A stretch of 64,000 nt of DNA from Clostridia bacterium (GTDB lineage Bacteria > Bacillota > Clostridia > Oscillospirales > CAG-382): assembly GCA_017561145.1 (NCBI GenBank), contig JAFZDO010000001.1, positions 2,935 to 66,934 on the forward strand, written 5' to 3'. Below are positions 1 through 64,000 of the stretch, one piece after another. The position numbers and the translations under genes were made by a program. Position 1 is the stretch's first letter; each line of letters begins with the position of its first letter. The notes below the pieces were generated by a model. That model ran no database searches. It saw only the letters and a program-made list of their open reading frames with translations, and was not told the origin of the DNA.

Positions 1-441
1 AAATTTGCTTTCGACGGGCTGTATCGGCTTTACAAGCGCAAACCGAATACCTGCGCGGTGCGCGGCGATACAGTCGGTGAATATCTGGTCGCCGACTGCC
101 ATGACCTCGCTCTTGTCCAAGCCGAAGTGGGCAATACACTTGCGCACGCCCTTTGGCGAGGGCTTGCCTGCCTTACAAACGTAAAACAGACCGAGCCCTT
201 CGTTGAAGGTCGTAACGCGAGTGCCCTGATTGTTGGACACGAACGCCATCTTTATTCCCGCTTCCCTTAAAGAAGCAAAATATTCTTTCATTTTCTCGGT
301 AGGGCGTTCGACCTCATAGGGAGCTATCGTATTGTCGATATCGAACACGACGCCCTTGACCGACAGCTCTTTCAATGCCTCGGGAGTTATCGTATATACG
401 TCGCAAAACGCCATATCGGGGCGGAAAAAACGAAATGCCAT
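1..441 (-). CDS. YqeG-family HAD-IIIA phosphatase (3' end runs off the window start)
   Basis: Not in the ORF track because it is open at the window edge. Manual translation from the ATG at 441-439 gives MAFRFFRPDMAFCDVYTITPEALKELSVKGVVFDIDNTIAPYE...CKAGKPSPKG...MAVGDQIFTDCIAAHRAGIRFALVKP. It has HAD motif I (FDIDNT) and motif IV (GDQIFTD). Confidence 0.7.
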   Translation of the reverse strand, partial: MAFRFFRPDMAFCDVYTITPEALKELSVKGVVFDIDNTIAPYEVERPTEKMKEYFASLREAGIKMAFVSNNQGTRVTTFNEGLGLFYVCKAGKPSPKGVRKCIAHFGLDKSEVMAVGDQIFTDCIAAHRAGIRFALVKPIQPVESKF

Positions 442-457
442 AAAAATCTCCGTTTGA

Positions 458-2512
458 TTATTTTGCCTTTGCGTAGACTATCGAAAACGGCGGCAATACT
501 GTCGTACCGTTTCCGTTTTTAATTTCGAGCGTGCCGTTTACATCGCCCGAAAGGATATATTCGCCGTCTTCAAGACCGCTGACGTAGTTAACGGTCGCTT
601 CATTTTCGCAAGCGTTGACGATAAGCAAGATCCTTTCGCCGTCGTTTCTTTCCCAACGCTCGGAGAATACCGCGGAGTGCTCGATTATGCCGCCGTAAGC
701 CTCCTTACAGCGGGTGGTACGGATAATGGGCTGATCGTCATAAAATTCGGGGGTCTTAAGCAATCTGCCGTTATAGAAATAGGATCCGATTTTTGCTCTT
801 TCGTGCACGCACTTTTTATAAAAGTCCTTGCTCTTCATTTGCATATAAAGATCGGGAGCGTTCCAGCCGAGCTGCTCGCCGAAGGTGAACGACTGAGCGA
901 TATTTATGCGCTGACCCTCATCGTCGTCATAGGGCATATAGCGGTAATTACGTCCGAACATCGAAACGTAGCCCGCATATACGGCAACAAAAGCGGGAAC
1001 CTGACGGTTGTGTACCCAAAGCCAGGTAAGATAGCCCTGCATTCTCTTCATAAAGGGGTCTGCCGTGCATTCGGTGGTGAGTGCACTTCCCTCGGGACGG
1101 ATACGGTTGACGTGGTCGAGGAGGTTGTTATAGCCCTCTACCCACCAGGTACCGCCGCCCGCGCGGTGCGAATGCGTTCTGTCCTCGCACATTTTCGGTG
1201 CCGCCGCGGCAATCTGGTCGATATAAACGGCGTTAACGCCGACCTCGTTAAGAAGCTTGCTTACGAGCTCGGTAACCTTTTCCTGCCAGCAAGCAGTCGA
1301 GGGGCACATTATCGAATGGCGAACGGGGTTGCCGTCGGCTTCCTTTGAATTGTAGGTTTCGATAAAGGGCGTTCCGTTACGGTCCTTGGTGCAATTCGGC
1401 TTTGCCTTTGCAGACCACTCGAAATCCTCCATTCCTCTGTCCTTGGTGTCCCAAAGACGTCCGTTGATATAGGGCATTACGCGAACGCCGTTTTCCTGCA
1501 AGCGCTTTACACCCGTGTGGAAGGCTTCCTTTGCGGGGAAATAATGGGGATAATCGTTATCATAGGGGATAACGAACCAGTCGTAAAGATGTATGGGGCT
1601 GTTATATTCAAGGTCAGCATTGGCGGCGAGAACGTCGTCGACGTATTGCTCGTCGTCCTTCATACGAACTATCCACCAATGGTTTTCATGCTTCATCCAA
1701 TCGGGGCTGTCTTTTCTGCCCTCTTCATCGGTTTCGGGCTTCCAGACCGCGTTTTTAAGGAAGAATTCGCGGTAGATCTGCGCGGCATCATACCAGTTGC
1801 CGTCGAAGATCTCCCAAACGCATGCACCGCAAAGCCTTTGCGAGTTTGCGGGAAGATCGATATCGGTCAAGGGAAGCTTACCGCACGCGCTGAAGAATTT
1901 TTCGTGTTTTTTCTTTTCAAACCAGATCTTTTTATATGCGGGCGCAGGATCGTGAAGTCCGTAGTAAATACCGCGGTTCCACGCTTTGTTCCAGAACGCC
2001 ATAAACTGCATCGATGCGCCATAGGAGGGATAATCCTGACAGGATCTGCATTCGTCAAGTCCGTTCCAAAGCTCGCCGGGGCCGTTGGGCGACATAAACC
2101 AAACGTCCTTTTTGGCGTCGAAGCTTATGATCGGATAATCGCAGGAATAAAGGCTGTAATCCTTGTTTTCGCTGATAAGCTCGGTCGTCCATTCAATGCG
2201 GTTGCCGACGGTGTGTGCACAAAGCAAAACCGTAACGTCCTTTATCTTATCGTTGCCCGAAAGCACGACGAAGGTGTTGCCGTCAACCGTTTGGTACGCA
2301 CAGCTTTTCCATCCTTCGCAGGAGGAAACGGTGATCTGCTCGTCCGAGCTCATGGCACGCGCAGTCAAGGTGAACAAGGGGCGCTTTTGTGTAAGGAAAT
2401 TCTTTTTTATCTTTTTGTCGCGAATTGAATAAAGCGAAATACCGCCCTTTTCACAGATAAGGGTACAAAGCAATTCGCCTGCTTGAATTCTGATAAGATC
2501 GTTGTTTTTCAT
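458..2512 (-). CDS. large uncharacterised protein, possibly glycoside-hydrolase-like (DUF6259-type by recollection only)
   Basis: 684-aa ORF with host-like codon usage. The protein is W/Y/D-rich and globular, with no catalytic motif I can name by eye. The coding call is solid; the function is not. Confidence 0.4.
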   Translation of the reverse strand: MKNNDLIRIQAGELLCTLICEKGGISLYSIRDKKIKKNFLTQKRPLFTLTARAMSSDEQITVSSCEGWKSCAYQTVDGNTFVVLSGNDKIKDVTVLLCAHTVGNRIEWTTELISENKDYSLYSCDYPIISFDAKKDVWFMSPNGPGELWNGLDECRSCQDYPSYGASMQFMAFWNKAWNRGIYYGLHDPAPAYKKIWFEKKKHEKFFSACGKLPLTDIDLPANSQRLCGACVWEIFDGNWYDAAQIYREFFLKNAVWKPETDEEGRKDSPDWMKHENHWWIVRMKDDEQYVDDVLAANADLEYNSPIHLYDWFVIPYDNDYPHYFPAKEAFHTGVKRLQENGVRVMPYINGRLWDTKDRGMEDFEWSAKAKPNCTKDRNGTPFIETYNSKEADGNPVRHSIMCPSTACWQEKVTELVSKLLNEVGVNAVYIDQIAAAAPKMCEDRTHSHRAGGGTWWVEGYNNLLDHVNRIRPEGSALTTECTADPFMKRMQGYLTWLWVHNRQVPAFVAVYAGYVSMFGRNYRYMPYDDDEGQRINIAQSFTFGEQLGWNAPDLYMQMKSKDFYKKCVHERAKIGSYFYNGRLLKTPEFYDDQPIIRTTRCKEAYGGIIEHSAVFSERWERNDGERILLIVNACENEATVNYVSGLEDGEYILSGDVNGTLEIKNGNGTTVLPPFSIVYAKAK

Positions 2513-2536
2513 TTCTTTACTCCCTTGTGATAATCT

Positions 2537-3217
2537 TTATTTTTTAGCAAGATTTGTTTTTGCAAAGGTAAAAGGCACCACCGCGTCGGCAACGTTATCA
2601 AGCAGAATGCGCTTGCATTCCTTCATCGTTGCGCCCGTAGTGTAGATATCGTCTACAAGAAGTATCTTTTTGTATCTGACCGTCATATCTCGGTCGAGAC
2701 GGAGCTTGTATCTGCCTACAATGTTCTTTCTTCTTTCGCTTGCGCTGAGCAGCTTTTGCTCGCGGCCGCCGACACGCTTCAACGCGTGGATGACAGGGAT
2801 GCCGTAAATATGCGAAAGCGCCTTCGCGAATTCCTTTGCCTGATCGTAACCGTAGCGTCTTGTCCTTCGCGGAAGGCGGGGTACGTAGGCAACTCCGTCG
2901 TAAGCAGACATTTTAAGTCCCGTTGCGTCGACTGCCAATTCGGCAACAAAGCGCATAGCCTCTATATCGACGTTATTTTTGATAAAATACATAAACCGTC
3001 TTGAAAGATATCCGCCGTAGAAAAACATAAAGCGGTGGGACGGCTCGCCCGAGCATTCGCATTCGCTCGGGGCTTTATGACACGCCTTGCATTTTTCGGT
3101 CAGTATCGACTGAAAATTCGCAAGACAGTATTTACAAAGCGGAAGCTCCTGATAGCACGCGCGAAATCTGCACATCATACAAAGTGCAGGCGAGATATGT
3201 CTTATTTTCATGATCAC
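2537..3217 (-). CDS. comFC: ComF-family phosphoribosyltransferase-like protein
   Basis: N-terminal Cys-rich zinc-finger-like region (CMMC..CKYC..CKAC..CEC). C-terminal PRTase motif ILLVDDIYTTGATM. The start overlaps the recD2 stop (ATGA). Confidence 0.8.
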   Translation of the reverse strand: MIMKIRHISPALCMMCRFRACYQELPLCKYCLANFQSILTEKCKACHKAPSECECSGEPSHRFMFFYGGYLSRRFMYFIKNNVDIEAMRFVAELAVDATGLKMSAYDGVAYVPRLPRRTRRYGYDQAKEFAKALSHIYGIPVIHALKRVGGREQKLLSASERRKNIVGRYKLRLDRDMTVRYKKILLVDDIYTTGATMKECKRILLDNVADAVVPFTFAKTNLAKK

Positions 3218-5406
3218 ACCAAAGGCAAAAGATGCTTCAGCGCCGTGTGGCGAATCGGTATCCTGTTGTTCGAAACCATAACGCCTATCGTACGGCTCGT
3301 GCCGACTATGACCACCATTTCCCTTGCACGCGTGACCGCGGTATAAAGCAGGTTGCGCGTCATAAGAGGAAAGGGCGCATCGAACGAAGGGATAACGACG
3401 ATACGGTATTCGCTTCCCTGACTTTTATGTGCCGTTACGGCATAGGCGTGCTCAAGCTCCTCGAGCTGTGAAAAATCGTATTCGGTAACACGTCCGTCGA
3501 AATCGACCGTCAGGCTTTCGTTTCTCGTGTCTATTTCGGAAATGCGGCCTACGTCGCCGTTGAATATGCCGCTTCCCGATTCGTGACCGCGCTTCCATTC
3601 AAGGTCGTAATCGTTTTTGATCTGCATTACCTTGTCGCCCTCGCGGAAGATGACCGAGCCGTATTTCTTTTCGGCTTTTTTCGGCGATTTGGGATTAAGC
3701 GCATTCTGAAACATCGCGTTGAGCTCATTCGTTCCCAACGAGCCCTTTCGGGTGCAGGTTATCACTTGTATTTCGTCGAAGGGATCGGCATTATACCTTT
3801 CGGGCAGACGCTTCGCCACAAAGGAAAGGAGAAGCGACGCGATATCCTCGGCGCCCGTACGCTCTACAAAGAAGAAATCGTTATCGCGCGAGCTTAATAC
3901 AGGCATTTCGCCGCGGTTTATCGCGTGGGCGTTCATTACGATAAGGCTTTGCTCCGCCTGACGGAATATTTTATCGAGCTTGACAACGTTGAAGCGATTG
4001 GAATTGATGATATCGTTAAGACAGTTGCCGGGGCCGACGGGAGGAAGCTGATCGGGGTCGCCGATAAGGATAAGATAGCTTCCGAGCTTTACCGCCTTCA
4101 GCAAAGCACACATAAGATTAGTGTCGACCATCGACATTTCGTCTATTATAATGACCTTTTGATTTATGGGGTTTTCCTCGTCGCGCTGAAAATGGTGGCG
4201 TCCGTTATCCGCTATGCTTGCTTCAAGCAGACGGTGGATGGTTTTCGCCTCCCTGCCCGACGATTCGAACATTCTTTGTGCCGCTCTGCCCGTGGGCGCA
4301 GCAAGCACGCAGGAAAATTTAAGTATATCGCAGATATCAAGTATCGCCTTGATAACCGTCGTTTTACCCGTACCGGGACCGCCCGTGATAACGGTAACTC
4401 CGCCCGTCAGCGCGTATGATATCGCCTCGCGTTGCTCATCGGCATAGGTGATTCCGTATTTCTGCTCGAGCACCTTGGTCTGCTCGTCGATTCCCTCGAG
4501 AACGAAGGGGAATTTGAAATCGGAAAGAGCACGCAGCTTTGCGGCAATATAAACCTCGGCTGAATAAAGCTCGTGCAACGCATAGGCGTTATCACCGTCC
4601 GCTTCGAACTTCTTTATCTGCTCCTTCATAACGAGTCTGCCGACAGCCTCCCGTGCGATAGCCTCAGAAACGCCGAGCACCTTTGCCGAAGCGCTGAACA
4701 GCTCGTCCTCGGGAAGATAGCAGTGACCGCCGTTGACCGATGCAACGGTAAGCGTGTGTATTACGCCCGCCTCGGCACGGTCGGGGCTGTCGTGGGGGAT
4801 GCCGAGCGACATCGCAACCTTGTCCGCCTTATCGAACCCGATACCGCTTATATCGTTGCAAAGTCGGTAGGGTGTCATTTTTATGATATCGACGGCGGCA
4901 GAACCGTACGCCTTGAAGATCTTGACCGAAAGCGCGGGGCCGAAAAACTGATTGCAGAACATCATGACCGTCCGCATACCGAATTGCTCGGTATAGCTTT
5001 CGTGAATGCCGTCGGCGCGTTTCGGAGAAATTCCTCTTATATCGCAAAGCCAACGGGGATTGTTTTCGATAACGTCGAGCGAATCCTCGCCGAAGCGGGC
5101 AACGATCCTTTCGGCGGTAACGGGACCTATTCCCTTTATTGCGCCCGACGCAAGATATTTAAGTATTGCCGCCTGAGTTGTGGGCAGCTTTTTTTCGAAA
5201 TAATCAACGCGGAATTGACGTCCGAAGGTTGAATGTACCTGCCATTCACCCTGAACGCGAATAGTTTCACCCTCTCCGACGTAGGGCATAATGCCAACGA
5301 GCGTTATCGGCTCGCCTCCGCAATTTATGGTGCAGACGGTGTATCCGTTTTCGCCGTTCGAGTATATTATGTCTTCAACAACGCCGTCAAGATACAGCTC
5401 GCCCAA
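3214..5406 (-). CDS. recD2: RecD2-type SF1B ATP-dependent DNA helicase
   Basis: N-terminus is VVEDIIYSNGENGYTV. Walker A is ITGGPGTGKTT, Walker B is IIIDEMSMVD, and the C-terminus carries AVTAHKSQGSEY. The track start at 5484 overlaps the upstream ORF. TTG at 5406, 7 nt after AAAGGTGG, is the more plausible start. Confidence 0.9.
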   Translation of the reverse strand: MGELYLDGVVEDIIYSNGENGYTVCTINCGGEPITLVGIMPYVGEGETIRVQGEWQVHSTFGRQFRVDYFEKKLPTTQAAILKYLASGAIKGIGPVTAERIVARFGEDSLDVIENNPRWLCDIRGISPKRADGIHESYTEQFGMRTVMMFCNQFFGPALSVKIFKAYGSAAVDIIKMTPYRLCNDISGIGFDKADKVAMSLGIPHDSPDRAEAGVIHTLTVASVNGGHCYLPEDELFSASAKVLGVSEAIAREAVGRLVMKEQIKKFEADGDNAYALHELYSAEVYIAAKLRALSDFKFPFVLEGIDEQTKVLEQKYGITYADEQREAISYALTGGVTVITGGPGTGKTTVIKAILDICDILKFSCVLAAPTGRAAQRMFESSGREAKTIHRLLEASIADNGRHHFQRDEENPINQKVIIIDEMSMVDTNLMCALLKAVKLGSYLILIGDPDQLPPVGPGNCLNDIINSNRFNVVKLDKIFRQAEQSLIVMNAHAINRGEMPVLSSRDNDFFFVERTGAEDIASLLLSFVAKRLPERYNADPFDEIQVITCTRKGSLGTNELNAMFQNALNPKSPKKAEKKYGSVIFREGDKVMQIKNDYDLEWKRGHESGSGIFNGDVGRISEIDTRNESLTVDFDGRVTEYDFSQLEELEHAYAVTAHKSQGSEYRIVVIPSFDAPFPLMTRNLLYTAVTRAREMVVIVGTSRTIGVMVSNNRIPIRHTALKHLLPLV

Positions 5407-5410
5407 AATA

Positions 5411-5659
5411 CTACCACCTTTTGATATAGACTTTCCGTTCCTCGTCCGCACAAACACGGCGGATGACCTCCTCCTGCTCGGCATCGGTCCGACAAATTAT
5501 AAGCATATCCGGCTTTGCCCCGTCAAGAAGCTCCTTATCAAAGCAAAGACAGATAAAATTCGTTTTTTTGGCACGGGAAACGCGTATTGCTTCAAGCACG
5601 GCAAGAATTACCCCCAAAACCGCAAATGCAGAAAGAAAAACCTCGTAAAATATCGCCAT
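5411..5659 (-). CDS. small hypothetical membrane protein
   Basis: 82 aa with an N-terminal hydrophobic helix (IFYEVFLSAFAVLGVILAVL). Its TAG stop lies 5 nt before the proposed recD2 TTG. No family recognised. Confidence 0.45.
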   Translation of the reverse strand: MAIFYEVFLSAFAVLGVILAVLEAIRVSRAKKTNFICLCFDKELLDGAKPDMLIICRTDAEQEEVIRRVCADEERKVYIKRW

Positions 5660-5735
5660 ACTTAATCACCTTCTATTATATTATATGCGTTTGCAAATTG
5701 CAAGTGAAAAAGAAAATTTAAATACCCCTAAACGA

Positions 5736-5768
5736 ACAAAAACCCGATGCGTTTTCACACATCGGGCT
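5736..5768 (-). terminator. intrinsic terminator after the zinc-ribbon membrane protein gene
   Basis: Hairpin CCCGATG-N10-CATCGGG, with an A-run on the plus strand that reads as a U-run on the minus strand. Confidence 0.55.
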
Positions 5769-5788
5769 TAAAGCTTGCCAAAGGAGGC

Positions 5789-6460
5789 TTATTTCATTTT
5801 ATATCCGCATTGATTGCAGAAATTCGCCTGAGGTCTTACAACGTTTCCGCAAGAGGGGCAGCGCTTTACAAGCGGTTCGCCTTCCTTGGGAAGAACAACG
5901 GTTTTTTCTTCGCCGTCATCGGAAACGAAATCGGCGTCGTCTGCCATAGGTGCAGCCGCTTCTTCGACAGGCGTTTCAGCTACGGGTTCCTCAACCACGG
6001 GAGCCTCGACTACGGGAGCCTCGACTACGGGAGCCTCGACTACGGGTTCTTCAACAACGGGTGCTTCAACAACGGGTGCTTCAACAACGGGTGCTTCAAC
6101 AACGGGTGCTTCAACTACAGGTGCTTCAACTACGGGCTGAACGGGTTTGCATTCGTTAGCCTTGCTGTTGCGCAGGAACGCAAGTATTGCTTCGCTCGTT
6201 CTTGCGTTTTCCTCGCAGGATTTGATAAGAGTGCCGTAACCGAAGAACATGTAGATAGGGATAAGAGAAAGTCCGAAATAAGCAGTCGCACCGAGAATGC
6301 CGATCAAAATGCCCGCTATCATGGTGCTGAGTTCCCTGGAAAAGACACCGGTGAGAACGCCTGTAATAAGGATAAACGCAGAGATAATGCAATTGAATAC
6401 GAAGAAAACTATCGCGATACCGCGAAGCTTTCCGCCAACGTTTTTGAACATGATTTTCAC
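5789..6460 (-). CDS. membrane protein with a (PVVEA)n spacer and a C-terminal zinc ribbon
   Basis: 223 aa. The N-terminal half is hydrophobic (about 4 TM). The centre reads VQPVVEAPVVEAPVVEA...PVVEEPVAETPVEE. The C-terminus is CPSCGNVVRPQANFCNQCG. Confidence 0.75.
   Translation of the reverse strand: MKIMFKNVGGKLRGIAIVFFVFNCIISAFILITGVLTGVFSRELSTMIAGILIGILGATAYFGLSLIPIYMFFGYGTLIKSCEENARTSEAILAFLRNSKANECKPVQPVVEAPVVEAPVVEAPVVEAPVVEAPVVEEPVVEAPVVEAPVVEAPVVEEPVAETPVEEAAAPMADDADFVSDDGEEKTVVLPKEGEPLVKRCPSCGNVVRPQANFCNQCGYKMK
5984..6133 (-). repeat. in-frame tandem 15-bp repeat, 10 units, encoding the pentapeptide PVVEA/PVVEE
   Basis: Units run gggttcctcaaccac, then gggagcctcgactac x3, gggttcttcaacaac, gggtgcttcaacaac x3, gggtgcttcaactac and aggtgcttcaactac. 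This gives two internally identical sub-blocks. Confidence 0.9.
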
Positions 6461-6485
6461 CTCATAAAAATTTATTTGATTTGGT

Positions 6486-6911
6486 TTAGCGCTGTTGAAT
6501 GTCGTAATAGCTCTTATCCGAGGGAGTGAAATAAACGTCGATATTTCCGAGATGGGTATTGAGGACTATCATTTTGAATCCGTCGAAGACGTATTCACAG
6601 CTTCCGTCGGGATAGGTGACCGCATCGAGATCGCCGTCTTCATGATCGGCTTGTGCCTGTGCGATGATCTCCTCGATGCTTATTTTGCCCGAAGCAAGCG
6701 CCATTTCAAGCATTTGCGGCTCTCCGTCGAGCTTTACCATCATAAGTCCGCCGATAACGTAAACGACGCGCTCGTCGGTATAGAAAATATATTCGAGTCT
6801 GTCGCTTCCGTCGGATGTGTAGGTCAGATCGAAAGCACTCTCATCCGAGCAGGCGGCGAACGGGACCGCCATCGACAGCACGAGTACAAAAGCGATCAGT
6901 CTTTTAAGCAT
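6486..6911 (-). CDS. hypothetical lipoprotein
   Basis: The internal ATG at 6911 gives MLKRLIAFVLVLSMAVPFAAC, a signal peptide plus lipobox Cys. The longer track ORF (to 7193) would overlap ftsK by about 290 nt. Confidence 0.6.
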   Translation of the reverse strand: MLKRLIAFVLVLSMAVPFAACSDESAFDLTYTSDGSDRLEYIFYTDERVVYVIGGLMMVKLDGEPQMLEMALASGKISIEEIIAQAQADHEDGDLDAVTYPDGSCEYVFDGFKMIVLNTHLGNIDVYFTPSDKSYYDIQQR

Positions 6912-9363
6912 TTTCGGACTCCTTTTTCGTTTCGCCGTTAAGCTTGAGCTCGGCAAACTGCTCACGTGTGATAAGTATGTTGCGCTTCTTGGTCGCGGCA
7001 TCGAATTCGCCGATATATCCGCGGCGCTCCATTTTGTCGATGATCCTTGCGGCACGCGCATAACCGAGCGACAGTCTGCGCTGAAGCAGAGAGGTCGAAA
7101 CCGTTCCGCTTTCGATGGCGACCTCGATAGCGTCCATAAACATCGGATCGGTCTTGTCGTCGCCGTCGTCCGCCTCTGCCGCGGCAGCCGCACCCTTCTT
7201 GCCCTTCATGCCGCAGAGCTTTGCTTCCTGCTCGATCTGCTGCATGATAGCATCGTCATACTGAGCCTGAGCGGCTTCCTTGATAAACTGAGTGACGGCG
7301 GCAACCTCGCCCTTGCCGTCAACAAATGCGCCCTGAACGCGTATCGGCTTCATTGCGCCGACGGGATAATAAAGCATATCGCCCTTACCGAGCAGCTTTT
7401 CGGCACCCGTCATATCGAGAATGGTACGCGAGTCGACCGCCGAGGTGGTCGTCAACGCGATTCTCGAGGGAATGTTAGCCTTGATAAGACCGGTGATAAC
7501 GTCGACAGAAGGTCTTTGAGTACCGATAACAAGGTGGATGCCCGCCGCACGCGCTTTTTGAGCAAGACGGCAAACCGAGGTTTCAACGTCATCGGGAGCG
7601 GTCATCATCAGATCGGCAAACTCGTCGATAAAGATGACTATCTGAGGCATAAGCTCACGCTCGGGATCGTTTGCAACTGCGTTGTTATAGCCCATAAGGT
7701 CACGCGCACCGACCTCCTGAATAAGGCGGTAGCGCTTTTCCATTTCACTGCATGCCCAGTTAAGGGTGCCCGCGGCGTTCTTCGGGTCGTTGATAACCGG
7801 AACGAGAAGGTGGGGGATGTCCTTATAGTCGGAAAATTCAACCGTTTTCGGGTCGATAAGTATCAATTTTACGTCGTTGGGGTGATTGCGGTAAAGCAAC
7901 GAAATGATAAGTGAGTTAATACAAACCGATTTACCTTGACCGGTTGCGCCCGCAACGAGAAGGTGGGGCATTTTTGCGATATCAAGATAAACGGGACTGC
8001 CCGCAACGTCTTCGCCGAGCGAGCAGAAAAGTCTGCTCTTATTGTCGCGGAAGACGGCGTTGTCGATAAGTCCGCGGAGTCTTACGGTCGAGGTCGCCTT
8101 GTTGGGGATCTCAACGCCGACAGCCGCTTTTCCGGGGATATTTTCGATTCTTACCGCGGTTGCCGCAAGGTGAAGCGCGATATCGTCGGCAAGATTGGAG
8201 ATAGCCTTTACTCGGACGCCTGTTTCGGGCTGAAGCTCATATCTGGTAACGGTAGGACCGTAGGTGGAATTGATCACCTTCGCCTTTACGTTGAAGCTTG
8301 CGAGAACCTCCTCGAGCTTGCGGCTCGTCCTTTCGACCTCGGCACCGGAGGGACCGCCCATTCCGTTGCCCGAATCTGCGGTAAGCAGAGATATGGGAGG
8401 AAATACGTACGGCGTGTCCTCAATAGGCTCAAGGCAAAGCTCCTCGTCCTCTTCATCCTCGATGCTTTCGGTTTCCTCGATGATCTCGGGAATGGTTTCG
8501 GGAGCGTTTTCGTTCGGAGCCTCAACGGGCTCGTCCTCAACCGGAGCAGATACGTTCTCCTCCGCAATCGGCTCTGCCGGATCGGGAGTCAGCTCGGTAT
8601 CTGTTGCGGCGTTATATTCGGAAATAGTTTCGAATTCGGGCTTTTCCTCCTCAAGGGCGGGATCCTCGGGGAGTGCGACGGGAAGCTCGGATTGCTTCTC
8701 TTCCAGCTTCTTTTTACGGCGGGGAGCGGGTATCTCGAGCTCTTCCTCGTCTTCCTCGTCTTCACGCGCTTCCTTTGCACGGTTTGCCGCATCGCGGAAG
8801 TAATTGATTATCGCCATAACGGTGTCCTTGGGCGTTGCGCCGCAAAGAAGCACGGTGCAGATGAATATACCCAATATCGCAAGAACCATCGAAGCGGTGG
8901 TGCCGATGGTAACGGTGAAAAGCATTGCTATCGAGCCGCTGATAAGGCCCGCGCTCTTAAGCTCGATGCCCTGAGAGTATAGGAGGCTCAATGCAGGCTC
9001 CTCGCTTCCGGCAACGAGTATCTGGACGAAGATCGAAATGAACACGAATTCGAGCGCATAAATGACGTATTTCACTCTTGCGACGTTGTTCGCGTGGTCA
9101 CGTCCCCAAAAAATATCGATAACGAGGATAAGGAAGGGCACCACGTAATACATAGGCCCGAACAGCCCCTTTAAAAAGGTGGCGATAATATTGCCGAACC
9201 AACCGTTGTTGATTGCGGGTATGAACGTAAGAATGATGAAAAAGGCAATGAAGCCAACGACCCAGCGCACTATTTCGGAACGCTCGATCTTTATTTGCTT
9301 TTGCTTCGAATTGCCGGAAGTATTCGTTTTTTTAACGTTTTTGCTTTTTTTCTTATCCGCCAC
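6904..9363 (-). CDS. ftsK: FtsK/SpoIIIE-family DNA translocase
   Basis: 819 aa with N-terminal TM segments and an acidic E/P-rich linker. Walker A is GATGQGKS and Walker B is IVIFIDEFADL. The C-terminal gamma winged helix reads VSTSLLQRRLSLGYARAARIIDKME. Confidence 0.95.
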   Translation of the reverse strand: MADKKKSKNVKKTNTSGNSKQKQIKIERSEIVRWVVGFIAFFIILTFIPAINNGWFGNIIATFLKGLFGPMYYVVPFLILVIDIFWGRDHANNVARVKYVIYALEFVFISIFVQILVAGSEEPALSLLYSQGIELKSAGLISGSIAMLFTVTIGTTASMVLAILGIFICTVLLCGATPKDTVMAIINYFRDAANRAKEAREDEEDEEELEIPAPRRKKKLEEKQSELPVALPEDPALEEEKPEFETISEYNAATDTELTPDPAEPIAEENVSAPVEDEPVEAPNENAPETIPEIIEETESIEDEEDEELCLEPIEDTPYVFPPISLLTADSGNGMGGPSGAEVERTSRKLEEVLASFNVKAKVINSTYGPTVTRYELQPETGVRVKAISNLADDIALHLAATAVRIENIPGKAAVGVEIPNKATSTVRLRGLIDNAVFRDNKSRLFCSLGEDVAGSPVYLDIAKMPHLLVAGATGQGKSVCINSLIISLLYRNHPNDVKLILIDPKTVEFSDYKDIPHLLVPVINDPKNAAGTLNWACSEMEKRYRLIQEVGARDLMGYNNAVANDPERELMPQIVIFIDEFADLMMTAPDDVETSVCRLAQKARAAGIHLVIGTQRPSVDVITGLIKANIPSRIALTTTSAVDSRTILDMTGAEKLLGKGDMLYYPVGAMKPIRVQGAFVDGKGEVAAVTQFIKEAAQAQYDDAIMQQIEQEAKLCGMKGKKGAAAAAEADDGDDKTDPMFMDAIEVAIESGTVSTSLLQRRLSLGYARAARIIDKMERRGYIGEFDAATKKRNILITREQFAELKLNGETKKESENA

Positions 9364-9390
9364 GGCGAGCTCCTCTTAATTCAACTTCAT

Positions 9391-10245
9391 TCATATCGCG
9401 ATGTCCGCAATGATAGCGGCAGCGCCTATAATTACGCAGTATACCGAAAATACCGCAAAGCCTTTGTTTTTGGAAATATACTGAAGCAGCTTGATCGCAA
9501 AAAAGCCGACTGCCGCCGCGGTAACCGCGCCTACGATCACCGGCAAAAGCATACCCTCCGACATACCCTCCGCAAAAAGGTCGGGTAATTCGGTAACGCA
9601 AGCGCCGAGGATCGCGGGGATCGACATCAGGAACGAAAATCTTACCGCCTCCTCGCGGGAAAGGCCGAATATTCTGCCGCCCGTAATTGTCGAGCCCGAA
9701 CGGGATATACCGGGCATTATGCCGAGAAGCGCCTGAACAACGCCGACGCCCAAGGGCCTTAAATATCCGCCGTTTTCAGCGGAGAGGTCGGTCGATCTCA
9801 AGCGGTCGCTTACAAAAAGCATCACGCCGTTGATGATAAGCAGAATGCCGATCATCCAAGAAACGGTGCTTATCTCCTCAACAATTTCGTCGAGCCCCAA
9901 AAGCTTGACGGGAACAAGCGGAAGAGTTGCGATACAAAGCATCAGGAAAAGCTTTTCGCCCGAATCAAGCCCTTGCTTGATCTTGCCGGTAAACAGCTTT
10001 TTCATAAGCGAGAAAAATCCCAAGAAAAGCATAAGCACGTCCTTGCGGAACACTACGCAAACCGAAAGGAGCGTTGCCAGATGAAGCGCGATATTGAAGG
10101 CAAAGCCGTTTTCGGCCTGAGTTCCGAAAAAGTTTTGCGCCAGAGCAAGGTGTCCCGAGCTCGAGATCGGCAAAAACTCGGCGATACCCTGAATAATTCC
10201 GTATACGATTGCCTCGATCACGCCCATGATTATACCTGCTTTCAC
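9391..10245 (-). CDS. uppP: undecaprenyl-diphosphate phosphatase
   Basis: BacA/UppP signatures IIQGIAEFLPISSSGHL and PGISRSGSTI in a polytopic membrane protein. The start could instead be the ATG at 10227 (MGVIEA). Confidence 0.9.
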   Translation of the reverse strand: MKAGIIMGVIEAIVYGIIQGIAEFLPISSSGHLALAQNFFGTQAENGFAFNIALHLATLLSVCVVFRKDVLMLFLGFFSLMKKLFTGKIKQGLDSGEKLFLMLCIATLPLVPVKLLGLDEIVEEISTVSWMIGILLIINGVMLFVSDRLRSTDLSAENGGYLRPLGVGVVQALLGIMPGISRSGSTITGGRIFGLSREEAVRFSFLMSIPAILGACVTELPDLFAEGMSEGMLLPVIVGAVTAAAVGFFAIKLLQYISKNKGFAVFSVYCVIIGAAAIIADIAI

Positions 10246-10360
10246 TGCTTTCTGCTCTATGCATACTCTTATGCATATTCTTCATTATAACGATATATTC
10301 TTAAAATGTCAAGTTAATTGTAGCATCGTCACAGGTGTCGCGCTACGACAAAACATGCGA

Positions 10361-10389
10361 TTGACAAACAGCTTCTTTTAGTGTATAAT
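10361..10389 (+). promoter_or_regulatory. sigma-A type promoter for the 10429-12711 operon
   Basis: TTGACA (10361-10366), a 17-nt spacer, then TATAAT (10384-10389) with an extended TG at 10382-10383. Confidence 0.6.
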
Positions 10390-10428
10390 CGGGTGTAATT
10401 GATTTGAATTTATTAAGGAGATGAGCTT

Positions 10429-11403
10429 TTGTCCTCTGCTTTTAAAAACTTTTTCATCACCTTCGCAATATGCCTTTTGGTGTTTGCCTTCGTCGGGTTC
10501 ACGTTCGTTTACGATTGGCTTCTCGACGTGCTCAATTTCAGCGATATGAACGAAACCTCCGAAACGGTATCGAACGACGTTTCCGGTGAAACCTCCGAGG
10601 AGCAGTCCGAAGCCGTTGTTCCCGATACGGGCATTGATGAAAACGGCGACGTTTTCACGGCGTTCGTCATGTGCGTCGACTCCGAAGGCAAGATGCTCAA
10701 CGGCGTGTTTATCGATTCCAACGGAAAAAGCAAGCAGTTCATTTACTGTCCCGTTTCCGCAAACCTTAAAACCACCAACGAGATCGGCGTGAACGTTCCC
10801 TTGTACGATCTTTTCACAACGTTGTCGCCCGATGAGATCGCACAGTGCGTTTCGACTCTTACCGGCATCAGCACCGATTACTGTCTGCGCTTCGACCGTG
10901 AGGGCTTGAAATCGATCGTGAAATCCATTCCCGGCGCATACGTGGAATTGGGCTCTACCGAAACGGTCACCGTTGTAAATCCCATTTACAGCACCTACGT
11001 TCCCGAGGACGGGATGCCCTACCCCGAGGATTATTATATCACGATCCAAAACAATCCCGACGGAAAGGTGCTTTTGAACGAGCTTGTCGGAAACCGCACC
11101 GCGCTTGAATGGCTTTTGGAATACAACCCCAACTTCAACGGTGCCGAATACAACGCGCTCTACACCAAGATCGCAAAGTCGATCATCCGTCAGTTCCTTA
11201 CTCAGGAAAACGCGATGAAGAGCACCGAAATTATGGCGATGCTCATTGCCAACTGCGAAACCAACCTTACCCTGGACCGTGCCTCCGAGCACCTCGACAC
11301 CATCTTTTCCTACAACACCTTCAAGCGTCACGAGATCAATTACCCCTCCAACTGGGAGCAGGCGGTTGACAGACTGCGCGAGCTTGACGGCTCTTTCAAA
11401 TAA
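10429..11403 (+). CDS. membrane-anchored protein, weakly LytR-CpsA-Psr (LCP)-like
   Basis: TTG start 8 nt after AAGGAG, with an N-terminal TM anchor (FFITFAICLLVFAFVGFTFVY). The ectodomain resembles the LCP fold only loosely (STDYCLRFDREGLKSIVKSIPG), so the family call is tentative. Confidence 0.4.
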   Translation: MSSAFKNFFITFAICLLVFAFVGFTFVYDWLLDVLNFSDMNETSETVSNDVSGETSEEQSEAVVPDTGIDENGDVFTAFVMCVDSEGKMLNGVFIDSNGKSKQFIYCPVSANLKTTNEIGVNVPLYDLFTTLSPDEIAQCVSTLTGISTDYCLRFDREGLKSIVKSIPGAYVELGSTETVTVVNPIYSTYVPEDGMPYPEDYYITIQNNPDGKVLLNELVGNRTALEWLLEYNPNFNGAEYNALYTKIAKSIIRQFLTQENAMKSTEIMAMLIANCETNLTLDRASEHLDTIFSYNTFKRHEINYPSNWEQAVDRLRELDGSFK

Positions 11404-11421
11404 AACAAAAGGATCAAGACT

Positions 11422-12711
11422 ATGAGCAAAGAGTATTCTCCCGCTACAAAATGCATACATTCGGGTTATCATCCCGCAAACGGCGAGCCCTTGGCTTTGC
11501 CGATATATCAGAGCACGACCTATTCCTATTCCTCCCCCACCGACATCGGCAAGCTTTTTGACCTTACCGCAGACGGCCATATGTATTCGCGCATTTCCAA
11601 CCCCACGGTTGCCTGCGTCGAAGAAAAGATCGCCGATCTTGAAGGCGGTATCGGTGCGCTTTGCACGAGCTCGGGACAGGCGGCAAGCTTCCTTGCGATC
11701 GCAAATATCGCCTCCGCAGGCGACCACATCCTCGTTTCCTCGAAGATCTATGGCGGTACCACAAACCTTTTCAACGTAACGCTCAAGCGCTTCGGTATCG
11801 ATTGCACGTTTTTCGATCAGGATCTTAGAAGCGACGAAATAGAAGCACTTATCCAACCCAACACCAAGCTTATCTTCGGTGAAACGATTGCAAACCCCGC
11901 GCTTTCGGTCTTTGATATCGAAAGGATCGCCAACGTTGCCCACAAAGCAGGCATTCCGCTTATCGTGGATAACACCTTTGCAACCGGCGTGCTTTGCAGG
12001 CCTATCGATTTCGGTGCGGATATCGTTGTGCTTTCCACCACGAAATATATGGACGGTCACGCGGTACAGCTCGGCGGCTGTGTTGTTGACAGCGGTAATT
12101 TCGACTGGACTCAGAACGATAAGTTCCCGGGTCTTTGCACTCCCGACGAATCCTATCACGGAATAGTTTATACCGAATCCTTCGGCAAGCTTTCCTACAT
12201 CACCAAAATGCGCGTTCAGCTTATGCGCGACTTCGGCGTTTACCCGACCGCTCAGGCGGCGTTCCTTCTCGACCTCGGTATGCAAACGCTCGACGTACGT
12301 CTTGACCGCCACTGCAAAAACGCTTATACCGTTGCAAAATTCCTTGAAGAAAGCGGTTACGCGGAATACGTTAACTATGCGGGACTCGAAAGCAACAAAT
12401 ACAATGAGCTTGCAAAGAAATATCTTCCCAAGGGCTGCTGCGGCGTAGTTTCGTTCTGCATCAAGGGCGGAAGAGAAAAGGCGGAAAGGTTTATGAACTC
12501 GCTTTCGCTTTTCGTAAACGCCGTTCACGTTGCGACCGTTCATTCCTGCGTGCTTCACCCCGCAAGCTCGACACACCGTCAGCTTAGCGACGAAATGCTT
12601 GTTAAAGCAGGCATCGATGCAGGTCTTATCCGCATCTCGGTCGGTATCGAAAGCATCGAGGATATTCTTGCCGACCTCAAGCAGGCGCTTGAATCTGCTT
12701 TCGGCGAATAA
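11422..12711 (+). CDS. metY: O-acetylhomoserine aminocarboxypropyltransferase / sulfhydrylase (PLP-dependent)
   Basis: 429 aa of the Cys/Met-metabolism PLP family, with N-terminus ATKCIHSGY and PLP-lysine motif STTKYMDGH. Its length is typical of OAH sulfhydrylases. Confidence 0.88.
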   Translation: MSKEYSPATKCIHSGYHPANGEPLALPIYQSTTYSYSSPTDIGKLFDLTADGHMYSRISNPTVACVEEKIADLEGGIGALCTSSGQAASFLAIANIASAGDHILVSSKIYGGTTNLFNVTLKRFGIDCTFFDQDLRSDEIEALIQPNTKLIFGETIANPALSVFDIERIANVAHKAGIPLIVDNTFATGVLCRPIDFGADIVVLSTTKYMDGHAVQLGGCVVDSGNFDWTQNDKFPGLCTPDESYHGIVYTESFGKLSYITKMRVQLMRDFGVYPTAQAAFLLDLGMQTLDVRLDRHCKNAYTVAKFLEESGYAEYVNYAGLESNKYNELAKKYLPKGCCGVVSFCIKGGREKAERFMNSLSLFVNAVHVATVHSCVLHPASSTHRQLSDEMLVKAGIDAGLIRISVGIESIEDILADLKQALESAFGE

Positions 12712-12809
12712 AAATCGGCAAAACTTTTTGGTTAAAAGTGTCGAATAGATATTGAAATTCAAAATCAATTGTGATATAACGATAGTAACAAATACGGAGG
12801 TGTTACATT

Positions 12810-12983
12810 ATGGCATATTCTATCATTAACGACGTTTGCATCGGTTGCGGTACCTGCGAAGCAGAATGCCCCGTAAGCGCAATCTCTGTTGGCGACGACG
12901 GCAAGTACGTTATCGACGCTGATCTCTGCCTCGACTGTGGCGCATGCGCAGGCGTATGTCCCGTTGATGCTCCCCAAGCGTAA
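12810..12983 (+). CDS. fdx: 2x[4Fe-4S] ferredoxin
   Basis: 57-aa ORF below the track cutoff: MAYSIINDVCIGCGTCEAECPVSAISV..DADLCLDCGACAGVCPVDAP. It has two CxxCxxCxxxCP motifs and a GGAGG 9 nt upstream of the ATG. Confidence 0.85.
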   Translation: MAYSIINDVCIGCGTCEAECPVSAISVGDDGKYVIDADLCLDCGACAGVCPVDAPQA

Positions 12984-13120
12984 GAGCAAAAATTAAGGGC
13001 TGAAACCCGATAATGCGTTCATAGGTCATCCCCTATGGGCGCATTATTGTTTTTCGTCCGAAAAATTTAAAGAAATATTTACCGTTTCGACAACCTTTAA
13101 ACGGTATTTGTGATATTATA

Positions 13121-13852
13121 ATGACTGATCTTCATACAAACAAAATCAACGCATCGATAATACTCAAGGAGCCCGACGGCGGCATACGCTTCGGCACCGA
13201 TGCTCTTTTGCTTGCCGATTTTGCGTCCGGTATGAAAAAGGGTATTTGTGTCGATCTGGGCACCGGCTCGGGCGTTATCCCTCTGCTTATGCTTGCGACG
13301 GGAAGCAGATCGGATTTTATCGGGCTTGAGCTTCAGGAAAAATATGCAAAGGTTGCCGCGGAAAACGCAAAAAGCAACAACTTCGCCGAGCGCTTCAACG
13401 TTATATGCGGAAACGCGTCGGACTACCGAACGCTTTTTGAATGCGGCTTTGCGGAAAGCGTTATCACCAATCCGCCTTATATGCGCAACGATTGCGGTGC
13501 CGAAAACGGCGAAGAGGCACTGAACATCGCACGGCGCGAGATTTTGGGCGGCATCGGCAGCTTTTTGAAAGCGGCGGCGTGGTGTCTTAAAAGCGGCGGA
13601 AGCTTTTTTGCGGTCTACCGCCCCGACAGACTCGTAAACCTTCTGTTCGAAATGCGAAGCAATAAAATTGAGCCGAAACGGTTGCGTGCGGTCGTCCCCT
13701 CGGTCGGCAAAAAGCCGTCGCTGATACTCGTCGAGGGCAGAAAGGACGGCAAGGAGGGGCTCGTTTACGAAAACGACCTTATAATCTATGCCGACGGATC
13801 ACATTCGGTACAAACCGAGGAAATGCAGAAAATTTACAAAAAATTCGAATAA
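13121..13852 (+). CDS. SAM-dependent methyltransferase, tRNA (adenine-N6)-methyltransferase (TrmN6/YfiC)-like
   Basis: Motifs are IRFGTDALLLADF, SAM motif I VDLGTGSGVI and motif IV VITNPPYM. Confidence 0.7.
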   Translation: MTDLHTNKINASIILKEPDGGIRFGTDALLLADFASGMKKGICVDLGTGSGVIPLLMLATGSRSDFIGLELQEKYAKVAAENAKSNNFAERFNVICGNASDYRTLFECGFAESVITNPPYMRNDCGAENGEEALNIARREILGGIGSFLKAAAWCLKSGGSFFAVYRPDRLVNLLFEMRSNKIEPKRLRAVVPSVGKKPSLILVEGRKDGKEGLVYENDLIIYADGSHSVQTEEMQKIYKKFE

Positions 13853-13867
13853 AGAAAGTTATCTTGA

Positions 13868-16800
13868 ATGTTTAAAAGAACGCTGGCTACGGTTTTGATA
13901 ATTCTCACCGTACTGCCTGCCGTGATCGCGGCAGGGAGCGTTCTTTTTGCGCCCTTTAACGGCTTTACCGTCTTTGACGACGCTTGGGAAAATTCGATAA
14001 ACGCCGCTTTGGGCAACGCGGACGAAAGCGCAGCTCCGACAAGTCCGCTCCCCGAAGGAGACCGTTATATCGTAAGATTCAAGGACAGCGTCCCTCTCTC
14101 GGCGATAGAAAAGGCGCTTGACGGAAAGGATTTCCGCCAGCTTGCCGAAAGCGAGCAAAGGCTTTTCGCTATCACCGACGAAAACAAAGAATTCATCGAA
14201 AAATACGACGCTATTATCGAATACCACGAATCCGACCTTGTCCGCGAAGCGCTTGCGGTAACCTCCGATGCGGCGCTCCTGCCATCCTTTGAGCAGAGCG
14301 GCATTTACAACGCCTGGGACAGAGTTACGGCAAAAAGCAACGTTATCGTGGCGGTTCTCGACACCGGTGTTGACCGTACTCACGAGGACCTTGCCGATGC
14401 GAATATCCTTCCCGGCTACGATGCGGTTACCAAAACGGCATCCGTCAACGACGACGCAGTCGGTCACGGCACGGGCGTTATCGGTCTTATCGCGGCGACC
14501 GCAAACAACGGCATCGGTATCGCCGGCGCGGCGCACGGCGTTACAATCTTGCCGATAAAGGTTTCTGCAAGCAGTACTACCATATACTCCTCAGACCTTG
14601 TTTCGGCAATACGCTTTGCCGCAAACTCGGGCGCTAAGATAATCAATATGTCGGTTGGCGGACTTTCATATTCCTATGCCGAGCAGGAAGCGGTAAATTA
14701 TGCCGTTTCAAAGGGCTGCATCCTTATTTCCGCTTCGGGTAACGGCGGTCTGCTTCCCTATAAGGACAAGAAAAGCTATCCCGCCTCCTACGAGGGTGTT
14801 ATTTCGGTTGCATCCTGTAATGCCGACGGCGAAAGAAGCGAATTTTCGCAGTATAACGATATGGTCGACGTTGCGGCACCCGGCGAGGCTTTAACGATGC
14901 CGATCGTCGAGGACGGTGTCTCGGCATACCGCATCGATTCGGGCACGAGCTATTCCTGCGCTATCGTCAGCGCGATCGCGGCGCTTGCGGTATCGGCTTG
15001 CGACGAAGGAATAAGGCTTGACAGCGATGAATTTTTATCGCTTATTATGAACACCTGCAACAAGACCCGCAACGACGAGCTGGGCTATGGCGTTATCAAC
15101 GCAGTCCCGATCGTTGAAGCGGCAAATCTCCCGATAATTACGGGCGTTACCGACGGCGGAGTTTATAACGACAGCATAAAGGTCGGCTTCAACCGAGGTA
15201 GCGCAATGCTCGACGGAGAGGAATTCGAAGACGGCGACGCGATAATAGCAAGCGGCAGGCATTCTCTTACCGTTAAAGACGGCGATTTCGAAATAACCCT
15301 TCAATTCAGATTGGAATACGAGCCCTTTTCTTATGAATTCAAGGAGTTTTCGGATTACGCTTATTTCGAATTCAACAAGGGCGTTGCACAGCTTGACGGC
15401 TTTCCCTATACCTCGGGCGAAAAAATAACGCAATCGGGCAGGCACGAATTCGTCATTACGGACGGAAACGAAACCTTCAGAGAAATAATCGATATACGTT
15501 ATTCTCTCCCCGAAGTCTACGGAGTCGAGGACGGCGCGATCTATAACGTCCCGATAGAAATATGCATCGTCGGCGACGGCAAAGCATTTCTTGACGGCAA
15601 GCAGGTTTATAACCGTATAGCAGTTGCCGAGAGCGGTCTGCATACGCTTACCGTCGAAAGCGGAAGCGGCTCTGTGAAAAAGGAGATCAGCTTCGAGATC
15701 GATTTCCCCTATGCAGAGCTCGTCCAAACCGATTACGCGGGCGCAAAAGCCGCGACCGACGAAGAAAACGGTTACGTCTGCATCTACGGCGACTCGCTTG
15801 TCGGTGTAAGGCTTTACGACAAAAACGATCTTTCGCAATATCTGCACTTCATTCCCACAGGGCGGATATATTCGCACAGATTTACCGAAACCGAGCTTAT
15901 TCTCGCAGGTGACGACGGTATCACGGTGATCTCGCGTGCCGATGCGCTGAATCCCGAAGCGGCGGTAACCAAAACCCTTTCGTTTGAGGATATCGCACAC
16001 TACGTATTTGCCGAAGACGCAATTTATGCATTCGGCGGAAGCTCGATCTATACAGTCGACCTCGAGCTTGGCGAGCTTACGTTCGTTTCCAACCTCGGTG
16101 TATACTGTGACAACGCGTATTATTCCGACGGCTTTATCTGTATGATCTCCGAGCGAAGAAACGAAAGAGTCTTCGTTTACGACGTTGCAAACAACAGTCT
16201 TTCCGACTTTTCGCTTGATTTTGCCATCGAAGACAAGCCTATTTGCTTTGAAAACGGATACCTTGCTATCGGCAACAGCCTTTTCAATATTTTGCGTGAA
16301 TCGCTCGTGCTTGAATTTTGCTCATTCAGAGCGGTCGCTATCAGGGACGGCTTGCTTTTCACCGAAAACGCAATTATTGACATAAGCAGCGGAAAGGAGC
16401 TCGGAAGGCTCCCCTTCCTCGCTTCGGACATCGTTTTGGAATCCGACGGAATACGTATCTTCGGCGTCGAGCCGATAACTCTCAAGGTCTCCTCCGATGC
16501 CGAGGGTATTTTCGCCTACGGTGCGGCAGAGCCGAACGACCGTGCATTTTCAAAGCCCGAAAATTCAAACGATTTCCGCCAGACCATGTTTATCGACGGA
16601 AGCTGCAAAACGCTTTCGGCGGCAGCGGGCGAAAACGACGTTTTTGCAATATTCGAGGATAAATACGCCATCTATTCCTTTACCTTTGACGGTCTTTCCG
16701 AAAACGCCCCCGCGGCGTTACGCTTCGAGCCCGAAAAGCTCTTCCTTTCGGGCGGATACGTCACCGTATCGTTTAAAAACGTTCCTTACGTTTACATTGC

Positions 16801-19306
16801 TCCGACAAGCGACGTTTCGGCAGGCTCTTATATCGAGATCCCCTCGAGGGTCGAATCGGCTTGCACGGTAAACGGCATAGTATATATCGTTTCGGGCGGC
16901 AGATTGCATTACTGCCCTGCCGACGGAAGCGAAAAAACGACACTTTCGGTACGTGCGCGTGCGGTTGCGACCGACGGCACAAGAATCTACGTTCTTAACG
17001 GCACGACGCTTTCGGCATACAATGAAAATCTGGAGCTCCTTGCCGAGATCGAAACCAACGACGGCGAGCTTTTCGTTGCAAACGGCGTAATCGTAGGCGG
17101 AACGCTTTACGATACCGCGTTGTTTGCGGAATATGCGAAAATCACCAACCCGATCGATTACGTTTACGATAACGTTTATTTCTCGGGCAACGGCATTTAC
17201 GAAACGGTTTCTTCGCGATTTATCGGCAATCTGGGAATCGCTTCTCCCGATGCGATATGCGCGCGTCCGAGCGGTATGATAATCGCCTTCGGCGGAAGCC
17301 GCATAACCGTTTCGAAATATGCGGATATGCACGATATTATTTCTCCTCCCGTTATCGAGGGCATCGCCGACGGCGGCATTTACCACGGCAGCACGACGGT
17401 GACCTTTACCGAAGGCATCGGGCATATCGATGGCAAAACGATCGAATCGGGCGCCGTGATCACAGAGGCGGGCGTTCACACGTTCGTGCTTACGCTTCCC
17501 TTCGGACAAAGCGTTTCCTTTAGCTTTACTATCGAAGCGCATATCGAAAAAATAGAATTTCTCGTCCCTAACAGAACGATGTCCATAGGCGAAACGATAA
17601 CGCTTCGCATCCGTTTCCTTCCCAACGGCGCAGGCTCGGTCCCCGTGACCTATTCCTGTGATTCCGACGGGCTCGTTATAAACGATATCGGCGAGGTCAC
17701 CGCGCTTCGCACCGGAACCTACACAGTTGTTGCGACGGTCGTTACCGATCACGTTACCCTTACCGCGCAAAACACCATTACCGTAAGAAACGACCTTATT
17801 ACATTTGTTGAAAACAGCGGCATCAGAATCGACCGCGACAACATGCTTCTTTACGGAATCGCACCCGGAAGCAAGGCAAGCGATATAATCGCGCTCCTTT
17901 CGGTCAACAAGGAAGCTTACTTCCTCGATGCAGAGCAGCGCGAGGTCGAGGGCGTTGTTGCAACAGGTCAGTCCCTGGTGCTCTGCGACGAGGACGGAAA
18001 TATTACCGACCGACTCACCGTTGTCATCCACGGAGATACCGACGGCGACGGATATATCACCGCGTACGACCTTTTGACGCTTGAGCGTATGCTTAAGAAT
18101 TATCAGTACGGCATACCTTTTGTTATCGCAGGCGATATAAACAAAAACGGCGTGCTTGCGGATAACGATTTCCGCGCACTGAGAAACATAGTTCTTCACC
18201 GTACGGAGGAAGCGGTCGGCACTCCCGAAACGAATCTTTTCGGCTCGGTCGACGTGCAGACCCTTTCTCACCTTGAAAACGGCGATATAATCGATATCGC
18301 GCTTTGCTTAAACGGCCTGAAGCACGCACGCGGCATCGACGGCGTTATCGAATACAGCGGACTGGAATTTATCGAAAGCGTTTCGACCGGCTGGGACAGC
18401 GATTGCCGTGTTATCGGCGACAACAAGCTCGGTCTGTTTGCCTTTGAACACAGGGGCGAGGAAAACGGAAAAGCATTTTTCGTGCTCGTTTCGCTCCGCT
18501 TCAGAGTCACCGCAAACGCAGGCGAAAGGATAAAGATCTCTTCCTCTGCGCTTACCGCCGCGTTTGAAAGCGGTGCAAAGCAGTTGACCTTCAACGGAAA
18601 CGAATTTACAGTCGGCGAAAAGGCGATCGGCGATTTCAGGATCGATATCCTTAACGCAAAGCCCTTTGAATTCAAGGAAGATAAATACGATTACAAGGAT
18701 ATTACGATCCCCTACGGAAACGCACTTGCGGATATTGCGATAACCCGTCCCGAGCATGAAGCAGTCTCGGTTTCGAGCACCGCTATCCCCGATTCGGACG
18801 CTGTATCTATCACGGTAAGCCGCACGTCTGCAGACGGCGAAACGAAGGTGTATACGTTTAAAGTCCTGCGCGAAGGCGATACGGGAATCGATTCTAACTG
18901 TATGCTCGATTCACTCGAGATCGAAGGCTTTAAGCTCCTCCCCTCGTTCGACCCCTCGGTTACTCAGTACGGTATTTCGGTACCCTTCGGAACCGAAAAG
19001 ATCAACATTCACTGCAAGGCTCAAAACCCGACGGCACAGATCGTTATCGGCGACACGACGCTTAACGCACAGAGCAACGCGATAACGGTGACGGTCATCG
19101 CTCCCGACGGCGAATCGCTCGTTTACACTATTCACGTAACGGTCTTGCCAAAGGAAGAAGAAACGTCGGCTCCCTCTTCCGAGCCGCCCGTCACAGAACC
19201 CGACGACGGCTTATCCTTGCCGATAATCATAGTGTTCATCGCACTCGTTGCACTTACCGTCATCTCGGCTGCGGTGATAATTATCAAGCGCAAAAAGACA
19301 AAATAA
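13868..19306 (+). CDS. cell-surface S8 (subtilisin-family) serine peptidase with Big_2, dockerin, cohesin-like and cadherin-like modules and a C-terminal TM anchor
   Basis: Signal peptide MFKRTLATVLIILTVLPAVIAAG. The triad is VAVLDTGVD / HGTGVIGLIAA / GTSYSCAIVSA. The Big_2-like module reads IGETITLRIRFLP..TGTYTVVATV. The dockerin is DTDGDGYITAYDLLTLERML..GDINKNGVLADNDFRALRNIVL. The cohesin-like module reads GIDGVIEYSGLEFIESV..FFVLVSLRFRVTANAGERIKI. The cadherin-like module reads LDSLEIEGFKLLPSFDPSVTQYGISVP. The TM anchor plus KRKK sits at the end. Confidence 0.88.
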   Translation: MFKRTLATVLIILTVLPAVIAAGSVLFAPFNGFTVFDDAWENSINAALGNADESAAPTSPLPEGDRYIVRFKDSVPLSAIEKALDGKDFRQLAESEQRLFAITDENKEFIEKYDAIIEYHESDLVREALAVTSDAALLPSFEQSGIYNAWDRVTAKSNVIVAVLDTGVDRTHEDLADANILPGYDAVTKTASVNDDAVGHGTGVIGLIAATANNGIGIAGAAHGVTILPIKVSASSTTIYSSDLVSAIRFAANSGAKIINMSVGGLSYSYAEQEAVNYAVSKGCILISASGNGGLLPYKDKKSYPASYEGVISVASCNADGERSEFSQYNDMVDVAAPGEALTMPIVEDGVSAYRIDSGTSYSCAIVSAIAALAVSACDEGIRLDSDEFLSLIMNTCNKTRNDELGYGVINAVPIVEAANLPIITGVTDGGVYNDSIKVGFNRGSAMLDGEEFEDGDAIIASGRHSLTVKDGDFEITLQFRLEYEPFSYEFKEFSDYAYFEFNKGVAQLDGFPYTSGEKITQSGRHEFVITDGNETFREIIDIRYSLPEVYGVEDGAIYNVPIEICIVGDGKAFLDGKQVYNRIAVAESGLHTLTVESGSGSVKKEISFEIDFPYAELVQTDYAGAKAATDEENGYVCIYGDSLVGVRLYDKNDLSQYLHFIPTGRIYSHRFTETELILAGDDGITVISRADALNPEAAVTKTLSFEDIAHYVFAEDAIYAFGGSSIYTVDLELGELTFVSNLGVYCDNAYYSDGFICMISERRNERVFVYDVANNSLSDFSLDFAIEDKPICFENGYLAIGNSLFNILRESLVLEFCSFRAVAIRDGLLFTENAIIDISSGKELGRLPFLASDIVLESDGIRIFGVEPITLKVSSDAEGIFAYGAAEPNDRAFSKPENSNDFRQTMFIDGSCKTLSAAAGENDVFAIFEDKYAIYSFTFDGLSENAPAALRFEPEKLFLSGGYVTVSFKNVPYVYIAPTSDVSAGSYIEIPSRVESACTVNGIVYIVSGGRLHYCPADGSEKTTLSVRARAVATDGTRIYVLNGTTLSAYNENLELLAEIETNDGELFVANGVIVGGTLYDTALFAEYAKITNPIDYVYDNVYFSGNGIYETVSSRFIGNLGIASPDAICARPSGMIIAFGGSRITVSKYADMHDIISPPVIEGIADGGIYHGSTTVTFTEGIGHIDGKTIESGAVITEAGVHTFVLTLPFGQSVSFSFTIEAHIEKIEFLVPNRTMSIGETITLRIRFLPNGAGSVPVTYSCDSDGLVINDIGEVTALRTGTYTVVATVVTDHVTLTAQNTITVRNDLITFVENSGIRIDRDNMLLYGIAPGSKASDIIALLSVNKEAYFLDAEQREVEGVVATGQSLVLCDEDGNITDRLTVVIHGDTDGDGYITAYDLLTLERMLKNYQYGIPFVIAGDINKNGVLADNDFRALRNIVLHRTEEAVGTPETNLFGSVDVQTLSHLENGDIIDIALCLNGLKHARGIDGVIEYSGLEFIESVSTGWDSDCRVIGDNKLGLFAFEHRGEENGKAFFVLVSLRFRVTANAGERIKISSSALTAAFESGAKQLTFNGNEFTVGEKAIGDFRIDILNAKPFEFKEDKYDYKDITIPYGNALADIAITRPEHEAVSVSSTAIPDSDAVSITVSRTSADGETKVYTFKVLREGDTGIDSNCMLDSLEIEGFKLLPSFDPSVTQYGISVPFGTEKINIHCKAQNPTAQIVIGDTTLNAQSNAITVTVIAPDGESLVYTIHVTVLPKEEETSAPSSEPPVTEPDDGLSLPIIIVFIALVALTVISAAVIIIKRKKTK

Positions 19307-19310
19307 CAAC

Positions 19311-19347
19311 AAAAGAGAAGATCTTATTACTTCAGATCTTCTCTTTT
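19311..19347. terminator. bidirectional intrinsic terminator between convergent genes
   Basis: 14-bp perfect stem AAAAGAGAAGATCT / AGATCTTCTCTTTT with a 9-nt loop. Confidence 0.75.
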
Positions 19348-19376
19348 GTTATTTGTTATGCATCAAATAAAACGGC

Positions 19377-21023
19377 TTAATCCTTCTTCAAGCGAATCGG
19401 AGCGACAAGCTTTTCTTTTGCGAAAAGATAAGTATCGTCATAAACCGAACGCGCAAATTCATCCTTTGATCTATACATATCATAGAAGGTTCTGCCGCCC
19501 TGATAATACATTTTAACCGTATTCATAAAGCCTGTTTCTATGCCGACCTCAAGATATTCCTTGTATCTGTCATAAAATTCGGGAGCATAGCTGTCGTTGA
19601 TTTCCAGCTCGTAGCAAAGGCCGTAGCGCTTTGTGAGTGCGGCGTTATCATAAAGGCGTTTTTTGGGAATATCGGTTCTGAAGGCATAGTTGGGCTGCAT
19701 ACAAGCAACGTCAAAGCCCAATTCCTTCCAATTGCCGAAGCCCGAGGCTTGATAATAGGGGATCCAGATCATCTTATATCCCAAGGAGTGCAAATAATCA
19801 CGCACGAAGAACATAACCTGAAATTCATGCGGATTTTCATAATTGATCTCCTCCTCGAACCAATAAAAGCCGGCAAGTGTGAGATTTTTACGTTCCTTTT
19901 CGTTGAAACGCGCTATTTGGGTATCTATCATCCATTTGGTAACCTTGATCTTGTTCTCCAATACCGAAAGATCCTCGTCCACACCGTCACCGTCAAGATC
20001 ACCGAATTTTTCGGGGAAGTCGCCGTAGGTGGGAACTGTATGAAACATAGTAAGGAAAACCTTTATATTACAGTCTACTCCAAGCTCCGAGCCTACCTTT
20101 TCGGCGGCGATATCAAGAGCGTCTATATTCTTGCCGTCTGCAAAGGCGTTATCGATATAATATTTCCAACCGTCTGCAGATTTGTAATGGGAGGAATAGG
20201 TAAAGGCGGAATAAGGAAGGAAAAGGAAAGAGTCAAAAAAGGTGTCCTTCAAATTGCCTTCTTTATCATAATAGCCAACGTAAGGAAGCATTTCGTCAAC
20301 GCTGAAGCAGCTTGTGGGACGGTCCTTCTCGGGCGGATAGCAGTGGTATGCAAGGCAGATGTTATGGATCCCGCCAAGCTCTTCATAGGTGGGATATCTG
20401 TCAACGAAAAGCGCTTCACGCTCCTTTGTTGCGCCGTCTTCAACGGGAGAAACTGCCGTTTCGGGGATAAGAGTCGTGCCGTAAACCGAAAAGTTTTCGG
20501 GCCAGATATGAGTCAAAGTGCCGATATCAAGACGGATCCAGGATGCTTTATAGATCTTATCGAAATCATATTCGACCGACCAAACGGAAGGATCGCTTGC
20601 CACAGGCACGCCCCTGAGCTTATAAACTCTTTGCCAAGCAGCACCGTCCTCGGAAACGAAAAGGTCTATTCTTTCGGGAAGGCGTACGCCCATTTGCTTT
20701 TTCTGCAAAAGCATGCTCAGGCTAAAGCCGCTAACGGCTGAAAGGTTGGGCAATTTATAATAGATCGTACGGGAATTGCCGCGGGTCAGACGGGTCAAAG
20801 CGGGATCGTCAAACACGGGCGCTTTCGCCTTTTCGCCGTTGGTAAGAGTAAACTCCTCTTCGGGAGTGTTAAACTGAGGCGAGCAAAAGGAATCGACGAT
20901 AGGCGCCTCGGCGGAAACGCCGTAAACCGGCAATCCCAAAAGCAGATCAACTTTTTCGGAAGAAGGATGTTCGCTCGCGGGGGAAATTCCGCAAGGAGAT
21001 TGAAAGGGCTTATAATAATTCAT
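19377..21023 (-). CDS. hypothetical protein (possibly DUF4855-type, glycan-related; recollection only)
   Basis: 548-aa ORF with host-like codon usage and no signal peptide. The N-terminal ~190 aa is beta-rich, followed by a W/Y/F-rich alpha/beta region. No motif I can assign. Confidence 0.4.
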   Translation of the reverse strand: MNYYKPFQSPCGISPASEHPSSEKVDLLLGLPVYGVSAEAPIVDSFCSPQFNTPEEEFTLTNGEKAKAPVFDDPALTRLTRGNSRTIYYKLPNLSAVSGFSLSMLLQKKQMGVRLPERIDLFVSEDGAAWQRVYKLRGVPVASDPSVWSVEYDFDKIYKASWIRLDIGTLTHIWPENFSVYGTTLIPETAVSPVEDGATKEREALFVDRYPTYEELGGIHNICLAYHCYPPEKDRPTSCFSVDEMLPYVGYYDKEGNLKDTFFDSFLFLPYSAFTYSSHYKSADGWKYYIDNAFADGKNIDALDIAAEKVGSELGVDCNIKVFLTMFHTVPTYGDFPEKFGDLDGDGVDEDLSVLENKIKVTKWMIDTQIARFNEKERKNLTLAGFYWFEEEINYENPHEFQVMFFVRDYLHSLGYKMIWIPYYQASGFGNWKELGFDVACMQPNYAFRTDIPKKRLYDNAALTKRYGLCYELEINDSYAPEFYDRYKEYLEVGIETGFMNTVKMYYQGGRTFYDMYRSKDEFARSVYDDTYLFAKEKLVAPIRLKKD

Positions 21024-21096
21024 AATACAGACTCCTTTGGAAATTTTTTGACATTATACCACTATATTCAAAATAGGTCAAGAAGTGCTTAAAAAA

Positions 21097-21124
21097 ATCA
21101 CCCGAAAACATCGGGTGATTTTTT
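21097..21124 (-). terminator. intrinsic terminator after ricT
   Basis: Stem ATCACCCG / CGGGTGAT, flanked by A- and T-runs. Confidence 0.6.
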
Positions 21125-21133
21125 ATTTATTGC

Positions 21134-22396
21134 TTATTTATCCTCAAGCTGCTTAAGGTCGTCGCTGACGTCGTCCTTGACTCTGATCATACCGACAGCC
21201 TTCAATTCGCCCTTGCCGAAGACCTTTATGGTCTGGTCGCTGTTCATCTTGACCTTGATCTTGCCGGTAAGGAAGCTGCTTTCCACAATAACGCCCCTGC
21301 CCTTGGGTGTTTCAACGATGGTGTCTACCTTCGGGAAGGTCGCATATTCTCTTTCATAGGTATCGTGCTCGAAACGCAGACAGCACATAAGTCTGCCGCA
21401 GGCGCCGCTTATCTTCGAGGAGGAGAGCGAAAGGTTCTGATCCTTTGCCATCTTTATCGAAACCTGAGTAAAATCGGGGAGGAAGGTGTTGCAGCAGAAG
21501 GGTCTTCCGCAGCTTCCCAAGCCGCCGAAGAGCTTTGCCTCATCGCGCACACCGATCTGACGTAGCTCGATTCTCGTGCGGAAAACGCCCGCAAGATCCT
21601 TTACCAATTCACGGAAGTCAACTCTTCCGTCGGCGGTGAAATAGAAGCAGAGCTTCGCGTTGTCGTGCGTATATTCAACGTCGACAAGCTGCATATCAAG
21701 CCCGTTTTTGGCAACCTTTTCGTGCCAGATGGGCTTTGCGCTCTCCTCGAGCTTGCGGTTTTCGATATTGCGGAGGTCGTCCTCCTTGGTCGCCTTGCGA
21801 ACGACGGGCTTTAATGGGAATACCACCTCGGACTGACCGACCTTCTTGTTGCCCAAGGCGATCTCGCCGTATTCTACGCCGCGAGCCGTTTCGACAATAG
21901 CGTGCTCGCCCTTTTCAAAGCTGATGTCGTTGGGCGCGAAATAATATATCTTGCTGCCGTTGCGGAATTTGATACCGACTACCTCGATATTCTTTTCCTC
22001 CTCGGGCTCGGTAGGAGCTACGGGTGCTTCGTCGTAATCGAACATATATTTACGCTCGGTCTCGGGCTCGGGAGTAAAGCTGTTTTCGGTCTTTTCCTCA
22101 CGCGGAGCGTTCTTTTTCTTATCGTCGAATTTGCGGCGTTCGTGGCGGTGATGCTCGTTTTTTTCCTTCTGAGGAGCCTGAACCGGCTCTTCGGTCTGTG
22201 CCGCATCGACGTTTTTGATCTCGACCGCTTCGTTTACCGCATCGTTGACCGCCTTCGGCTTGTTACCGAAGCTTCTGCCGTGTCTTCCGCGGCGATGGTT
22301 GTTGCGGCGGTTATGAAAATGTCCGCCTTCGCGCTTTCCGTTGTTCTGGGCGCGGTTTTCGTTGTTATTTCCGTTGTTGTTTCCGTTATTTTCCAT
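21134..22396 (-). CDS. ricT: PSP1-domain protein (RicT/YaaT) with a long N/R/K/E-rich N-terminal extension
   Basis: The C-terminal ~280 aa carries PSP1 signatures CGRPFCCNTFL and SGACGRLMCCLRFEHDTY. The N-terminus is MENNGNNNGNNNENRAQNNGKREGGHFHNRRNNHRRGRHGR. GGAG lies 9 nt before the ATG at 22396. Confidence 0.85.
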   Translation of the reverse strand: MENNGNNNGNNNENRAQNNGKREGGHFHNRRNNHRRGRHGRSFGNKPKAVNDAVNEAVEIKNVDAAQTEEPVQAPQKEKNEHHRHERRKFDDKKKNAPREEKTENSFTPEPETERKYMFDYDEAPVAPTEPEEEKNIEVVGIKFRNGSKIYYFAPNDISFEKGEHAIVETARGVEYGEIALGNKKVGQSEVVFPLKPVVRKATKEDDLRNIENRKLEESAKPIWHEKVAKNGLDMQLVDVEYTHDNAKLCFYFTADGRVDFRELVKDLAGVFRTRIELRQIGVRDEAKLFGGLGSCGRPFCCNTFLPDFTQVSIKMAKDQNLSLSSSKISGACGRLMCCLRFEHDTYEREYATFPKVDTIVETPKGRGVIVESSFLTGKIKVKMNSDQTIKVFGKGELKAVGMIRVKDDVSDDLKQLEDK

Positions 22397-22419
22397 ATCA
22401 GATACTCCGTTTTTCTTTT

Positions 22420-23376
22420 TTACCGTGCCGCCGCCTTGATAAGGTCGGTTGCAAATTTCGTTGCGGTTGCGGTGACGTTTTGGTTGCCGTCAAGCGCAAC
22501 GATACAAGCCGTTGCAGCCTCGCCAATCCTCGAAAGGGCGCGCTTGGATGCATTTTTTGCGATCTCGGCAAGCTCCTTGTTTTTCGGTGTCAGCGCTTCT
22601 CGTACCCCGTATCTCGCCTTTTCGCATTCGTTCGCAACGGTGATAAGCTCGACCAGAACGGCACGAAGCTGATCACGCTTGAATTTGGGCAGCACAAGCG
22701 CCGAGGTAAGCTCGTAATTTTTCTTCGCAAGCGCAAACAGCAACAGGTTTTCCGCCTTCTCGCGAAGATTTGTATTTTCCTTTGAAAGATATTTTTCGGC
22801 AACGCCGTAATTTCCGCTTGCGATCTTTACGACCGTTTTGACGTCCGAGCCGTTCAGCGAGGGGTATTTTTCGCTCAGCTTATCGGTAAGCTCAATATCC
22901 GTCAAGCCGTCGAGATGGATCCTTTGTCCGCGCGAAAGCACGGTGGGCAAAAGCGAAGAGCGACTTTCGGTAAGCAAAAATATCGCAACCGTTGCGGGCG
23001 GCTCCTCGAAAAGCTTCAGCAGTGCGTTTTGCGAATCCTCGCGCAGCTTGTTCGCATTGCAGATAACAAAGACCTGCTTTTCTGCCTGATTGGGCTTAAG
23101 TGATGAGCGCAGGATAAGCTTTCTCACCTCGTCGATGGTAGCGGTCTTTTCATGTCCGACAACGAAAATATCGGGGTGGTTGCCGGATAACGCCATCAGG
23201 CAGTTTTTGCAATAACCGCAGGGCTTGTTCTTTTCGGAGCAAAGCATCGCACGGGCGGCTTCGAGCGCAAATTCCCTTTTTCCGATTCCGTCGGCACCGT
23301 CGATAATATAAGCGTGCGAGCAAACGCCAAGCCTTGCTTTTTCGAAAAACAGGCGTAATTCGTCGCTGTTATACAT
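22420..23376 (-). CDS. holB: DNA polymerase III delta-prime subunit
   Basis: AAA+ clamp-loader features are HAYIIDGADGIGK, the zinc module CSEKNKPCGYCKNC and TVLSRGQRI. The ATG at 23376 has AGGAGG 8 nt upstream, whereas the track start at 23406 has none. Confidence 0.8.
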   Translation of the reverse strand: MYNSDELRLFFEKARLGVCSHAYIIDGADGIGKREFALEAARAMLCSEKNKPCGYCKNCLMALSGNHPDIFVVGHEKTATIDEVRKLILRSSLKPNQAEKQVFVICNANKLREDSQNALLKLFEEPPATVAIFLLTESRSSLLPTVLSRGQRIHLDGLTDIELTDKLSEKYPSLNGSDVKTVVKIASGNYGVAEKYLSKENTNLREKAENLLLFALAKKNYELTSALVLPKFKRDQLRAVLVELITVANECEKARYGVREALTPKNKELAEIAKNASKRALSRIGEAATACIVALDGNQNVTATATKFATDLIKAAAR

Positions 23377-23539
23377 CAATGGCACCTCCTGATCAAACAA
23401 AATCATTTGTCCTCATTATTATAATAACACAAAAAATTCTAATTGAAAAGGGATTTGACAAAAAATAATTTGACAAAACACAAAAAAAGATATAAACTGA
23501 ATTGATTAATAACAGATTTTTAATCAGGAGGTATGCGAT

Positions 23540-24370
23540 ATGAGCATTATTGTCGGCATAGACGTTGGGGGAAGCACCACAAAGATCGTCGGATTTGACG
23601 GGCGAACGCTGTTGGACCCCATACTCGTAAAGGCAACGGATCCGATCGCATCGGTCTACGGCGGCTTCGGTAAATTCACAAGCGACAACAAAATATCGCT
23701 TAAGGATATAAGCAAGGTTATGGTCACGGGCGTAGGCTCGGCTTTTATCGGCGATAACATTTACGGCATCGAAACCGTTCATATAAACGAATTCACCGCA
23801 AACGGCAAAGGCGGTCTTTATCTAAGCGGCATCGACGAAGCGATAATCGTAAGCATGGGCACCGGCACGGCTTACGTTTATGCAAACGGCAATACCAAGG
23901 AATACACTCACCTGGGCGGTACGGGAGTGGGCGGCGGCACGTTGGCAGGACTTGCCGACAAGCTTATCGGCGTGCATTCGGTTCAAAACGTTGCAAGCCT
24001 CGCTCTTGAGGGCAACCTTGAAAACATCGACCTTCGTATTTCGGATATAACCGACACCGCAATAAGCCCCGCGCTTCAGGACAACACGACCGCATCCAAC
24101 TTCGGTAAGATAAGCGATCTCGCCTCGCGCGAGGATATCGCACTCGGTCTTTTGAACATGGTTTACGAAACGATTGCGATGATGGCTATCTTCTCGGCAC
24201 GTACCAAGAGCATCCGCGACATCGTTCTTATCGGTCACCTTGCGGTGCTTCCGCAATCAAAGGAAATTTTCGATAAATTGAAAAATATGTTCAACGTAAA
24301 TATCATCATCCCCGAAAATGCGGCGTACGGCACCGTCATCGGTGCGGCGCTCGAGGGCTTGGGTAACTGA
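23540..24370 (+). CDS. coaW: type II pantothenate kinase
   Basis: ASKHA fold with GIDVGGSTTKIV, VSMGTGTAYVY, LGGTGVGGGTLAGL, TASNFG and VLIGHL...ENAAYGTVIGAAL. This pattern matches Staphylococcus-type CoaW. Confidence 0.75.
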   Translation: MSIIVGIDVGGSTTKIVGFDGRTLLDPILVKATDPIASVYGGFGKFTSDNKISLKDISKVMVTGVGSAFIGDNIYGIETVHINEFTANGKGGLYLSGIDEAIIVSMGTGTAYVYANGNTKEYTHLGGTGVGGGTLAGLADKLIGVHSVQNVASLALEGNLENIDLRISDITDTAISPALQDNTTASNFGKISDLASREDIALGLLNMVYETIAMMAIFSARTKSIRDIVLIGHLAVLPQSKEIFDKLKNMFNVNIIIPENAAYGTVIGAALEGLGN

Positions 24371-24384
24371 CGAAAGGACGTAAC

Positions 24385-24774
24385 ATGGCTGAAAACAACA
24401 GATGGAACAAGAAAATCTTCGCAATGCTGCTTAACGAAGCAAAGGGAGTCCGCTCCTGGCGCCAATTTGCCGCCGATTGCGATATAAGCTACGTCCAGAT
24501 GCGAAAGCTTGCGCTCGGCACGCAGGAAAATCCTCCCCGTCCCAAGCTTATTCGCAAGGTCGCTTCGCACGCATTCGGCGAGATCGACCTTGCTGACCTT
24601 ATGTTTGCCGCAGGCATCCACACGGGAGATTCATTTACCTTCCGCGAAAATGCGAATTTAAGCGAAACACCGCTTGACAAATACCGTTCGCTCCCTCCGA
24701 AGGCGCGCAAAACGGTCGATAAATTCGTCGAGTTCCTTGCATCCGAGGTCGAAAAGGGCAATTCCTTCGACTAA
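24385..24774 (+). CDS. hypothetical protein with a probable helix-turn-helix
   Basis: 129 aa. The segment SWRQFAADCDISYVQMRKLALG resembles an XRE-like HTH. Tentative. Confidence 0.4.
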   Translation: MAENNRWNKKIFAMLLNEAKGVRSWRQFAADCDISYVQMRKLALGTQENPPRPKLIRKVASHAFGEIDLADLMFAAGIHTGDSFTFRENANLSETPLDKYRSLPPKARKTVDKFVEFLASEVEKGNSFD

Positions 24775-25070
24775 AAGAAAAGCAAAAAAGCAATTATCAG
24801 CACGAACAGATCGTTATCTCCGTCCGAATCGAGAAGCAAAAGCAAACCGATTGCAATAAGTATAAGATCGTCGAGCCTTAAATCGCGCAGAAAATCGAGC
24901 TTTAAGCCCTTTTTCCGATCGCACGCAGGCTCGGGGCGTTCCTTTATCGCCTCACTTGAAGTTTCCCTTTCCGCTTCTCTTTCGGCACGTTCGCGCGATT
25001 CGTTATATTCCCTCTCGTAGTTATAAAGCTGACCCTCGCTTTTTATTCCTCCGAAATTACGGTTGTACAA
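24771..25070 (-). CDS. hypothetical protein (charged N-terminus, hydrophobic C-terminal tail)
   Basis: 99 aa: an ERE-rich N-terminus, then LILIAIGLLLLLDSDGDNDLFVLIIAFLLFF. Confidence 0.4.
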   Translation of the reverse strand: MYNRNFGGIKSEGQLYNYEREYNESRERAEREAERETSSEAIKERPEPACDRKKGLKLDFLRDLRLDDLILIAIGLLLLLDSDGDNDLFVLIIAFLLFF

Positions 25071-25080
25071 AAGAATCGCC

Positions 25081-25404
25081 TCACTTTCTGAAGTTTTTCA
25101 TCATCGCCGCAAGCGTCAGCGCCTGAGTCAGCGCGTCCACACGGTCGCGGCGGTCCTCACGCAGGAGCGGCTTTAAGGAAGCCAACAGGTTTATGCGCGG
25201 GTCGCCGTTTTGTGCACTCGGGAGCAAAAGGTTTGTTTTATCACTATTTGCGGCAACGTCCGGCGTCGGCTCGGCGGCTGACGAGGCTTCGGGCGCAGCC
25301 GTTTTTCCCAATCCCGACGCGAGCGCGGTTATTTTTGCCATAGCATCGGGATCGGAAAGCACAAGCTTCAGCTTTTCGGAAAAATCAACGTCCAATATCA
25401 ACAC
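25081..25404 (-). CDS. hypothetical protein
   Basis: 107 aa. It overlaps the upstream ORF by 20 nt. No family recognised. Confidence 0.4.
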   Translation of the reverse strand: MLILDVDFSEKLKLVLSDPDAMAKITALASGLGKTAAPEASSAAEPTPDVAANSDKTNLLLPSAQNGDPRINLLASLKPLLREDRRDRVDALTQALTLAAMMKNFRK

Positions 25405-25648
25405 CCCGATCCTTTAACATCTTGATGATTTCCTCGCTTTTTTCCTTCCCCGCGGCATCGATAAGCTGATTAGCCTCCTCCGACGTTATCGAGGCAAGCC
25501 TGCGCTTGAGCATATCGGGGTTAGAAAGCATTACCTCTGTTTTGAGCTTGCTTGCGCCTGCGGCAGAAGCGATACTGCGCGCGAGGGATACAAAGCTTTC
25601 GTTATCCATCGACAGTATTTTTTCAAGCTGTTTGCGATCGATTTCCAT
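25385..25648 (-). CDS. hypothetical protein
   Basis: 87 aa and helical or charged. It is the first gene of a three-ORF minus-strand cluster. Confidence 0.4.
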   Translation of the reverse strand: MEIDRKQLEKILSMDNESFVSLARSIASAAGASKLKTEVMLSNPDMLKRRLASITSEEANQLIDAAGKEKSEEIIKMLKDRGVDIGR

Positions 25649-25699
25649 TGAGATTTCCTCCGTTACGGTTATGTTATTTTTTAAAAGGAGTTGTTAAGA

Positions 25700-26215
25700 G
25701 TGTATATTTGCAAGCCCGAAAGAAACGTTGCGCAGACAAGATTGCTTATTCTGACCTGTGCAGTCGTTACTCTTTCGATATTTTTTATATCCACCGTCGT
25801 GCCGGCGTATAACTCTCTGGTCGAAACGTTCGGATTCGTTTCGCTCGTGATATCGATACTTCTCGTTTACCGCTATTCGATGAGCGAATTCGAATACGCC
25901 GTGACCGATTGCGATTTCACCGTTACCAGGATCGTAGGTAACAAGCGCACGCCTGTGTGCTGTATTGCACTTGAAACGGCGATCGACCTTTTCGAAAAGA
26001 GCGATTACGTCAAGCTTCCGAAGCAAGAAAAGGCGATCACCAAATATTCGCTCAACCAGAATATGTTCGCAAAAAGCTATGTTTTTCTTTGCGATTTCAA
26101 CGAAAGACGTGCAATGATCGAGTTTGAGCCTAATATTCAGTTCGTAATGATATTGAAAAATGCCATAAAAAACGCAAAACACCAAAGCGAAAATGGCGAA
26201 AGCAACGATATTTAA
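25700..26215 (+). CDS. hypothetical membrane protein
   Basis: Two N-terminal TM helices. GTG at 25700 lies 9 nt after AAAGGAG; the track's TTG at 25691 abuts the RBS. Confidence 0.45.
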   Translation: MYICKPERNVAQTRLLILTCAVVTLSIFFISTVVPAYNSLVETFGFVSLVISILLVYRYSMSEFEYAVTDCDFTVTRIVGNKRTPVCCIALETAIDLFEKSDYVKLPKQEKAITKYSLNQNMFAKSYVFLCDFNERRAMIEFEPNIQFVMILKNAIKNAKHQSENGESNDI

Positions 26216-26307
26216 TATTATTCTATGCAAAAGCATGTAAAGGATTGCTTTTTCGGAAAAAAATGATATAATATATTTTTGTCAAAATATTTACCAGAGG
26301 TTTAACT

Positions 26308-27750
26308 ATGTATGACGTAACGATCATCGGCGGCGGCGTTTGTGGCGCGGCCGTAGCGATGTACCTTTCTAAATACGACCTTAAGTGCTGTCTTCTCGAA
26401 AAGGAAAACGATATTGCAATGAGCACAACACGTGCAAACAGCGGTATCGTGCACGCAGGTTACGACCCCGAGCCCGATACTCTTATGGCTCGTCTTAACG
26501 TTCGCGGATGTGAGCTTATCGAAGAGATCTGCGAGCAGTTAAACATTCCCTACAATAAGTGCGGCTCGATGGTCATCTCCTTCGATTCCAAGGACGAAGC
26601 GCACCTTGGAGAGCTTTATGAGCGCGGCATCGCAAACGGCGTGCGCGGCATGGAGCTTATCGACAAGGAAGAGCTTTTAAAGCGCGAGCCCAATCTTTCG
26701 AACGACGTTACCGGTGCTTTGTATGCATCCTCTGCGGCAGTCGTAAACCCTTGGCGTCTTTGCCTCGGTATGGCAGAAACCGCGGCTAAAAACGGCGTTG
26801 AATTTTATCTCGACAGCGAGGTTACCGAAATCGAAAAGGTCAACGGCGCATTCAAGGTGACCGCGGGCGGCAAGGTATATGAGACCCGCTTTATCATCAA
26901 CGCGGCAGGTCTTTTTGCCGACAGGATTGCCGCACTTGCAGGCGCTCAGGATTTTGAAATATTCGCATCCAAGGGACAGTATTTCCTTCTTGACAAGACC
27001 TCTTACGGACTTGTAAACACCGTTATCTTCCAGTGTCCCACCGAAAAGGGCAAGGGCGTTCTTATTTCCCCCACCGCAGACGGCAATATCATCGTCGGCC
27101 CGAATGCAGAATCGAACAACGAGCGTGACGACGTTTCCACCACCCGCGAGGGATTGGATTTCGTTGCTCAGGAAGCGGCAAAAACAAGCAAGCTCGTTGA
27201 CTACCGCGAAAATATCCGTTCCTTCTCGGGCTTGCGCGCAAACTCCGACAAGAAGGACTTCATTATCGGAGAATCGGCACTTTGCCGTCACTTTATAAAC
27301 GTTGCGGGCATCAAATCCCCCGGTCTTTCCTCCTCACCCGCTATCGGCGAATACGTTATCGAAATTCTCGAGGATTGCGGTCTTATCATGACCGAAAAGG
27401 CAGACTGGTCCTATCCCGAAGCACATATCTGCTTCGCAGAGCTTACCAACGAGGAAAAGGCAGAGATCTGCAAGCGCAACCCCAAATACGGCAACATTAT
27501 CTGCCGTTGTAACGTTGTTACCGAGGGCGAAATTCTGGATGCTCTCGACAACTCCTACATCAAGCCCCGTACACTTGACGGCATCAAGCGCCGTACCGGC
27601 ACGGGCATGGGCAGATGCCAGGGCGGCTTCTGCGGAGTAAGAGTTCACGAAATACTTTGCAAATATTACGGTGTTGATGCCACCGAGGTGCTTTGGGACA
27701 GAAACGGCTCCAACATAGTTGCAGGAAAGGTCGGTGAAAGCAATGACTAA
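26308..27750 (+). CDS. FAD-dependent oxidoreductase, GlpA/glycerol-3-phosphate dehydrogenase-like, with a C-terminal BFD-like [2Fe-2S] module
   Basis: FAD motif VTIIGGGVCGAAVA. C-terminal Cys motif ICRCNVVTEGEI...GMGRCQGGFC. Confidence 0.7.
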   Translation: MYDVTIIGGGVCGAAVAMYLSKYDLKCCLLEKENDIAMSTTRANSGIVHAGYDPEPDTLMARLNVRGCELIEEICEQLNIPYNKCGSMVISFDSKDEAHLGELYERGIANGVRGMELIDKEELLKREPNLSNDVTGALYASSAAVVNPWRLCLGMAETAAKNGVEFYLDSEVTEIEKVNGAFKVTAGGKVYETRFIINAAGLFADRIAALAGAQDFEIFASKGQYFLLDKTSYGLVNTVIFQCPTEKGKGVLISPTADGNIIVGPNAESNNERDDVSTTREGLDFVAQEAAKTSKLVDYRENIRSFSGLRANSDKKDFIIGESALCRHFINVAGIKSPGLSSSPAIGEYVIEILEDCGLIMTEKADWSYPEAHICFAELTNEEKAEICKRNPKYGNIICRCNVVTEGEILDALDNSYIKPRTLDGIKRRTGTGMGRCQGGFCGVRVHEILCKYYGVDATEVLWDRNGSNIVAGKVGESND

Positions 27751-29011
27751 GCACGATATAGTTATCATCGGCGCAGGTCCTGCGGGCCTTGCGGCTGCAG
27801 TTGCCGCTTATGAAGCGGGCGTTACCGATATTTTGCTTCTCGAGCGTGACTGCGAAGCAGGCGGTATTCTCAACCAGTGTATTCACAACGGCTTCGGTCT
27901 TCACCGCTTCGGCGAGGAATTAAGCGGCCCCGAATATGCAGGCAAGTATATCGATATGCTCAAGAGCACAAGCGTTAAGCTTCAGCTCGGCACTACCGTT
28001 CTTAATATTGAAAACAAGATCGTTTCGGCAGTTTCGGAGGCAAACGGCTTTGAACAGTTCGAAGCAAAGGCAATAATCCTTGCGATGGGCTGCAGAGAAC
28101 GCAACCGCGGCCCTATCTCGGTCCCCGGCGACAGAGGCAAGGGCGTATTCACCGCAGGTGCGGCACAGCGTTATCTTAACATCGAGGGCTACCTTGTAGG
28201 TAAGAAGATCGTTATTCTCGGCAGCGGCGATATCGGACTTATTATGGCAAGAAGAATGACGCTTGAGGGCGCAAAGGTTCTTGCGGTTTCCGAAATCATG
28301 CCCTTCACAAACGGTCTTTCGAGAAACGTCGCTCAGTGTCTTGAGGATTTCGATATTCCTCTTTATCTTTCCCACACCGTTACCAAGGTCATCGGCAAAG
28401 ATGCTCTCGAGGGAATTGAAATTTCTCAGGTTGACGAAAATATGAAGCCTATCAAAGGCACCGAAAAATATTTCGAATGCGATACGCTTCTTTTGTCTGT
28501 CGGTCTTGTTCCCGAAAACGAGCTTACCCGTCAGGCAGGCATCGACCTTGACGCACGCACAAGAGGTGCATCGGTCGGCGAGGATATGCAAACCTCCGAG
28601 GAAGGCGTTTTCGCTTGCGGTAACGTGCTTCACGTTCACGACCTTGTCGACTACGTTTCTGCCGAAAGCGAGCGCGCAGGCAGAAGCGCGGCTAAATACG
28701 TGCTCGGCACCGCTGTAGCCGAAAAGGATAAGCTTAACGTAAACGGCGGACTCAACGTGGGATATACCGTTCCCCAGAGAATCAACCGTGCAAACGTTGA
28801 AAAGGGCGTTGATATCTTCTTCCGTGTACGCAAGAAGATCCGCGTCGGCGAGATCCGCGTTGAATCCAACGGCGAAAAGATCGCATCCTTCAAGCGCGAA
28901 TTTTTGGCTCCTGCCGAAATGGAAAAGATCACCGTTCCCAAGGTTCTGCTTGACAGAGCAAACGGAAGCATTACGGTGTCAGCGATCGAAATCGAGGAGG
29001 AAGCGAAGTAA
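27743..29011 (+). CDS. NAD(P)/FAD-dependent pyridine-nucleotide-disulfide-family oxidoreductase
   Basis: Two dinucleotide motifs, IVIIGAGPAGLAAA and IVILGSGDIGL. The ATG at 27743 overlaps the upstream stop (ATGACTAA). Confidence 0.7.
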   Translation: MTKHDIVIIGAGPAGLAAAVAAYEAGVTDILLLERDCEAGGILNQCIHNGFGLHRFGEELSGPEYAGKYIDMLKSTSVKLQLGTTVLNIENKIVSAVSEANGFEQFEAKAIILAMGCRERNRGPISVPGDRGKGVFTAGAAQRYLNIEGYLVGKKIVILGSGDIGLIMARRMTLEGAKVLAVSEIMPFTNGLSRNVAQCLEDFDIPLYLSHTVTKVIGKDALEGIEISQVDENMKPIKGTEKYFECDTLLLSVGLVPENELTRQAGIDLDARTRGASVGEDMQTSEEGVFACGNVLHVHDLVDYVSAESERAGRSAAKYVLGTAVAEKDKLNVNGGLNVGYTVPQRINRANVEKGVDIFFRVRKKIRVGEIRVESNGEKIASFKREFLAPAEMEKITVPKVLLDRANGSITVSAIEIEEEAK

Positions 29012-29352
29012 TGAAAGAAATGATCTGTATCGTCTGCCCGCGCGGATGTCATTTGACGATAGACGAAACCACCCTCGAGGCTAAGGGCAACACCTGCCCC
29101 AGAGGCGAGGAATACGCAAAGAACGAAATCGTTTCCCCGATGCGCACGATCACCGGCTCGGTCGGTATTTCGGGCGGAATACATTCCCGTTTGGCGGTAC
29201 GCACCAACCGTGCGGTTCCCAAAAGCAAGATGTTTGAAATAATGGCGGCTCTCCACGCTTGCAAGGTTCAGTCCCCCATCAAGCGCGGCGACGTTATTAT
29301 CGAAAACGTCTGCGGCACCGGCGCAAACGTTATTGCATCGAGAGATATGTAA
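29011..29352 (+). CDS. DUF1667-type small Cys-rich protein
   Basis: MKEMICIVCPRGCHLTIDE...GNTCPRGEEY. The start overlaps the upstream stop. It is the typical third gene of this oxidoreductase operon. Confidence 0.65.
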   Translation: MKEMICIVCPRGCHLTIDETTLEAKGNTCPRGEEYAKNEIVSPMRTITGSVGISGGIHSRLAVRTNRAVPKSKMFEIMAALHACKVQSPIKRGDVIIENVCGTGANVIASRDM

Positions 29353-29364
29353 AATTTAAAACAA

Positions 29365-29396
29365 AAGCGAGAACTTCGGTTTTCGCTTTTTTGTTT
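29365..29396 (+). terminator. intrinsic terminator after the oxidoreductase operon
   Basis: AAAGCGAGAAC-TTCG-GTTTTCGCTTT followed by a T-run. Confidence 0.55.
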
Positions 29397-29526
29397 TGCA
29401 AAAATTTGTTGATATATGGCGTATTGTGTGATATAATTTACTCTGTATAATAATGTAAGCAATTCAGGAATAATATTTTGTGACAAAATGCGTATTTTTG
29501 CGTCTTTTGTAACGGGGTGTATAGAT

Positions 29527-32500
29527 ATGTCAAAGAGAAAAGCTTCGGCAAGAACCAAAAAGGAAATAACTATCGCTTTGTTGCTGACAGCCTGCCTGCT
29601 GCTCGGCTTTGTTGTGATGCTCGTCGTTGAGGACAGCGTCGGCACACCGATATTCTACGACGGAGAAATGAAAAACATAAACGTCGTTATTAATGAGATC
29701 TGTGCAAGCAACAGATCGATCCTCGCGACCGACGGCGGTGAGTATCCCGACTATATTGAGCTTTACAACAAGGGTGAAAGCTTTAATCTTGCCGATTTCG
29801 GTCTGGCGAACGACACCCAGAACAGCATTGAATACCAATTCGGCGACTACTATTTCGAATCAGGCAGCTATCTTATCGTCTACCTCGACGGAATCAACGT
29901 CCCCTTCCGCCTTAATTCGAACGGAAACGAATATATCGCGCTCGTTTCGTGGGACGGCACGGTCATCGACAGCGTCACCACCGTAAAGACACCCGGCGAT
30001 AACGTAATGCTCCGCACCAACGAGGGGCTTGAGGTATCGACCGAGGCATCGCCCGGCTACCCCAACACCGAGGAGGGCGTCCGCCTGTTCCGCGCAGGAG
30101 TTATGGACGGAAGCATGGCGTTGGCGATAAACGAAATATTCACCGCGAACGATTCGGTTTTGCCCGATTTCGAGGGTGAATTTTGCGATATCATCGAGAT
30201 CAAAAACATTTCCTCGGCAATAGTTTCCACAAAAGGCTATTTTGTTTCCGATACGCAAACCGACAGAGTGCGCTGTGCATTACCCGAGCGCGAGCTTTCT
30301 CCCGGCGAAATAATGCTTGTTTTTGCATCGGGTAAGGAAAAAATCACCGAAAGCGGCGAAATTCACGCAGACTTCAGAATTTCCGCAGACGAAGAGGTTT
30401 TCATTTCGTACGGATCGAAATATACAAAGCAGTCCGCAACGAAATGCGAAAGCAATAAATCCCTCTCTCGCGTTAACGGCGAAAACGGCATTGAATACGT
30501 CGAAATGTATGCAACGCCGGGCTATGAAAACAACGAAAACGGCCGCGAAGCGCTCGACAATTCGCGCATCAATTCCGAATATCCTTTGGTAATAAGCGAG
30601 CTTTTACTCTCGCAGGACGGCGTGCCTTACGGCGGCAAGCTACGCGACGTTATCGAAATCTGCAATATTTCCTCGCAAACGGTTTCGACAAGCGGATGGT
30701 TTGTAAGCGATTCGCAGGACGACCCCTATAAATACGACCTGCCCGACCGCGACCTTGCGCCGAACGAATGTATGATCCTTTACGCCGAAAACGCAAGCGG
30801 CGAAAATGCTTGCGGATTCGCGCTTTCCTCGGGCGAGGCTGTTTATCTTACGGGACCCGACTTTAAGAGAAGCGAATACGTTTCCTGCTCTGCCGCAGGA
30901 AGAGGATATTCGCGCAGCTATGCGATCGAAAACGGCGAAACCGTTTATATCGACACCGAAATAAGCATCGGCTTTGCAAACGGCGAAAGCGGCATAGCTT
31001 CCTACGCCGAATCTATCCGCCCGACTGATATTGAAATAAGCGAGGTCGTTTCCTCCAACACGAAATACCTTGCAGGACCGTATAAGACCTATCACGATTT
31101 TGTTGAGCTTTACAATCACACCGATAAAGAGATCGACCTTACGGGATATTACCTTTCCGACGACCCCGAGCAGGTAAGAAAGGGCAGTCTTGACGGTGTG
31201 AAGATCCCCGCAAACGGTTACGTTTGCATTATCCTCTCGACCGACGGAATCAACACCCCCAAGGGCTATCACGTTGTTAATTTCGGCATCAACGCATCGG
31301 GCGAAACGCTCGTGCTTGCAAAGGGCGACACGGTGATCGACGTTGCGGTTATCCCCTCGCTCGGTCAGAACACCGCGTTCGGCAGAGCAAACGGCAGTAA
31401 CGGATTTTCGATACTTTCTTCCCCCACCCCCGGCGATATAAATGCCGCCCGTGCGACAGAAGCCACGGCGACTCCGCAATCCTCGCTTCCCCAAGGCGTT
31501 TATACCGAGGGCATTACGGTTGAGCTTCAAGGCGACGGCGCTATTTATTACACGCTCGACTGCACCGAGCCGACCGCAGATTCACAGCGTTACGTTTCGC
31601 CTATAAGGATCGACGCTACCACAGTCATCCGTTGCTTTGCTATCGAAGACGGCAAAAAGCCGAGCGGATGCAGTAATCTTACCTTTATAGTAAATGAAAA
31701 AGACACGCTTGAAGCGGTTTCGATAGTTACCACGCCCAAAAACCTTTGGGACTATTACAGCGGTATTTACGAAACAGGCCCGAAGGCAAACGCCGCCTTC
31801 CCCTATGAGGGCGCAAACTATTACAACCGTTGGGAGCGCGAGGCGACCGTTTCGTTTTTCGACAAAAACGGAAGCGGCTTTGACCAAGGCTGCGGAATAC
31901 GCATTTTCGGCGGTCTTTCGCGCGCGTTGCCGAAAAAATCCTTTGCGCTTTTCTTCCGTCAGTCCTATGGCAAGGGCGAGCTTGATTATCAGCTCTTCGA
32001 GGACGATGAGCTTTCTCAATACGAAGCCTTTGTTTTAAGAAACAGCGGTCAGGATTTTAAATACTCCTCAATGAAGGATGCGACCATCACCTCGATGGCG
32101 CACGATCTCCTCGGGATCGACGTGCAAAACTGCCGTCCCGTGGTTTTGTACCTCAACGGCGAATATTGGGGGCTCTACTTCATCCGTGAAAAGCTTAACG
32201 AGCACTACGTTGCAGGGCACTACAACGTATCGGCAGACGAGGCGACCGTTACCGTTGCAAACGGCAAAACGAGTCCCGAATATACCGAGCTTGTAAATTA
32301 CGCCCACACACACGATCTGAGAAATCAAGAATATTACGACTATATGAAGTCGCAGATCGATATCGAAAACTATATCGATTATATCGTTGCCGAGATGGTT
32401 ATCTGCAACACCGATAACGGCAATATCCGTTTCTTCACCTACGAGGGCGGAAAATGGCGTTGGATAATGTACGACGTCGACCAATCCTTCCGTACCGCAT

Positions 32501-32886
32501 CCTACAACACCGTTTCCGAGCACCTTGACCCTGCGGGCACGGGCAGTGCGAATATGTTTTCGACGAGACTTATCAACGCTCTGCTTAAAAACCCCGAATT
32601 CAAGGAAAAATTCCTCCGTGAAATAGCATATCAGTTAAACGAGATTTGGACGGTCGAAAACGTCAATGCATACGTCGATACCTTCCGCGATATGATCATC
32701 AACGACATCGGCAAGGATTGTACCCGTTGGGGCAGAAAATACGAAACCTGGGAAACCTCGGTCGACAATATGCGCTCGTTTATCGCCGCGCGTGAGAAGT
32801 ACGTGGTAAAATACGTTCAATCCTATTTCAATCTTTCCGAAAGCGAAATGCTTAGATTAGGATTTGATCTTACGGGGGTGCAGTAA
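29527..32886 (+). CDS. membrane-anchored CotH-family kinase-like protein with four lamin-tail-domain (LTD)-like modules
   Basis: TM anchor ITIALLLTACLLLGFVVMLVV. The four LTD-like starts are VINEICASN, AINEIFTAN, VISELLLSQ and EISEVVSSN. The Fn3-associated-like segment reads GAIYYTLDCTEPTADSQRY. The CotH region reads LRNSGQDF, LNGEYWGLYFIREK and WRWIMYDVDQSF. The ATG at 29527 is preferred over 29488. Confidence 0.75.
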   Translation: MSKRKASARTKKEITIALLLTACLLLGFVVMLVVEDSVGTPIFYDGEMKNINVVINEICASNRSILATDGGEYPDYIELYNKGESFNLADFGLANDTQNSIEYQFGDYYFESGSYLIVYLDGINVPFRLNSNGNEYIALVSWDGTVIDSVTTVKTPGDNVMLRTNEGLEVSTEASPGYPNTEEGVRLFRAGVMDGSMALAINEIFTANDSVLPDFEGEFCDIIEIKNISSAIVSTKGYFVSDTQTDRVRCALPERELSPGEIMLVFASGKEKITESGEIHADFRISADEEVFISYGSKYTKQSATKCESNKSLSRVNGENGIEYVEMYATPGYENNENGREALDNSRINSEYPLVISELLLSQDGVPYGGKLRDVIEICNISSQTVSTSGWFVSDSQDDPYKYDLPDRDLAPNECMILYAENASGENACGFALSSGEAVYLTGPDFKRSEYVSCSAAGRGYSRSYAIENGETVYIDTEISIGFANGESGIASYAESIRPTDIEISEVVSSNTKYLAGPYKTYHDFVELYNHTDKEIDLTGYYLSDDPEQVRKGSLDGVKIPANGYVCIILSTDGINTPKGYHVVNFGINASGETLVLAKGDTVIDVAVIPSLGQNTAFGRANGSNGFSILSSPTPGDINAARATEATATPQSSLPQGVYTEGITVELQGDGAIYYTLDCTEPTADSQRYVSPIRIDATTVIRCFAIEDGKKPSGCSNLTFIVNEKDTLEAVSIVTTPKNLWDYYSGIYETGPKANAAFPYEGANYYNRWEREATVSFFDKNGSGFDQGCGIRIFGGLSRALPKKSFALFFRQSYGKGELDYQLFEDDELSQYEAFVLRNSGQDFKYSSMKDATITSMAHDLLGIDVQNCRPVVLYLNGEYWGLYFIREKLNEHYVAGHYNVSADEATVTVANGKTSPEYTELVNYAHTHDLRNQEYYDYMKSQIDIENYIDYIVAEMVICNTDNGNIRFFTYEGGKWRWIMYDVDQSFRTASYNTVSEHLDPAGTGSANMFSTRLINALLKNPEFKEKFLREIAYQLNEIWTVENVNAYVDTFRDMIINDIGKDCTRWGRKYETWETSVDNMRSFIAAREKYVVKYVQSYFNLSESEMLRLGFDLTGVQ

Positions 32887-32888
32887 GT

Positions 32889-33557
32889 ATGGCTGAAAGA
32901 AGAGAAGAAAAATATCTTATCAACTACTCGGAATATTCAATCATATCAAGCCGCATAAGAGCACTTATGCAACCCGATAAAAACGGAAAAAACGGCAGAT
33001 ATTCGATATGCTCGATGTATTTCGACGATGCGTTTGACACGGCGCTTGCCGAAAAGGAGGACGGAAACGCGGTGCATATTAAATTCCGCATCCGCACCTA
33101 TGACGGCAACGGAGAATTTATCCGTCTTGAGCGCAAAACCAAGCGCGGAATCGTTACCGAAAAGCATTCGGCAAGAATCACCAAGGAAGAGCTTGACAAG
33201 ATCGTTTCGGGCGAAGCGATCGACGAAGAAAGTGCTTGCTTCGGTCTTGTTTCGGAAATGCGCGCAAAGGGGTTCAAGCCTGCGATTTCGGTTCGATACG
33301 ACCGCGAGGCATATTTAATGCCCTCGCTCGGAGTGCGGGTCACCTTTGACATAAATATCGATTCGCTCCCGCCCGATGCGGATACGCTTTTCGGCAACGT
33401 AAAGCGCGCCCTGCCCGCAATTGACCGCGGACAGATAATTATGGAAATAAAGTATTCCGACCGATGCCCCTCGTTCATCCGCAAGGCGTGCGCAACAAAC
33501 AGCGCACAGCTTTCGGTTTCAAAATACGCACTTTGCAGAAATGCACCGACGATATAA
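32889..33557 (+). CDS. VTC-domain (polyphosphate-polymerase / triphosphate-tunnel-like) protein
   Basis: 222 aa starting MAERREEKYLINY. Charged-alternating beta strands are HIKFRIRTYD, IRLERKTKRG and IMEIKYSD. It starts 2 nt after the cotH-like stop. Confidence 0.65.
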   Translation: MAERREEKYLINYSEYSIISSRIRALMQPDKNGKNGRYSICSMYFDDAFDTALAEKEDGNAVHIKFRIRTYDGNGEFIRLERKTKRGIVTEKHSARITKEELDKIVSGEAIDEESACFGLVSEMRAKGFKPAISVRYDREAYLMPSLGVRVTFDINIDSLPPDADTLFGNVKRALPAIDRGQIIMEIKYSDRCPSFIRKACATNSAQLSVSKYALCRNAPTI

Positions 33558-33575
33558 TTTTAAAGGAGAAACAAA

Positions 33576-34241
33576 ATGAGTATTTTAGACGCAATAAAAA
33601 AGAGTGTTTTAGAGGGCTTTTCCTCTGAAATTACACTTGCAGACATTATTATCTCGCTTATCGTAGCGTTTCTTTCGGGACTTTTCATTCTTCTTATCTA
33701 CCGACTCACGCTGCGCGGCGTTTCGAGAAACAGAACATTTGAGGTCACGTTGCTTCTCGTCACCCCCATTTCGGCAATGATAGTTCTTACCATTACCTCC
33801 AACCTCGCGCTTTCTCTCGGTATGGTCGGTGCTCTTTCGATAATCCGCTTCCGTACCGCAATCAAGGATGCAAGCGACACGGCATTTATGTTCTGGTCGG
33901 TTGCGGCAGGTATCACCGCAGGTGCGCATTTCTATAAGATCACGATAATCGGCTGTCTTTTCATCGGTCTTGCCGCATTTGCGATCATTAAGCTCACCGC
34001 CACAGGCTCACGCCCCTATCTTCTCGTCGTACGTGCAAACAGCGACAAGGCTATCGATTACACTGCGCGTCTTCTTAACGAGAACAACATAAAGAACCGC
34101 CTTTCCTCGCTTGTAGATAACGGCGATTACAGCGAGGTCATTTATGAGATCGCGCTTCGCGGCAACCACCAAAAGCTTGTTGGTGCACTTAAAAACCTCC
34201 CCGACGTTATAAGCGTTTCGCTTGTCGACTGCAGAAACTAA
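33576..34241 (+). CDS. DUF4956-type polytopic membrane protein
   Basis: 221 aa with four hydrophobic helices and the conserved-looking segment ALSIIRFRTAIKDASDTAFMFWSVAAGI. It lies 18 nt after the VTC gene. Confidence 0.6.
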   Translation: MSILDAIKKSVLEGFSSEITLADIIISLIVAFLSGLFILLIYRLTLRGVSRNRTFEVTLLLVTPISAMIVLTITSNLALSLGMVGALSIIRFRTAIKDASDTAFMFWSVAAGITAGAHFYKITIIGCLFIGLAAFAIIKLTATGSRPYLLVVRANSDKAIDYTARLLNENNIKNRLSSLVDNGDYSEVIYEIALRGNHQKLVGALKNLPDVISVSLVDCRN

Positions 34242-34250
34242 ATAAAAAGC

Positions 34251-34275
34251 AAAAGGAGCCGATTGGCTCCTTTTT
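34251..34275. terminator. bidirectional terminator between convergent DUF4956 and ytvI genes
   Basis: AAAAGGAGCC-GATT-GGCTCCTTTTT. Confidence 0.7.
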
Positions 34276-35350
34276 ATTTTTGCTTTGATTCAATGAGCCG
34301 CATTAAAACTATCGCGGATAACGGGAAGAGGAACAGACCCAAAAGTCCCAACAATTCAAGCCCGATATACATCGATGCAAGCGCGGCGATCGGCGGAAGT
34401 CCTATAAATTTGCCGACTATCTTCGGCTCGATTATCTGGCGGATGACGGTTATTAAAACATAAGTTACGAGTATGCCGATGCCGAGCCAATAGTTTCCGA
34501 TAACCAAAAGGACCACGCCCCAAGGGATGAGCACCGTACCCGTGCCGAGCACAGGCAAAAAATCGACAAGCGCAATGACAAGCGCAAGGATAAAGGAATA
34601 ATCGACACCCAAAACGACAAACGCAAGCAAAAGCTCGCCAAAGGTTATGAAAAACAACAAGCCGTAAGCGCGCAGATATTTTCCGACCGTGTTTGCCAAA
34701 ACGTCACGCGCGGCTTTAAGAGTCGGGCGAAGCCGTTCGGGAAAAAGCGAAAGGAAAAAGCTGTTTATCTTTACTCTGTCGATGGCGAAATAATAGGTTG
34801 CGATTATAACGACAACCGTTGAAAAAAGCGCGTTGGGCAAAAAAGAAACCGCCGAGCCCATAAGCGAAACGAGTCCGCCCGTAATACCCTCGCCAAACCC
34901 GACGAGCATCCCCCAAAGCTCCTCGTCGAGGTTGCTTCGCATCGCCCAAAGCTTATCGCGAAGGTCGACGAAGGGTATCATATCGCAAATTTTGTCGATG
35001 GTTTCGTGGGCATAGCCGTCGTCGGTGCGGATGAGAGCAACCGTTTCCTTAATGTTGTCTGCGAGGTCGGATATCTCCAAAACGACCTGACGGCCTATGG
35101 CGTAGATAAGCGCGACCACCGATGCCGTCGCCAAAAACACAACGCAGAGAACGCAGACCTTCTTCGGGAATTTTTTGTGCCTTTCGGAATATTTAACTAT
35201 CGGACGGAAGCACTCGGCGAAGATATAGGCGATAACAAAGGGAAAAACCGCTTCCCAAAGGAAATTGAAGAAAATATAAACAACCGCTATTGCCACCGCG
35301 GCGTACATCGTTATAACGGCAAAGCGCTTGTATGGCTCGTTTGGAAGCAA
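34274..35350 (-). CDS. ytvI: AI-2E/PerM-family permease, sporulation integral membrane protein YtvI-like
   Basis: Polytopic protein with C-terminal DFLPVLGTGTVLIPW and IIEPKIVG motifs. The track ORF (to 35785) reads through tRNA-Ser and the repeat. TTG at 35350, 8 nt after GGAG, is proposed; the ATG at 35308 is the alternative. Confidence 0.75.
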   Translation of the reverse strand: MLPNEPYKRFAVITMYAAVAIAVVYIFFNFLWEAVFPFVIAYIFAECFRPIVKYSERHKKFPKKVCVLCVVFLATASVVALIYAIGRQVVLEISDLADNIKETVALIRTDDGYAHETIDKICDMIPFVDLRDKLWAMRSNLDEELWGMLVGFGEGITGGLVSLMGSAVSFLPNALFSTVVVIIATYYFAIDRVKINSFFLSLFPERLRPTLKAARDVLANTVGKYLRAYGLLFFITFGELLLAFVVLGVDYSFILALVIALVDFLPVLGTGTVLIPWGVVLLVIGNYWLGIGILVTYVLITVIRQIIEPKIVGKFIGLPPIAALASMYIGLELLGLLGLFLFPLSAIVLMRLIESKQK

Positions 35351-35452
35351 ATGCACCACTCCGAAAATACTGTTTTCAATATTATATGGAAAATAATATA
35401 AAATAAATCCCAAAAAAGCGAAACTATTTCGCAAAACAATTAAATTTTTGTG

Positions 35453-35481
35453 TTGACATTGTCGATTTGCTGTGATATAAT
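35453..35481 (+). promoter_or_regulatory. sigma-A promoter of tRNA-Ser
   Basis: TTGACA (35453-35458), a 17-nt spacer, then TATAAT (35476-35481) with an extended TG. Confidence 0.65.
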
Positions 35482-35515
35482 AATCAAGCGCGATTGAGCG
35501 CGAAGTTAATAATAC

Positions 35516-35606
35516 GGAGAAGTCGCTTAGCTGGTCGAGGGCGCACGACTGGAAATCGTGTAACGGATAAAACCGTTCGAGAGTTCGAATCTCTCCTTCT
35601 CCGCCA
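35516..35606 (+). tRNA. tRNA-Ser (anticodon GGA), CCA encoded
   Basis: Manual fold. Acceptor GGAGAAG/CTTCTCC, anticodon stem CACGA/TCGTG with loop CTGGAAA, long variable arm AACGG-ATAAAA-CCGTT, T-arm GAGAG-TTCGAAT-CTCTC, then GCCA. Confidence 0.92.
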
Positions 35607-35610
35607 AACA

Positions 35611-35636
35611 AAAACCACCCAATCGGGTGGTTTTTT
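35611..35636 (+). terminator. terminator hairpin after tRNA-Ser
   Basis: AAAACCACCC-AATC-GGGTGGTTTTTT. Confidence 0.7.
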
Positions 35637-35647
35637 GTTTGGCTTTT

Positions 35648-35784
35648 GAAGAGATTCGAAGGGCGTAAGCCAAACAGTCCGGGGGACTGTTTGGGTAGCC
35701 CCGCGGAGCAGACCGCAACGGAAGAGGCGCGGAGCGCCGCTTGGAGTTGCATTGGGCTGCGGAGGAATCTCTCCTTCTCCGCCA
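35648..35784 (+). repeat. tRNA-3'-end-terminated structured element, Ser-type copy 1 (candidate ncRNA or att-like site)
   Basis: 137 nt and GC-rich. The last 20 nt (35765-35784, GAATCTCTCCTTCTCCGCCA) are identical to tRNA-Ser 35587-35606. The 5' AGAGATTC (35650-57) pairs with GAATCTCT (35765-72). There is an 11-bp hairpin with a GGG loop at 35670-35694, plus further helices GCAAC/GTTGC and GGCGC-GGA-GCGCC. Confidence 0.8.
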
Positions 35785-35788
35785 AAAC

Positions 35789-35820
35789 AAAAGGACAGGC
35801 AATGCCTGTCTTTTTGTTTT
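35789..35820 (+). terminator. second terminator hairpin after the duplicated tRNA 3' end
   Basis: AAAAG-GACAGGC-AAT-GCCTGTC-TTTTT. The flanks are the same as in the first terminator, but the stem sequence differs. Confidence 0.65.
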
Positions 35821-35826
35821 GGCGGA

Positions 35827-35974
35827 ATGAAGCGCACCTGACGGTGCATGAAGCATGAAGTCGCCTACGGCTATGAAGCGTGCCTTCGGCACATTAGGAA
35901 CGAAAAATGCGCTTCGCTTCATGCAAGCGTTAGCGAGTGCTTCATATTGGCGAAGCCAATGCTTCATTTTTCAT
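35827..35974. repeat. array of the heptamer ATGAAGC (x4, forward) and its complement GCTTCAT (x3-4), interleaved with short hairpins
   Basis: ATGAAGC occurs at 35827, 35848, 35855 (ATGAAGT) and 35873. GCTTCAT occurs at 35916, 35939 and 35961, with TTTTCAT at 35968. Local hairpins are GCACC-TGAC-GGTGC, GTGCC-TTC-GGCAC and ATTGGC-GAA-GCCAAT. Confidence 0.8.
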
Positions 35975-36002
35975 TGAAAATACAAAAAACTTATGATATA
36001 CT
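35974..36002 (+). promoter_or_regulatory. sigma-A promoter for the four-helix-bundle operon
   Basis: TTGAAA (35974-79), a 17-nt spacer, then TATACT (35997-36002) with an extended TG. Confidence 0.5.
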
Positions 36003-36024
36003 TCACTTGAAGGAAGGTGTTTAT

Positions 36025-36378
36025 ATGCGCAATGACAAATTATCCACGCAATCGATGGACTTCGCCGTTTCAATTATAAAACTTGTGAAATACTTAAAAG
36101 AAAGCAAAGAGCATATCATTTCCAATCAAATCGGAAGAAGCGGAACAAGCATAGGCGCGAATATCCGCGAGGCACAGTATGCGCATGGGAAAGCGGACTT
36201 TATTGCAAAATTGCAAATAGCCCTAAAAGAAGCCAATGAAACGGGATATTGGTTAGAATTGCTATACAAAACGAATTATATTACAGAAGATCAATATAAA
36301 GATTTAGATGCAGTTTGTACGGGTCTTCGTGCTATGTTAATTGCATCTATTAACACCGCTAAGGAGAATATGAAATGA
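36025..36378 (+). CDS. four-helix-bundle protein of the 23S rRNA intervening-sequence protein family (Avd-like fold)
   Basis: The ATG at 36025 follows GAAGGAAGG. The sequence FAVSIIKLVKYLKESKEHIISNQIGRSGTSIGANIREAQYAHGKADFIAKLQIALKEANETGYWLELL is typical of this family. The upstream part of the track ORF lies in the heptamer array. Confidence 0.75.
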   Translation: MRNDKLSTQSMDFAVSIIKLVKYLKESKEHIISNQIGRSGTSIGANIREAQYAHGKADFIAKLQIALKEANETGYWLELLYKTNYITEDQYKDLDAVCTGLRAMLIASINTAKENMK

Positions 36379-36953
36379 GGTTATACCACGGTTCTATATT
36401 TGCTAATATAACTGAACTGTTGGCGAATTCAACTTTACACGAAAACGCGAATCAAAAGGTTGTCTATCTTACTGACAATATTCCATATGCTCTGTTATAT
36501 ATTTGGGATTCAAACCGTAATTTTAAACAAGGCAAGCACGTTACCGCGTGGATTAAAGAAAACCAAGTATTCTATGAGGAACAATTCCAAAATCAATTGA
36601 GAACTTTCTATGACGGTGTCAGCGGATATTTATATGCGGTAAACAATACTACATCTTTTTCCCCCGTTAACAACCGAGAAGCCATGTGGTTTTCTCCTAA
36701 TAACACAAAAATCGATATAGTTAAATATATCCCGAACGTATACGATGAACTTTGTAAATATATAAATTCAGGCGAATTGAAAGTTATTCATTTCGAGGAT
36801 GTCGATAGCGAAAGAGTTAACGATTTGTATAATTGTATCGTAGATCGAATAATATCCAAGCACTTACTTGAGAACCCCGATGATTCGGACGCGGTTTTTT
36901 ATCAAAAATTTTTTCTTGAGGCATGGGAATTAGCTAAAAGCAAAAACGTATAA
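36375..36953 (+). CDS. hypothetical protein (N-terminal LYHGS motif)
   Basis: 192 aa with AT-rich codon usage and a start overlapping the upstream stop (ATGA). RLYHGS...VVYLT is only faintly reminiscent of H-Y-E ADP-ribosyltransferase-like folds, so no assignment is made. Confidence 0.4.
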   Translation: MRLYHGSIFANITELLANSTLHENANQKVVYLTDNIPYALLYIWDSNRNFKQGKHVTAWIKENQVFYEEQFQNQLRTFYDGVSGYLYAVNNTTSFSPVNNREAMWFSPNNTKIDIVKYIPNVYDELCKYINSGELKVIHFEDVDSERVNDLYNCIVDRIISKHLLENPDDSDAVFYQKFFLEAWELAKSKNV

Positions 36954-37011
36954 TCTTTCGATTGTTCAATTCTATACCTTCTATCATCTGTTTTATTCTA
37001 CCTTTACAAAC

Positions 37012-37057
37012 AAAAACCGCAATTCTGATACAAAAGAGTTGCGGTTTTTGTTTTTTT
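37012..37057 (+). terminator. intrinsic terminator
   Basis: AACCGCAA-N17-TTGCGGTT followed by a T-run. Confidence 0.6.
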
Positions 37058-37099
37058 ATGGTATAATAGAATTACAAAAAACTAAAGGAGGCATTTTCT

Positions 37100-37528
37100 A
37101 TGAAAATATTTAATCCCGCAGATTGTAAGGAACCACCTCGAGCCGATATGTTTTTACCTGATTTTTTAAAATATTTTGGTTTTTTTCTGGATGCTGTAGC
37201 AATAGTATTCTTAGTTGCAACATTTATTACACAAATTTGGGGATTAATTATAGGAGCGCTTATTTGTGGAGGACTTGGTGTCGCAGCATGGCTTTGTTGG
37301 AAAAATCAGACAGTTCGTATCATTGATGAGGATCGCTTTGAATACACTACTTTTTTAGGAAAAACGACCGTATATAATTTCTCAGATATAAAGGCTTTGC
37401 GTGTCAATCAAGATTCCATGACATTGATTTTAACAAATGGAAAAATACATATAGAATCTATGGTACGTATGTCACAAGCTCTTGTCGACAAAATAGATCA
37501 ATCAATCGAAAAAACAAGTAGTAATTAA
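37100..37528 (+). CDS. hypothetical two-TM membrane protein
   Basis: 142 aa with AGGAGG upstream. It has two adjacent hydrophobic helices, then a small soluble domain. Confidence 0.5.
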   Translation: MKIFNPADCKEPPRADMFLPDFLKYFGFFLDAVAIVFLVATFITQIWGLIIGALICGGLGVAAWLCWKNQTVRIIDEDRFEYTTFLGKTTVYNFSDIKALRVNQDSMTLILTNGKIHIESMVRMSQALVDKIDQSIEKTSSN

Positions 37529-37561
37529 AAAGTTTTGTATCAAAATTATGGTTATTAGCCA

Positions 37562-37596
37562 AAAAGAACAACCACCAAACGGTGGTTGTTTCTTTT
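37562..37596 (+). terminator. terminator-like hairpin preceding Ser-type copy 2
   Basis: AACAACCACC-AAAC-GGTGGTTGTT plus a T-run. It is preceded by GCCA, as at the true tRNA end. Confidence 0.6.
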
Positions 37597-37601
37597 TGTT
37601 C

Positions 37602-37731
37602 TGAAGAGATTCGAAGGGCGTAAGCCAAACAGTCCGGGGGACTGTTTGGTTAGCCCCGCGGAGCAGACCGCAACGGAAGAGGCGCGGAGCGCCGCTTGGA
37701 GTTGCATTGGGCTGCGAAGGAATCTCTCCTT
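37602..37731 (+). repeat. tRNA-3'-end-terminated structured element, Ser-type copy 2
   Basis: There are 2 substitutions relative to copy 1 over the shared 126 nt. The match to the tRNA-Ser 3' end is truncated to 13 nt (GAATCTCTCCTTC). Confidence 0.8.
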
Positions 37732-37749
37732 CGACATTTTTTGCGTTAC

Positions 37750-37778
37750 CTTGACAAAATAGCTAAACTGCTATAAAA
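37750..37778 (+). promoter_or_regulatory. probable sigma-A promoter for the 37810 gene
   Basis: TTGACA (37750-55), a 17-nt spacer, then TAAAAT (37773-78). Confidence 0.45.
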
Positions 37779-37809
37779 TAATATCATCAATCCCAAAGGA
37801 GGCAGAAAA

Positions 37810-38292
37810 ATGACGATTGAACAGGCGATATATTTTAAAGTTCTGATTTGCAACGGATACCCCGAAGAGTTGTTGAAATACATTGACACCGCTTTGGAAA
37901 CGCAGGATCCGCTAAGCGACATTGTTTTGGAGATGTCTTTTGCCGCAAATGACGAAGAAAAGCTGATTTCTCTATTAAACGAGCGCATCAACAGTGTAAA
38001 GCCCGAGGAAATCGACTTCGACGGCACTTTGTTCGATATGCTTCTGGCATTCTTCAAAAGAAAATACAGAGAAGAAAATATGCCAATTGATGAGCTTGTA
38101 TATCTTATGTATAGATTCTCGCTCGTTTATGAACCATGGGACAAATGGTGGAATGCTGCAACAAGTCGCCTTTGGCACGTAATGTATTATATGCAGGATT
38201 ACTATGAATTTGGCGACAGGAATGAATTTTTGAAGATGTTGGACGACTTTTTGGATAATAAGATACCTCCCGAATCTCCGTTTTTACGATAA
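37810..38292 (+). CDS. hypothetical small helical protein
   Basis: 160 aa with AAAGGAGG upstream and AT-rich codons. No family recognised. Its size and composition resemble orphan immunity-type cassette proteins (speculative). Confidence 0.45.
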   Translation: MTIEQAIYFKVLICNGYPEELLKYIDTALETQDPLSDIVLEMSFAANDEEKLISLLNERINSVKPEEIDFDGTLFDMLLAFFKRKYREENMPIDELVYLMYRFSLVYEPWDKWWNAATSRLWHVMYYMQDYYEFGDRNEFLKMLDDFLDNKIPPESPFLR

Positions 38293-38350
38293 GAGCAATC
38301 GCATTTTACAATTGAACAGTTTTTGCGAGAAAATTCATCATTGAAAATTC

Positions 38351-38383
38351 AAAACAACCACCCAATCAGGTGGTTGTTTTTTT
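38351..38383 (+). terminator. terminator-like hairpin preceding Ser-type copy 3
   Basis: AACAACCACCC-AATC-AGGTGGTTGTT plus a T-run. Confidence 0.6.
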
Positions 38384-38388
38384 GTTTT

Positions 38389-38514
38389 GAAGAGATTCGA
38401 AGGGCGTAAGCCAAACAGTCCGGGGGACTGTTTGGTTAGCCCCGCGGAGCAGACCGCAACGGAAGAGGTGCGGAGCACCGTTTGGAGTTGCATTGGGCTG
38501 CGGAGGAATCTCTC
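38389..38514 (+). repeat. tRNA-3'-end-terminated structured element, Ser-type copy 3
   Basis: There are 4 substitutions relative to copy 1 over 126 nt. Two of them are compensatory in the GGYGC-GGA-GCRCC hairpin. The tRNA-end match is truncated to 9 nt (GAATCTCTC). Confidence 0.8.
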
Positions 38515-38578
38515 GAAAAATTTTCCAGAATGTATTTCGAGGATATTTTTCTCTTCGCTTTTCATTTTCCGTTTTAAG

Positions 38579-38607
38579 TTGAAAAGCAATTGGCATTGTG
38601 CTATAAT
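38579..38607 (+). promoter_or_regulatory. sigma-A promoter for the serine hydrolase-namZ operon
   Basis: TTGAAA (38579-84), a 17-nt spacer, then TATAAT (38602-07) with an extended TG (TGCTATAAT). Confidence 0.6.
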
Positions 38608-38628
38608 ACCAATAAAGAGGTGAAACGT

Positions 38629-39621
38629 ATGGATATAAACCGACTCCAAGCGCTTTTACAAAGAGGGCTTGACGAGGGCGCATATACCTGCTATGCGGCG
38701 GCGGTCGGATGCAAGGACGAAATATTTTTGCGCTCGTTCGGCGGTAAGAGGGCGATTTTGCCCCAAGAAGCCGAAATGACCGAGGACGTGCTTTTTGATA
38801 TGGCTTCGCTTTCGAAGCTTATCGGCACTACAATGGCGGCATTGAAGCTTATTGAATGCGGCAAGCTTCGGCTCGACAACAAAATGAGCGACTTTTTTAG
38901 AGGTTGCCACGGTAAGGAAAACACAACTGTTTTTCAGTTGATGACGCACACCTCGGGCATAAAGGCGCACTTCCCTCTTTGGCTTCGCGGAATCGATCCG
39001 AGCGATGCCGAAAAGGAAATTCTGCGCGAGCCGTTTGGATATACTCCCGAAAGCAACGCCGTTTATACCTGTATGGGCTATATTTTGCTTGGTCGGATTC
39101 TTGAAAGGATAGAAGGTCAACCGCTTGACAAGATAGTACAAAAATACGTTTTCGACCCGTTGTCGATGAAAAACAGCTTTTATAATCCGCCGAGCAACAA
39201 AGCTTGCGCCGCTACCGAAAAAAGCGCGGCTACGGGCGAGATAATTTGCGGAAGCGTACACGACGAAAACGCCGATTTTTTAAACGGAATTTCGGGCAAC
39301 GCGGGCGTTTTTTGCAGTCTTGACGATTGCATTACCTTTGCGAAAATGATTTCAAACGGGGCAAAGGACTATCTTCCCGAGGAGCTTTTCAGTGCGGCTA
39401 TACACGGCTACACCCCTCAGTTTGAAGAAAACCGCGGGCTCGGCTTTAATATCGTCGGCAACCGTATCGGACACACGGGATTTACGGGTACCGCGATATA
39501 CGTTGGAAAGGAAAGCGGTGTTTTTGCAATTTTGCTTACAAACCGCGTTCACCCGACGAGAAACAATGGCAAGCTTTTCCCGATAAGAAACGAATGGCAC
39601 AGACAGATTTTCGGTGAATGA
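38629..39621 (+). CDS. beta-lactamase-family serine hydrolase (AmiE/YbbE-like candidate)
   Basis: The ATG at 38629 follows AAAGAGG. It has the SxxK motif MASLSKLIG, plus HTSG and HTGFTGT motifs typical of class-C-like serine hydrolases. Confidence 0.7.
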   Translation: MDINRLQALLQRGLDEGAYTCYAAAVGCKDEIFLRSFGGKRAILPQEAEMTEDVLFDMASLSKLIGTTMAALKLIECGKLRLDNKMSDFFRGCHGKENTTVFQLMTHTSGIKAHFPLWLRGIDPSDAEKEILREPFGYTPESNAVYTCMGYILLGRILERIEGQPLDKIVQKYVFDPLSMKNSFYNPPSNKACAATEKSAATGEIICGSVHDENADFLNGISGNAGVFCSLDDCITFAKMISNGAKDYLPEELFSAAIHGYTPQFEENRGLGFNIVGNRIGHTGFTGTAIYVGKESGVFAILLTNRVHPTRNNGKLFPIRNEWHRQIFGE

Positions 39622-40771
39622 TATGAAAAAAGTCAGCGTTTTAAACGGCATCGACCGTATCGACGAATATTTTTATCTGCTCGACGGACTTAAAATCGGT
39701 CTTATTACCAACCCGACGGGCAGAAACAAGGATTTTAAGGAAACTGCGGATATTCTTGCCGAGAAGGGGCTTCTTAAATGTCTTTTCTCGCCCGAGCACG
39801 GAGTGCGCGGCGGTGCGACCGCAGGCGCGCATATTTCCGATTGCATCGACGAAAAGACGGGTGTGCCGAGCTATAGCCTTTACGGAGCCTCGCTTCATAT
39901 ACGCGACGAGGTTTTAAAGGAGCTCGATGCGGTTGCTTTTGATATTCAGGACGTCGGCGCAAGGTTTTACACCTATATCTATACCCTCTCGTACGCGATG
40001 GAGGATTGCGTCAAGGCGGGAAAGAGATTTATCGTTTTCGACAGAATTAACCCCGTTGGCGGCGCTTGCGCGCAGGGCAGTGTGCTTGACCGAAAATTCT
40101 CCTCGTTCGTGGGCAGATATCCGATCGCAACGCGCCACGGATTTACCGTCGGCGAATTTGCACGCTTTATCAACGAAGTCGAGGGCATTGGCTGTGACCT
40201 TACCGTGATACCCGTAAAGGGCTGGACACGCGAAATATATTTTGACGATACCGACCTTATCTTCATTCCGCCCTCGCCGAATATACCAACTGTTGAAAGC
40301 TGCTTTGCATATCTTGCGACCTGCCTTTTCGAGGGCACTAACGTTTCGGAGGGGCGCGGCACGGCAAAGCCGTTTGAGTTTATCGGCGCGCCTTGGTTAG
40401 ATCACGAGCGTATTTGCGAAGAAATGAACGCATTAAAGCTTTCGGGCGTTAAATTCCGTCCCTGCTTTTTCACTCCGACCGCGTCGAAGCACGCAAATAC
40501 CGAATGCAAGGGCATTCAGCTTCATATAACCGACCGCAGAAGCTTTAACCCCTTTGAATCGGGCTTGCATTTGCTTGATTTGATACGCAAAACACACGTT
40601 GAGTTTGAATTTATTGCGCCCTATTCGCAAAACGCAAATTATTTTATCGATCTGCTCTTGGGCAGCGACGAATTGCGGCGTGACGGCTTTGACGTTGATG
40701 AATTTTTAAAGAAGCAAAACGAAAAGCTGAAAGAATATACGGCTAAAATCGAAAAATTTTACTTATATTAA
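39614..40771 (+). CDS. namZ: DUF1343 / exo-beta-N-acetylmuramidase NamZ-like protein
   Basis: Contains IGLITNPTGRN and LFSPEHGVRG. The start overlaps the upstream gene by 8 nt. Confidence 0.7.
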   Translation: MNDMKKVSVLNGIDRIDEYFYLLDGLKIGLITNPTGRNKDFKETADILAEKGLLKCLFSPEHGVRGGATAGAHISDCIDEKTGVPSYSLYGASLHIRDEVLKELDAVAFDIQDVGARFYTYIYTLSYAMEDCVKAGKRFIVFDRINPVGGACAQGSVLDRKFSSFVGRYPIATRHGFTVGEFARFINEVEGIGCDLTVIPVKGWTREIYFDDTDLIFIPPSPNIPTVESCFAYLATCLFEGTNVSEGRGTAKPFEFIGAPWLDHERICEEMNALKLSGVKFRPCFFTPTASKHANTECKGIQLHITDRRSFNPFESGLHLLDLIRKTHVEFEFIAPYSQNANYFIDLLLGSDELRRDGFDVDEFLKKQNEKLKEYTAKIEKFYLY

Positions 40772-40803
40772 AGAAAAATACGGGAGAAATTCTCCCGTAT
40801 TTT

Positions 40804-42609
40804 TTAGTTAAATTGTGAATTATAAAGCGTGCTGTAGAAGCCGCCCTTTTTGAGCAATTCGTCGTGATTGCCGATCTCGGTGATTCTGCCGTTCTGAAGA
40901 ACGATTATCTTGTCGGCATTTTGAATTGTCGAAAGTCGGTGCGCGATGATAAAGCAGGTTCTGCCCTTCATCAGCTCGGTCATTGCCTCTTGTATCTTTA
41001 TCTCGGTGCGAGAGTCGACGTTCGATGTCGCTTCGTCGAGAATAAGCATTTGCGAATCGGCTATCATCGCACGTGCGATGGTGATAAGCTGGCGCTGACC
41101 CTTTGAAATGTTAACGCCGTCGTCGGTAAGCACGGTGTTATATCCGTCGGGCAGGCTTTCGATAAAGCTATCTATCCTTGCGGCGCGCGCGGCTGCCTTA
41201 ACCTCTTCAAGCGTTGCGCCCTCGCGGCCGTACGCGATATTTTCATAGATCGTACCGCAAAACAGCCAGGTGTCCTGAAGCACCATCGTGTAGGCTTTTC
41301 TTAACGATTCGCGCGTGATATCCCTCTCGTCGATGCCGTCGACGGTTATTTTGCCGCCGTTTACGTCGTAAAAGCGCATAAGAAGCGAGATGATCGTCGT
41401 TTTACCTGCGCCCGTCGGGCCTACTATTGCGATGGTTTTGCCTTGAAGCGCATCAAACGTTATGCCGTGGAGTATCTCCTTTTCGGGGGTATAGCCGAAG
41501 GTAACGTCTTGAAATTCAACGTCGCCCTTTGCTTTGTGAAGCGTGATAGCGTCGTCCGAATCGGTTTTCTCGGGTTGCTCGTCGAGGATCGCAAAAACGC
41601 GGTCGGCGGCGGAAAATGCCGATTGGAATTCCGAAATGATGTTTGCAAATTCGTTTATCGGGCCTGCAAACTTGCGCGAATACTGAACGAACTGCGCAAC
41701 ACCGCCGAGCGAAATGAAGAACAGCGAGCCGACAGCCGCTTCGCCGCTTTGCGAATAGAGATAAAGAATTCCGCCGAACATCGTGACGAGCGAGATCGAA
41801 ATGTTGTTGATAAAGTTGACCGAGGGGCCCATTGCCGCACCGTAATAATCGGCTTCGTAATAGGCGTCCATCGAATCGGTATTGCGCTTATTGAAGCGCG
41901 AGCCTATTTCGTTTTCTCGGTTATATGCGCGTATAGAGCCGCAACCGGAAAGCATTTCCTCGGCATATCCGTTCAATTCGCCGAGCTTTTTCGAGCGTTT
42001 TCTGAAAAGCGGACGCACACGCTTTGCGCGGTAGCGCGTAAAGAGTATCGACGCAGGCACAGTTACAAGGAACACCGCGATAAGCGGCTTTGAGATGTTC
42101 CACATAAACACAAGCGAGCCGATAACGGTATACAAGCTCGTCATTACCTGCACAAGATCGTGCGAGAGCGTCGAATTGATAGTGTCGATATCATAGGAAA
42201 TATGGCTTATGATGTCGCCTGTCGGGTGAGTATCAAAATATCCGACGGGCAAGGAGGTAAGCTTTTCAAAAAGCTGTTTTCTCATCGTATATACTATTTT
42301 TTGGCTGAGCTTTATCATAATGACCGCCAAAAGATAGGATATCACGGCGGATGCGATATAGCACAAAAGCATATAGACGAGATTTTCGGCGACGACCGCC
42401 GTATCAACTCCGCTCTCCGATGCTATCGCATCGATAGCAAGACCCGAATATTTGGGGCCCATAAGCGAAAGCTGGTTTGCAAAAAGAGTCATGATCACAG
42501 CAGGTATAAAGATATACCAATATTTCAAAACGTATCCGCAGAGCCTTAAAAGGATGCCTTTGGTTTTTCTTTCCTGCTTGCCTGCTTCGGGCTTATTCAA
42601 CGAAAGCAC
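40804..42609 (-). CDS. ABC exporter, fused permease/ATPase subunit
   Basis: 601 aa with six N-terminal TM helices. Walker A is GPTGAGKTT, the signature is ISKGQRQ, and Walker B is LILDEATS. Confidence 0.85.
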   Translation of the reverse strand: MLSLNKPEAGKQERKTKGILLRLCGYVLKYWYIFIPAVIMTLFANQLSLMGPKYSGLAIDAIASESGVDTAVVAENLVYMLLCYIASAVISYLLAVIMIKLSQKIVYTMRKQLFEKLTSLPVGYFDTHPTGDIISHISYDIDTINSTLSHDLVQVMTSLYTVIGSLVFMWNISKPLIAVFLVTVPASILFTRYRAKRVRPLFRKRSKKLGELNGYAEEMLSGCGSIRAYNRENEIGSRFNKRNTDSMDAYYEADYYGAAMGPSVNFINNISISLVTMFGGILYLYSQSGEAAVGSLFFISLGGVAQFVQYSRKFAGPINEFANIISEFQSAFSAADRVFAILDEQPEKTDSDDAITLHKAKGDVEFQDVTFGYTPEKEILHGITFDALQGKTIAIVGPTGAGKTTIISLLMRFYDVNGGKITVDGIDERDITRESLRKAYTMVLQDTWLFCGTIYENIAYGREGATLEEVKAAARAARIDSFIESLPDGYNTVLTDDGVNISKGQRQLITIARAMIADSQMLILDEATSNVDSRTEIKIQEAMTELMKGRTCFIIAHRLSTIQNADKIIVLQNGRITEIGNHDELLKKGGFYSTLYNSQFN

Positions 42610-44314
42610 CTCCCATCTGGGATTCGCTTATTTCACGGTATTCCTCACAGCTGTCGAGCAGATCGTTATGATTGCCCATACCGATAATTTCGCCCTCGTC
42701 GAGCACGATGATCATATCGCAATCCTTTACCGAGCTTACGCGCTGAGCAACCGTAATAACCGTCGTTTCGCCGAGCGATTCCGAAAGCGCGCTTCTTAAA
42801 GCGGCGTCGGTTTTATAGTCGAGCGCCGACGAGGAATCGTCGAGTATCAGTATCTCGGGCTTGGAGGCAAGCGCACGCGAAATAAGTATCCTTTGCTTCT
42901 GTCCGCCCGAAATATTGCTTCCGTGCGGTGTGAGAAGGTGGTCGTATCCTTCGGCAAAATCGGTGATAAAGCCGTCTGCCTGTGCGATCCTTGCGGCGGC
43001 TATAACCGACTCGTCATCGATCTCCCTGCCGAAGCGGATGTTTTCCGCGATAGTATCGGCATAAAGGAAGTCCTGCTGCATCGCAGAGCCGAACATCGCG
43101 TAAAACCGTGATTTTTCAATCGTTTTTATGTTTTCGCCGTTGATAAATATCGAGCCGTTGCTCACGTCGTAAAAGCGAAGCAAAAGCTTAATAAGCGTCG
43201 TCTTGCCCGAGCCTGTCGCGCCGATTATTCCCAACCGACCGCCCTTGGGGAGCGAAAACGAAATGCTTTTAAGGTTATCCTTTACACCCTTGTAGGAAAA
43301 GGAAACGTTATCGAATACGATATGGTCACCGTCAGCCTTATCGGGGAATTCGCTCTTGTCGTAAACCTTAATGTCCTCGTCGGCATCGAACACCTCGCTT
43401 ATACGTCTTGCCGATGCGGCACACTTCGTGTACATAACGAACATTCGCGTTACCGACATCATCGCCATCGAAATGAGCGTGAAATACTGCATAAAAGCAA
43501 CGACTGTTTCGGGGTTGGAAAGCCCCGACTCGACTCTGCCGCTTGCCAATGCGATAACGGCGACCGAGCCGACGTTCATCAAAACCGTCATTATCGGGTT
43601 GACGCTGCCCATTACGACGCCTGCGCGCGTTTCGTCCTTGATAAGCGCGGAATTTACCGCATCGTAACGGCGATGCTCGTAATCGGTCTTTGAAAGCGCC
43701 TTGATAACGCGTATTCCCTGCGCATCCTCACGCACTACACGTATCATCCCGTCGACAGATTTCTGAACCCTTGTATAAAGAGGCACGCCCTTTTTCGAAA
43801 TGAAATAAACCGTTATGAAAATAAAAGGAAGAACGGCTATCATCGCAAGCGCAAGATATGCATCCATAAACAGAGTGATGCCGATGCCGCCGATAAGCAT
43901 TATCGGAGCACGCACGCCGAGGCGTTGCATCATATTTACAAAGTGGTGGACGTTGTACGTATCGGTCGTGATACGCGATTCGAGCGAGGGGATCGTGAAT
44001 TTATCGGTCTGGGACGCAGAAAGCCGAAGGGTCTTTATAAACAGATCCTTTCGCATGCTTTCGGCAAAATTCCGCGAAACACGCGCCGCCATTCGGTTTG
44101 CGACGATATTGCAAACGCAGGCGATAACCGCGCAGACGAGCATTGCACCACCCCAAAAAAGAATGTCTTTTACCGATTTTGTAATGACGTTTTTAAGTAT
44201 ATGGGTGAGTATGTACGGAATCAAAAGCTCGACGACCGTGCCTGCGGTTTTTATTAAAAACCCAACGGTCATCCGTCGGTAGAATCCGCGAAGATATTTA
44301 AAGAGTATTTTCAT
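42593..44314 (-). CDS. ABC exporter, fused permease/ATPase subunit (heterodimer partner)
   Basis: 573 aa. Walker A is GATGSGKTT, the signature is ISGGQKQR, and Walker B is LILDDSSS. It overlaps its partner by 17 nt. Confidence 0.85.
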   Translation of the reverse strand: MKILFKYLRGFYRRMTVGFLIKTAGTVVELLIPYILTHILKNVITKSVKDILFWGGAMLVCAVIACVCNIVANRMAARVSRNFAESMRKDLFIKTLRLSASQTDKFTIPSLESRITTDTYNVHHFVNMMQRLGVRAPIMLIGGIGITLFMDAYLALAMIAVLPFIFITVYFISKKGVPLYTRVQKSVDGMIRVVREDAQGIRVIKALSKTDYEHRRYDAVNSALIKDETRAGVVMGSVNPIMTVLMNVGSVAVIALASGRVESGLSNPETVVAFMQYFTLISMAMMSVTRMFVMYTKCAASARRISEVFDADEDIKVYDKSEFPDKADGDHIVFDNVSFSYKGVKDNLKSISFSLPKGGRLGIIGATGSGKTTLIKLLLRFYDVSNGSIFINGENIKTIEKSRFYAMFGSAMQQDFLYADTIAENIRFGREIDDESVIAAARIAQADGFITDFAEGYDHLLTPHGSNISGGQKQRILISRALASKPEILILDDSSSALDYKTDAALRSALSESLGETTVITVAQRVSSVKDCDMIIVLDEGEIIGMGNHNDLLDSCEEYREISESQMGGAFVE

Positions 44315-44736
44315 TTTACTTCCTCGATCTCGATCGCCTTGTTAAGCATTTTGTCAAGTATTTCGTGGAAGCGCTTCAATTCCTCCGCGTCGATGCCCTC
44401 GGCGAGTCTTGAATTCCAGTCAACGGTGATATTCTTGACCTCGGGCAGGATATCAAACATCTTTTGCGTCGGGAAAACCAAGGTTTCGCGCTTGTCCGAA
44501 TCGCTCGTGCGGCGTTCTACGTAGCCTTCAAGCTCTAAATGCGCAAGATGTCGCGTGACGTTGGATTTGTTGATACAAAGGTATTGCACAAGCTTTTCCT
44601 GCGGAAGTCCGGGGTTCTTGCATATCGCAAGAACGTAGCTGTGGTAAATTCCCGCAAGGCCGACGGTTGACTTTTCGGTGCGGTAATTCGCCTCGCATCG
44701 GCTGATAATGTTCATTTTTCGCATTATTGTTGCCAT
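44311..44736 (-). CDS. MarR-family transcriptional regulator
   Basis: 141 aa with the winged HTH LPQEKLVQYLCINKSNVTRHLAHLELEGYVERR. The stop overlaps the ABC gene start. Confidence 0.8.
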   Translation of the reverse strand: MATIMRKMNIISRCEANYRTEKSTVGLAGIYHSYVLAICKNPGLPQEKLVQYLCINKSNVTRHLAHLELEGYVERRTSDSDKRETLVFPTQKMFDILPEVKNITVDWNSRLAEGIDAEELKRFHEILDKMLNKAIEIEEVK

Positions 44737-44754
44737 TTTTTACCTCTACAAAAT

Positions 44755-44787
44755 TAGTTGCATTTAAAACCGTTTCATTTGCAACTA
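44755..44787. promoter_or_regulatory. inverted repeat, candidate MarR operator
   Basis: TAGTTGCA (44755-62) and TGCAACTA (44780-87), about 20 nt upstream of the marR start. Confidence 0.45.
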
Positions 44788-44837
44788 TCTTAGCATAATT
44801 TTTTTCGTCTGTCAACAAAGTACTGACCCAAAAAATG

Positions 44838-44866
44838 TTGACAAACAAAAAAAGATGTGATATATT
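44838..44866 (+). promoter_or_regulatory. sigma-A promoter of tRNA-Glu
   Basis: TTGACA (44838-43), a 17-nt spacer, then TATATT (44861-66) with an extended TG. Confidence 0.6.
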
Positions 44867-44886
44867 ATTGTAGCAATAAGAAATAC

Positions 44887-44961
44887 GGCCTGTTAGTCAA
44901 GTGGTCAAGACGTCGCCCTCTCACGGCGAAGGCAGGGGTTCGACTCCCCTACGGGTCACCA
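44887..44961 (+). tRNA. tRNA-Glu (anticodon CTC), CCA encoded
   Basis: Manual fold. Acceptor GGCCTGT/ACGGGTC (two G-T pairs), anticodon stem TCGCC/GGCGA with loop CTCTCAC, T-arm GGGG-TTCGACT-CCCC, then ACCA. It closely resembles Bacillus-type tRNA-Glu. Confidence 0.88.
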
Positions 44962-44964
44962 CGA

Positions 44965-44999
44965 AAAACAAACCTCACTTTATGTGGGGTTTGTTTTTT
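44965..44999 (+). terminator. terminator hairpin after tRNA-Glu
   Basis: AAACAAACCTCAC-TTTAT-GTGGGGTTTGTTT plus a T-run. Confidence 0.7.
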
Positions 45000-45011
45000 G
45001 TCTTGCAAATT

Positions 45012-45149
45012 GGGAGTCGAAGGGCGCGTGTTGAATGACAGTCCGGGGGACTGTCAGACCGCGCCACCGCTCCGCCCCGGGGTCCCCGAAAATGAACGAA
45101 GTGAGTTTTTGGGGTGGACGTAGGCGGGCGACTCCCCTACGGGTCACCA
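45012..45149 (+). repeat. tRNA-3'-end-terminated structured element, Glu-type
   Basis: 138 nt. The last 21 nt (45129-45149, CGACTCCCCTACGGGTCACCA) are identical to tRNA-Glu 44941-44961. The 5' GGGAGTCG (45012-19) pairs with CGACTCCC (45129-36). It shares the core TCGAAGGGCG and the hairpin ACAGTCC-GGG-GGACTGT with the Ser-type element. Confidence 0.8.
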
Positions 45150-45150
45150 G

Positions 45151-45187
45151 AAAACAAACCTCACTTTATGTGGGGTTTGTTTTTTGT
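45151..45187 (+). terminator. second copy of the tRNA-Glu terminator hairpin
   Basis: Nearly identical to 44962-44999. Confidence 0.65.
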
Positions 45188-45192
45188 ATAAC

Positions 45193-45227
45193 AAAAAAAC
45201 AGACGGTTTCCCGTCTGTTTTGTTTTT
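45193..45227 (-). terminator. terminator for the convergent membrane-protein gene
   Basis: CAGACGG-TTTC-CCGTCTG flanked by A- and T-runs. Confidence 0.6.
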
Positions 45228-45231
45228 AATA

Positions 45232-45963
45232 TTAAAGACCTTTTGCTCTGAGCTTTCTGTCCTTGTTGTCCTGAATCTTGCCGTATACAGCGTAGCCGAT
45301 ATACATACCGAGAATGCAAAGAGGACCAACGGTGGTATAGAAGTTGAGAGTAAGCATGGTGGAAAGGTAGTCAAGGAGAACGATAACACAATTTACGATC
45401 ACTGCAAAGATAACGCCGGACAAGATCTTGAAGATCTTGGAAGAAACGTTTTCGTGGTTTTCCCAAGTGAGGATCATAAGGTTGCCTGCGAATGCAAGGA
45501 TGATGAAGAACAGGATGTACGAGAAGTAGCCGAAGAGCATTTCAGCAGGCTTTTCGCTGAACGCCTGAGGAAGTGTCATCTTATATTCAACAGAGTTGAT
45601 CGAAGGATATTCAGCGGTTTTGGAATCGGGCGATGCATTGAGGTTGGGGATCATATCGAGAACGAGGTAGGAGCCGACAACCAAAACGATGAAAAGCAAC
45701 ACGAGAAGAGTACGTACAAAGCCTTGGATCTTAACTGCTTTTCTCTTGACCGCCTTGTAGATGATAGAAGGAATAGCAAGGACCAACGCCAAGCCGAAAG
45801 CGATTCCAACGTATTTTGCAGCAACACCGAAGAGGTAGCCGATTTCAATAGCGGATTCGGTATTCAAAACAACGAATATAGCAATCAAAGCAATTACTGC
45901 TGCTAAAATCAATATAAGTTTTATATGCTTGCGCAAACTCGATATTACATTAGACATGATCAA
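45232..45963 (-). CDS. hypothetical polytopic membrane protein
   Basis: 243 aa with about 6 hydrophobic helices. No family recognised. Confidence 0.5.
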   Translation of the reverse strand: MIMSNVISSLRKHIKLILILAAVIALIAIFVVLNTESAIEIGYLFGVAAKYVGIAFGLALVLAIPSIIYKAVKRKAVKIQGFVRTLLVLLFIVLVVGSYLVLDMIPNLNASPDSKTAEYPSINSVEYKMTLPQAFSEKPAEMLFGYFSYILFFIILAFAGNLMILTWENHENVSSKIFKILSGVIFAVIVNCVIVLLDYLSTMLTLNFYTTVGPLCILGMYIGYAVYGKIQDNKDRKLRAKGL

Positions 45964-46053
45964 AAAACACTCCTTGCACGATTATGGAATTAGTTAATAT
46001 TAATATACCACAGTATTTTCTCAATGTCAAGTTTTTTGTTGAACAATAAGAAC

Positions 46054-46086
46054 AAAAAGAACCCTCCGACAAGAAGGTCGGAGGGT
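46054..46086 (-). terminator. intrinsic terminator after argF
   Basis: 10-bp stem ACCCTCCGAC / GTCGGAGGGT, with a U-run on the minus strand. Confidence 0.7.
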
Positions 46087-46093
46087 GTTTTTC

Positions 46094-47083
46094 TTAAAGC
46101 GTTGCCGCCATTACTGCTTTAATGGTGTGCATTCTGTTTTCGGCTTCGTCAAATACGATAGAACGGTCGCTTTCGATGACCTCGTCGGTCACCTCCATAC
46201 AGTCGATACCGAATTTTTCGTAAATATCTCTGCCGACAACGGTGCCGAGGTCGTGGAATGCGGGGAGGCAGTGCATAAATCTGCATTGCTCGCCTGCGTT
46301 GTTCATCAATTCCATCGTCACGCGGTAGGGCGTAAGCTCGCGGATGCGTTCTGCCCAAACGTCGGCAGGCTCGCCCATCGAAACCCAAACGTCGGTATAG
46401 ATAACGTCGGCGTTTTTGGTAGCCTCGATCGGGTCCTCGATAAATTCAAGAACGGCGCCCGTTTCCTTTGCAATGCTTTGGCATTCGGCGATAAGAGCAT
46501 CGTTCGGGAAATATTTTTTCGGTGCGCAGGCAACGAAATGCATACCCATTTTTGCACAGCCGACCATAAGCGAATTACCCATGTTGTATCTCGCGTCGCC
46601 CATATAAACCAATTTTTTTCCCTTAAGCGAGCCGAAATGCTCGATTACAGTCAAAAAGTCTGCAAGTATCTGGGTGGGGTGGAATTCGTTTGTCAAGCCG
46701 TTCCAAACGGGAACGCCCGCGAATTTTGCAAGGTCCTCGACGATACCCTGACCGAAGCCGCGGTATTCGATGCCGTCAAACATTCTGCCAAGCACTCTCG
46801 CCGTATCGGCAATGCTTTCCTTTTTGCCCATCTGCGAGCCGGTGGGGCCGAGATAAACGGGATGCATACCAAGATCTGCCGCCGCAACCTCAAAGGCGCA
46901 ACGGGTTCTCGTGCTGTCCTTTTCGAAAAGCAAAACGATGTTTTTGCCCTCGCAAAGCTTGTGAGGGATACCTGCCTTCTTTTTCGCCTTCAATTCAAGC
47001 GAAAGGTCGATAAGACCCTGTATTTCTTCGGGTGTGAAATCAAGAAGCTTTAAGAAGCTTCTGCCCTTTAAATTCAAAGACAT
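46094..47083 (-). CDS. argF: ornithine carbamoyltransferase
   Basis: Motifs [13 protein letters not shown] and HCLPAFH. The ATG at 47083 follows AAAGGAGA; the track start at 47110 has no RBS. Confidence 0.9.
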
Positions 47084-47110
47084 AATAATTCTCCTTTGAA
47101 AATATTGCAA

Positions 47111-47857
47111 TTAAAGCACCTTTGCAAGGAAATTTTGGAGTCTTTCGCACTTGGGAGCGCCGAAAAGCTCCTCGGGAGCGCCCTCCTCGGCGATAACGCC
47201 GTCATCGAGGAAGACAACGCGGTTTGAAACCTCGCGTGCAAAGCCCATCTCGTGGGTAACGACAACCATCGTCATGCCCTCGCTTGCAAGCTCACGCATA
47301 ACGTCCAAAACCTCGCCGACCATTTCGGGGTCGAGCGCGCTCGTCGGCTCGTCGAAAAGCATAACGTCGGGCTCCATACAAAGTGCGCGAACGATCGCAA
47401 CACGTTGCTTTTGTCCGCCCGAAAGCTGATTGGGATAGGAGCTTGCACGGTCTGCAAGGCCGACACGCGCAAGAAGCGACATTGCCTTTTCCTCGGCTTG
47501 CTCCTTGGGCACCTTTTTAAGCATTATCGGTGCGCAGGTGAGGTTTTCGAGTATCGTCATGTGAGGGAAAAGGTTGAACTGCTGGAAGACCATTCCCATC
47601 TTCTGACGGTGGAGATTGAGGTCGGTCTTTTTATCGGTGAGGTCGTTATTTTCAAAGAAAATACTGCCGCCCGTAGGAACCTCGAGCATATTGAGGCAGC
47701 GCAGGAAGGTCGATTTGCCCGAGCCCGATGCGCCGATAACGCAAACGACGTCGCCCTTATTAATATCGATGCTGACGCCCTTTAATACCTCGTTCTTCTG
47801 GAAGGTCTTTTTAAGGTCCTTTACGCTGATGATAGCGTTATTCATATTATCTGCCAT
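47111..47857 (-). CDS. polar amino-acid ABC transporter ATP-binding protein
   Basis: Walker [10 protein letters not shown], signature LSGGQKQR, Walker [12 protein letters not shown]. Confidence 0.88.
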
Positions 47858-48536
47858 CGCTCTTACGCAACCTCCTTTCGAAGACGTTCAAAAGCTTTGT
47901 CATAATTACAACGAGTGCAAGGTAAACAAGCGCGAGAAGAATTAAAGGATTTACCGCGTCGTTTGTGTTTGTACGTATAAGGTTAGCCGCACGGGTAAGG
48001 TCGACGACCGTAACGTAACCTGCAACCGAGGTTTCCTTTAAAAGTGCGATACATTCGTTACCGATAGCGGGAAGGATGTTCTTTATCGCCTGAGGGAAGA
48101 TTATCTTCTTCATCGCCTGTCCCTTGGACATACCCAAGCTTCTCGCCGCTTCCATCTGTCCCTTATCGACAGCGTTAAGACCGCTTCTTATAAGCTCTGC
48201 CATATATGCACCCGAGTTTATACCGAATGCAATTATTGCGGTCATTATACCCGTTGTATCCGAAACGAAGATGATGAAATAGAATATCATCAAAAGAACG
48301 GTAACGGGAATACCGCGGATCGCGGTCGTGTAAATATCGCAAACGATATTCACGATTCTCAATTTTTTATTATCTTCGGCGTAATACTTTGCGATCGCAA
48401 TAACCGAGCCGATGACGATACCGATCAAAAGAGCGCATACGGTAATTAAAAGTGTGTTTCCAAAACCTTTTACGATCATCATATAGTTGTCGTCAACTAT
48501 AAAGGTTTTGTAAAGTTTATCAAGCCAAGCGTTCAT
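47847..48536 (-). CDS. polar amino-acid ABC transporter permease
   Basis: HisM/GlnP-type permease with the EAA-like loop [22 protein letters not shown]. The ATG at 48536 (MNAWLDK) is preferred. Confidence 0.85.
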
Positions 48537-48602
48537 TAGTTTTCCTTTCAAAAAGAATTTTAGAGGTTGCTTATTCCGCAACCTCTAAAATGGTTTTAGA
48601 AA

Positions 48603-49370
48603 TCATTCGGGTTTGGTGTAGGGTGCTTCGTATTTGTCGAAAATGGATTTTACGGTGCCGTCAGCAATGAGCTCGTCGATGATCTTGTTGATTTCTTCAA
48701 CGAGGTCCTCGGAGCCGAATGCGAATGCGAATGCATAGGGTTCGGTGGTCATAGCCTCGTCAAGGATCTTAACGCTGTCGTCGCCCTTGCACATTTCAGC
48801 TGCGGTAAGGTCGTCAACTACCCAAGCTTCTACCTTGCCCTGAGTAAGAGCGAGCTTTGCATCCTGATTTGCTTCGAACTGGCTGAGGGTATAGCCCTGA
48901 CCGCTACAGAATTCAGCCGCGGTGGTACCGGTCTGTACTGCGATCTTCTTGCCTTCGAGGTCTGCCTTGGAAGCGATTGCGCTGTCAGCCTTAACTACGA
49001 TGCACTGTGCTGCCAAGCAATATTCCTTGGTGAAAAGGGTGTTTTCCTTACGCTTGTCGGTAACAGAAATACCGGACATACCGCAATCGTACTTGCCGGT
49101 CTGAACGCCGGTAAGAACTGCGTCGAAGTTGATCTGCTCGTAAACGGGAGTAACGCCGAGCTTTTCGCAAACGATAGCCATGAGGTCGACTTCGATACCT
49201 ACGATCTTGTCGCCTTCGAGGTTTTCAAAGGGAGGAAAGTCGGGGCTGGTAGCGATAACGAGCTCGCCTGCTTCTTTAACTTCTGCAAGAGTCTTGCCGC
49301 TGGTGCCGCATGCGGTGAAGCATACGGAAACGAATACGATAGTAAGTAAGAGTGCTAAAATCTTTTTCAT
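48603..49370 (-). CDS. amino-acid ABC transporter substrate-binding lipoprotein
   Basis: Signal and lipobox MKKILALLLTIVFVSVCFTAC. It is a family-3 SBP (GIEVDL.., GMSGISVT). Confidence 0.85.
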   Translation of the reverse strand: MKKILALLLTIVFVSVCFTACGTSGKTLAEVKEAGELVIATSPDFPPFENLEGDKIVGIEVDLMAIVCEKLGVTPVYEQINFDAVLTGVQTGKYDCGMSGISVTDKRKENTLFTKEYCLAAQCIVVKADSAIASKADLEGKKIAVQTGTTAAEFCSGQGYTLSQFEANQDAKLALTQGKVEAWVVDDLTAAEMCKGDDSVKILDEAMTTEPYAFAFAFGSEDLVEEINKIIDELIADGTVKSIFDKYEAPYTKPE

Positions 49371-49398
49371 TTTCTTTTTTTCCTTTCAAATATGTAAA

Positions 49399-50775
49399 TT
49401 ATTTATTTAATTCTTTTTCAATAAATTCTATTTGCGCATCGGCAGATGCCTGACTCGTGCCGCCGAGTGAGATGCGCTTTGCAACGCAGGTCTGAAGCGA
49501 GATTTCCTCGTAAACGTCGGAATCGAAAAGCTCGCTGTAGGTTTTATACTCGTCGAGCGTTACCTCTTCAAGCACTATTCTTCGCTTTATGCATTCCGAA
49601 ACGAGCGTTCCCGAAATTTTGTAAGCCGTTCTGAACGGCATACCCTTTTTAACAAGGTAATCGGCAAGGTCGGTTGCGTTGATAAAGCCTTCCTGCGCGG
49701 CGCGGAGCATATTTTCCTTGTTGACGGACATCGTTTCGATCATCGGTGCCATAACCGAAAGGCACATTTTGATCGTATCGACGGCATCGAAGACGCCCTC
49801 CTTGTCCTCCTGCATATCCTTGTTGTATGCAAGCGGAAGTCCCTTAAGAACGGTCAGTATTCCCATAAGGTCGCCGTATACTCTGCCGGTTTTGCCTCTT
49901 ATTAGCTCTGCCATATCCGAATTCTTCTTTTGAGGCATTATGCTCGAGCCGGTCGTGAAGGCATCAGACAATTCTACGAACTTGAATTCCCAGCTCGTCC
50001 AAAGGATGATCTCCTCGGAAAGACGGGAAAGATGCATCATCGTAATTGCACAGCAGTTGACGAATTCAACGCAGAAATCACGGTCGGAAACGCCGTCGAT
50101 GCTGTTCATACAAACGCCGTCGAAGCCTAATTTTTCCGCTTCGAAATATCTGTCGGTGTCATAGGTCGTGCCTGCAAGTGCGCAGGAGCCGATGGGCGAA
50201 ATATTCATTCGCTTGCTCATATCGCAAAATCTGTCGATATCGCGAAGGAGCATCATACAGTAAGCAAACAGATGATGCGCAAAGGTTATCGGTTGGGCAC
50301 GCTGAAGGTGGGTGTAGCCCGGCATTATCGCGTCTTTATTCTCTTTTGCTGTCTTTAAAAGCGCGTTAACGACCGCCTTTATGAGCGAAACGACGGTTTC
50401 GGTCTCCTCGCGCAGGTACATTCGAAGATCGAGCGCGACCTGGTCGTTTCGGCTTCTTGCCGTGTGAAGCTTTTTGCCGACCTCACCGATACGCTCGGTA
50501 AGAAGCTGCTCGACGAACATATGAATGTCCTCGCATTCAAGGTCGATAATCACCTTGCCCGATTCGATATCGTTTAACAGTTCTTCAAGTCCTGCGATAA
50601 GAGCATCCGCCTCATCCGAGGTAATAATGCCCTTCGCGCCAAGCATTGCGGCGTGTGCCATACTGCCCGTGATGTCCTGACGGTACATTCTCGAATCGAA
50701 GCTTATCGAGGAATTGAAATCGTCGGCAAGCTTATCGGTCGCTCCGGCGGTTCTGCCCGCCCACATTTTTGCCAT
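49399..50775 (-). CDS. argH: argininosuccinate lyase
   Basis: 458 aa with the fumarate-lyase signature GSSIMPQKKNSD. The N-terminus is MWAGR...SFDSRM. Confidence 0.92.
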   Translation of the reverse strand: MAKMWAGRTAGATDKLADDFNSSISFDSRMYRQDITGSMAHAAMLGAKGIITSDEADALIAGLEELLNDIESGKVIIDLECEDIHMFVEQLLTERIGEVGKKLHTARSRNDQVALDLRMYLREETETVVSLIKAVVNALLKTAKENKDAIMPGYTHLQRAQPITFAHHLFAYCMMLLRDIDRFCDMSKRMNISPIGSCALAGTTYDTDRYFEAEKLGFDGVCMNSIDGVSDRDFCVEFVNCCAITMMHLSRLSEEIILWTSWEFKFVELSDAFTTGSSIMPQKKNSDMAELIRGKTGRVYGDLMGILTVLKGLPLAYNKDMQEDKEGVFDAVDTIKMCLSVMAPMIETMSVNKENMLRAAQEGFINATDLADYLVKKGMPFRTAYKISGTLVSECIKRRIVLEEVTLDEYKTYSELFDSDVYEEISLQTCVAKRISLGGTSQASADAQIEFIEKELNK

Positions 50776-50797
50776 TACAGTTCTCCGTGAAAGTTTA

Positions 50798-52018
50798 TTA
50801 AAGCTTACCCTGCTCGCGAAGCGCCTGAACCTTGGTGGGAAGACCCCAGAGATTGATAAAGCCTTCAGCCTGCTTCTGGTCGTAGTCGCTTTCGTCGAAG
50901 GTAACGAGGTTTTCGGAATAGAGGGAATAAGGCGAAACCGTACCCGCGGGGATGATGTTGCCCTTATAAAGCTTGAGCTTTACGGTACCGGTAACGAACT
51001 TGTTGCTTTCGTTAGCGAACGCGGTAAGAGCCTCCTGCAAGGGGGAGTACCATTTGCCGTTGTAAATAAGGTCTGCGTAATCAACCGCAAGCTTCTGCTT
51101 AACGTGGAGAGTATCCTTATCAACGGTAAGCATTTCGAGCATTTCGTGTGCGAAGTAAAGAATAGTTCCGCCGGGAGTTTCATACACGCCGCGGTCCTTC
51201 ATACCTACAAGACGGTTTTCAACGATGTCGATGATACCGATACCGTTTGCGCCGCCAACCTTGTTAAGCTCTGCGATGATCTTCGATGCCTTCATCTTTT
51301 CGCCGTTGAATGCAACGGGAGCGCCTGCTTCGAAATCGATGGAGATGTAAGTAGGCTCGTCGGGTGCCATCATAGGCGAAACGCCCATTTCAAGGAAGCC
51401 GGGCTTATCGTACATAGGCTCGTTTGCGGGATCTTCAAGGTCAAGACCCTCGTGGCTCAAGTGCCAGAGGTTTTTATCCTTGGAATAGTTGGTTTCGCGG
51501 CTGATCTTCAAGGGAACGTTATGCGCTTCTGCATAATCGATCTCTTCATCACGCGATTTGATGTCCCATTCTCTCCAGGGAGCGATGATCTTCATTTCGG
51601 GAGCGAAGCGCTTGATAGCGAGCTCAAAGCGGACCTGGTCGTTACCCTTACCGGTCGCGCCGTGGCAGATAGCGTCTGCGCCTTCGGCAAGTGCGATCTC
51701 GGCAAGTGCTTTACCGATAACGGGACGTGCGAAAGCGGTACCGAGAAGGTAGGTTTCATACTTTGCATCCATCTTGAGTGCGGGGATGATGATCTCATCA
51801 ACCATTTCATCAACAAGGTCTGCAACGATAAGCTTGCTTGCACCTGTTTTGATCGCCTTTTCTTCAAGGCCTTCAAGCTCGTCAGCCTGACCGACGTTGC
51901 CTGCAACCGCGATGATTTCGGGGTTATTATAATTTTCCTTAAGCCAAGGAATGATTATCGAAGTGTCGAGACCGCCCGAATAGGCGAGAACTATTTTTTT
52001 GATGTTTTCTTTGCTCAT
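50798..52018 (-). CDS. argG: argininosuccinate synthase
   Basis: 406 aa with the N-type ATP pyrophosphatase motif [11 protein letters not shown], plus [13 protein letters not shown]. Confidence 0.93.
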
Positions 52019-52056
52019 TTTCTTTTCCTCTGTTTTTCAAACATTTTGCAAGCGTA

Positions 52057-52085
52057 ATTATAAACCTCAAAAATGCAATTGTCAA
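52057..52085 (-). promoter_or_regulatory. sigma-A promoter of the arg operon
   Basis: On the minus strand: TTGACA (52085-52080), a 17-nt spacer, then TATAAT (52062-52057). Confidence 0.6.
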
Positions 52086-52200
52086 TAGAAAAATGCAAAA
52101 TTATTCACTTTTTTATTGTTTTTTTGCATTTCGATGCATATTTATTTGAATATCTTGCATATTTATGCATAATATTCGCTTTTCCTGCATATTTTCGTCT
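52086..52200 (-). promoter_or_regulatory. cluster of ARG-box-like operators (ArgR/AhrC-type)
   Basis: Read on the minus strand, 4-5 AT-rich imperfect palindromes of the form TGAAT/TGCAT-N4-6-ATTCA/ATGCA. Examples are GTGAATAATTTTGCAT, ATATTCAAATAAATATGCAT and ATGCATAAATATGCAA. They lie immediately upstream of and abutting the -35 element. Confidence 0.5.
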
Positions 52201-52245
52201 TTTAAAAAGCAAAATGGCGCAAACTTTTACGTCGCGCCTTTTGTT

Positions 52246-52923
52246 TTAAAGCTTTTCTAAAGCGGTTTTTAACGCCTCCGCAGACAAAACGGGCTCTGTT
52301 CCGCATTCGTCATACAAGCGTTTCGGATCGGTATAACCGTAACCGATCGGGAGAAAATCGATATTTGCGTTTTTGGCAAGCTGCATATCCGCCATGCCGT
52401 CGCCGACTATCAGCGCCTCGTCGGGCGTGAAGCCGAAATCCGCAATTATCGAAAGGGCAACGTCGGGGCTCGGCTTGCGTTCGTTATCCGCTCTAACACC
52501 GCGGACGAGCGCAAAACGGTCGCCGAAATAATGCTTTATCATCGGGACTGCGTTTTTATCGTCCTTATTCGTAAGAACGACCGAGATTATTCCCTTTTCG
52601 TTAAGCCTGTCGACTATCTCGGCGATGCCGTCGTAGGGGACGGTCTGCTCAAGCATACGCTTTTCGTATTCTGCGCGGAAATGGGTACGCACCTCTTTGC
52701 AGAATTCGTCGTCACCGCCGTTTTGAAGCGCGCGGCGAATGAGCATCAGCGAGCCGTTGCCGATAAAGCTTTTCACCTCGTCGACGGTCCTTTGCGGATT
52801 GCCATAAAGCGCAAGGGCGTAATTCACCGCCGCCGCAAGATCGCATATCGTATCGAGAACAGTGCCGTCGAGGTCGAAAATAATTATTTTTTTATTTGAC
52901 TTCATTGTCGATAAAGTCTGCAA
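52246..52923 (-). CDS. HAD-family hydrolase (phosphoglycolate-phosphatase-like)
   Basis: Motif I is IIFDLDGTVLDT and motif IV is VGDGMADM. The start could be the ATG at 52905. Confidence 0.75.
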   Translation of the reverse strand: MQTLSTMKSNKKIIIFDLDGTVLDTICDLAAAVNYALALYGNPQRTVDEVKSFIGNGSLMLIRRALQNGGDDEFCKEVRTHFRAEYEKRMLEQTVPYDGIAEIVDRLNEKGIISVVLTNKDDKNAVPMIKHYFGDRFALVRGVRADNERKPSPDVALSIIADFGFTPDEALIVGDGMADMQLAKNANIDFLPIGYGYTDPKRLYDECGTEPVLSAEALKTALEKL

Positions 52924-53122
52924 CGTCCTTTACGGTGCGAAGACCGGTAGCGTCATCGGGAATGATGATGTCGAGCTCATCCTCGAGAGTCATAAGCATT
53001 TCAACGATATCAAGGCTGTCTGCGCCGAGATCCTCAACGATAGCTGCATCGTCTGCGATTTCGGAAACGTCCATACGAAGCTGCTTTGCTACAACTGCCT
53101 TTACTCTTTCGATCATTTGCAT
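52892..53122 (-). CDS. acpP: acyl carrier protein
   Basis: 76 aa with the phosphopantetheine-attachment motif LGADSLDIVE. Confidence 0.85.
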   Translation of the reverse strand: MQMIERVKAVVAKQLRMDVSEIADDAAIVEDLGADSLDIVEMLMTLEDELDIIIPDDATGLRTVKDVADFIDNEVK

Positions 53123-53349
53123 AATAATTTGTTCCTTTCTGTTTAAGAAAAATTAACCTTTACTTATTTTTACAATCCTATAATAATAGATAGTTATTAA
53201 AAAAACAAGTATGTTTTTAGTTTTTTTACAATTTATAGATTAAATGAATGTTAATTCGGTTGACGGAAAGAAAAAAATATGTTAAAATACACTGATTAAA
53301 TATATAATGTAGGAATATACCCAAAAACTAATTTTTTCGACGGTGGATT

Positions 53350-53829
53350 ATGCTTATATTGGGCATCGACCCGGGGCTGGCGACGATCGGCTTTGGGTTG
53401 GTTTTGAAAAGCGGCGATAAATACCGCGCAATTGAATACGGCGCGATAACCACCGCGCCCAAGCAGATGATCGAAAAGAGGCTTGAAGAAATTTACGACT
53501 CGATGGTCGAGCTTATTACCAAATGCAAGCCCGACTGTATGGTTATCGAGGAGATATTCTTTAACAACAACATCACCACCGCTATCGACGTGTCGATGGC
53601 AAGAGGCGTTATCTTGCTTGCGGCACAAAAATGCGGGATAGATATTTACGAATACACACCGCTGGAGGTAAAAAGCTCGGTCGTCGGTTACGGCAGAGCC
53701 GAAAAGCAGCAGGTTCAGTATATGGTCCGCTTGATGCTTAACCTTAACGAAACGCCGAAGCCCGACGACACCGCCGACGCGCTTGCGCTTGCGCTTTGCC
53801 ACGGCACAAGGATTACAAATTACCGATAA
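53350..53829 (+). CDS. ruvC: crossover junction endodeoxyribonuclease RuvC
   Basis: MLILGIDPGLATIGFG (catalytic Asp), VIEEIFF, and C-terminal DTADALALALCH. Confidence 0.9.
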   Translation: MLILGIDPGLATIGFGLVLKSGDKYRAIEYGAITTAPKQMIEKRLEEIYDSMVELITKCKPDCMVIEEIFFNNNITTAIDVSMARGVILLAAQKCGIDIYEYTPLEVKSSVVGYGRAEKQQVQYMVRLMLNLNETPKPDDTADALALALCHGTRITNYR

Positions 53830-53839
53830 GGAGAAGAAA

Positions 53840-54439
53840 ATGATACATTTTATACACGGAACTCTCGCTTCTCTTACAGCCGAATACGCCGTTATCGATT
53901 GCGGCGGAGTCGGATTTAAAATGGGAATATCGGCAACGACTGCACAAAAGCTTTCCGCAAAATCGGGAAAGGACGTGCTTTTATACACGTATATGGCGGT
54001 CAGCGAAGACAATATTGCGCTTTACGGTTTTTCGGAGGAGGACGAGCTTAACCTTTTCACAAGGCTTATCTCGGTTTCGGGCATCGGCCCCAAGGCGGGT
54101 ATTTCGATACTCGGCACCTTCTCGCCCGACGAGCTTCGCTCTGCCGTTGCAAGCGGTGACGCAAAAACCATTTCGCGCGCACCCGGTATCGGTCTTAAGA
54201 CAGCGCAAAAGCTTATTATCGAGCTTAAGGATAAAATAGCGGACGACGGTATGACGTTTACCGTTTCGGAAACGAATAAGGACCCCGAAAAGATAAGTCA
54301 GGTCATCGATACTCTTGCTCTTTACGGTTTTCCGCGCGCAAAGGTTGCGGATACCTTAAAGAAGCTCGATTCCTCGCTCCCGCTCGAGGAGCTTATTGCC
54401 CAGACCTTGCGAATTTTGGGAAAGGAGGCAGGACGATAA
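53840..54439 (+). CDS. ruvA: Holliday junction DNA helicase subunit RuvA
   Basis: The ATG at 53840 follows AAGGAGAAG. The sequence has MIHFIHGTL.., and HhH motifs ISVSGIGPKAGISIL and APGIGLKTAQKLI. Confidence 0.9.
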   Translation: MIHFIHGTLASLTAEYAVIDCGGVGFKMGISATTAQKLSAKSGKDVLLYTYMAVSEDNIALYGFSEEDELNLFTRLISVSGIGPKAGISILGTFSPDELRSAVASGDAKTISRAPGIGLKTAQKLIIELKDKIADDGMTFTVSETNKDPEKISQVIDTLALYGFPRAKVADTLKKLDSSLPLEELIAQTLRILGKEAGR

Positions 54440-55519
54440 ATGCCTATTAACTCGAAAATTCCAGACTATTCCGATGATTTCGATTTCGAAAGCCGTATCA
54501 CTGGCGCGGAATTCTCTGCCGAGGATATCGAAAACGAATTTTCCTTGCGCCCCAAGACGCTTAACGAATACGTCGGTCAGCAAAAGGTCAAGGACAACCT
54601 TTCGATATTTATAAAAGCCGCCGCTTCACGCGGGGACTCGCTCGACCACGTTTTGCTTCACGGCCCTCCCGGTCTCGGTAAGACCACGCTTTCCTGCATA
54701 ATCGCGGGCGAGCTTGGCGTTAATCTTAAGGTAACGAGCGGCCCTGCCATCGAAAAGGCAGGCGACCTTGCCGCGTTGCTTACCACACTTGAAAGAAACG
54801 ATATTTTATTTATCGACGAAATACACCGTCTTCCCCGTCAGGTCGAAGAGGTGCTCTACCCCGCGATGGAGGATTTTGCGCTTGACCTTATGATGGGCAA
54901 GGGTCCCTCGGCTCGCTCGATACGTATTCCGCTTAAGCCCTTTACGCTTATCGGCGCAACGACGAGAGCGGGACAGCTGTCCTCTCCTCTTCGTGACAGA
55001 TTCGGTATGTCGTTCAGACTGGAGCTTTATTCTCCCGAGGATCTCGCACTTATCATCACCCGCTCGGCAGGAATTCTCGGCGTTCCGATAACCGCGGACG
55101 GCGCTTATGAGATCGCGCTACGTTCGAGAGGAACTCCTCGTATTGCCAACAGATTTTTAAAGAGAGTACGCGATTTTGCGATAGTCGAAGGAAACGGAGT
55201 TATCGATTTCGATATCACTCGCAAGGCGCTCGATGCGCTCGAGGTAGATGCTTTGGGACTCGATTCGGTCGACAGAAGGATGCTCACCGCGATCATCAAG
55301 CATTTCAACGGCGGTCCCGTTGGCTTGGAAACGCTTGCGGCGGTCATCGGCGAGGAGGCAATAACGCTCGAGGACGTTTACGAGCCTTATCTGCTTCAGC
55401 TCGGATTTCTTAACCGCACACCGCGCGGAAGATGTGCGACTGCAGGCGCTTACCGTCACCTTGCACTTGAGGTGCCGATGGGTATGACCGAGCAGATAAG
55501 CTTTACCGACGAAAATTAA
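54440..55519 (+). CDS. ruvB: Holliday junction DNA helicase subunit RuvB
   Basis: [12 protein letters not shown], Walker [10 protein letters not shown], Walker B LFIDEIHR, and sensor GTPRIANR. Confidence 0.93.
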
Positions 55520-55529
55520 AGGTGTAATT

Positions 55530-56387
55530 ATGTTTGTTGCAAATAATTGGAAAGAATACCGTTTGGTTGATGCAAACGGCGGTGAACGCTTGGAAAAATG
55601 GGGCGATTTCACCTTGATAAGACCCGACCCTCAGGTTATCTGGAACGGGGAACGCAATCTTTCGGGCTGGAAAAAGGCAGACGGCATTTACCGTCGCTCG
55701 CGCTCGGGCGGCGGCGAATGGGTGAAAAAGGACGTGCCCGAGGAATGGGTAATTTCCTACGGCGACCTTAAATTCGGCATTTCTCCGATGGGCTTTAAGC
55801 ACACCGGTCTTTTCCCCGAGCAGGCGGCGAACTGGGATTGGTTCACCAAGCTCATTAAAAACAGCGGAAGAGAAATAAAGCTTTTAAATCTCTTTGCCTA
55901 CACCGGCGGCGCCAGCGTTGCGGCGGCAAAGGCAGGTGCTTTCGTTTGCCACGTCGATGCCTCGAAGGGTATCGTTGCAAAGGCAAAGCGCAACGCCGAG
56001 CTTTCGGAGATTCCGCAAAACAAGATCAGATATATCGTTGACGATTGTTTTAAATTCGTCGCACGCGAAATAAGACGCGGCAACAAGTACGATGCCGTTA
56101 TTCTCGACCCGCCCTCCTTCGGACGCGGTCCGGGCGGTGAAAAATGGGTCATCGAGGAATGCTTGGACGAGCTTGTGAATTTAGTTTGTCAGGTGCTTTC
56201 CGACGAACCGCTTTTCGTGCTTTTGAACTCCTACACGACCGGTCTTTCCCCTGCCGCAAACGGCTACGTTTTGAGAAAGAACACCCGTCACCTCGGCGGT
56301 AGTGTTGACAGCCAGGAGATCGGCTTGCCCGTTGAATCGAGCGGCGAGGTTTTGCCTTGCGGCTCGGCGAGTCGGTGGACACCGTGA
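55530..56387 (+). CDS. class I SAM-dependent methyltransferase (RlmI/RlmK-catalytic-domain-like)
   Basis: SAM motif LNLFAYTGGASVAAAKAGA, and motif IV ILDPPSFGRG. Confidence 0.65.
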   Translation: MFVANNWKEYRLVDANGGERLEKWGDFTLIRPDPQVIWNGERNLSGWKKADGIYRRSRSGGGEWVKKDVPEEWVISYGDLKFGISPMGFKHTGLFPEQAANWDWFTKLIKNSGREIKLLNLFAYTGGASVAAAKAGAFVCHVDASKGIVAKAKRNAELSEIPQNKIRYIVDDCFKFVAREIRRGNKYDAVILDPPSFGRGPGGEKWVIEECLDELVNLVCQVLSDEPLFVLLNSYTTGLSPAANGYVLRKNTRHLGGSVDSQEIGLPVESSGEVLPCGSASRWTP

Positions 56388-56390
56388 TAA

Positions 56391-56435
56391 CCCCCAAAAA
56401 TGCAAGCATTTTCGGGGACCCCGTGATCGCTACGC
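56391..56435. repeat. 45-nt hairpin-containing intergenic repeat, copy A1
   Basis: CCCCCAAAAATGCAAGCATTTTCGGGGACCCCGTGATCGCTACGC. Its reverse complement shares a 17-nt identity (CGGGGTCCCCGAAAATG) with the Glu-type element. Confidence 0.7.
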
Positions 56436-56518
56436 TCTCGACGCGAAACGCAAGCGTTTCGGTCGTCTTTCGTGATGTTCGTGCGCTCGCGCCAACCTTG
56501 TGCGCGCCTTCGCTTTCT

Positions 56519-56563
56519 CCCCCAAAAATCCAAGGATTTTCGGGGACCCCATAGTCGCTACGG
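56519..56563. repeat. 45-nt hairpin-containing intergenic repeat, copy A2
   Basis: CCCCCAAAAATCCAAGGATTTTCGGGGACCCCATAGTCGCTACGG. There is a compensatory G:C to C:G change in the hairpin relative to A1. Confidence 0.7.
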
Positions 56564-56593
56564 CTTGTCCAAGGTTGCGAACATCCAAGGTAT

Positions 56594-56623
56594 AAAAATC
56601 CACGCGCATGTCGCGGATTTTTA
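56594..56623 (+). terminator. terminator-like hairpin
   Basis: AAAAATCCACGCG-CATGT-CGCGGATTTTT, an imperfect stem. Confidence 0.45.
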
Positions 56624-56651
56624 TGGAGATTTTATTATAAAAACACTTCGT

Positions 56652-56684
56652 GTTTTGAATTGTCGTTTTGAATTGTCGTTTTGA
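56652..56684 (+). repeat. tandem 13-bp direct repeat (2.5 units) upstream of ecfA1
   Basis: GTTTTGAATTGTC x2 followed by GTTTTGA. Confidence 0.8.
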
Positions 56685-56729
56685 TTTAAAGGTTTTTGGA
56701 ATTTCCCACCTCAGATTCGGAGGAATTTT

Positions 56730-57569
56730 ATGTCTTTCATTGAAGCTCGCGGAGTTGAATTTTATTATTCGCCCGAAGAAGACAAAGTAATAAAAGGGCT
56801 CGACCTTAAGATCGAAAAGGGCAGCTACGTTGCCATTCTCGGTCATAACGGTTGCGGCAAAAGCACCCTTGCAAAGCTTCTTTGCGGTATTTACGAGCCG
56901 ACGGAGGGACAGATCCTTGTCGACGGAATGGACACCGCGAACGAAGAGCTTTCGTTTGATATCCGCAAAAAATGCGGTATGGTGTTCCAGAACCCCGACA
57001 ATCAGCTTGTTGCAAGCGTTGTCGAGGAGGACGTCGCTTTTGCGCCCGAAAATCTCGGTTATCCGCGTGAAGAGATCCGCCGACGCGTTGACGAGGCGCT
57101 TAGTACGGTCGATATGACCGACTACTCAAAGCACGCAACCCACAAGCTTTCGGGCGGACAGAAGCAAAGGATCGCTATCGCAGGTGTGCTTGCGATGAGC
57201 CCCGAATGTATTGTTTTCGACGAGGCGACCGCGATGCTCGACCCTACGGGCAGAAAAGAGATCGTTGCGGCGATGAAGCGCCTTAACAAGGAGATCGGCA
57301 TCACCGTGGTCACCATCACCCACTATATGAACGAGGCTGTCGAGGCAGACAGGATCGTCGTTATGAACGAGGGTGAAATTATCGCAGACGGCACCCCGAA
57401 GGAGATATTCTCGAAGGTTGAGGAGCTTAAAGCGGTTTCGCTTGCGGTGCCGCAGGTTACCGAATTGCTTTATCAGCTCGAGCAGGACGGGTTTGAGCTT
57501 CCCCGCGGCGTTTTGCACGCAATGGATGCCGCCGACGTGCTTGACGCGTTTATCGGAGGGCAGAAATGA
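56730..57569 (+). CDS. ecfA1: ECF transporter energy-coupling ATPase
   Basis: Walker A GHNGCGKST, signature LSGGQKQR, Walker B VFDEATAMLD. GGAGG upstream. Confidence 0.88.
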   Translation: MSFIEARGVEFYYSPEEDKVIKGLDLKIEKGSYVAILGHNGCGKSTLAKLLCGIYEPTEGQILVDGMDTANEELSFDIRKKCGMVFQNPDNQLVASVVEEDVAFAPENLGYPREEIRRRVDEALSTVDMTDYSKHATHKLSGGQKQRIAIAGVLAMSPECIVFDEATAMLDPTGRKEIVAAMKRLNKEIGITVVTITHYMNEAVEADRIVVMNEGEIIADGTPKEIFSKVEELKAVSLAVPQVTELLYQLEQDGFELPRGVLHAMDAADVLDAFIGGQK

Positions 57570-58426
57570 AAAATTACGCTCTTGAATTTAAAAACGTAAG
57601 CGTTATCTACGGCGAGGGCTCGCCCTTCCGCAAGGCGGCGCTTAACAATATAACCACCTCGTTCCCCAAGGGCGAGATCACAGGTATTATCGGTCACACG
57701 GGAAGCGGCAAAAGCACGTTAGCCTCGCTTACCAACGGACTTATAAAGCCGACAAGCGGTGAGGTTTTGCTTGAAGGCGAGAATATCTGGGCAAAGCCGA
57801 AGGAAATGATAAAGATACGAAGCCGTGTCGGATTGGTTTTCCAATATCCCGAATATCAGCTTTTCGACGAAACGGTCGAATCGGATATCGCCTTCGGCCC
57901 GAAGAATATGAAGCTTTCCGACGAGGAGATAAAAAGCCGCGTTAAGCTTGCCGCGGAATTTTGCGGTCTGAGCGAAAAGGAATTAAAGCGCTCTCCCTTT
58001 GAGCTTTCGGGCGGACAGAAAAGGCGCGCCGCGATCGCGGGAGTGCTTGCGATGCGTCCCGAGGTTTTGGTGCTTGACGAGCCTGCCGCAGGACTTGACC
58101 CCAAGGGCAAGGAGGAAATACTTTCGGGCCTTGTGGAATACAAAAACACCTACGGTGCAACTCTGCTTATAATCTCGCACAGTATGGAGGATATTGCAAA
58201 ATACGCCGACGAGATACTTGTTATGAAGGACGGCGATATATACATGCAGGGCGGCGTTGAGGAAATATTCATGCAGGCGGAAAAGCTTTTCGATGCAAGG
58301 CTTGACCTGCCCCAGATAACCAAGCTCTTTATCGAGCTGAAAAAACGCGAGCTTGTTAAAAACACCGACGTATACAGCGTCGGCTATGCAAAAAAGGAAA
58401 TCGAAAAAATCATCAACGCCCGATAA
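57566..58426 (+). CDS. ecfA2: ECF transporter energy-coupling ATPase
   Basis: Walker A GHTGSGKST, signature LSGGQKRR, Walker B LVLDEPAAGLD. The start overlaps the ecfA1 stop. Confidence 0.88.
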   Translation: MKNYALEFKNVSVIYGEGSPFRKAALNNITTSFPKGEITGIIGHTGSGKSTLASLTNGLIKPTSGEVLLEGENIWAKPKEMIKIRSRVGLVFQYPEYQLFDETVESDIAFGPKNMKLSDEEIKSRVKLAAEFCGLSEKELKRSPFELSGGQKRRAAIAGVLAMRPEVLVLDEPAAGLDPKGKEEILSGLVEYKNTYGATLLIISHSMEDIAKYADEILVMKDGDIYMQGGVEEIFMQAEKLFDARLDLPQITKLFIELKKRELVKNTDVYSVGYAKKEIEKIINAR

Positions 58427-58456
58427 CGCTTTCGGGCAGGACTTAGGACGAACAAT

Positions 58457-59302
58457 ATGCTTAAAGACGTAACGTTCGGTCAATATTACCCCGGAAATTC
58501 ACTTTTACACCGCACAGATCCGAGAATAAAGCTTTTGATACTTGTCGAGTATCTGATACTCGTGCTTGTTGCAAGCACCGAGCTTGCGGCGGCGGTATCG
58601 CTTATGTTTACCGTTTTTCTTATCGCCGTTTCGGGCGTTAAGCTCCGCATACTTTTAAAATCGGTAAAGCCGCTTGTTTTCGTGCTTATCTTTACGGCGC
58701 TGATAAATCTGTTTTTCACAACGGGTGAAAGCGAACCGCTTGTTGACTGGAAATTTATAACTATATATAAAGAAGGCATCCGCAGTGCAGTGATGATGCT
58801 TTTACGCTTGCTCTCGCTCGTTTTGGGCTCGAGCGTGCTTATATCGCTCACCACAAGCCCTCTTGAGCTTACCGATGCGATCGAAAGCGTGCTTTCGCCG
58901 CTGAAGCTCATCCGCGTGCCGGTTCACGAGTTTGCGATGATGATGTCGATCGCGCTTCGTTTCATCCCGACGCTTATCGAGGAGACGAACAAGATAATAT
59001 CTGCGCAAAAGGCGCGCTGTGCCGATTTCGAAAGCGGAAATATTCTCCGCCGTGTCAAGGCGCTCGTTCCGATACTTATTCCCCTTTTCGTTTCGGCGGT
59101 ACGCCGTGCCGAGGAGCTTGCCGATGCGATGGAATGCCGTTGCTATCACGGCGGCGAGGGAAGAACCAAGCTTAAGGTGATGAAGGCGTGTGCGCGCGAT
59201 TATATTTTCTTCACCTTCACCACCCTTATTACAGTAGGTATATTCTTTATTAATAATATAACGATCGCGGGAATAGTCGAATTATGCAGGGATATATTTT
59301 AA
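58457..59302 (+). CDS. ecfT: ECF transporter transmembrane T component
   Basis: CbiQ-family protein with the conserved ARG-containing coupling helix (ISAQKARCADFE). Confidence 0.85.
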   Translation: MLKDVTFGQYYPGNSLLHRTDPRIKLLILVEYLILVLVASTELAAAVSLMFTVFLIAVSGVKLRILLKSVKPLVFVLIFTALINLFFTTGESEPLVDWKFITIYKEGIRSAVMMLLRLLSLVLGSSVLISLTTSPLELTDAIESVLSPLKLIRVPVHEFAMMMSIALRFIPTLIEETNKIISAQKARCADFESGNILRRVKALVPILIPLFVSAVRRAEELADAMECRCYHGGEGRTKLKVMKACARDYIFFTFTTLITVGIFFINNITIAGIVELCRDIF

Positions 59303-60021
59303 AAATTGCATATAAGGGCACGAATTACTGCGGTTGGCAGGTTCAACCCGGAAAGCAAACGGTGCAGGCGGTGCTTCAAGCCGCGCTCGTCGGCGCTTTC
59401 GGATGCAAGGTCGACGTTACCGGCTGCAGCAGGACCGATTCGGGCGTGCATGCAAAGGGCTTTGTCGCGCTGGTCAGCGGCGACGGACTGCCCGATATAC
59501 CTGTTAATTCACTTCCCCTTGCGGTAAACACAAAGCTGCCCGAGGACGTTGCCGTTCTTGAAGCGAGCATCGCTCCTGACGGGTTTCATCCCCGTTACAG
59601 TGCAAAGGGCAAGGAATATATCTATACCGTGCACAACAGCCGTCTGCGCGACCCCTTTTCGTCAGATACGGCATGGCAGTTTCAAAGGCATATCGACGAG
59701 ATATATGCAAACGAGCTTTGCAAGGAATTTGTCGGCAGGCAGGATTTTACGGCATTTATGGCAAGCGGCTCGAAGATTACAGACGCCGTGCGCGAGATAA
59801 AATATTTCAACGCCGTGCGTGAGGGTGATAACGTAATATTCACCGTTGCGGCGGACGGCTTCCTTTACAATATGGTAAGAATTATGGTCGGCACCGTCGT
59901 CGAGGCGGCATCGGGCACGAAATGCATGCCGATAAAGGATATAATCGCCTCGCGAGAGCGTGCAAACGCAGGTATAACCGCTCCCGCAAAGGGCTTGACG
60001 TTAAACAAGGTTTTCTATTAA
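59284..60021 (+). CDS. truA: tRNA pseudouridine(38-40) synthase
   Basis: YKGTNYCGWQVQPG, with the catalytic Asp in GCSRTDSGVHA. Its position after ecfAAT is conserved in Firmicutes. Confidence 0.9.
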   Translation: MQGYILKIAYKGTNYCGWQVQPGKQTVQAVLQAALVGAFGCKVDVTGCSRTDSGVHAKGFVALVSGDGLPDIPVNSLPLAVNTKLPEDVAVLEASIAPDGFHPRYSAKGKEYIYTVHNSRLRDPFSSDTAWQFQRHIDEIYANELCKEFVGRQDFTAFMASGSKITDAVREIKYFNAVREGDNVIFTVAADGFLYNMVRIMVGTVVEAASGTKCMPIKDIIASRERANAGITAPAKGLTLNKVFY

Positions 60022-60042
60022 TTTAAGATAAGAGATAAAAAT

Positions 60043-61275
60043 ATGGGAGCTTTTTCTTGGTTTAAGGACAAAAACTCAAAAAAGAATAAGCAAGAAACGC
60101 CCACGGTGGAATCGCACTATATAAAGCTTGCGCGTAAGGCATCGTTTCTGCGCTATACCGTGCTTCTGTTCATCGTTCTGTTCGGGGTGTATTCCTTTTC
60201 CTTTCACAGCAGTGAGATAACCGTTGACAACTTCGATTATATGATGAAGTTTTTAAACGTAGGCGAGGATGAGGAGTCGCTTAAGGGCAGTACGATATCG
60301 TTTGACGGCAGCACAGGCAACCGCGGTCTTATTTACAAGGGCGATCTGGCGGTACTTAACGAAAACGGGCTTACCGTTACCGGTTGGGACGGCGAGGTGA
60401 TCCTGCGCGACGGCTTTTCGTACGACCACCCCAAAATGCTCGAAAACGGAAAAAACATTTTCTGCTACGACGTCGGCGGCAAGGAATTGAGAATATTCAA
60501 CTCCTATTCGCGCCTTGCGAGAGTTAATTTCGATTACGCGGTGCATTACGTCGATGCTTCCGCCAACGGCGAATACTGCGTTGTCAGCTCGGCAAAGGGA
60601 TATCGCTCGGCGGTCTACGTTTACGACGCAGAATTCCGTTTCCGCTATTCAAGGCTGTTCAGCGACAAATACGTTAATTTTGCCGCGATGTCACCCGACG
60701 GTCAGGAATTTATCGTTGCCGCGCAATATTCAAAGAACGGCAATCTTGCGACGCAGATATCGCGCTTTTCGCTTTCCTCCGACAGCGTGCTTTTCGAAAA
60801 AGAATTCATAGGTGAGATACCCTTGGGCATATATTTCACAGAAAACGGCTATCAGCTTTTGACGACCGATACGCTTCGCTCGTTCGATGCGAACAACGAA
60901 ACCGTTTCGGAGGTGTCGTTCGACGGACGCAAATTGCTTTCGGGCAATATTTCGGGAACACGTGCGACAATCAATTACGGGCTCGAAGGCCTTTCGGGCG
61001 GTACCGAAACCAACGTCTACCGCAACGACGGAAGCGTTGAATACACGGTGTCGTTCGACACGGCGCTTTCCGATACCATGATCTGCGGAAACGTTCTTTA
61101 CGCGTTATCACCCGGTGTGCTTACCGTTTGCGATATCGAAGCGGATGAAATGACACAATACGGCATACCGACGTCGTTTTCGGCTTTGGTTCGCGACGAA
61201 GATTCGATAATCCTCGTTTCGGACAACAAGGCAGAATATTTTAATGAAAATTCTTTTGAAAGGATCGAATCATAA
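60043..61275 (+). CDS. hypothetical membrane-anchored protein (DUF5711-like by recollection)
   Basis: 410 aa with an N-terminal TM (FLRYTVLLFIVLFGVYSF) and a beta-rich repetitive ectodomain. Confidence 0.45.
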   Translation: MGAFSWFKDKNSKKNKQETPTVESHYIKLARKASFLRYTVLLFIVLFGVYSFSFHSSEITVDNFDYMMKFLNVGEDEESLKGSTISFDGSTGNRGLIYKGDLAVLNENGLTVTGWDGEVILRDGFSYDHPKMLENGKNIFCYDVGGKELRIFNSYSRLARVNFDYAVHYVDASANGEYCVVSSAKGYRSAVYVYDAEFRFRYSRLFSDKYVNFAAMSPDGQEFIVAAQYSKNGNLATQISRFSLSSDSVLFEKEFIGEIPLGIYFTENGYQLLTTDTLRSFDANNETVSEVSFDGRKLLSGNISGTRATINYGLEGLSGGTETNVYRNDGSVEYTVSFDTALSDTMICGNVLYALSPGVLTVCDIEADEMTQYGIPTSFSALVRDEDSIILVSDNKAEYFNENSFERIES

Positions 61276-61979
61276 TGAGCTTTTTGCTTGACTTTATTAT
61301 AATTGCAATAATTGCCGTTACGGTTTATTTTGCGGCTAAGAACGGATTTGTAAAAACTGCGATAAGCGCGCTTTCCTTTATAATCGCCGTTGCGGTCACC
61401 GCGGCGTTTGCTTCGCCTCTTGCCGATGCGCTCAAGGACGCGCCCTTCGCCGAAACGGTCGAAACCGCCGTTACCGATATGGTAAAGGATTCGATCTTTG
61501 ATGAAGAAGGACTCCAAAAATTCGCAAGCGGCGAATCCGACGGACTTAACACCGTCCTTTCGCTCGCAGGCATCGAAAAGAGCGACTTTATCGAATGGTA
61601 TAACAGCGAGAACGTAAACGGCGAGGATGCCTTGACACGAGCGGCAAAATATATTGCCGACCCGATAATCGACCTTATTGCGATGCTCGTCGCGATAGTC
61701 GTGCTCTTTATCGGAACGCAGATATTGCTTTCGATAGTGGCATTCTTCCTTAACAAGCTTGCAAATCTCCCGATTCTGCGAACGGCAAACAAAGGGCTCG
61801 GCATAGTTTTGGGCATTGTGCTTGCACTTCTCCGTGTCTTCCTTTTCTGCTTCGTGGTGAGCTTGCTTATCGATAACGCAAGCTTCCTTAACAGCGATTT
61901 CCTCGCTGGGCTCAACCCCGAAAACACCTTCCTGTTCAAGGTGTTCAGCGGAATCGACGTATTTTCCTTCTTTATGTAA
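61275..61979 (+). CDS. cvpA: CvpA-family membrane protein
   Basis: MSFLLDFIIIAIIAVTVYFAAKNGFVKT..., with the four-TM layout typical of CvpA. Confidence 0.7.
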   Translation: MSFLLDFIIIAIIAVTVYFAAKNGFVKTAISALSFIIAVAVTAAFASPLADALKDAPFAETVETAVTDMVKDSIFDEEGLQKFASGESDGLNTVLSLAGIEKSDFIEWYNSENVNGEDALTRAAKYIADPIIDLIAMLVAIVVLFIGTQILLSIVAFFLNKLANLPILRTANKGLGIVLGIVLALLRVFLFCFVVSLLIDNASFLNSDFLAGLNPENTFLFKVFSGIDVFSFFM

Positions 61980-62023
61980 TCGTATAAAAGGTTTGTTTCC
62001 GCAAATTACGGAAACAATATGGT

Positions 62024-62596
62024 GTGAAAATGAAAAATATCCCTAATATACTTTCCTTTATAAGACTTTTGATGATTCCCGTCTTCGTTTATGCCTATTT
62101 CACGTTTGATACCTATCCCAGATCGTTTATCGCCGCAGGCATTTATCTTCTCGCCTGGATAACCGATGCGCTGGACGGATATCTTGCAAGACGGAACAAT
62201 TGGATAACCGACCTCGGCAAATGGCTCGACCCTCTTGCCGACAAGGCAATGCAGTTCACCGCGGCTGTCTGCTTCGCGATCGATAACCTTGTATTTTTGA
62301 TCGTCGTTATCCCCATGTTCTTAAAGGAAATGCTTATGCTTATCGGCGGTATGGTGGTTGTCAAGCGCAAAAACATTGTCGTTCAGGCGCTTTGGTACGG
62401 CAAGGTCGCTACTATCATCCTTTTCGCAGGTGCTTTCTTCAGGATCATCATCCGACACAACCGTATTTTCGACATTACCGTAGCGGTGCTTATACTTACC
62501 ACGATGATCTTTGCGTTGGTTATGTATTGCATAAGAACTATGAAGACCCTGGCAGATACCGACGACTCTGCCAAAATCAACCCCAACGGCAAATAA
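62024..62596 (+). CDS. pgsA: CDP-alcohol phosphatidyltransferase (CDP-diacylglycerol-glycerol-3-phosphate 3-phosphatidyltransferase-like)
   Basis: Signature DALDGYLARRNNWITDLGKWLDPLADK (D-G-x2-A-R-x8-G-x3-D-x3-D). Confidence 0.85.
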   Translation: MKMKNIPNILSFIRLLMIPVFVYAYFTFDTYPRSFIAAGIYLLAWITDALDGYLARRNNWITDLGKWLDPLADKAMQFTAAVCFAIDNLVFLIVVIPMFLKEMLMLIGGMVVVKRKNIVVQALWYGKVATIILFAGAFFRIIIRHNRIFDITVAVLILTTMIFALVMYCIRTMKTLADTDDSAKINPNGK

Positions 62597-62611
62597 CGAG
62601 GAGACTTTCAG

Positions 62612-64000
62612 ATGGAATTAAAGAGATGCTCGCGCTGCAAGGTCCGCCCTGCCATAATATTCGTGCAGAAAAACGTAAACGGCAACATCACCAGCGAAGG
62701 ATTTTGCATTAAATGCGCGCAGGAGCTTGGCATCAAGCCTATTGACGACATTATAAATCAAATGAATATAAGCCCCGAGGAGCTCGATGCCATAAGCGAG
62801 GGAATGAACGAAATGATTCCCTTCGGAAACGACGGCGACGAGGAGGGCAGAGCTCCTTCGATAGATATCAACTCGTTTTTCGGTAACAAGCCCGTTGAAG
62901 GCGGCGATAAGACCGAAGGCGATGCAAAGGGCAATGCAAAGCCCAAGGAAAAGGGCAAGAGGGGCATGAGCTACCTTCGAGATTTTTGCATTTGCCTTAC
63001 CGAACGCGCAAGAGAAAACAAGCTTGATAACATTATCGGCCGCGATAACGAGCTTGAGCGCGTTATTCAGATCCTTACAAGACGTCAAAAAAACAATCCT
63101 TGCCTTATCGGCGAGCCCGGTGTCGGCAAGACCGCCGTTGCCGAAGCTTTGGCACAAAAAATCGCTTGCGGCGACGTGCCTTATAAGCTTAAGGACAAGG
63201 AAATTTACCTTGTGGATATGACCGCTATCGTCGCAGGAACTCAATTCCGCGGACAGTTTGAAAACCGTATGCGCGGACTTATTGAGGAAACCAAAAAGTC
63301 GGGCAACGCAATACTCGTTATCGACGAGGTCCATTCTATCGTCGGCGCAGGCAACGCCGAGGGCGGTATGAACGCGGCAAACATCTTAAAGCCCGCACTT
63401 TCACGCGGGGAGATACAGCTTATCGGCGCAACCACGTTAAAGGAATACCGCCAATATATCGAAAAGGACGCCGCTCTCGAGCGTAGGTTCCAGCCCGTTA
63501 TGATAGGCGAGCCCTCGATCGAGGACAGCGTGAAGATACTTCTGGGTATTAAAAAATACTATGAATCGCACCACGGAATAAACATTCCCGATCATCTCGT
63601 GCGCAGAATGGTCACCCTTTCGGAGCGTTATATTACCGACCGCTTCCTCCCCGACAAGGCGATAGACCTTATGGACGAGGCATGCGCACACATGGCGATG
63701 CATTCACCGCTTATTACCGAGATTGCGGAGATAAGCGACGAGATAAAGAAGATACGCAACGAGCTTTCGCCGCTTGAGGGCAAGGACACCCCCGAGGAGG
63801 AGGATTTCCGCCGTATTGCGGAATTGAAGTCGAATCTCCTTCAAAAGGAAGCGCGCTTTAACGAGCTTTCGGCAGAAAGAGACGGTCTTTGCCTTTCGGA
63901 TGACGAGATAGCACGCGTTATCGAGGTTTGGACGGGCATCCCCGCGACCAATATAAGCGAAAACGAATTCGTCAAGATCGAGCGTCTTGAAAACGAGGTC
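62612..64000 (+). CDS. clpE: Clp/Hsp100 AAA+ ATPase with an N-terminal 4-Cys zinc ribbon (ClpE-like); 3' end beyond the window
   Basis: Not in the track because it is open-ended. Manual translation gives MELKRCSRCKVRPAIIFVQKNVNGNITSEGFCIKCAQELG... It then has the Walker A NNPCLIGEPGVGKTA, Walker B ILVIDEVHS, and sensor ERRFQPV. GAGGAG lies 7 nt upstream of the ATG. Confidence 0.8.
   Translation, partial: MELKRCSRCKVRPAIIFVQKNVNGNITSEGFCIKCAQELGIKPIDDIINQMNISPEELDAISEGMNEMIPFGNDGDEEGRAPSIDINSFFGNKPVEGGDKTEGDAKGNAKPKEKGKRGMSYLRDFCICLTERARENKLDNIIGRDNELERVIQILTRRQKNNPCLIGEPGVGKTAVAEALAQKIACGDVPYKLKDKEIYLVDMTAIVAGTQFRGQFENRMRGLIEETKKSGNAILVIDEVHSIVGAGNAEGGMNAANILKPALSRGEIQLIGATTLKEYRQYIEKDAALERRFQPVMIGEPSIEDSVKILLGIKKYYESHHGINIPDHLVRRMVTLSERYITDRFLPDKAIDLMDEACAHMAMHSPLITEIAEISDEIKKIRNELSPLEGKDTPEEEDFRRIAELKSNLLQKEARFNELSAERDGLCLSDDEIARVIEVWTGIPATNISENEFVKIERLENEV

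Follow-up and report, generated by a model that had tools for sequence, protein, structure and literature searches.

A three-way-junction element bearing a duplicated tRNA gene end in gut Clostridia, a possible folded recombination site

Introduction

Why would a structured element carry, in the helix that closes it, a match to whichever tRNA gene lies beside it? The question is raised by a 64,000-nt stretch of DNA from a Clostridia bacterium (the window), which holds four plus-strand copies of one structured element, three of a Ser type and one of a Glu type. An earlier note on this DNA had described an internal core shared by the copies and a closing helix that changes with the neighbouring tRNA gene, a relation that it considered hard to explain by drift and expected both of a functional RNA and of an attC-like hairpin recombination substrate. 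Integron attC sites and the CTX-phi attP(+) site are established precedents for folded, single-stranded attachment sites.

Results

Copies of the element in the window

Two tRNA genes were found in the window by ARAGORN and Rfam, tRNA-Ser(GGA) (35516-35606, plus strand, Rfam tRNA 53.3 bits) and tRNA-Glu(CTC) (44887-44961, plus strand, 65.5 bits); each is a target gene, and the elements lie downstream of them. All sequence features described in the earlier note were located, including the Glu element at 45012-45149 (plus strand), which scores 96.9 bits (E 1.7e-21) with covariance model R1. All four copies contain the core TCGAAGGGCG, whose exact sequence is confined to them, together with the 17-mer hairpin ACAGTCC-GGG-GGACTGT, which occurs four times in the window against a chance expectation of 0.04.

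In the Glu element, the closing helix, P1, is formed by GGGAGTCG (45012-45019) and CGACTCCC (45129-45136). The core TCGAAGGGCG lies at 45017-45026 (plus strand), and in the enclosing helix, P2, GGCGCG (45023-45028) pairs with CGCGCC (45060-45065). The hairpin enclosed by P2 spans 45036-45056, with the 17-mer at 45038-45054, and a third helix, P3 (45069-45129), contains a 45-nt mini-hairpin insert (45078-45122). The element ends in a tail, CTACGGGTCACCA (45137-45149, plus strand). Its last 21 nt (45129-45149) duplicate the last 21 nt of the tRNA-Glu(CTC) gene (44941-44961). The tRNA gene and the element are separated by a terminator and spacer (44962-45011, plus strand), and a second copy of this terminator (45150-45187, plus strand) follows the duplicated tRNA end; the two copies make up repeat D3 (45 nt at 93%).

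The arrangement behind tRNA-Ser(GGA) is similar. A terminator segment, T1 (35607-35649, plus strand; hairpin at 35610-35635, 7-nt spacer), revealed by a terminator scan, forms the first part of a 178-bp inserted unit and belongs to a 175-nt repeat, D1. Ser element 1 follows (35650-35784, plus strand, 39.7 bits with R1), with the P1 strands at 35650-35657 and 35765-35772, the core TCGAAGGGCG at 35656-35665, the hairpin at 35674-35690, a long P3 arm after it, and the tail CCTTCTCCGCCA at 35773-35784 (plus strand). The last 20 nt of the tRNA gene (35587-35606) reappear as the end of this element (35765-35784). Ser-type copies have AGAGATTC/GAATCTCT as the closing helix and GGGC/GCCC as the enclosing helix. 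Two further copies were located with the terminator scan and R1 and are preceded by terminators of their own. Segment 37558-37732 (plus strand) comprises terminator T2 (37566-37591) and Ser element 2 (37605-37732), whose tRNA-derived tail is shortened to 13 nt (GAATCTCTCCTTC), while segment 38344-38514 (plus strand) comprises terminator T3 (38351-38380) and Ser element 3 (38391-38514), in which the tRNA-derived part is reduced to 9 nt, that is, to the P1 3' strand only.

A family of elements with a covarying three-way junction

When 185,579 species genomes were scanned with a sequence pattern, 57 loci emerged, and ca. 47 of them were judged true; a scan of metagenomes added ca. 12 more. In all, ca. 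65 relatives were gathered from gut Clostridia MAGs and metagenomes. The true genome matches all belong to Eubacteriales, Oscillospiraceae or Clostridia MAGs and come mostly from ruminant and other animal guts. The unit is ca. 140-190 bp long and consists of a terminator, a spacer, the fold (S), and a tRNA 3' end (O).

In its minimal form, the element has a three-way junction of 83 nt and a tail of 13 nt; longer forms exist. P1 comprises 8-10 bp and is joined to P2 by the junction J1/2 (GAA). P2 (GGCGCG/CGCGCC) bears the conserved hairpin and is followed by the junction J2/3 (AC(C/A)). P3, a hairpin of 7 bp, has a CGNR loop and a bulged T that is conserved, and in some members it contains an insert of 40-60 nt. 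The tail consists of the acceptor 3' strand, N73 and CCA, after which a terminator follows. Junction and loop nucleotides are invariant in the alignment, and the internal core seen in the window holds across 50 homologues; this apparent conservation is inflated, because an exact pattern of 20 bases was used to gather the homologues and the sequences were aligned by fitting them to the covariance model. Cores of 63 nt that are 100% identical stand behind different tRNA genes: an Arg element (L051) shares its core with the window Glu element, an Ala element (L064) with a Ser element (L059), and a Leu element (L023) with a Glu element (L033). When elements at the same tRNA gene in different genomes were compared, the cores were 93-97% identical versus 43-71% for the adjoining terminators, a contrast to be read with the exact-pattern collection in mind.

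RNAalifold, applied to 29 sequences, predicted 30 base pairs, 14 of them with compensatory changes. Model R1 was then used to align 50 matches, and the helices were examined pair by pair. In this alignment, 97.4% of the cells were paired, compared to 85.6% in column shuffles, and double-sided changes were seen at 20 of the 30 pairs; none of 500 shuffles scored as high on any measure. When the pairing partners were slid by 1-3 columns, pairing fell to 38-47%. Covariation was observed in all four helices, including the near-invariant hairpin, which in one locus (L031) changes from ACAGTCC/GGACTGT to ACGTGCC/GGCACGT. The proposal that the inner helices covary, made from the window copies by eye, is thus borne out by the wider alignment, to which the exact-pattern collection and the fitting to the model apply as well. 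RNA-fold z-scores were -3.5 to -3.6. For Ser copies 1 and 2, the single-sequence minimum-energy fold favours a local hairpin over the closing helix, so that in these copies P1 rests on comparative evidence. There were 22 G.T cells versus 8 A.C cells; because G.T cells outnumber A.C cells, we take the tRNA-sense (plus) strand to be the folded one. From the nested covariation and the wobble bias together, we conclude that a single-stranded fold is required and that the tRNA-sense strand forms S as a three-way junction.

The closing helix follows the identity of the upstream tRNA

For 41 elements, a tRNA gene on the same strand lies 41-60 nt upstream, and these genes represent 16 anticodon types: Ser GGA, GCT and TGA; Glu CTC; Trp; Leu CAG, CAA, TAG and GAG; Arg CCT and ACG; Ala CGC; Pro CGG; Gln CTG; Met; and Tyr. 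There is also a Gly CCC case, with cargo between the tRNA gene and the element. Two loci (L021 and L027) have a tmRNA gene upstream instead (Rfam RF00023, 152 bits), and there P1 fits the T-arm of the tmRNA. The orientation of the element is always that of its tRNA gene. The direct repeat consists of the last 20-21 nt of the tRNA, from the T-loop to CCA, and in nearly all copies starts at C56 or G57.

As the P1 3' strand belongs to this repeat, the P1 5' strand is complementary to tRNA nucleotides 56/57-64. Across the family, the P1 5' strand is the reverse complement of tRNA nucleotides 56-65, that is, the T-stem 5' strand plus the complement of T-loop nucleotides 56-60. P1 is thus a hairpin-stem copy of the target duplex over the T-loop and the 3' half of the T-stem. 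P1, the base helix, differs in sequence from one tRNA to another (AGAGATTC, GGGAGTCG, GGGAATCG, and others).

The closing helix had been described in the earlier note as complementary to the T-arm 3' strand of the adjoining tRNA. The complementarity was confirmed but is partly built in, because the P1 3' strand is itself the duplicated tRNA 3' end and the 5' strand alone is tailored. When the 5' strand was compared with the cognate tRNA, 8-10 of 10 positions could pair in 38 of the 41 cases. The mean was 8.78 of 10, versus 7.53 +/- 0.13 when tRNAs were permuted among elements, and none of 10,000 permutations was as high. Thus, the tailoring does exceed what drift would leave, as had been suspected, and it extends over 16 tRNA species and tmRNA.

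The unit behaves as an insertion

To compare filled and empty sites, orthologous MarR/tRNA-Glu loci were found through MarR homologues and hence sampled independently of S; the exact MarR protein returned the same strain only. One such locus (L090) lacks S, and a terminator (T_x) and cargo come immediately after its tRNA gene. At another (L055), a [terminator-S-O] unit of ca. 150 nt lies between the tRNA gene and the same T_x and cargo, and the flanks of this unit overlap in L090 by exactly the 21-nt repeat. The same relation was seen at tRNA-Ser, where a 178-nt unit stands in the window between the tRNA gene and a cassette that in L006 directly follows the tRNA gene. Filled and empty sites differ by exactly the unit. 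The unit containing Ser element 3 lies between an ORF (37810-38292) and a beta-lactamase-like gene, and these two genes are contiguous in L014 and L055. Terminator, S and O are inserted as one discrete unit, with a tRNA-end repeat of 20-21 nt on either side. Since the cargo of L090 sits at its tRNA gene without S, S is not needed for every insertion at that gene.

Units occur singly, in tandem, truncated, or at the boundaries of small cargo cassettes, most copies being cassette-less. Tandem units were found in L031 (three, with a period of 141 nt), L024, L064, L078 and L059, and truncated copies in L006, L047, L064 and L045. In distal copies, the tail is shortened or altered by point mutations, while the core persists. 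The tRNA-derived tails of internal copies end after 9, 12, 13, 14 or 20 nt, a variation that does not point to one fixed crossover site.

Transcription signals and cargo

A strong intrinsic terminator is located 7-20 nt upstream of every copy (7-12 nt in the window), and the unit supplies the tRNA gene with its own terminator. A promoter scan revealed no σ70-like promoter before the element copies. The good promoters of this part of the window are found before tRNA-Ser and downstream of the elements.

Where cargo is present, it consists of small promoter-bearing genes. It most commonly starts with a PF05635 (23S-rRNA-IVS/Avd-like) four-helix-bundle gene, which is followed by variable genes (GNAT, unknowns). 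Arrays with cassettes were found in the window, L014 and L050. Cassette A of the window (35785-37557, plus strand), delineated by Pfam, promoter and terminator scans, and folding, is bounded by GCCAAAA at both ends. Its parts, on the plus strand, are a terminator, a hairpin-repeat module that is Gut-1-like (35822-35985), a promoter (35974-36002), a gene for a PF05635 four-helix bundle identified with Pfam (36025-36378), and further ORFs (36375-36953 and 37100-37528). Window positions 35788-37557, in this cassette, are missing from L014, with the break at the GCCAAAA junction. Rfam Gut-1 (RF01706) itself was found directly after the terminator of the element in L036 and L050, the module at 35822-35985 of the window being a variant of it.

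Searches for an enzyme, a parent element, or a known family

The flanks of the elements, ca. 480 kb in total, were searched by all-versus-all clustering of 717 ORFs and by regex and phmmer scans, and the window cassettes were searched with Pfam. No recurrent tyrosine or serine recombinase, DDE enzyme, HUH enzyme, relaxase or RT was found in these flanks; the clustering recovered only syntenic host genes, HTH-XRE proteins, and PF05635. No integrase gene was detected inside the insert (Pfam, ORF clustering, regex and phmmer), no tyrosine recombinase in any of the flanks scanned (regex and phmmer), no HUH-motif ORF or IS200-type Y1 gene in the flanks, and no TnpB, IscB or IS110 gene near the elements (Pfam, ORF clustering and phmmer). 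The sole recombinase beside any S copy is a large serine recombinase in L041, which was rejected as the enzyme because it is a 3'-truncated fragment and has close homologues in six other loci that have neither S nor a tRNA gene.

The core had no blastn match among 50,697 phage and 72,556 plasmid records, and the pattern scan of viral contigs returned 0 matches; none of these collections yielded an autonomous parent in which S adjoins an integrase. Excised or circular forms were not seen either. When positions 35000-46000 were searched with Rfam 15, no family matched S at the gathering score or at E<=5, and the IS605-orfB and HEARO models had no match at E<=5. The Rfam tRNA and tmRNA clan models and ARAGORN match the genuine genes only, and not S. 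No description of the element was found in the literature searched.

A minihelix or pseudoknot that would turn the tail into an acceptor stem was considered, but no partner was found: by inspection, the 7 nt before P1 contain no complement to the acceptor strand or the tail, and no covarying pseudoknot was seen.

Discussion

Our best explanation, which we hold tentatively and at somewhat less than an even chance, is that the element is a miniature non-autonomous integrative unit and that its fold is a single-stranded, attC/CTX-like recognition site for a trans-acting recombinase. A role at the DNA level is favoured by the location of S between a terminator and the next promoter, by polymorphism, by tandem and truncated copies, by decay of the tails, and by the lack of an acceptor partner. 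By analogy with known folded sites, S would most likely act as folded single-stranded DNA, either in the lagging-strand template or in a single-stranded circle, and would be recognised by a putative recombinase supplied in trans. P1 would provide a double-stranded core of the same sequence as the target, with strand exchange occurring within or next to the conserved TTCGA T-loop, while the enzyme would be bound by P2 and P3, whose loops and junctions are invariant. Two constraints would follow from such a design: O would have to match the target tRNA, as the rebuilt tRNA would otherwise be defective, and the P1 5' strand would have to match O, as the site would otherwise fail to fold. Both constraints together would make the closing helix track the tRNA.

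Of the two possibilities raised in the earlier note, the recombination substrate is thus the one that genomic context favours, with a functional RNA as a serious rival. In the RNA reading, which we consider unlikely but deserving of real weight, S-O is a structured non-coding RNA produced by read-through from the tRNA or tmRNA promoter and a partial mimic of the tRNA top half, in which P1 would resemble the T-stem, the UCGAA junction the T-loop and the GGG loop possibly the D-loop, and a free acceptor 3' strand would run to CCA. The target of such an RNA would be a tRNA-binding factor or the tRNA end itself, and the direct repeat would merely record how the gene arrived. The strong covariation in all helices, the excess of G.U over A.C on the tRNA-sense strand, the invariant junction and loop nucleotides, and the low fold z-scores all fit it, as wobbles and covariation suit RNA equally well. 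Moreover, the element always shares the orientation of the tRNA and has a terminator at its end, the strength of tRNA promoters could allow a transcript to arise by terminator read-through, and the neighbouring hairpin-repeat module matches Rfam Gut-1, which was judged a likely RNA by its discoverers (PMC2864571). Against this, every copy is preceded at short distance by a canonical intrinsic terminator with no promoter in between, and the tail, by inspection, has no pairing partner, so the CCA end of the putative RNA would be unprotected. Tails are decayed or truncated in many copies whose core is intact, and tandem, truncated and presence/absence copies resemble a mobile element rather than a housekeeping RNA gene; nor did any Rfam model match S, those of the tRNA and tmRNA clans included. 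The second way of making S an RNA, as the scaffold of a guide RNA analogous to the TnpB omega-RNA or the IS110 bridge RNA with the 3' tail, which equals the sense strand of the tRNA gene, guiding a nuclease or recombinase to tRNA gene ends, is very improbable. The scaffold is indeed constant and is followed by a target-identical 3' segment of ca. 13-21 nt, the target-matching parts being those that vary. However, TnpB, IscB and IS110 genes were lacking nearby, HEARO and IS605-orfB models were unmatched, no promoter precedes the element, and half of the would-be guide is locked in P1. Furthermore, a guide-RNA nuclease would attack its own locus, because the occupied site keeps an intact target.

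At the DNA level, two other readings bear on the same observations. S could be the end of a peel-and-paste or rolling-circle element (IS200/IS605 PATE-like or IS91-like) mobilised by an HUH enzyme encoded elsewhere, with a cut beside the hairpin, insertion 3' of CCA or of the T-loop TTC, and pairing of sequence within or 5' of the hairpin with the site of cleavage or the target. In favour of this reading, the guide sequences of IS608 are known to work by base pairing matched to the target. Units do begin right after CCA and often end in CCA (GCCA in cassette A of the window, TGCCA in L057, 13 nt in L053, and 20 nt in S-O), units of 141-190 nt are too small for easy circularisation as duplex, and, for a tRNA gene that runs in the direction of replication, the folded tRNA-sense strand would serve as lagging-strand template, an orientation that we assume and for which the support is a weak positive GC skew. 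We nevertheless consider this reading improbable: no IS200-type Y1 or other HUH gene occurs in any flank, the pairing involves 8-10 bp with the flank of the 3' end and not 4 nt with a cleavage site, inspection revealed no conserved complement to CCA 5' of P1, and a flanking direct repeat of 20-21 nt is foreign to IS200/IS605 insertion. Still less probable is a plain duplex attP arm, in which the inverted repeats would be palindromic integrase or excisionase sites and the covariation would reflect half-sites co-evolving with their proteins. Tyrosine-integrase islands are classically marked by a tRNA 3'-end repeat with its start in the T-loop, such a repeat is present here, and the central 17-bp palindrome is nearly invariant. 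But three nested helices covary through many sequences, including arms 70-110 nt apart, G.T is preferred over A.C, one conserved core serves more than 16 target sequences, and P1 would be meaningless in duplex DNA.

Among known systems, the element most resembles an attC/CTX-type folded site grafted onto the classical logic of integration at tRNA ends. As in integron attC sites and CALINs (attC clusters that have no integrase), structure is conserved in what would be one folded strand, here of DNA or of RNA, although the core sequence of the element is highly conserved as well; at some loci, copies recur between small cassettes in arrays, there is a conserved bulged base, and the recombinase is not necessarily adjacent. 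In contrast to attC, the element has neither R''/R' boxes (RYYYAAC/GTTRRRY) nor IntI or attI; inspection for such boxes revealed a single GTTGAAT in an internal loop, with no RYYYAAC partner. Whereas attC is a simple imperfect hairpin, the element is a three-way junction with a strongly conserved core sequence, its stem copies a tRNA T-arm, and its location is bound to the 3' ends of tRNA and tmRNA genes. The cassettes also differ from those of integrons in bearing their own promoters, and the hosts belong to the Firmicutes, a phylum in which complete integrons were not found (PMC4889954). Candidates that are attC-like but have complex folds, such as the DUF1874 motif, were noted by the Weinberg group (PMC5737381).

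With islands and prophages at tRNA and tmRNA genes, the element shares a repeat that starts in the T-loop and flanks the insert, a tRNA that is rebuilt from element sequence, the targeting of tmRNA as well, and tandem accretion at one tRNA. Unlike such islands, its insert contains no integrase, its units can be as small as ca. 140 bp, and the arm adjoining the repeat is a covarying fold common to elements with more than 16 targets. The resemblance to CTX-phi attP(+) and XerCD is that a single-stranded DNA hairpin would make a target-like double-stranded core and that the enzyme would be supplied by the host or in trans; however, the target of CTX-phi is dif and not a tRNA gene, and its site is a forked hairpin of two inverted sites, while the element is a three-way junction whose single-stranded state we infer. 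Like the PATEs of IS200/IS605, the element is non-autonomous, hairpin-bearing and strand-specific, with a target set by re-settable base pairing, but it pairs over 8-10 bp instead of 4 nt, is flanked by a 20-nt repeat even though units start after CCA, and has no TnpA or TnpB gene. Rfam Gut-1 (RF01706) occurs at the same loci, and both are orphan structures of gut Clostridia; Gut-1, however, consists of 7-mer repeats separated by short hairpins, whereas the element is a different structure with no Rfam match. From tRNA-like RNAs (clan CL00001 and viral TLS), the element differs in having no closed acceptor stem and an S core in place of the T-loop.

A broader reading, that these loci form an undescribed, integron-analogous cassette-capture platform in Firmicutes, with one trans-acting recombinase, a folded DNA core, and a tRNA or tmRNA target set by the P1 5' strand and the carried tRNA end, is speculative and probably goes too far, though it is a reasonable prospect to keep in sight. 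If true, it would amount to naturally re-programmable integration guided by structure plus homology.

Whichever reading holds, RNA or DNA, the element merits a curated family model, and its loci give the orphan Gut-1 motif a genomic context. If S is instead an RNA, it would be a new and abundant mimic of tRNA ends. If it is a folded recombination site, gut Clostridia would have their own way of stacking promoter-bearing cassettes behind tRNA genes, in which one core is redirected to at least 16 tRNA species and tmRNA by means of a stem strand and a carried end. Such a natural design would be compact and would let integration be retargeted among conserved, safe sites, and it would account for part of the hypervariable DNA found 3' of tRNA genes in rumen and gut MAGs.

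Terminators at tRNA and tmRNA ends

The terminator hairpin that follows the tRNA end reaches into the last 6 nt of the tRNA itself (CCGCCAAAAC...GTTTTGGCGG), as seen in the window (35785-35822) and at L006, a homologous gut Clostridia locus (3317-3355). Because the hairpin takes in these nucleotides, the CCA end lies inside a 22-bp palindrome. Most terminators of these loci pair with at least the CCA. The initial 28 nt of the window hairpin (35785-35812) lie directly before, and partly overlap, the GCGG that opens a hairpin-repeat module (35822).

Two tmRNA genes, at L021 (973-1320) and L027 (3228-3575, minus strand), have about 60 nt downstream a unit of the S type, S being the conserved module folded as a three-way junction of helices P1, P2 and P3; its closing helix, P1, fits the tmRNA T-arm. 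Both tmRNAs were detected by Rfam and missed by ARAGORN.

Hairpin-repeat module and PF05635 cargo

The hairpin-repeat module is placed directly 3' of the terminator following a tRNA or an S-O unit (terminator, spacer, S and O, the carried copy of the tRNA 3' end). It was found in the window (35822-35985), L036 (5935-6135), L050 (1313-1429), L055 (100-300), L057 (1360-1560), L090 (2060-2230, minus strand), L001, L017, L044 and L059. The module consists of a 7-9-mer (in the window, ATGAAGC) repeated three to four times in direct orientation, with a short GC hairpin after every copy, and then of an equal number of inverted copies; the predicted fold is comb-like and branched (z -4.7 and -5.6). 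The Rfam model Gut-1 (RF01706), a gut-metagenome motif of unknown function, matches the module in L036 (90 bits) and L050 (55 bits); the window module scores under Rfam thresholds.

A PF05635 gene usually lies 3' of the module; in L036 the module stands alone. This 23S-rRNA-intervening-sequence/Avd-like four-helix-bundle family is the recurrent first cargo gene behind these tRNAs (window 36025-36378; L006 3558-3911; L057 1676-2008; L055 248-679; L044 2541-2897; L090 1662-2009). The second cargo gene is variable, and often overlaps the PF05635 stop codon. Elsewhere, the family is known from insertions within rRNA genes and from DGRs.

Insertions involving S

In L014 and L055, a 160-aa ORF directly adjoins a beta-lactamase-like gene, the stop codon of the one overlapping the start codon of the other. 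The window has about 300 bp, containing the terminator T3, the module S3 and a new promoter, between the ORF (37810-38292) and the beta-lactamase-like gene (38590-39621), and the C-terminus of the ORF differs from that in L014 and L055. A sub-threshold Replitron_C match of this ORF (16.9 bits against a 27-bit cutoff) is probably noise.

The array of Ser-type copies lies in a region (32-40 kb) where G+C falls from about 0.50 to 0.445, and cumulative GC skew over 28000-44000 reaches a shallow minimum at about 28-36 kb. Both are weak signals; the low G+C is consistent with acquired DNA.

A mini-hairpin of ca. 42-45 nt, GGGGTCCCCGAAAATGA...TTTTTGGGG, occurs at differing positions of otherwise homologous S elements: in the P3 loop of the window Glu element (45078-45122) and of L014, L054 and L070, in P2 of L035, and inside the tail, the tRNA-derived end after P1, of L028. 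The mini-hairpin resembles a tiny insertion element in its own right.

At L041, a terminator and S are joined directly to a large serine recombinase gene (2449-3918) without its last ca. 26 codons, and the parent element of the recombinase is represented by only about 1.9 kb. This case suggests that S-bounded units can trap pieces of other mobile elements.
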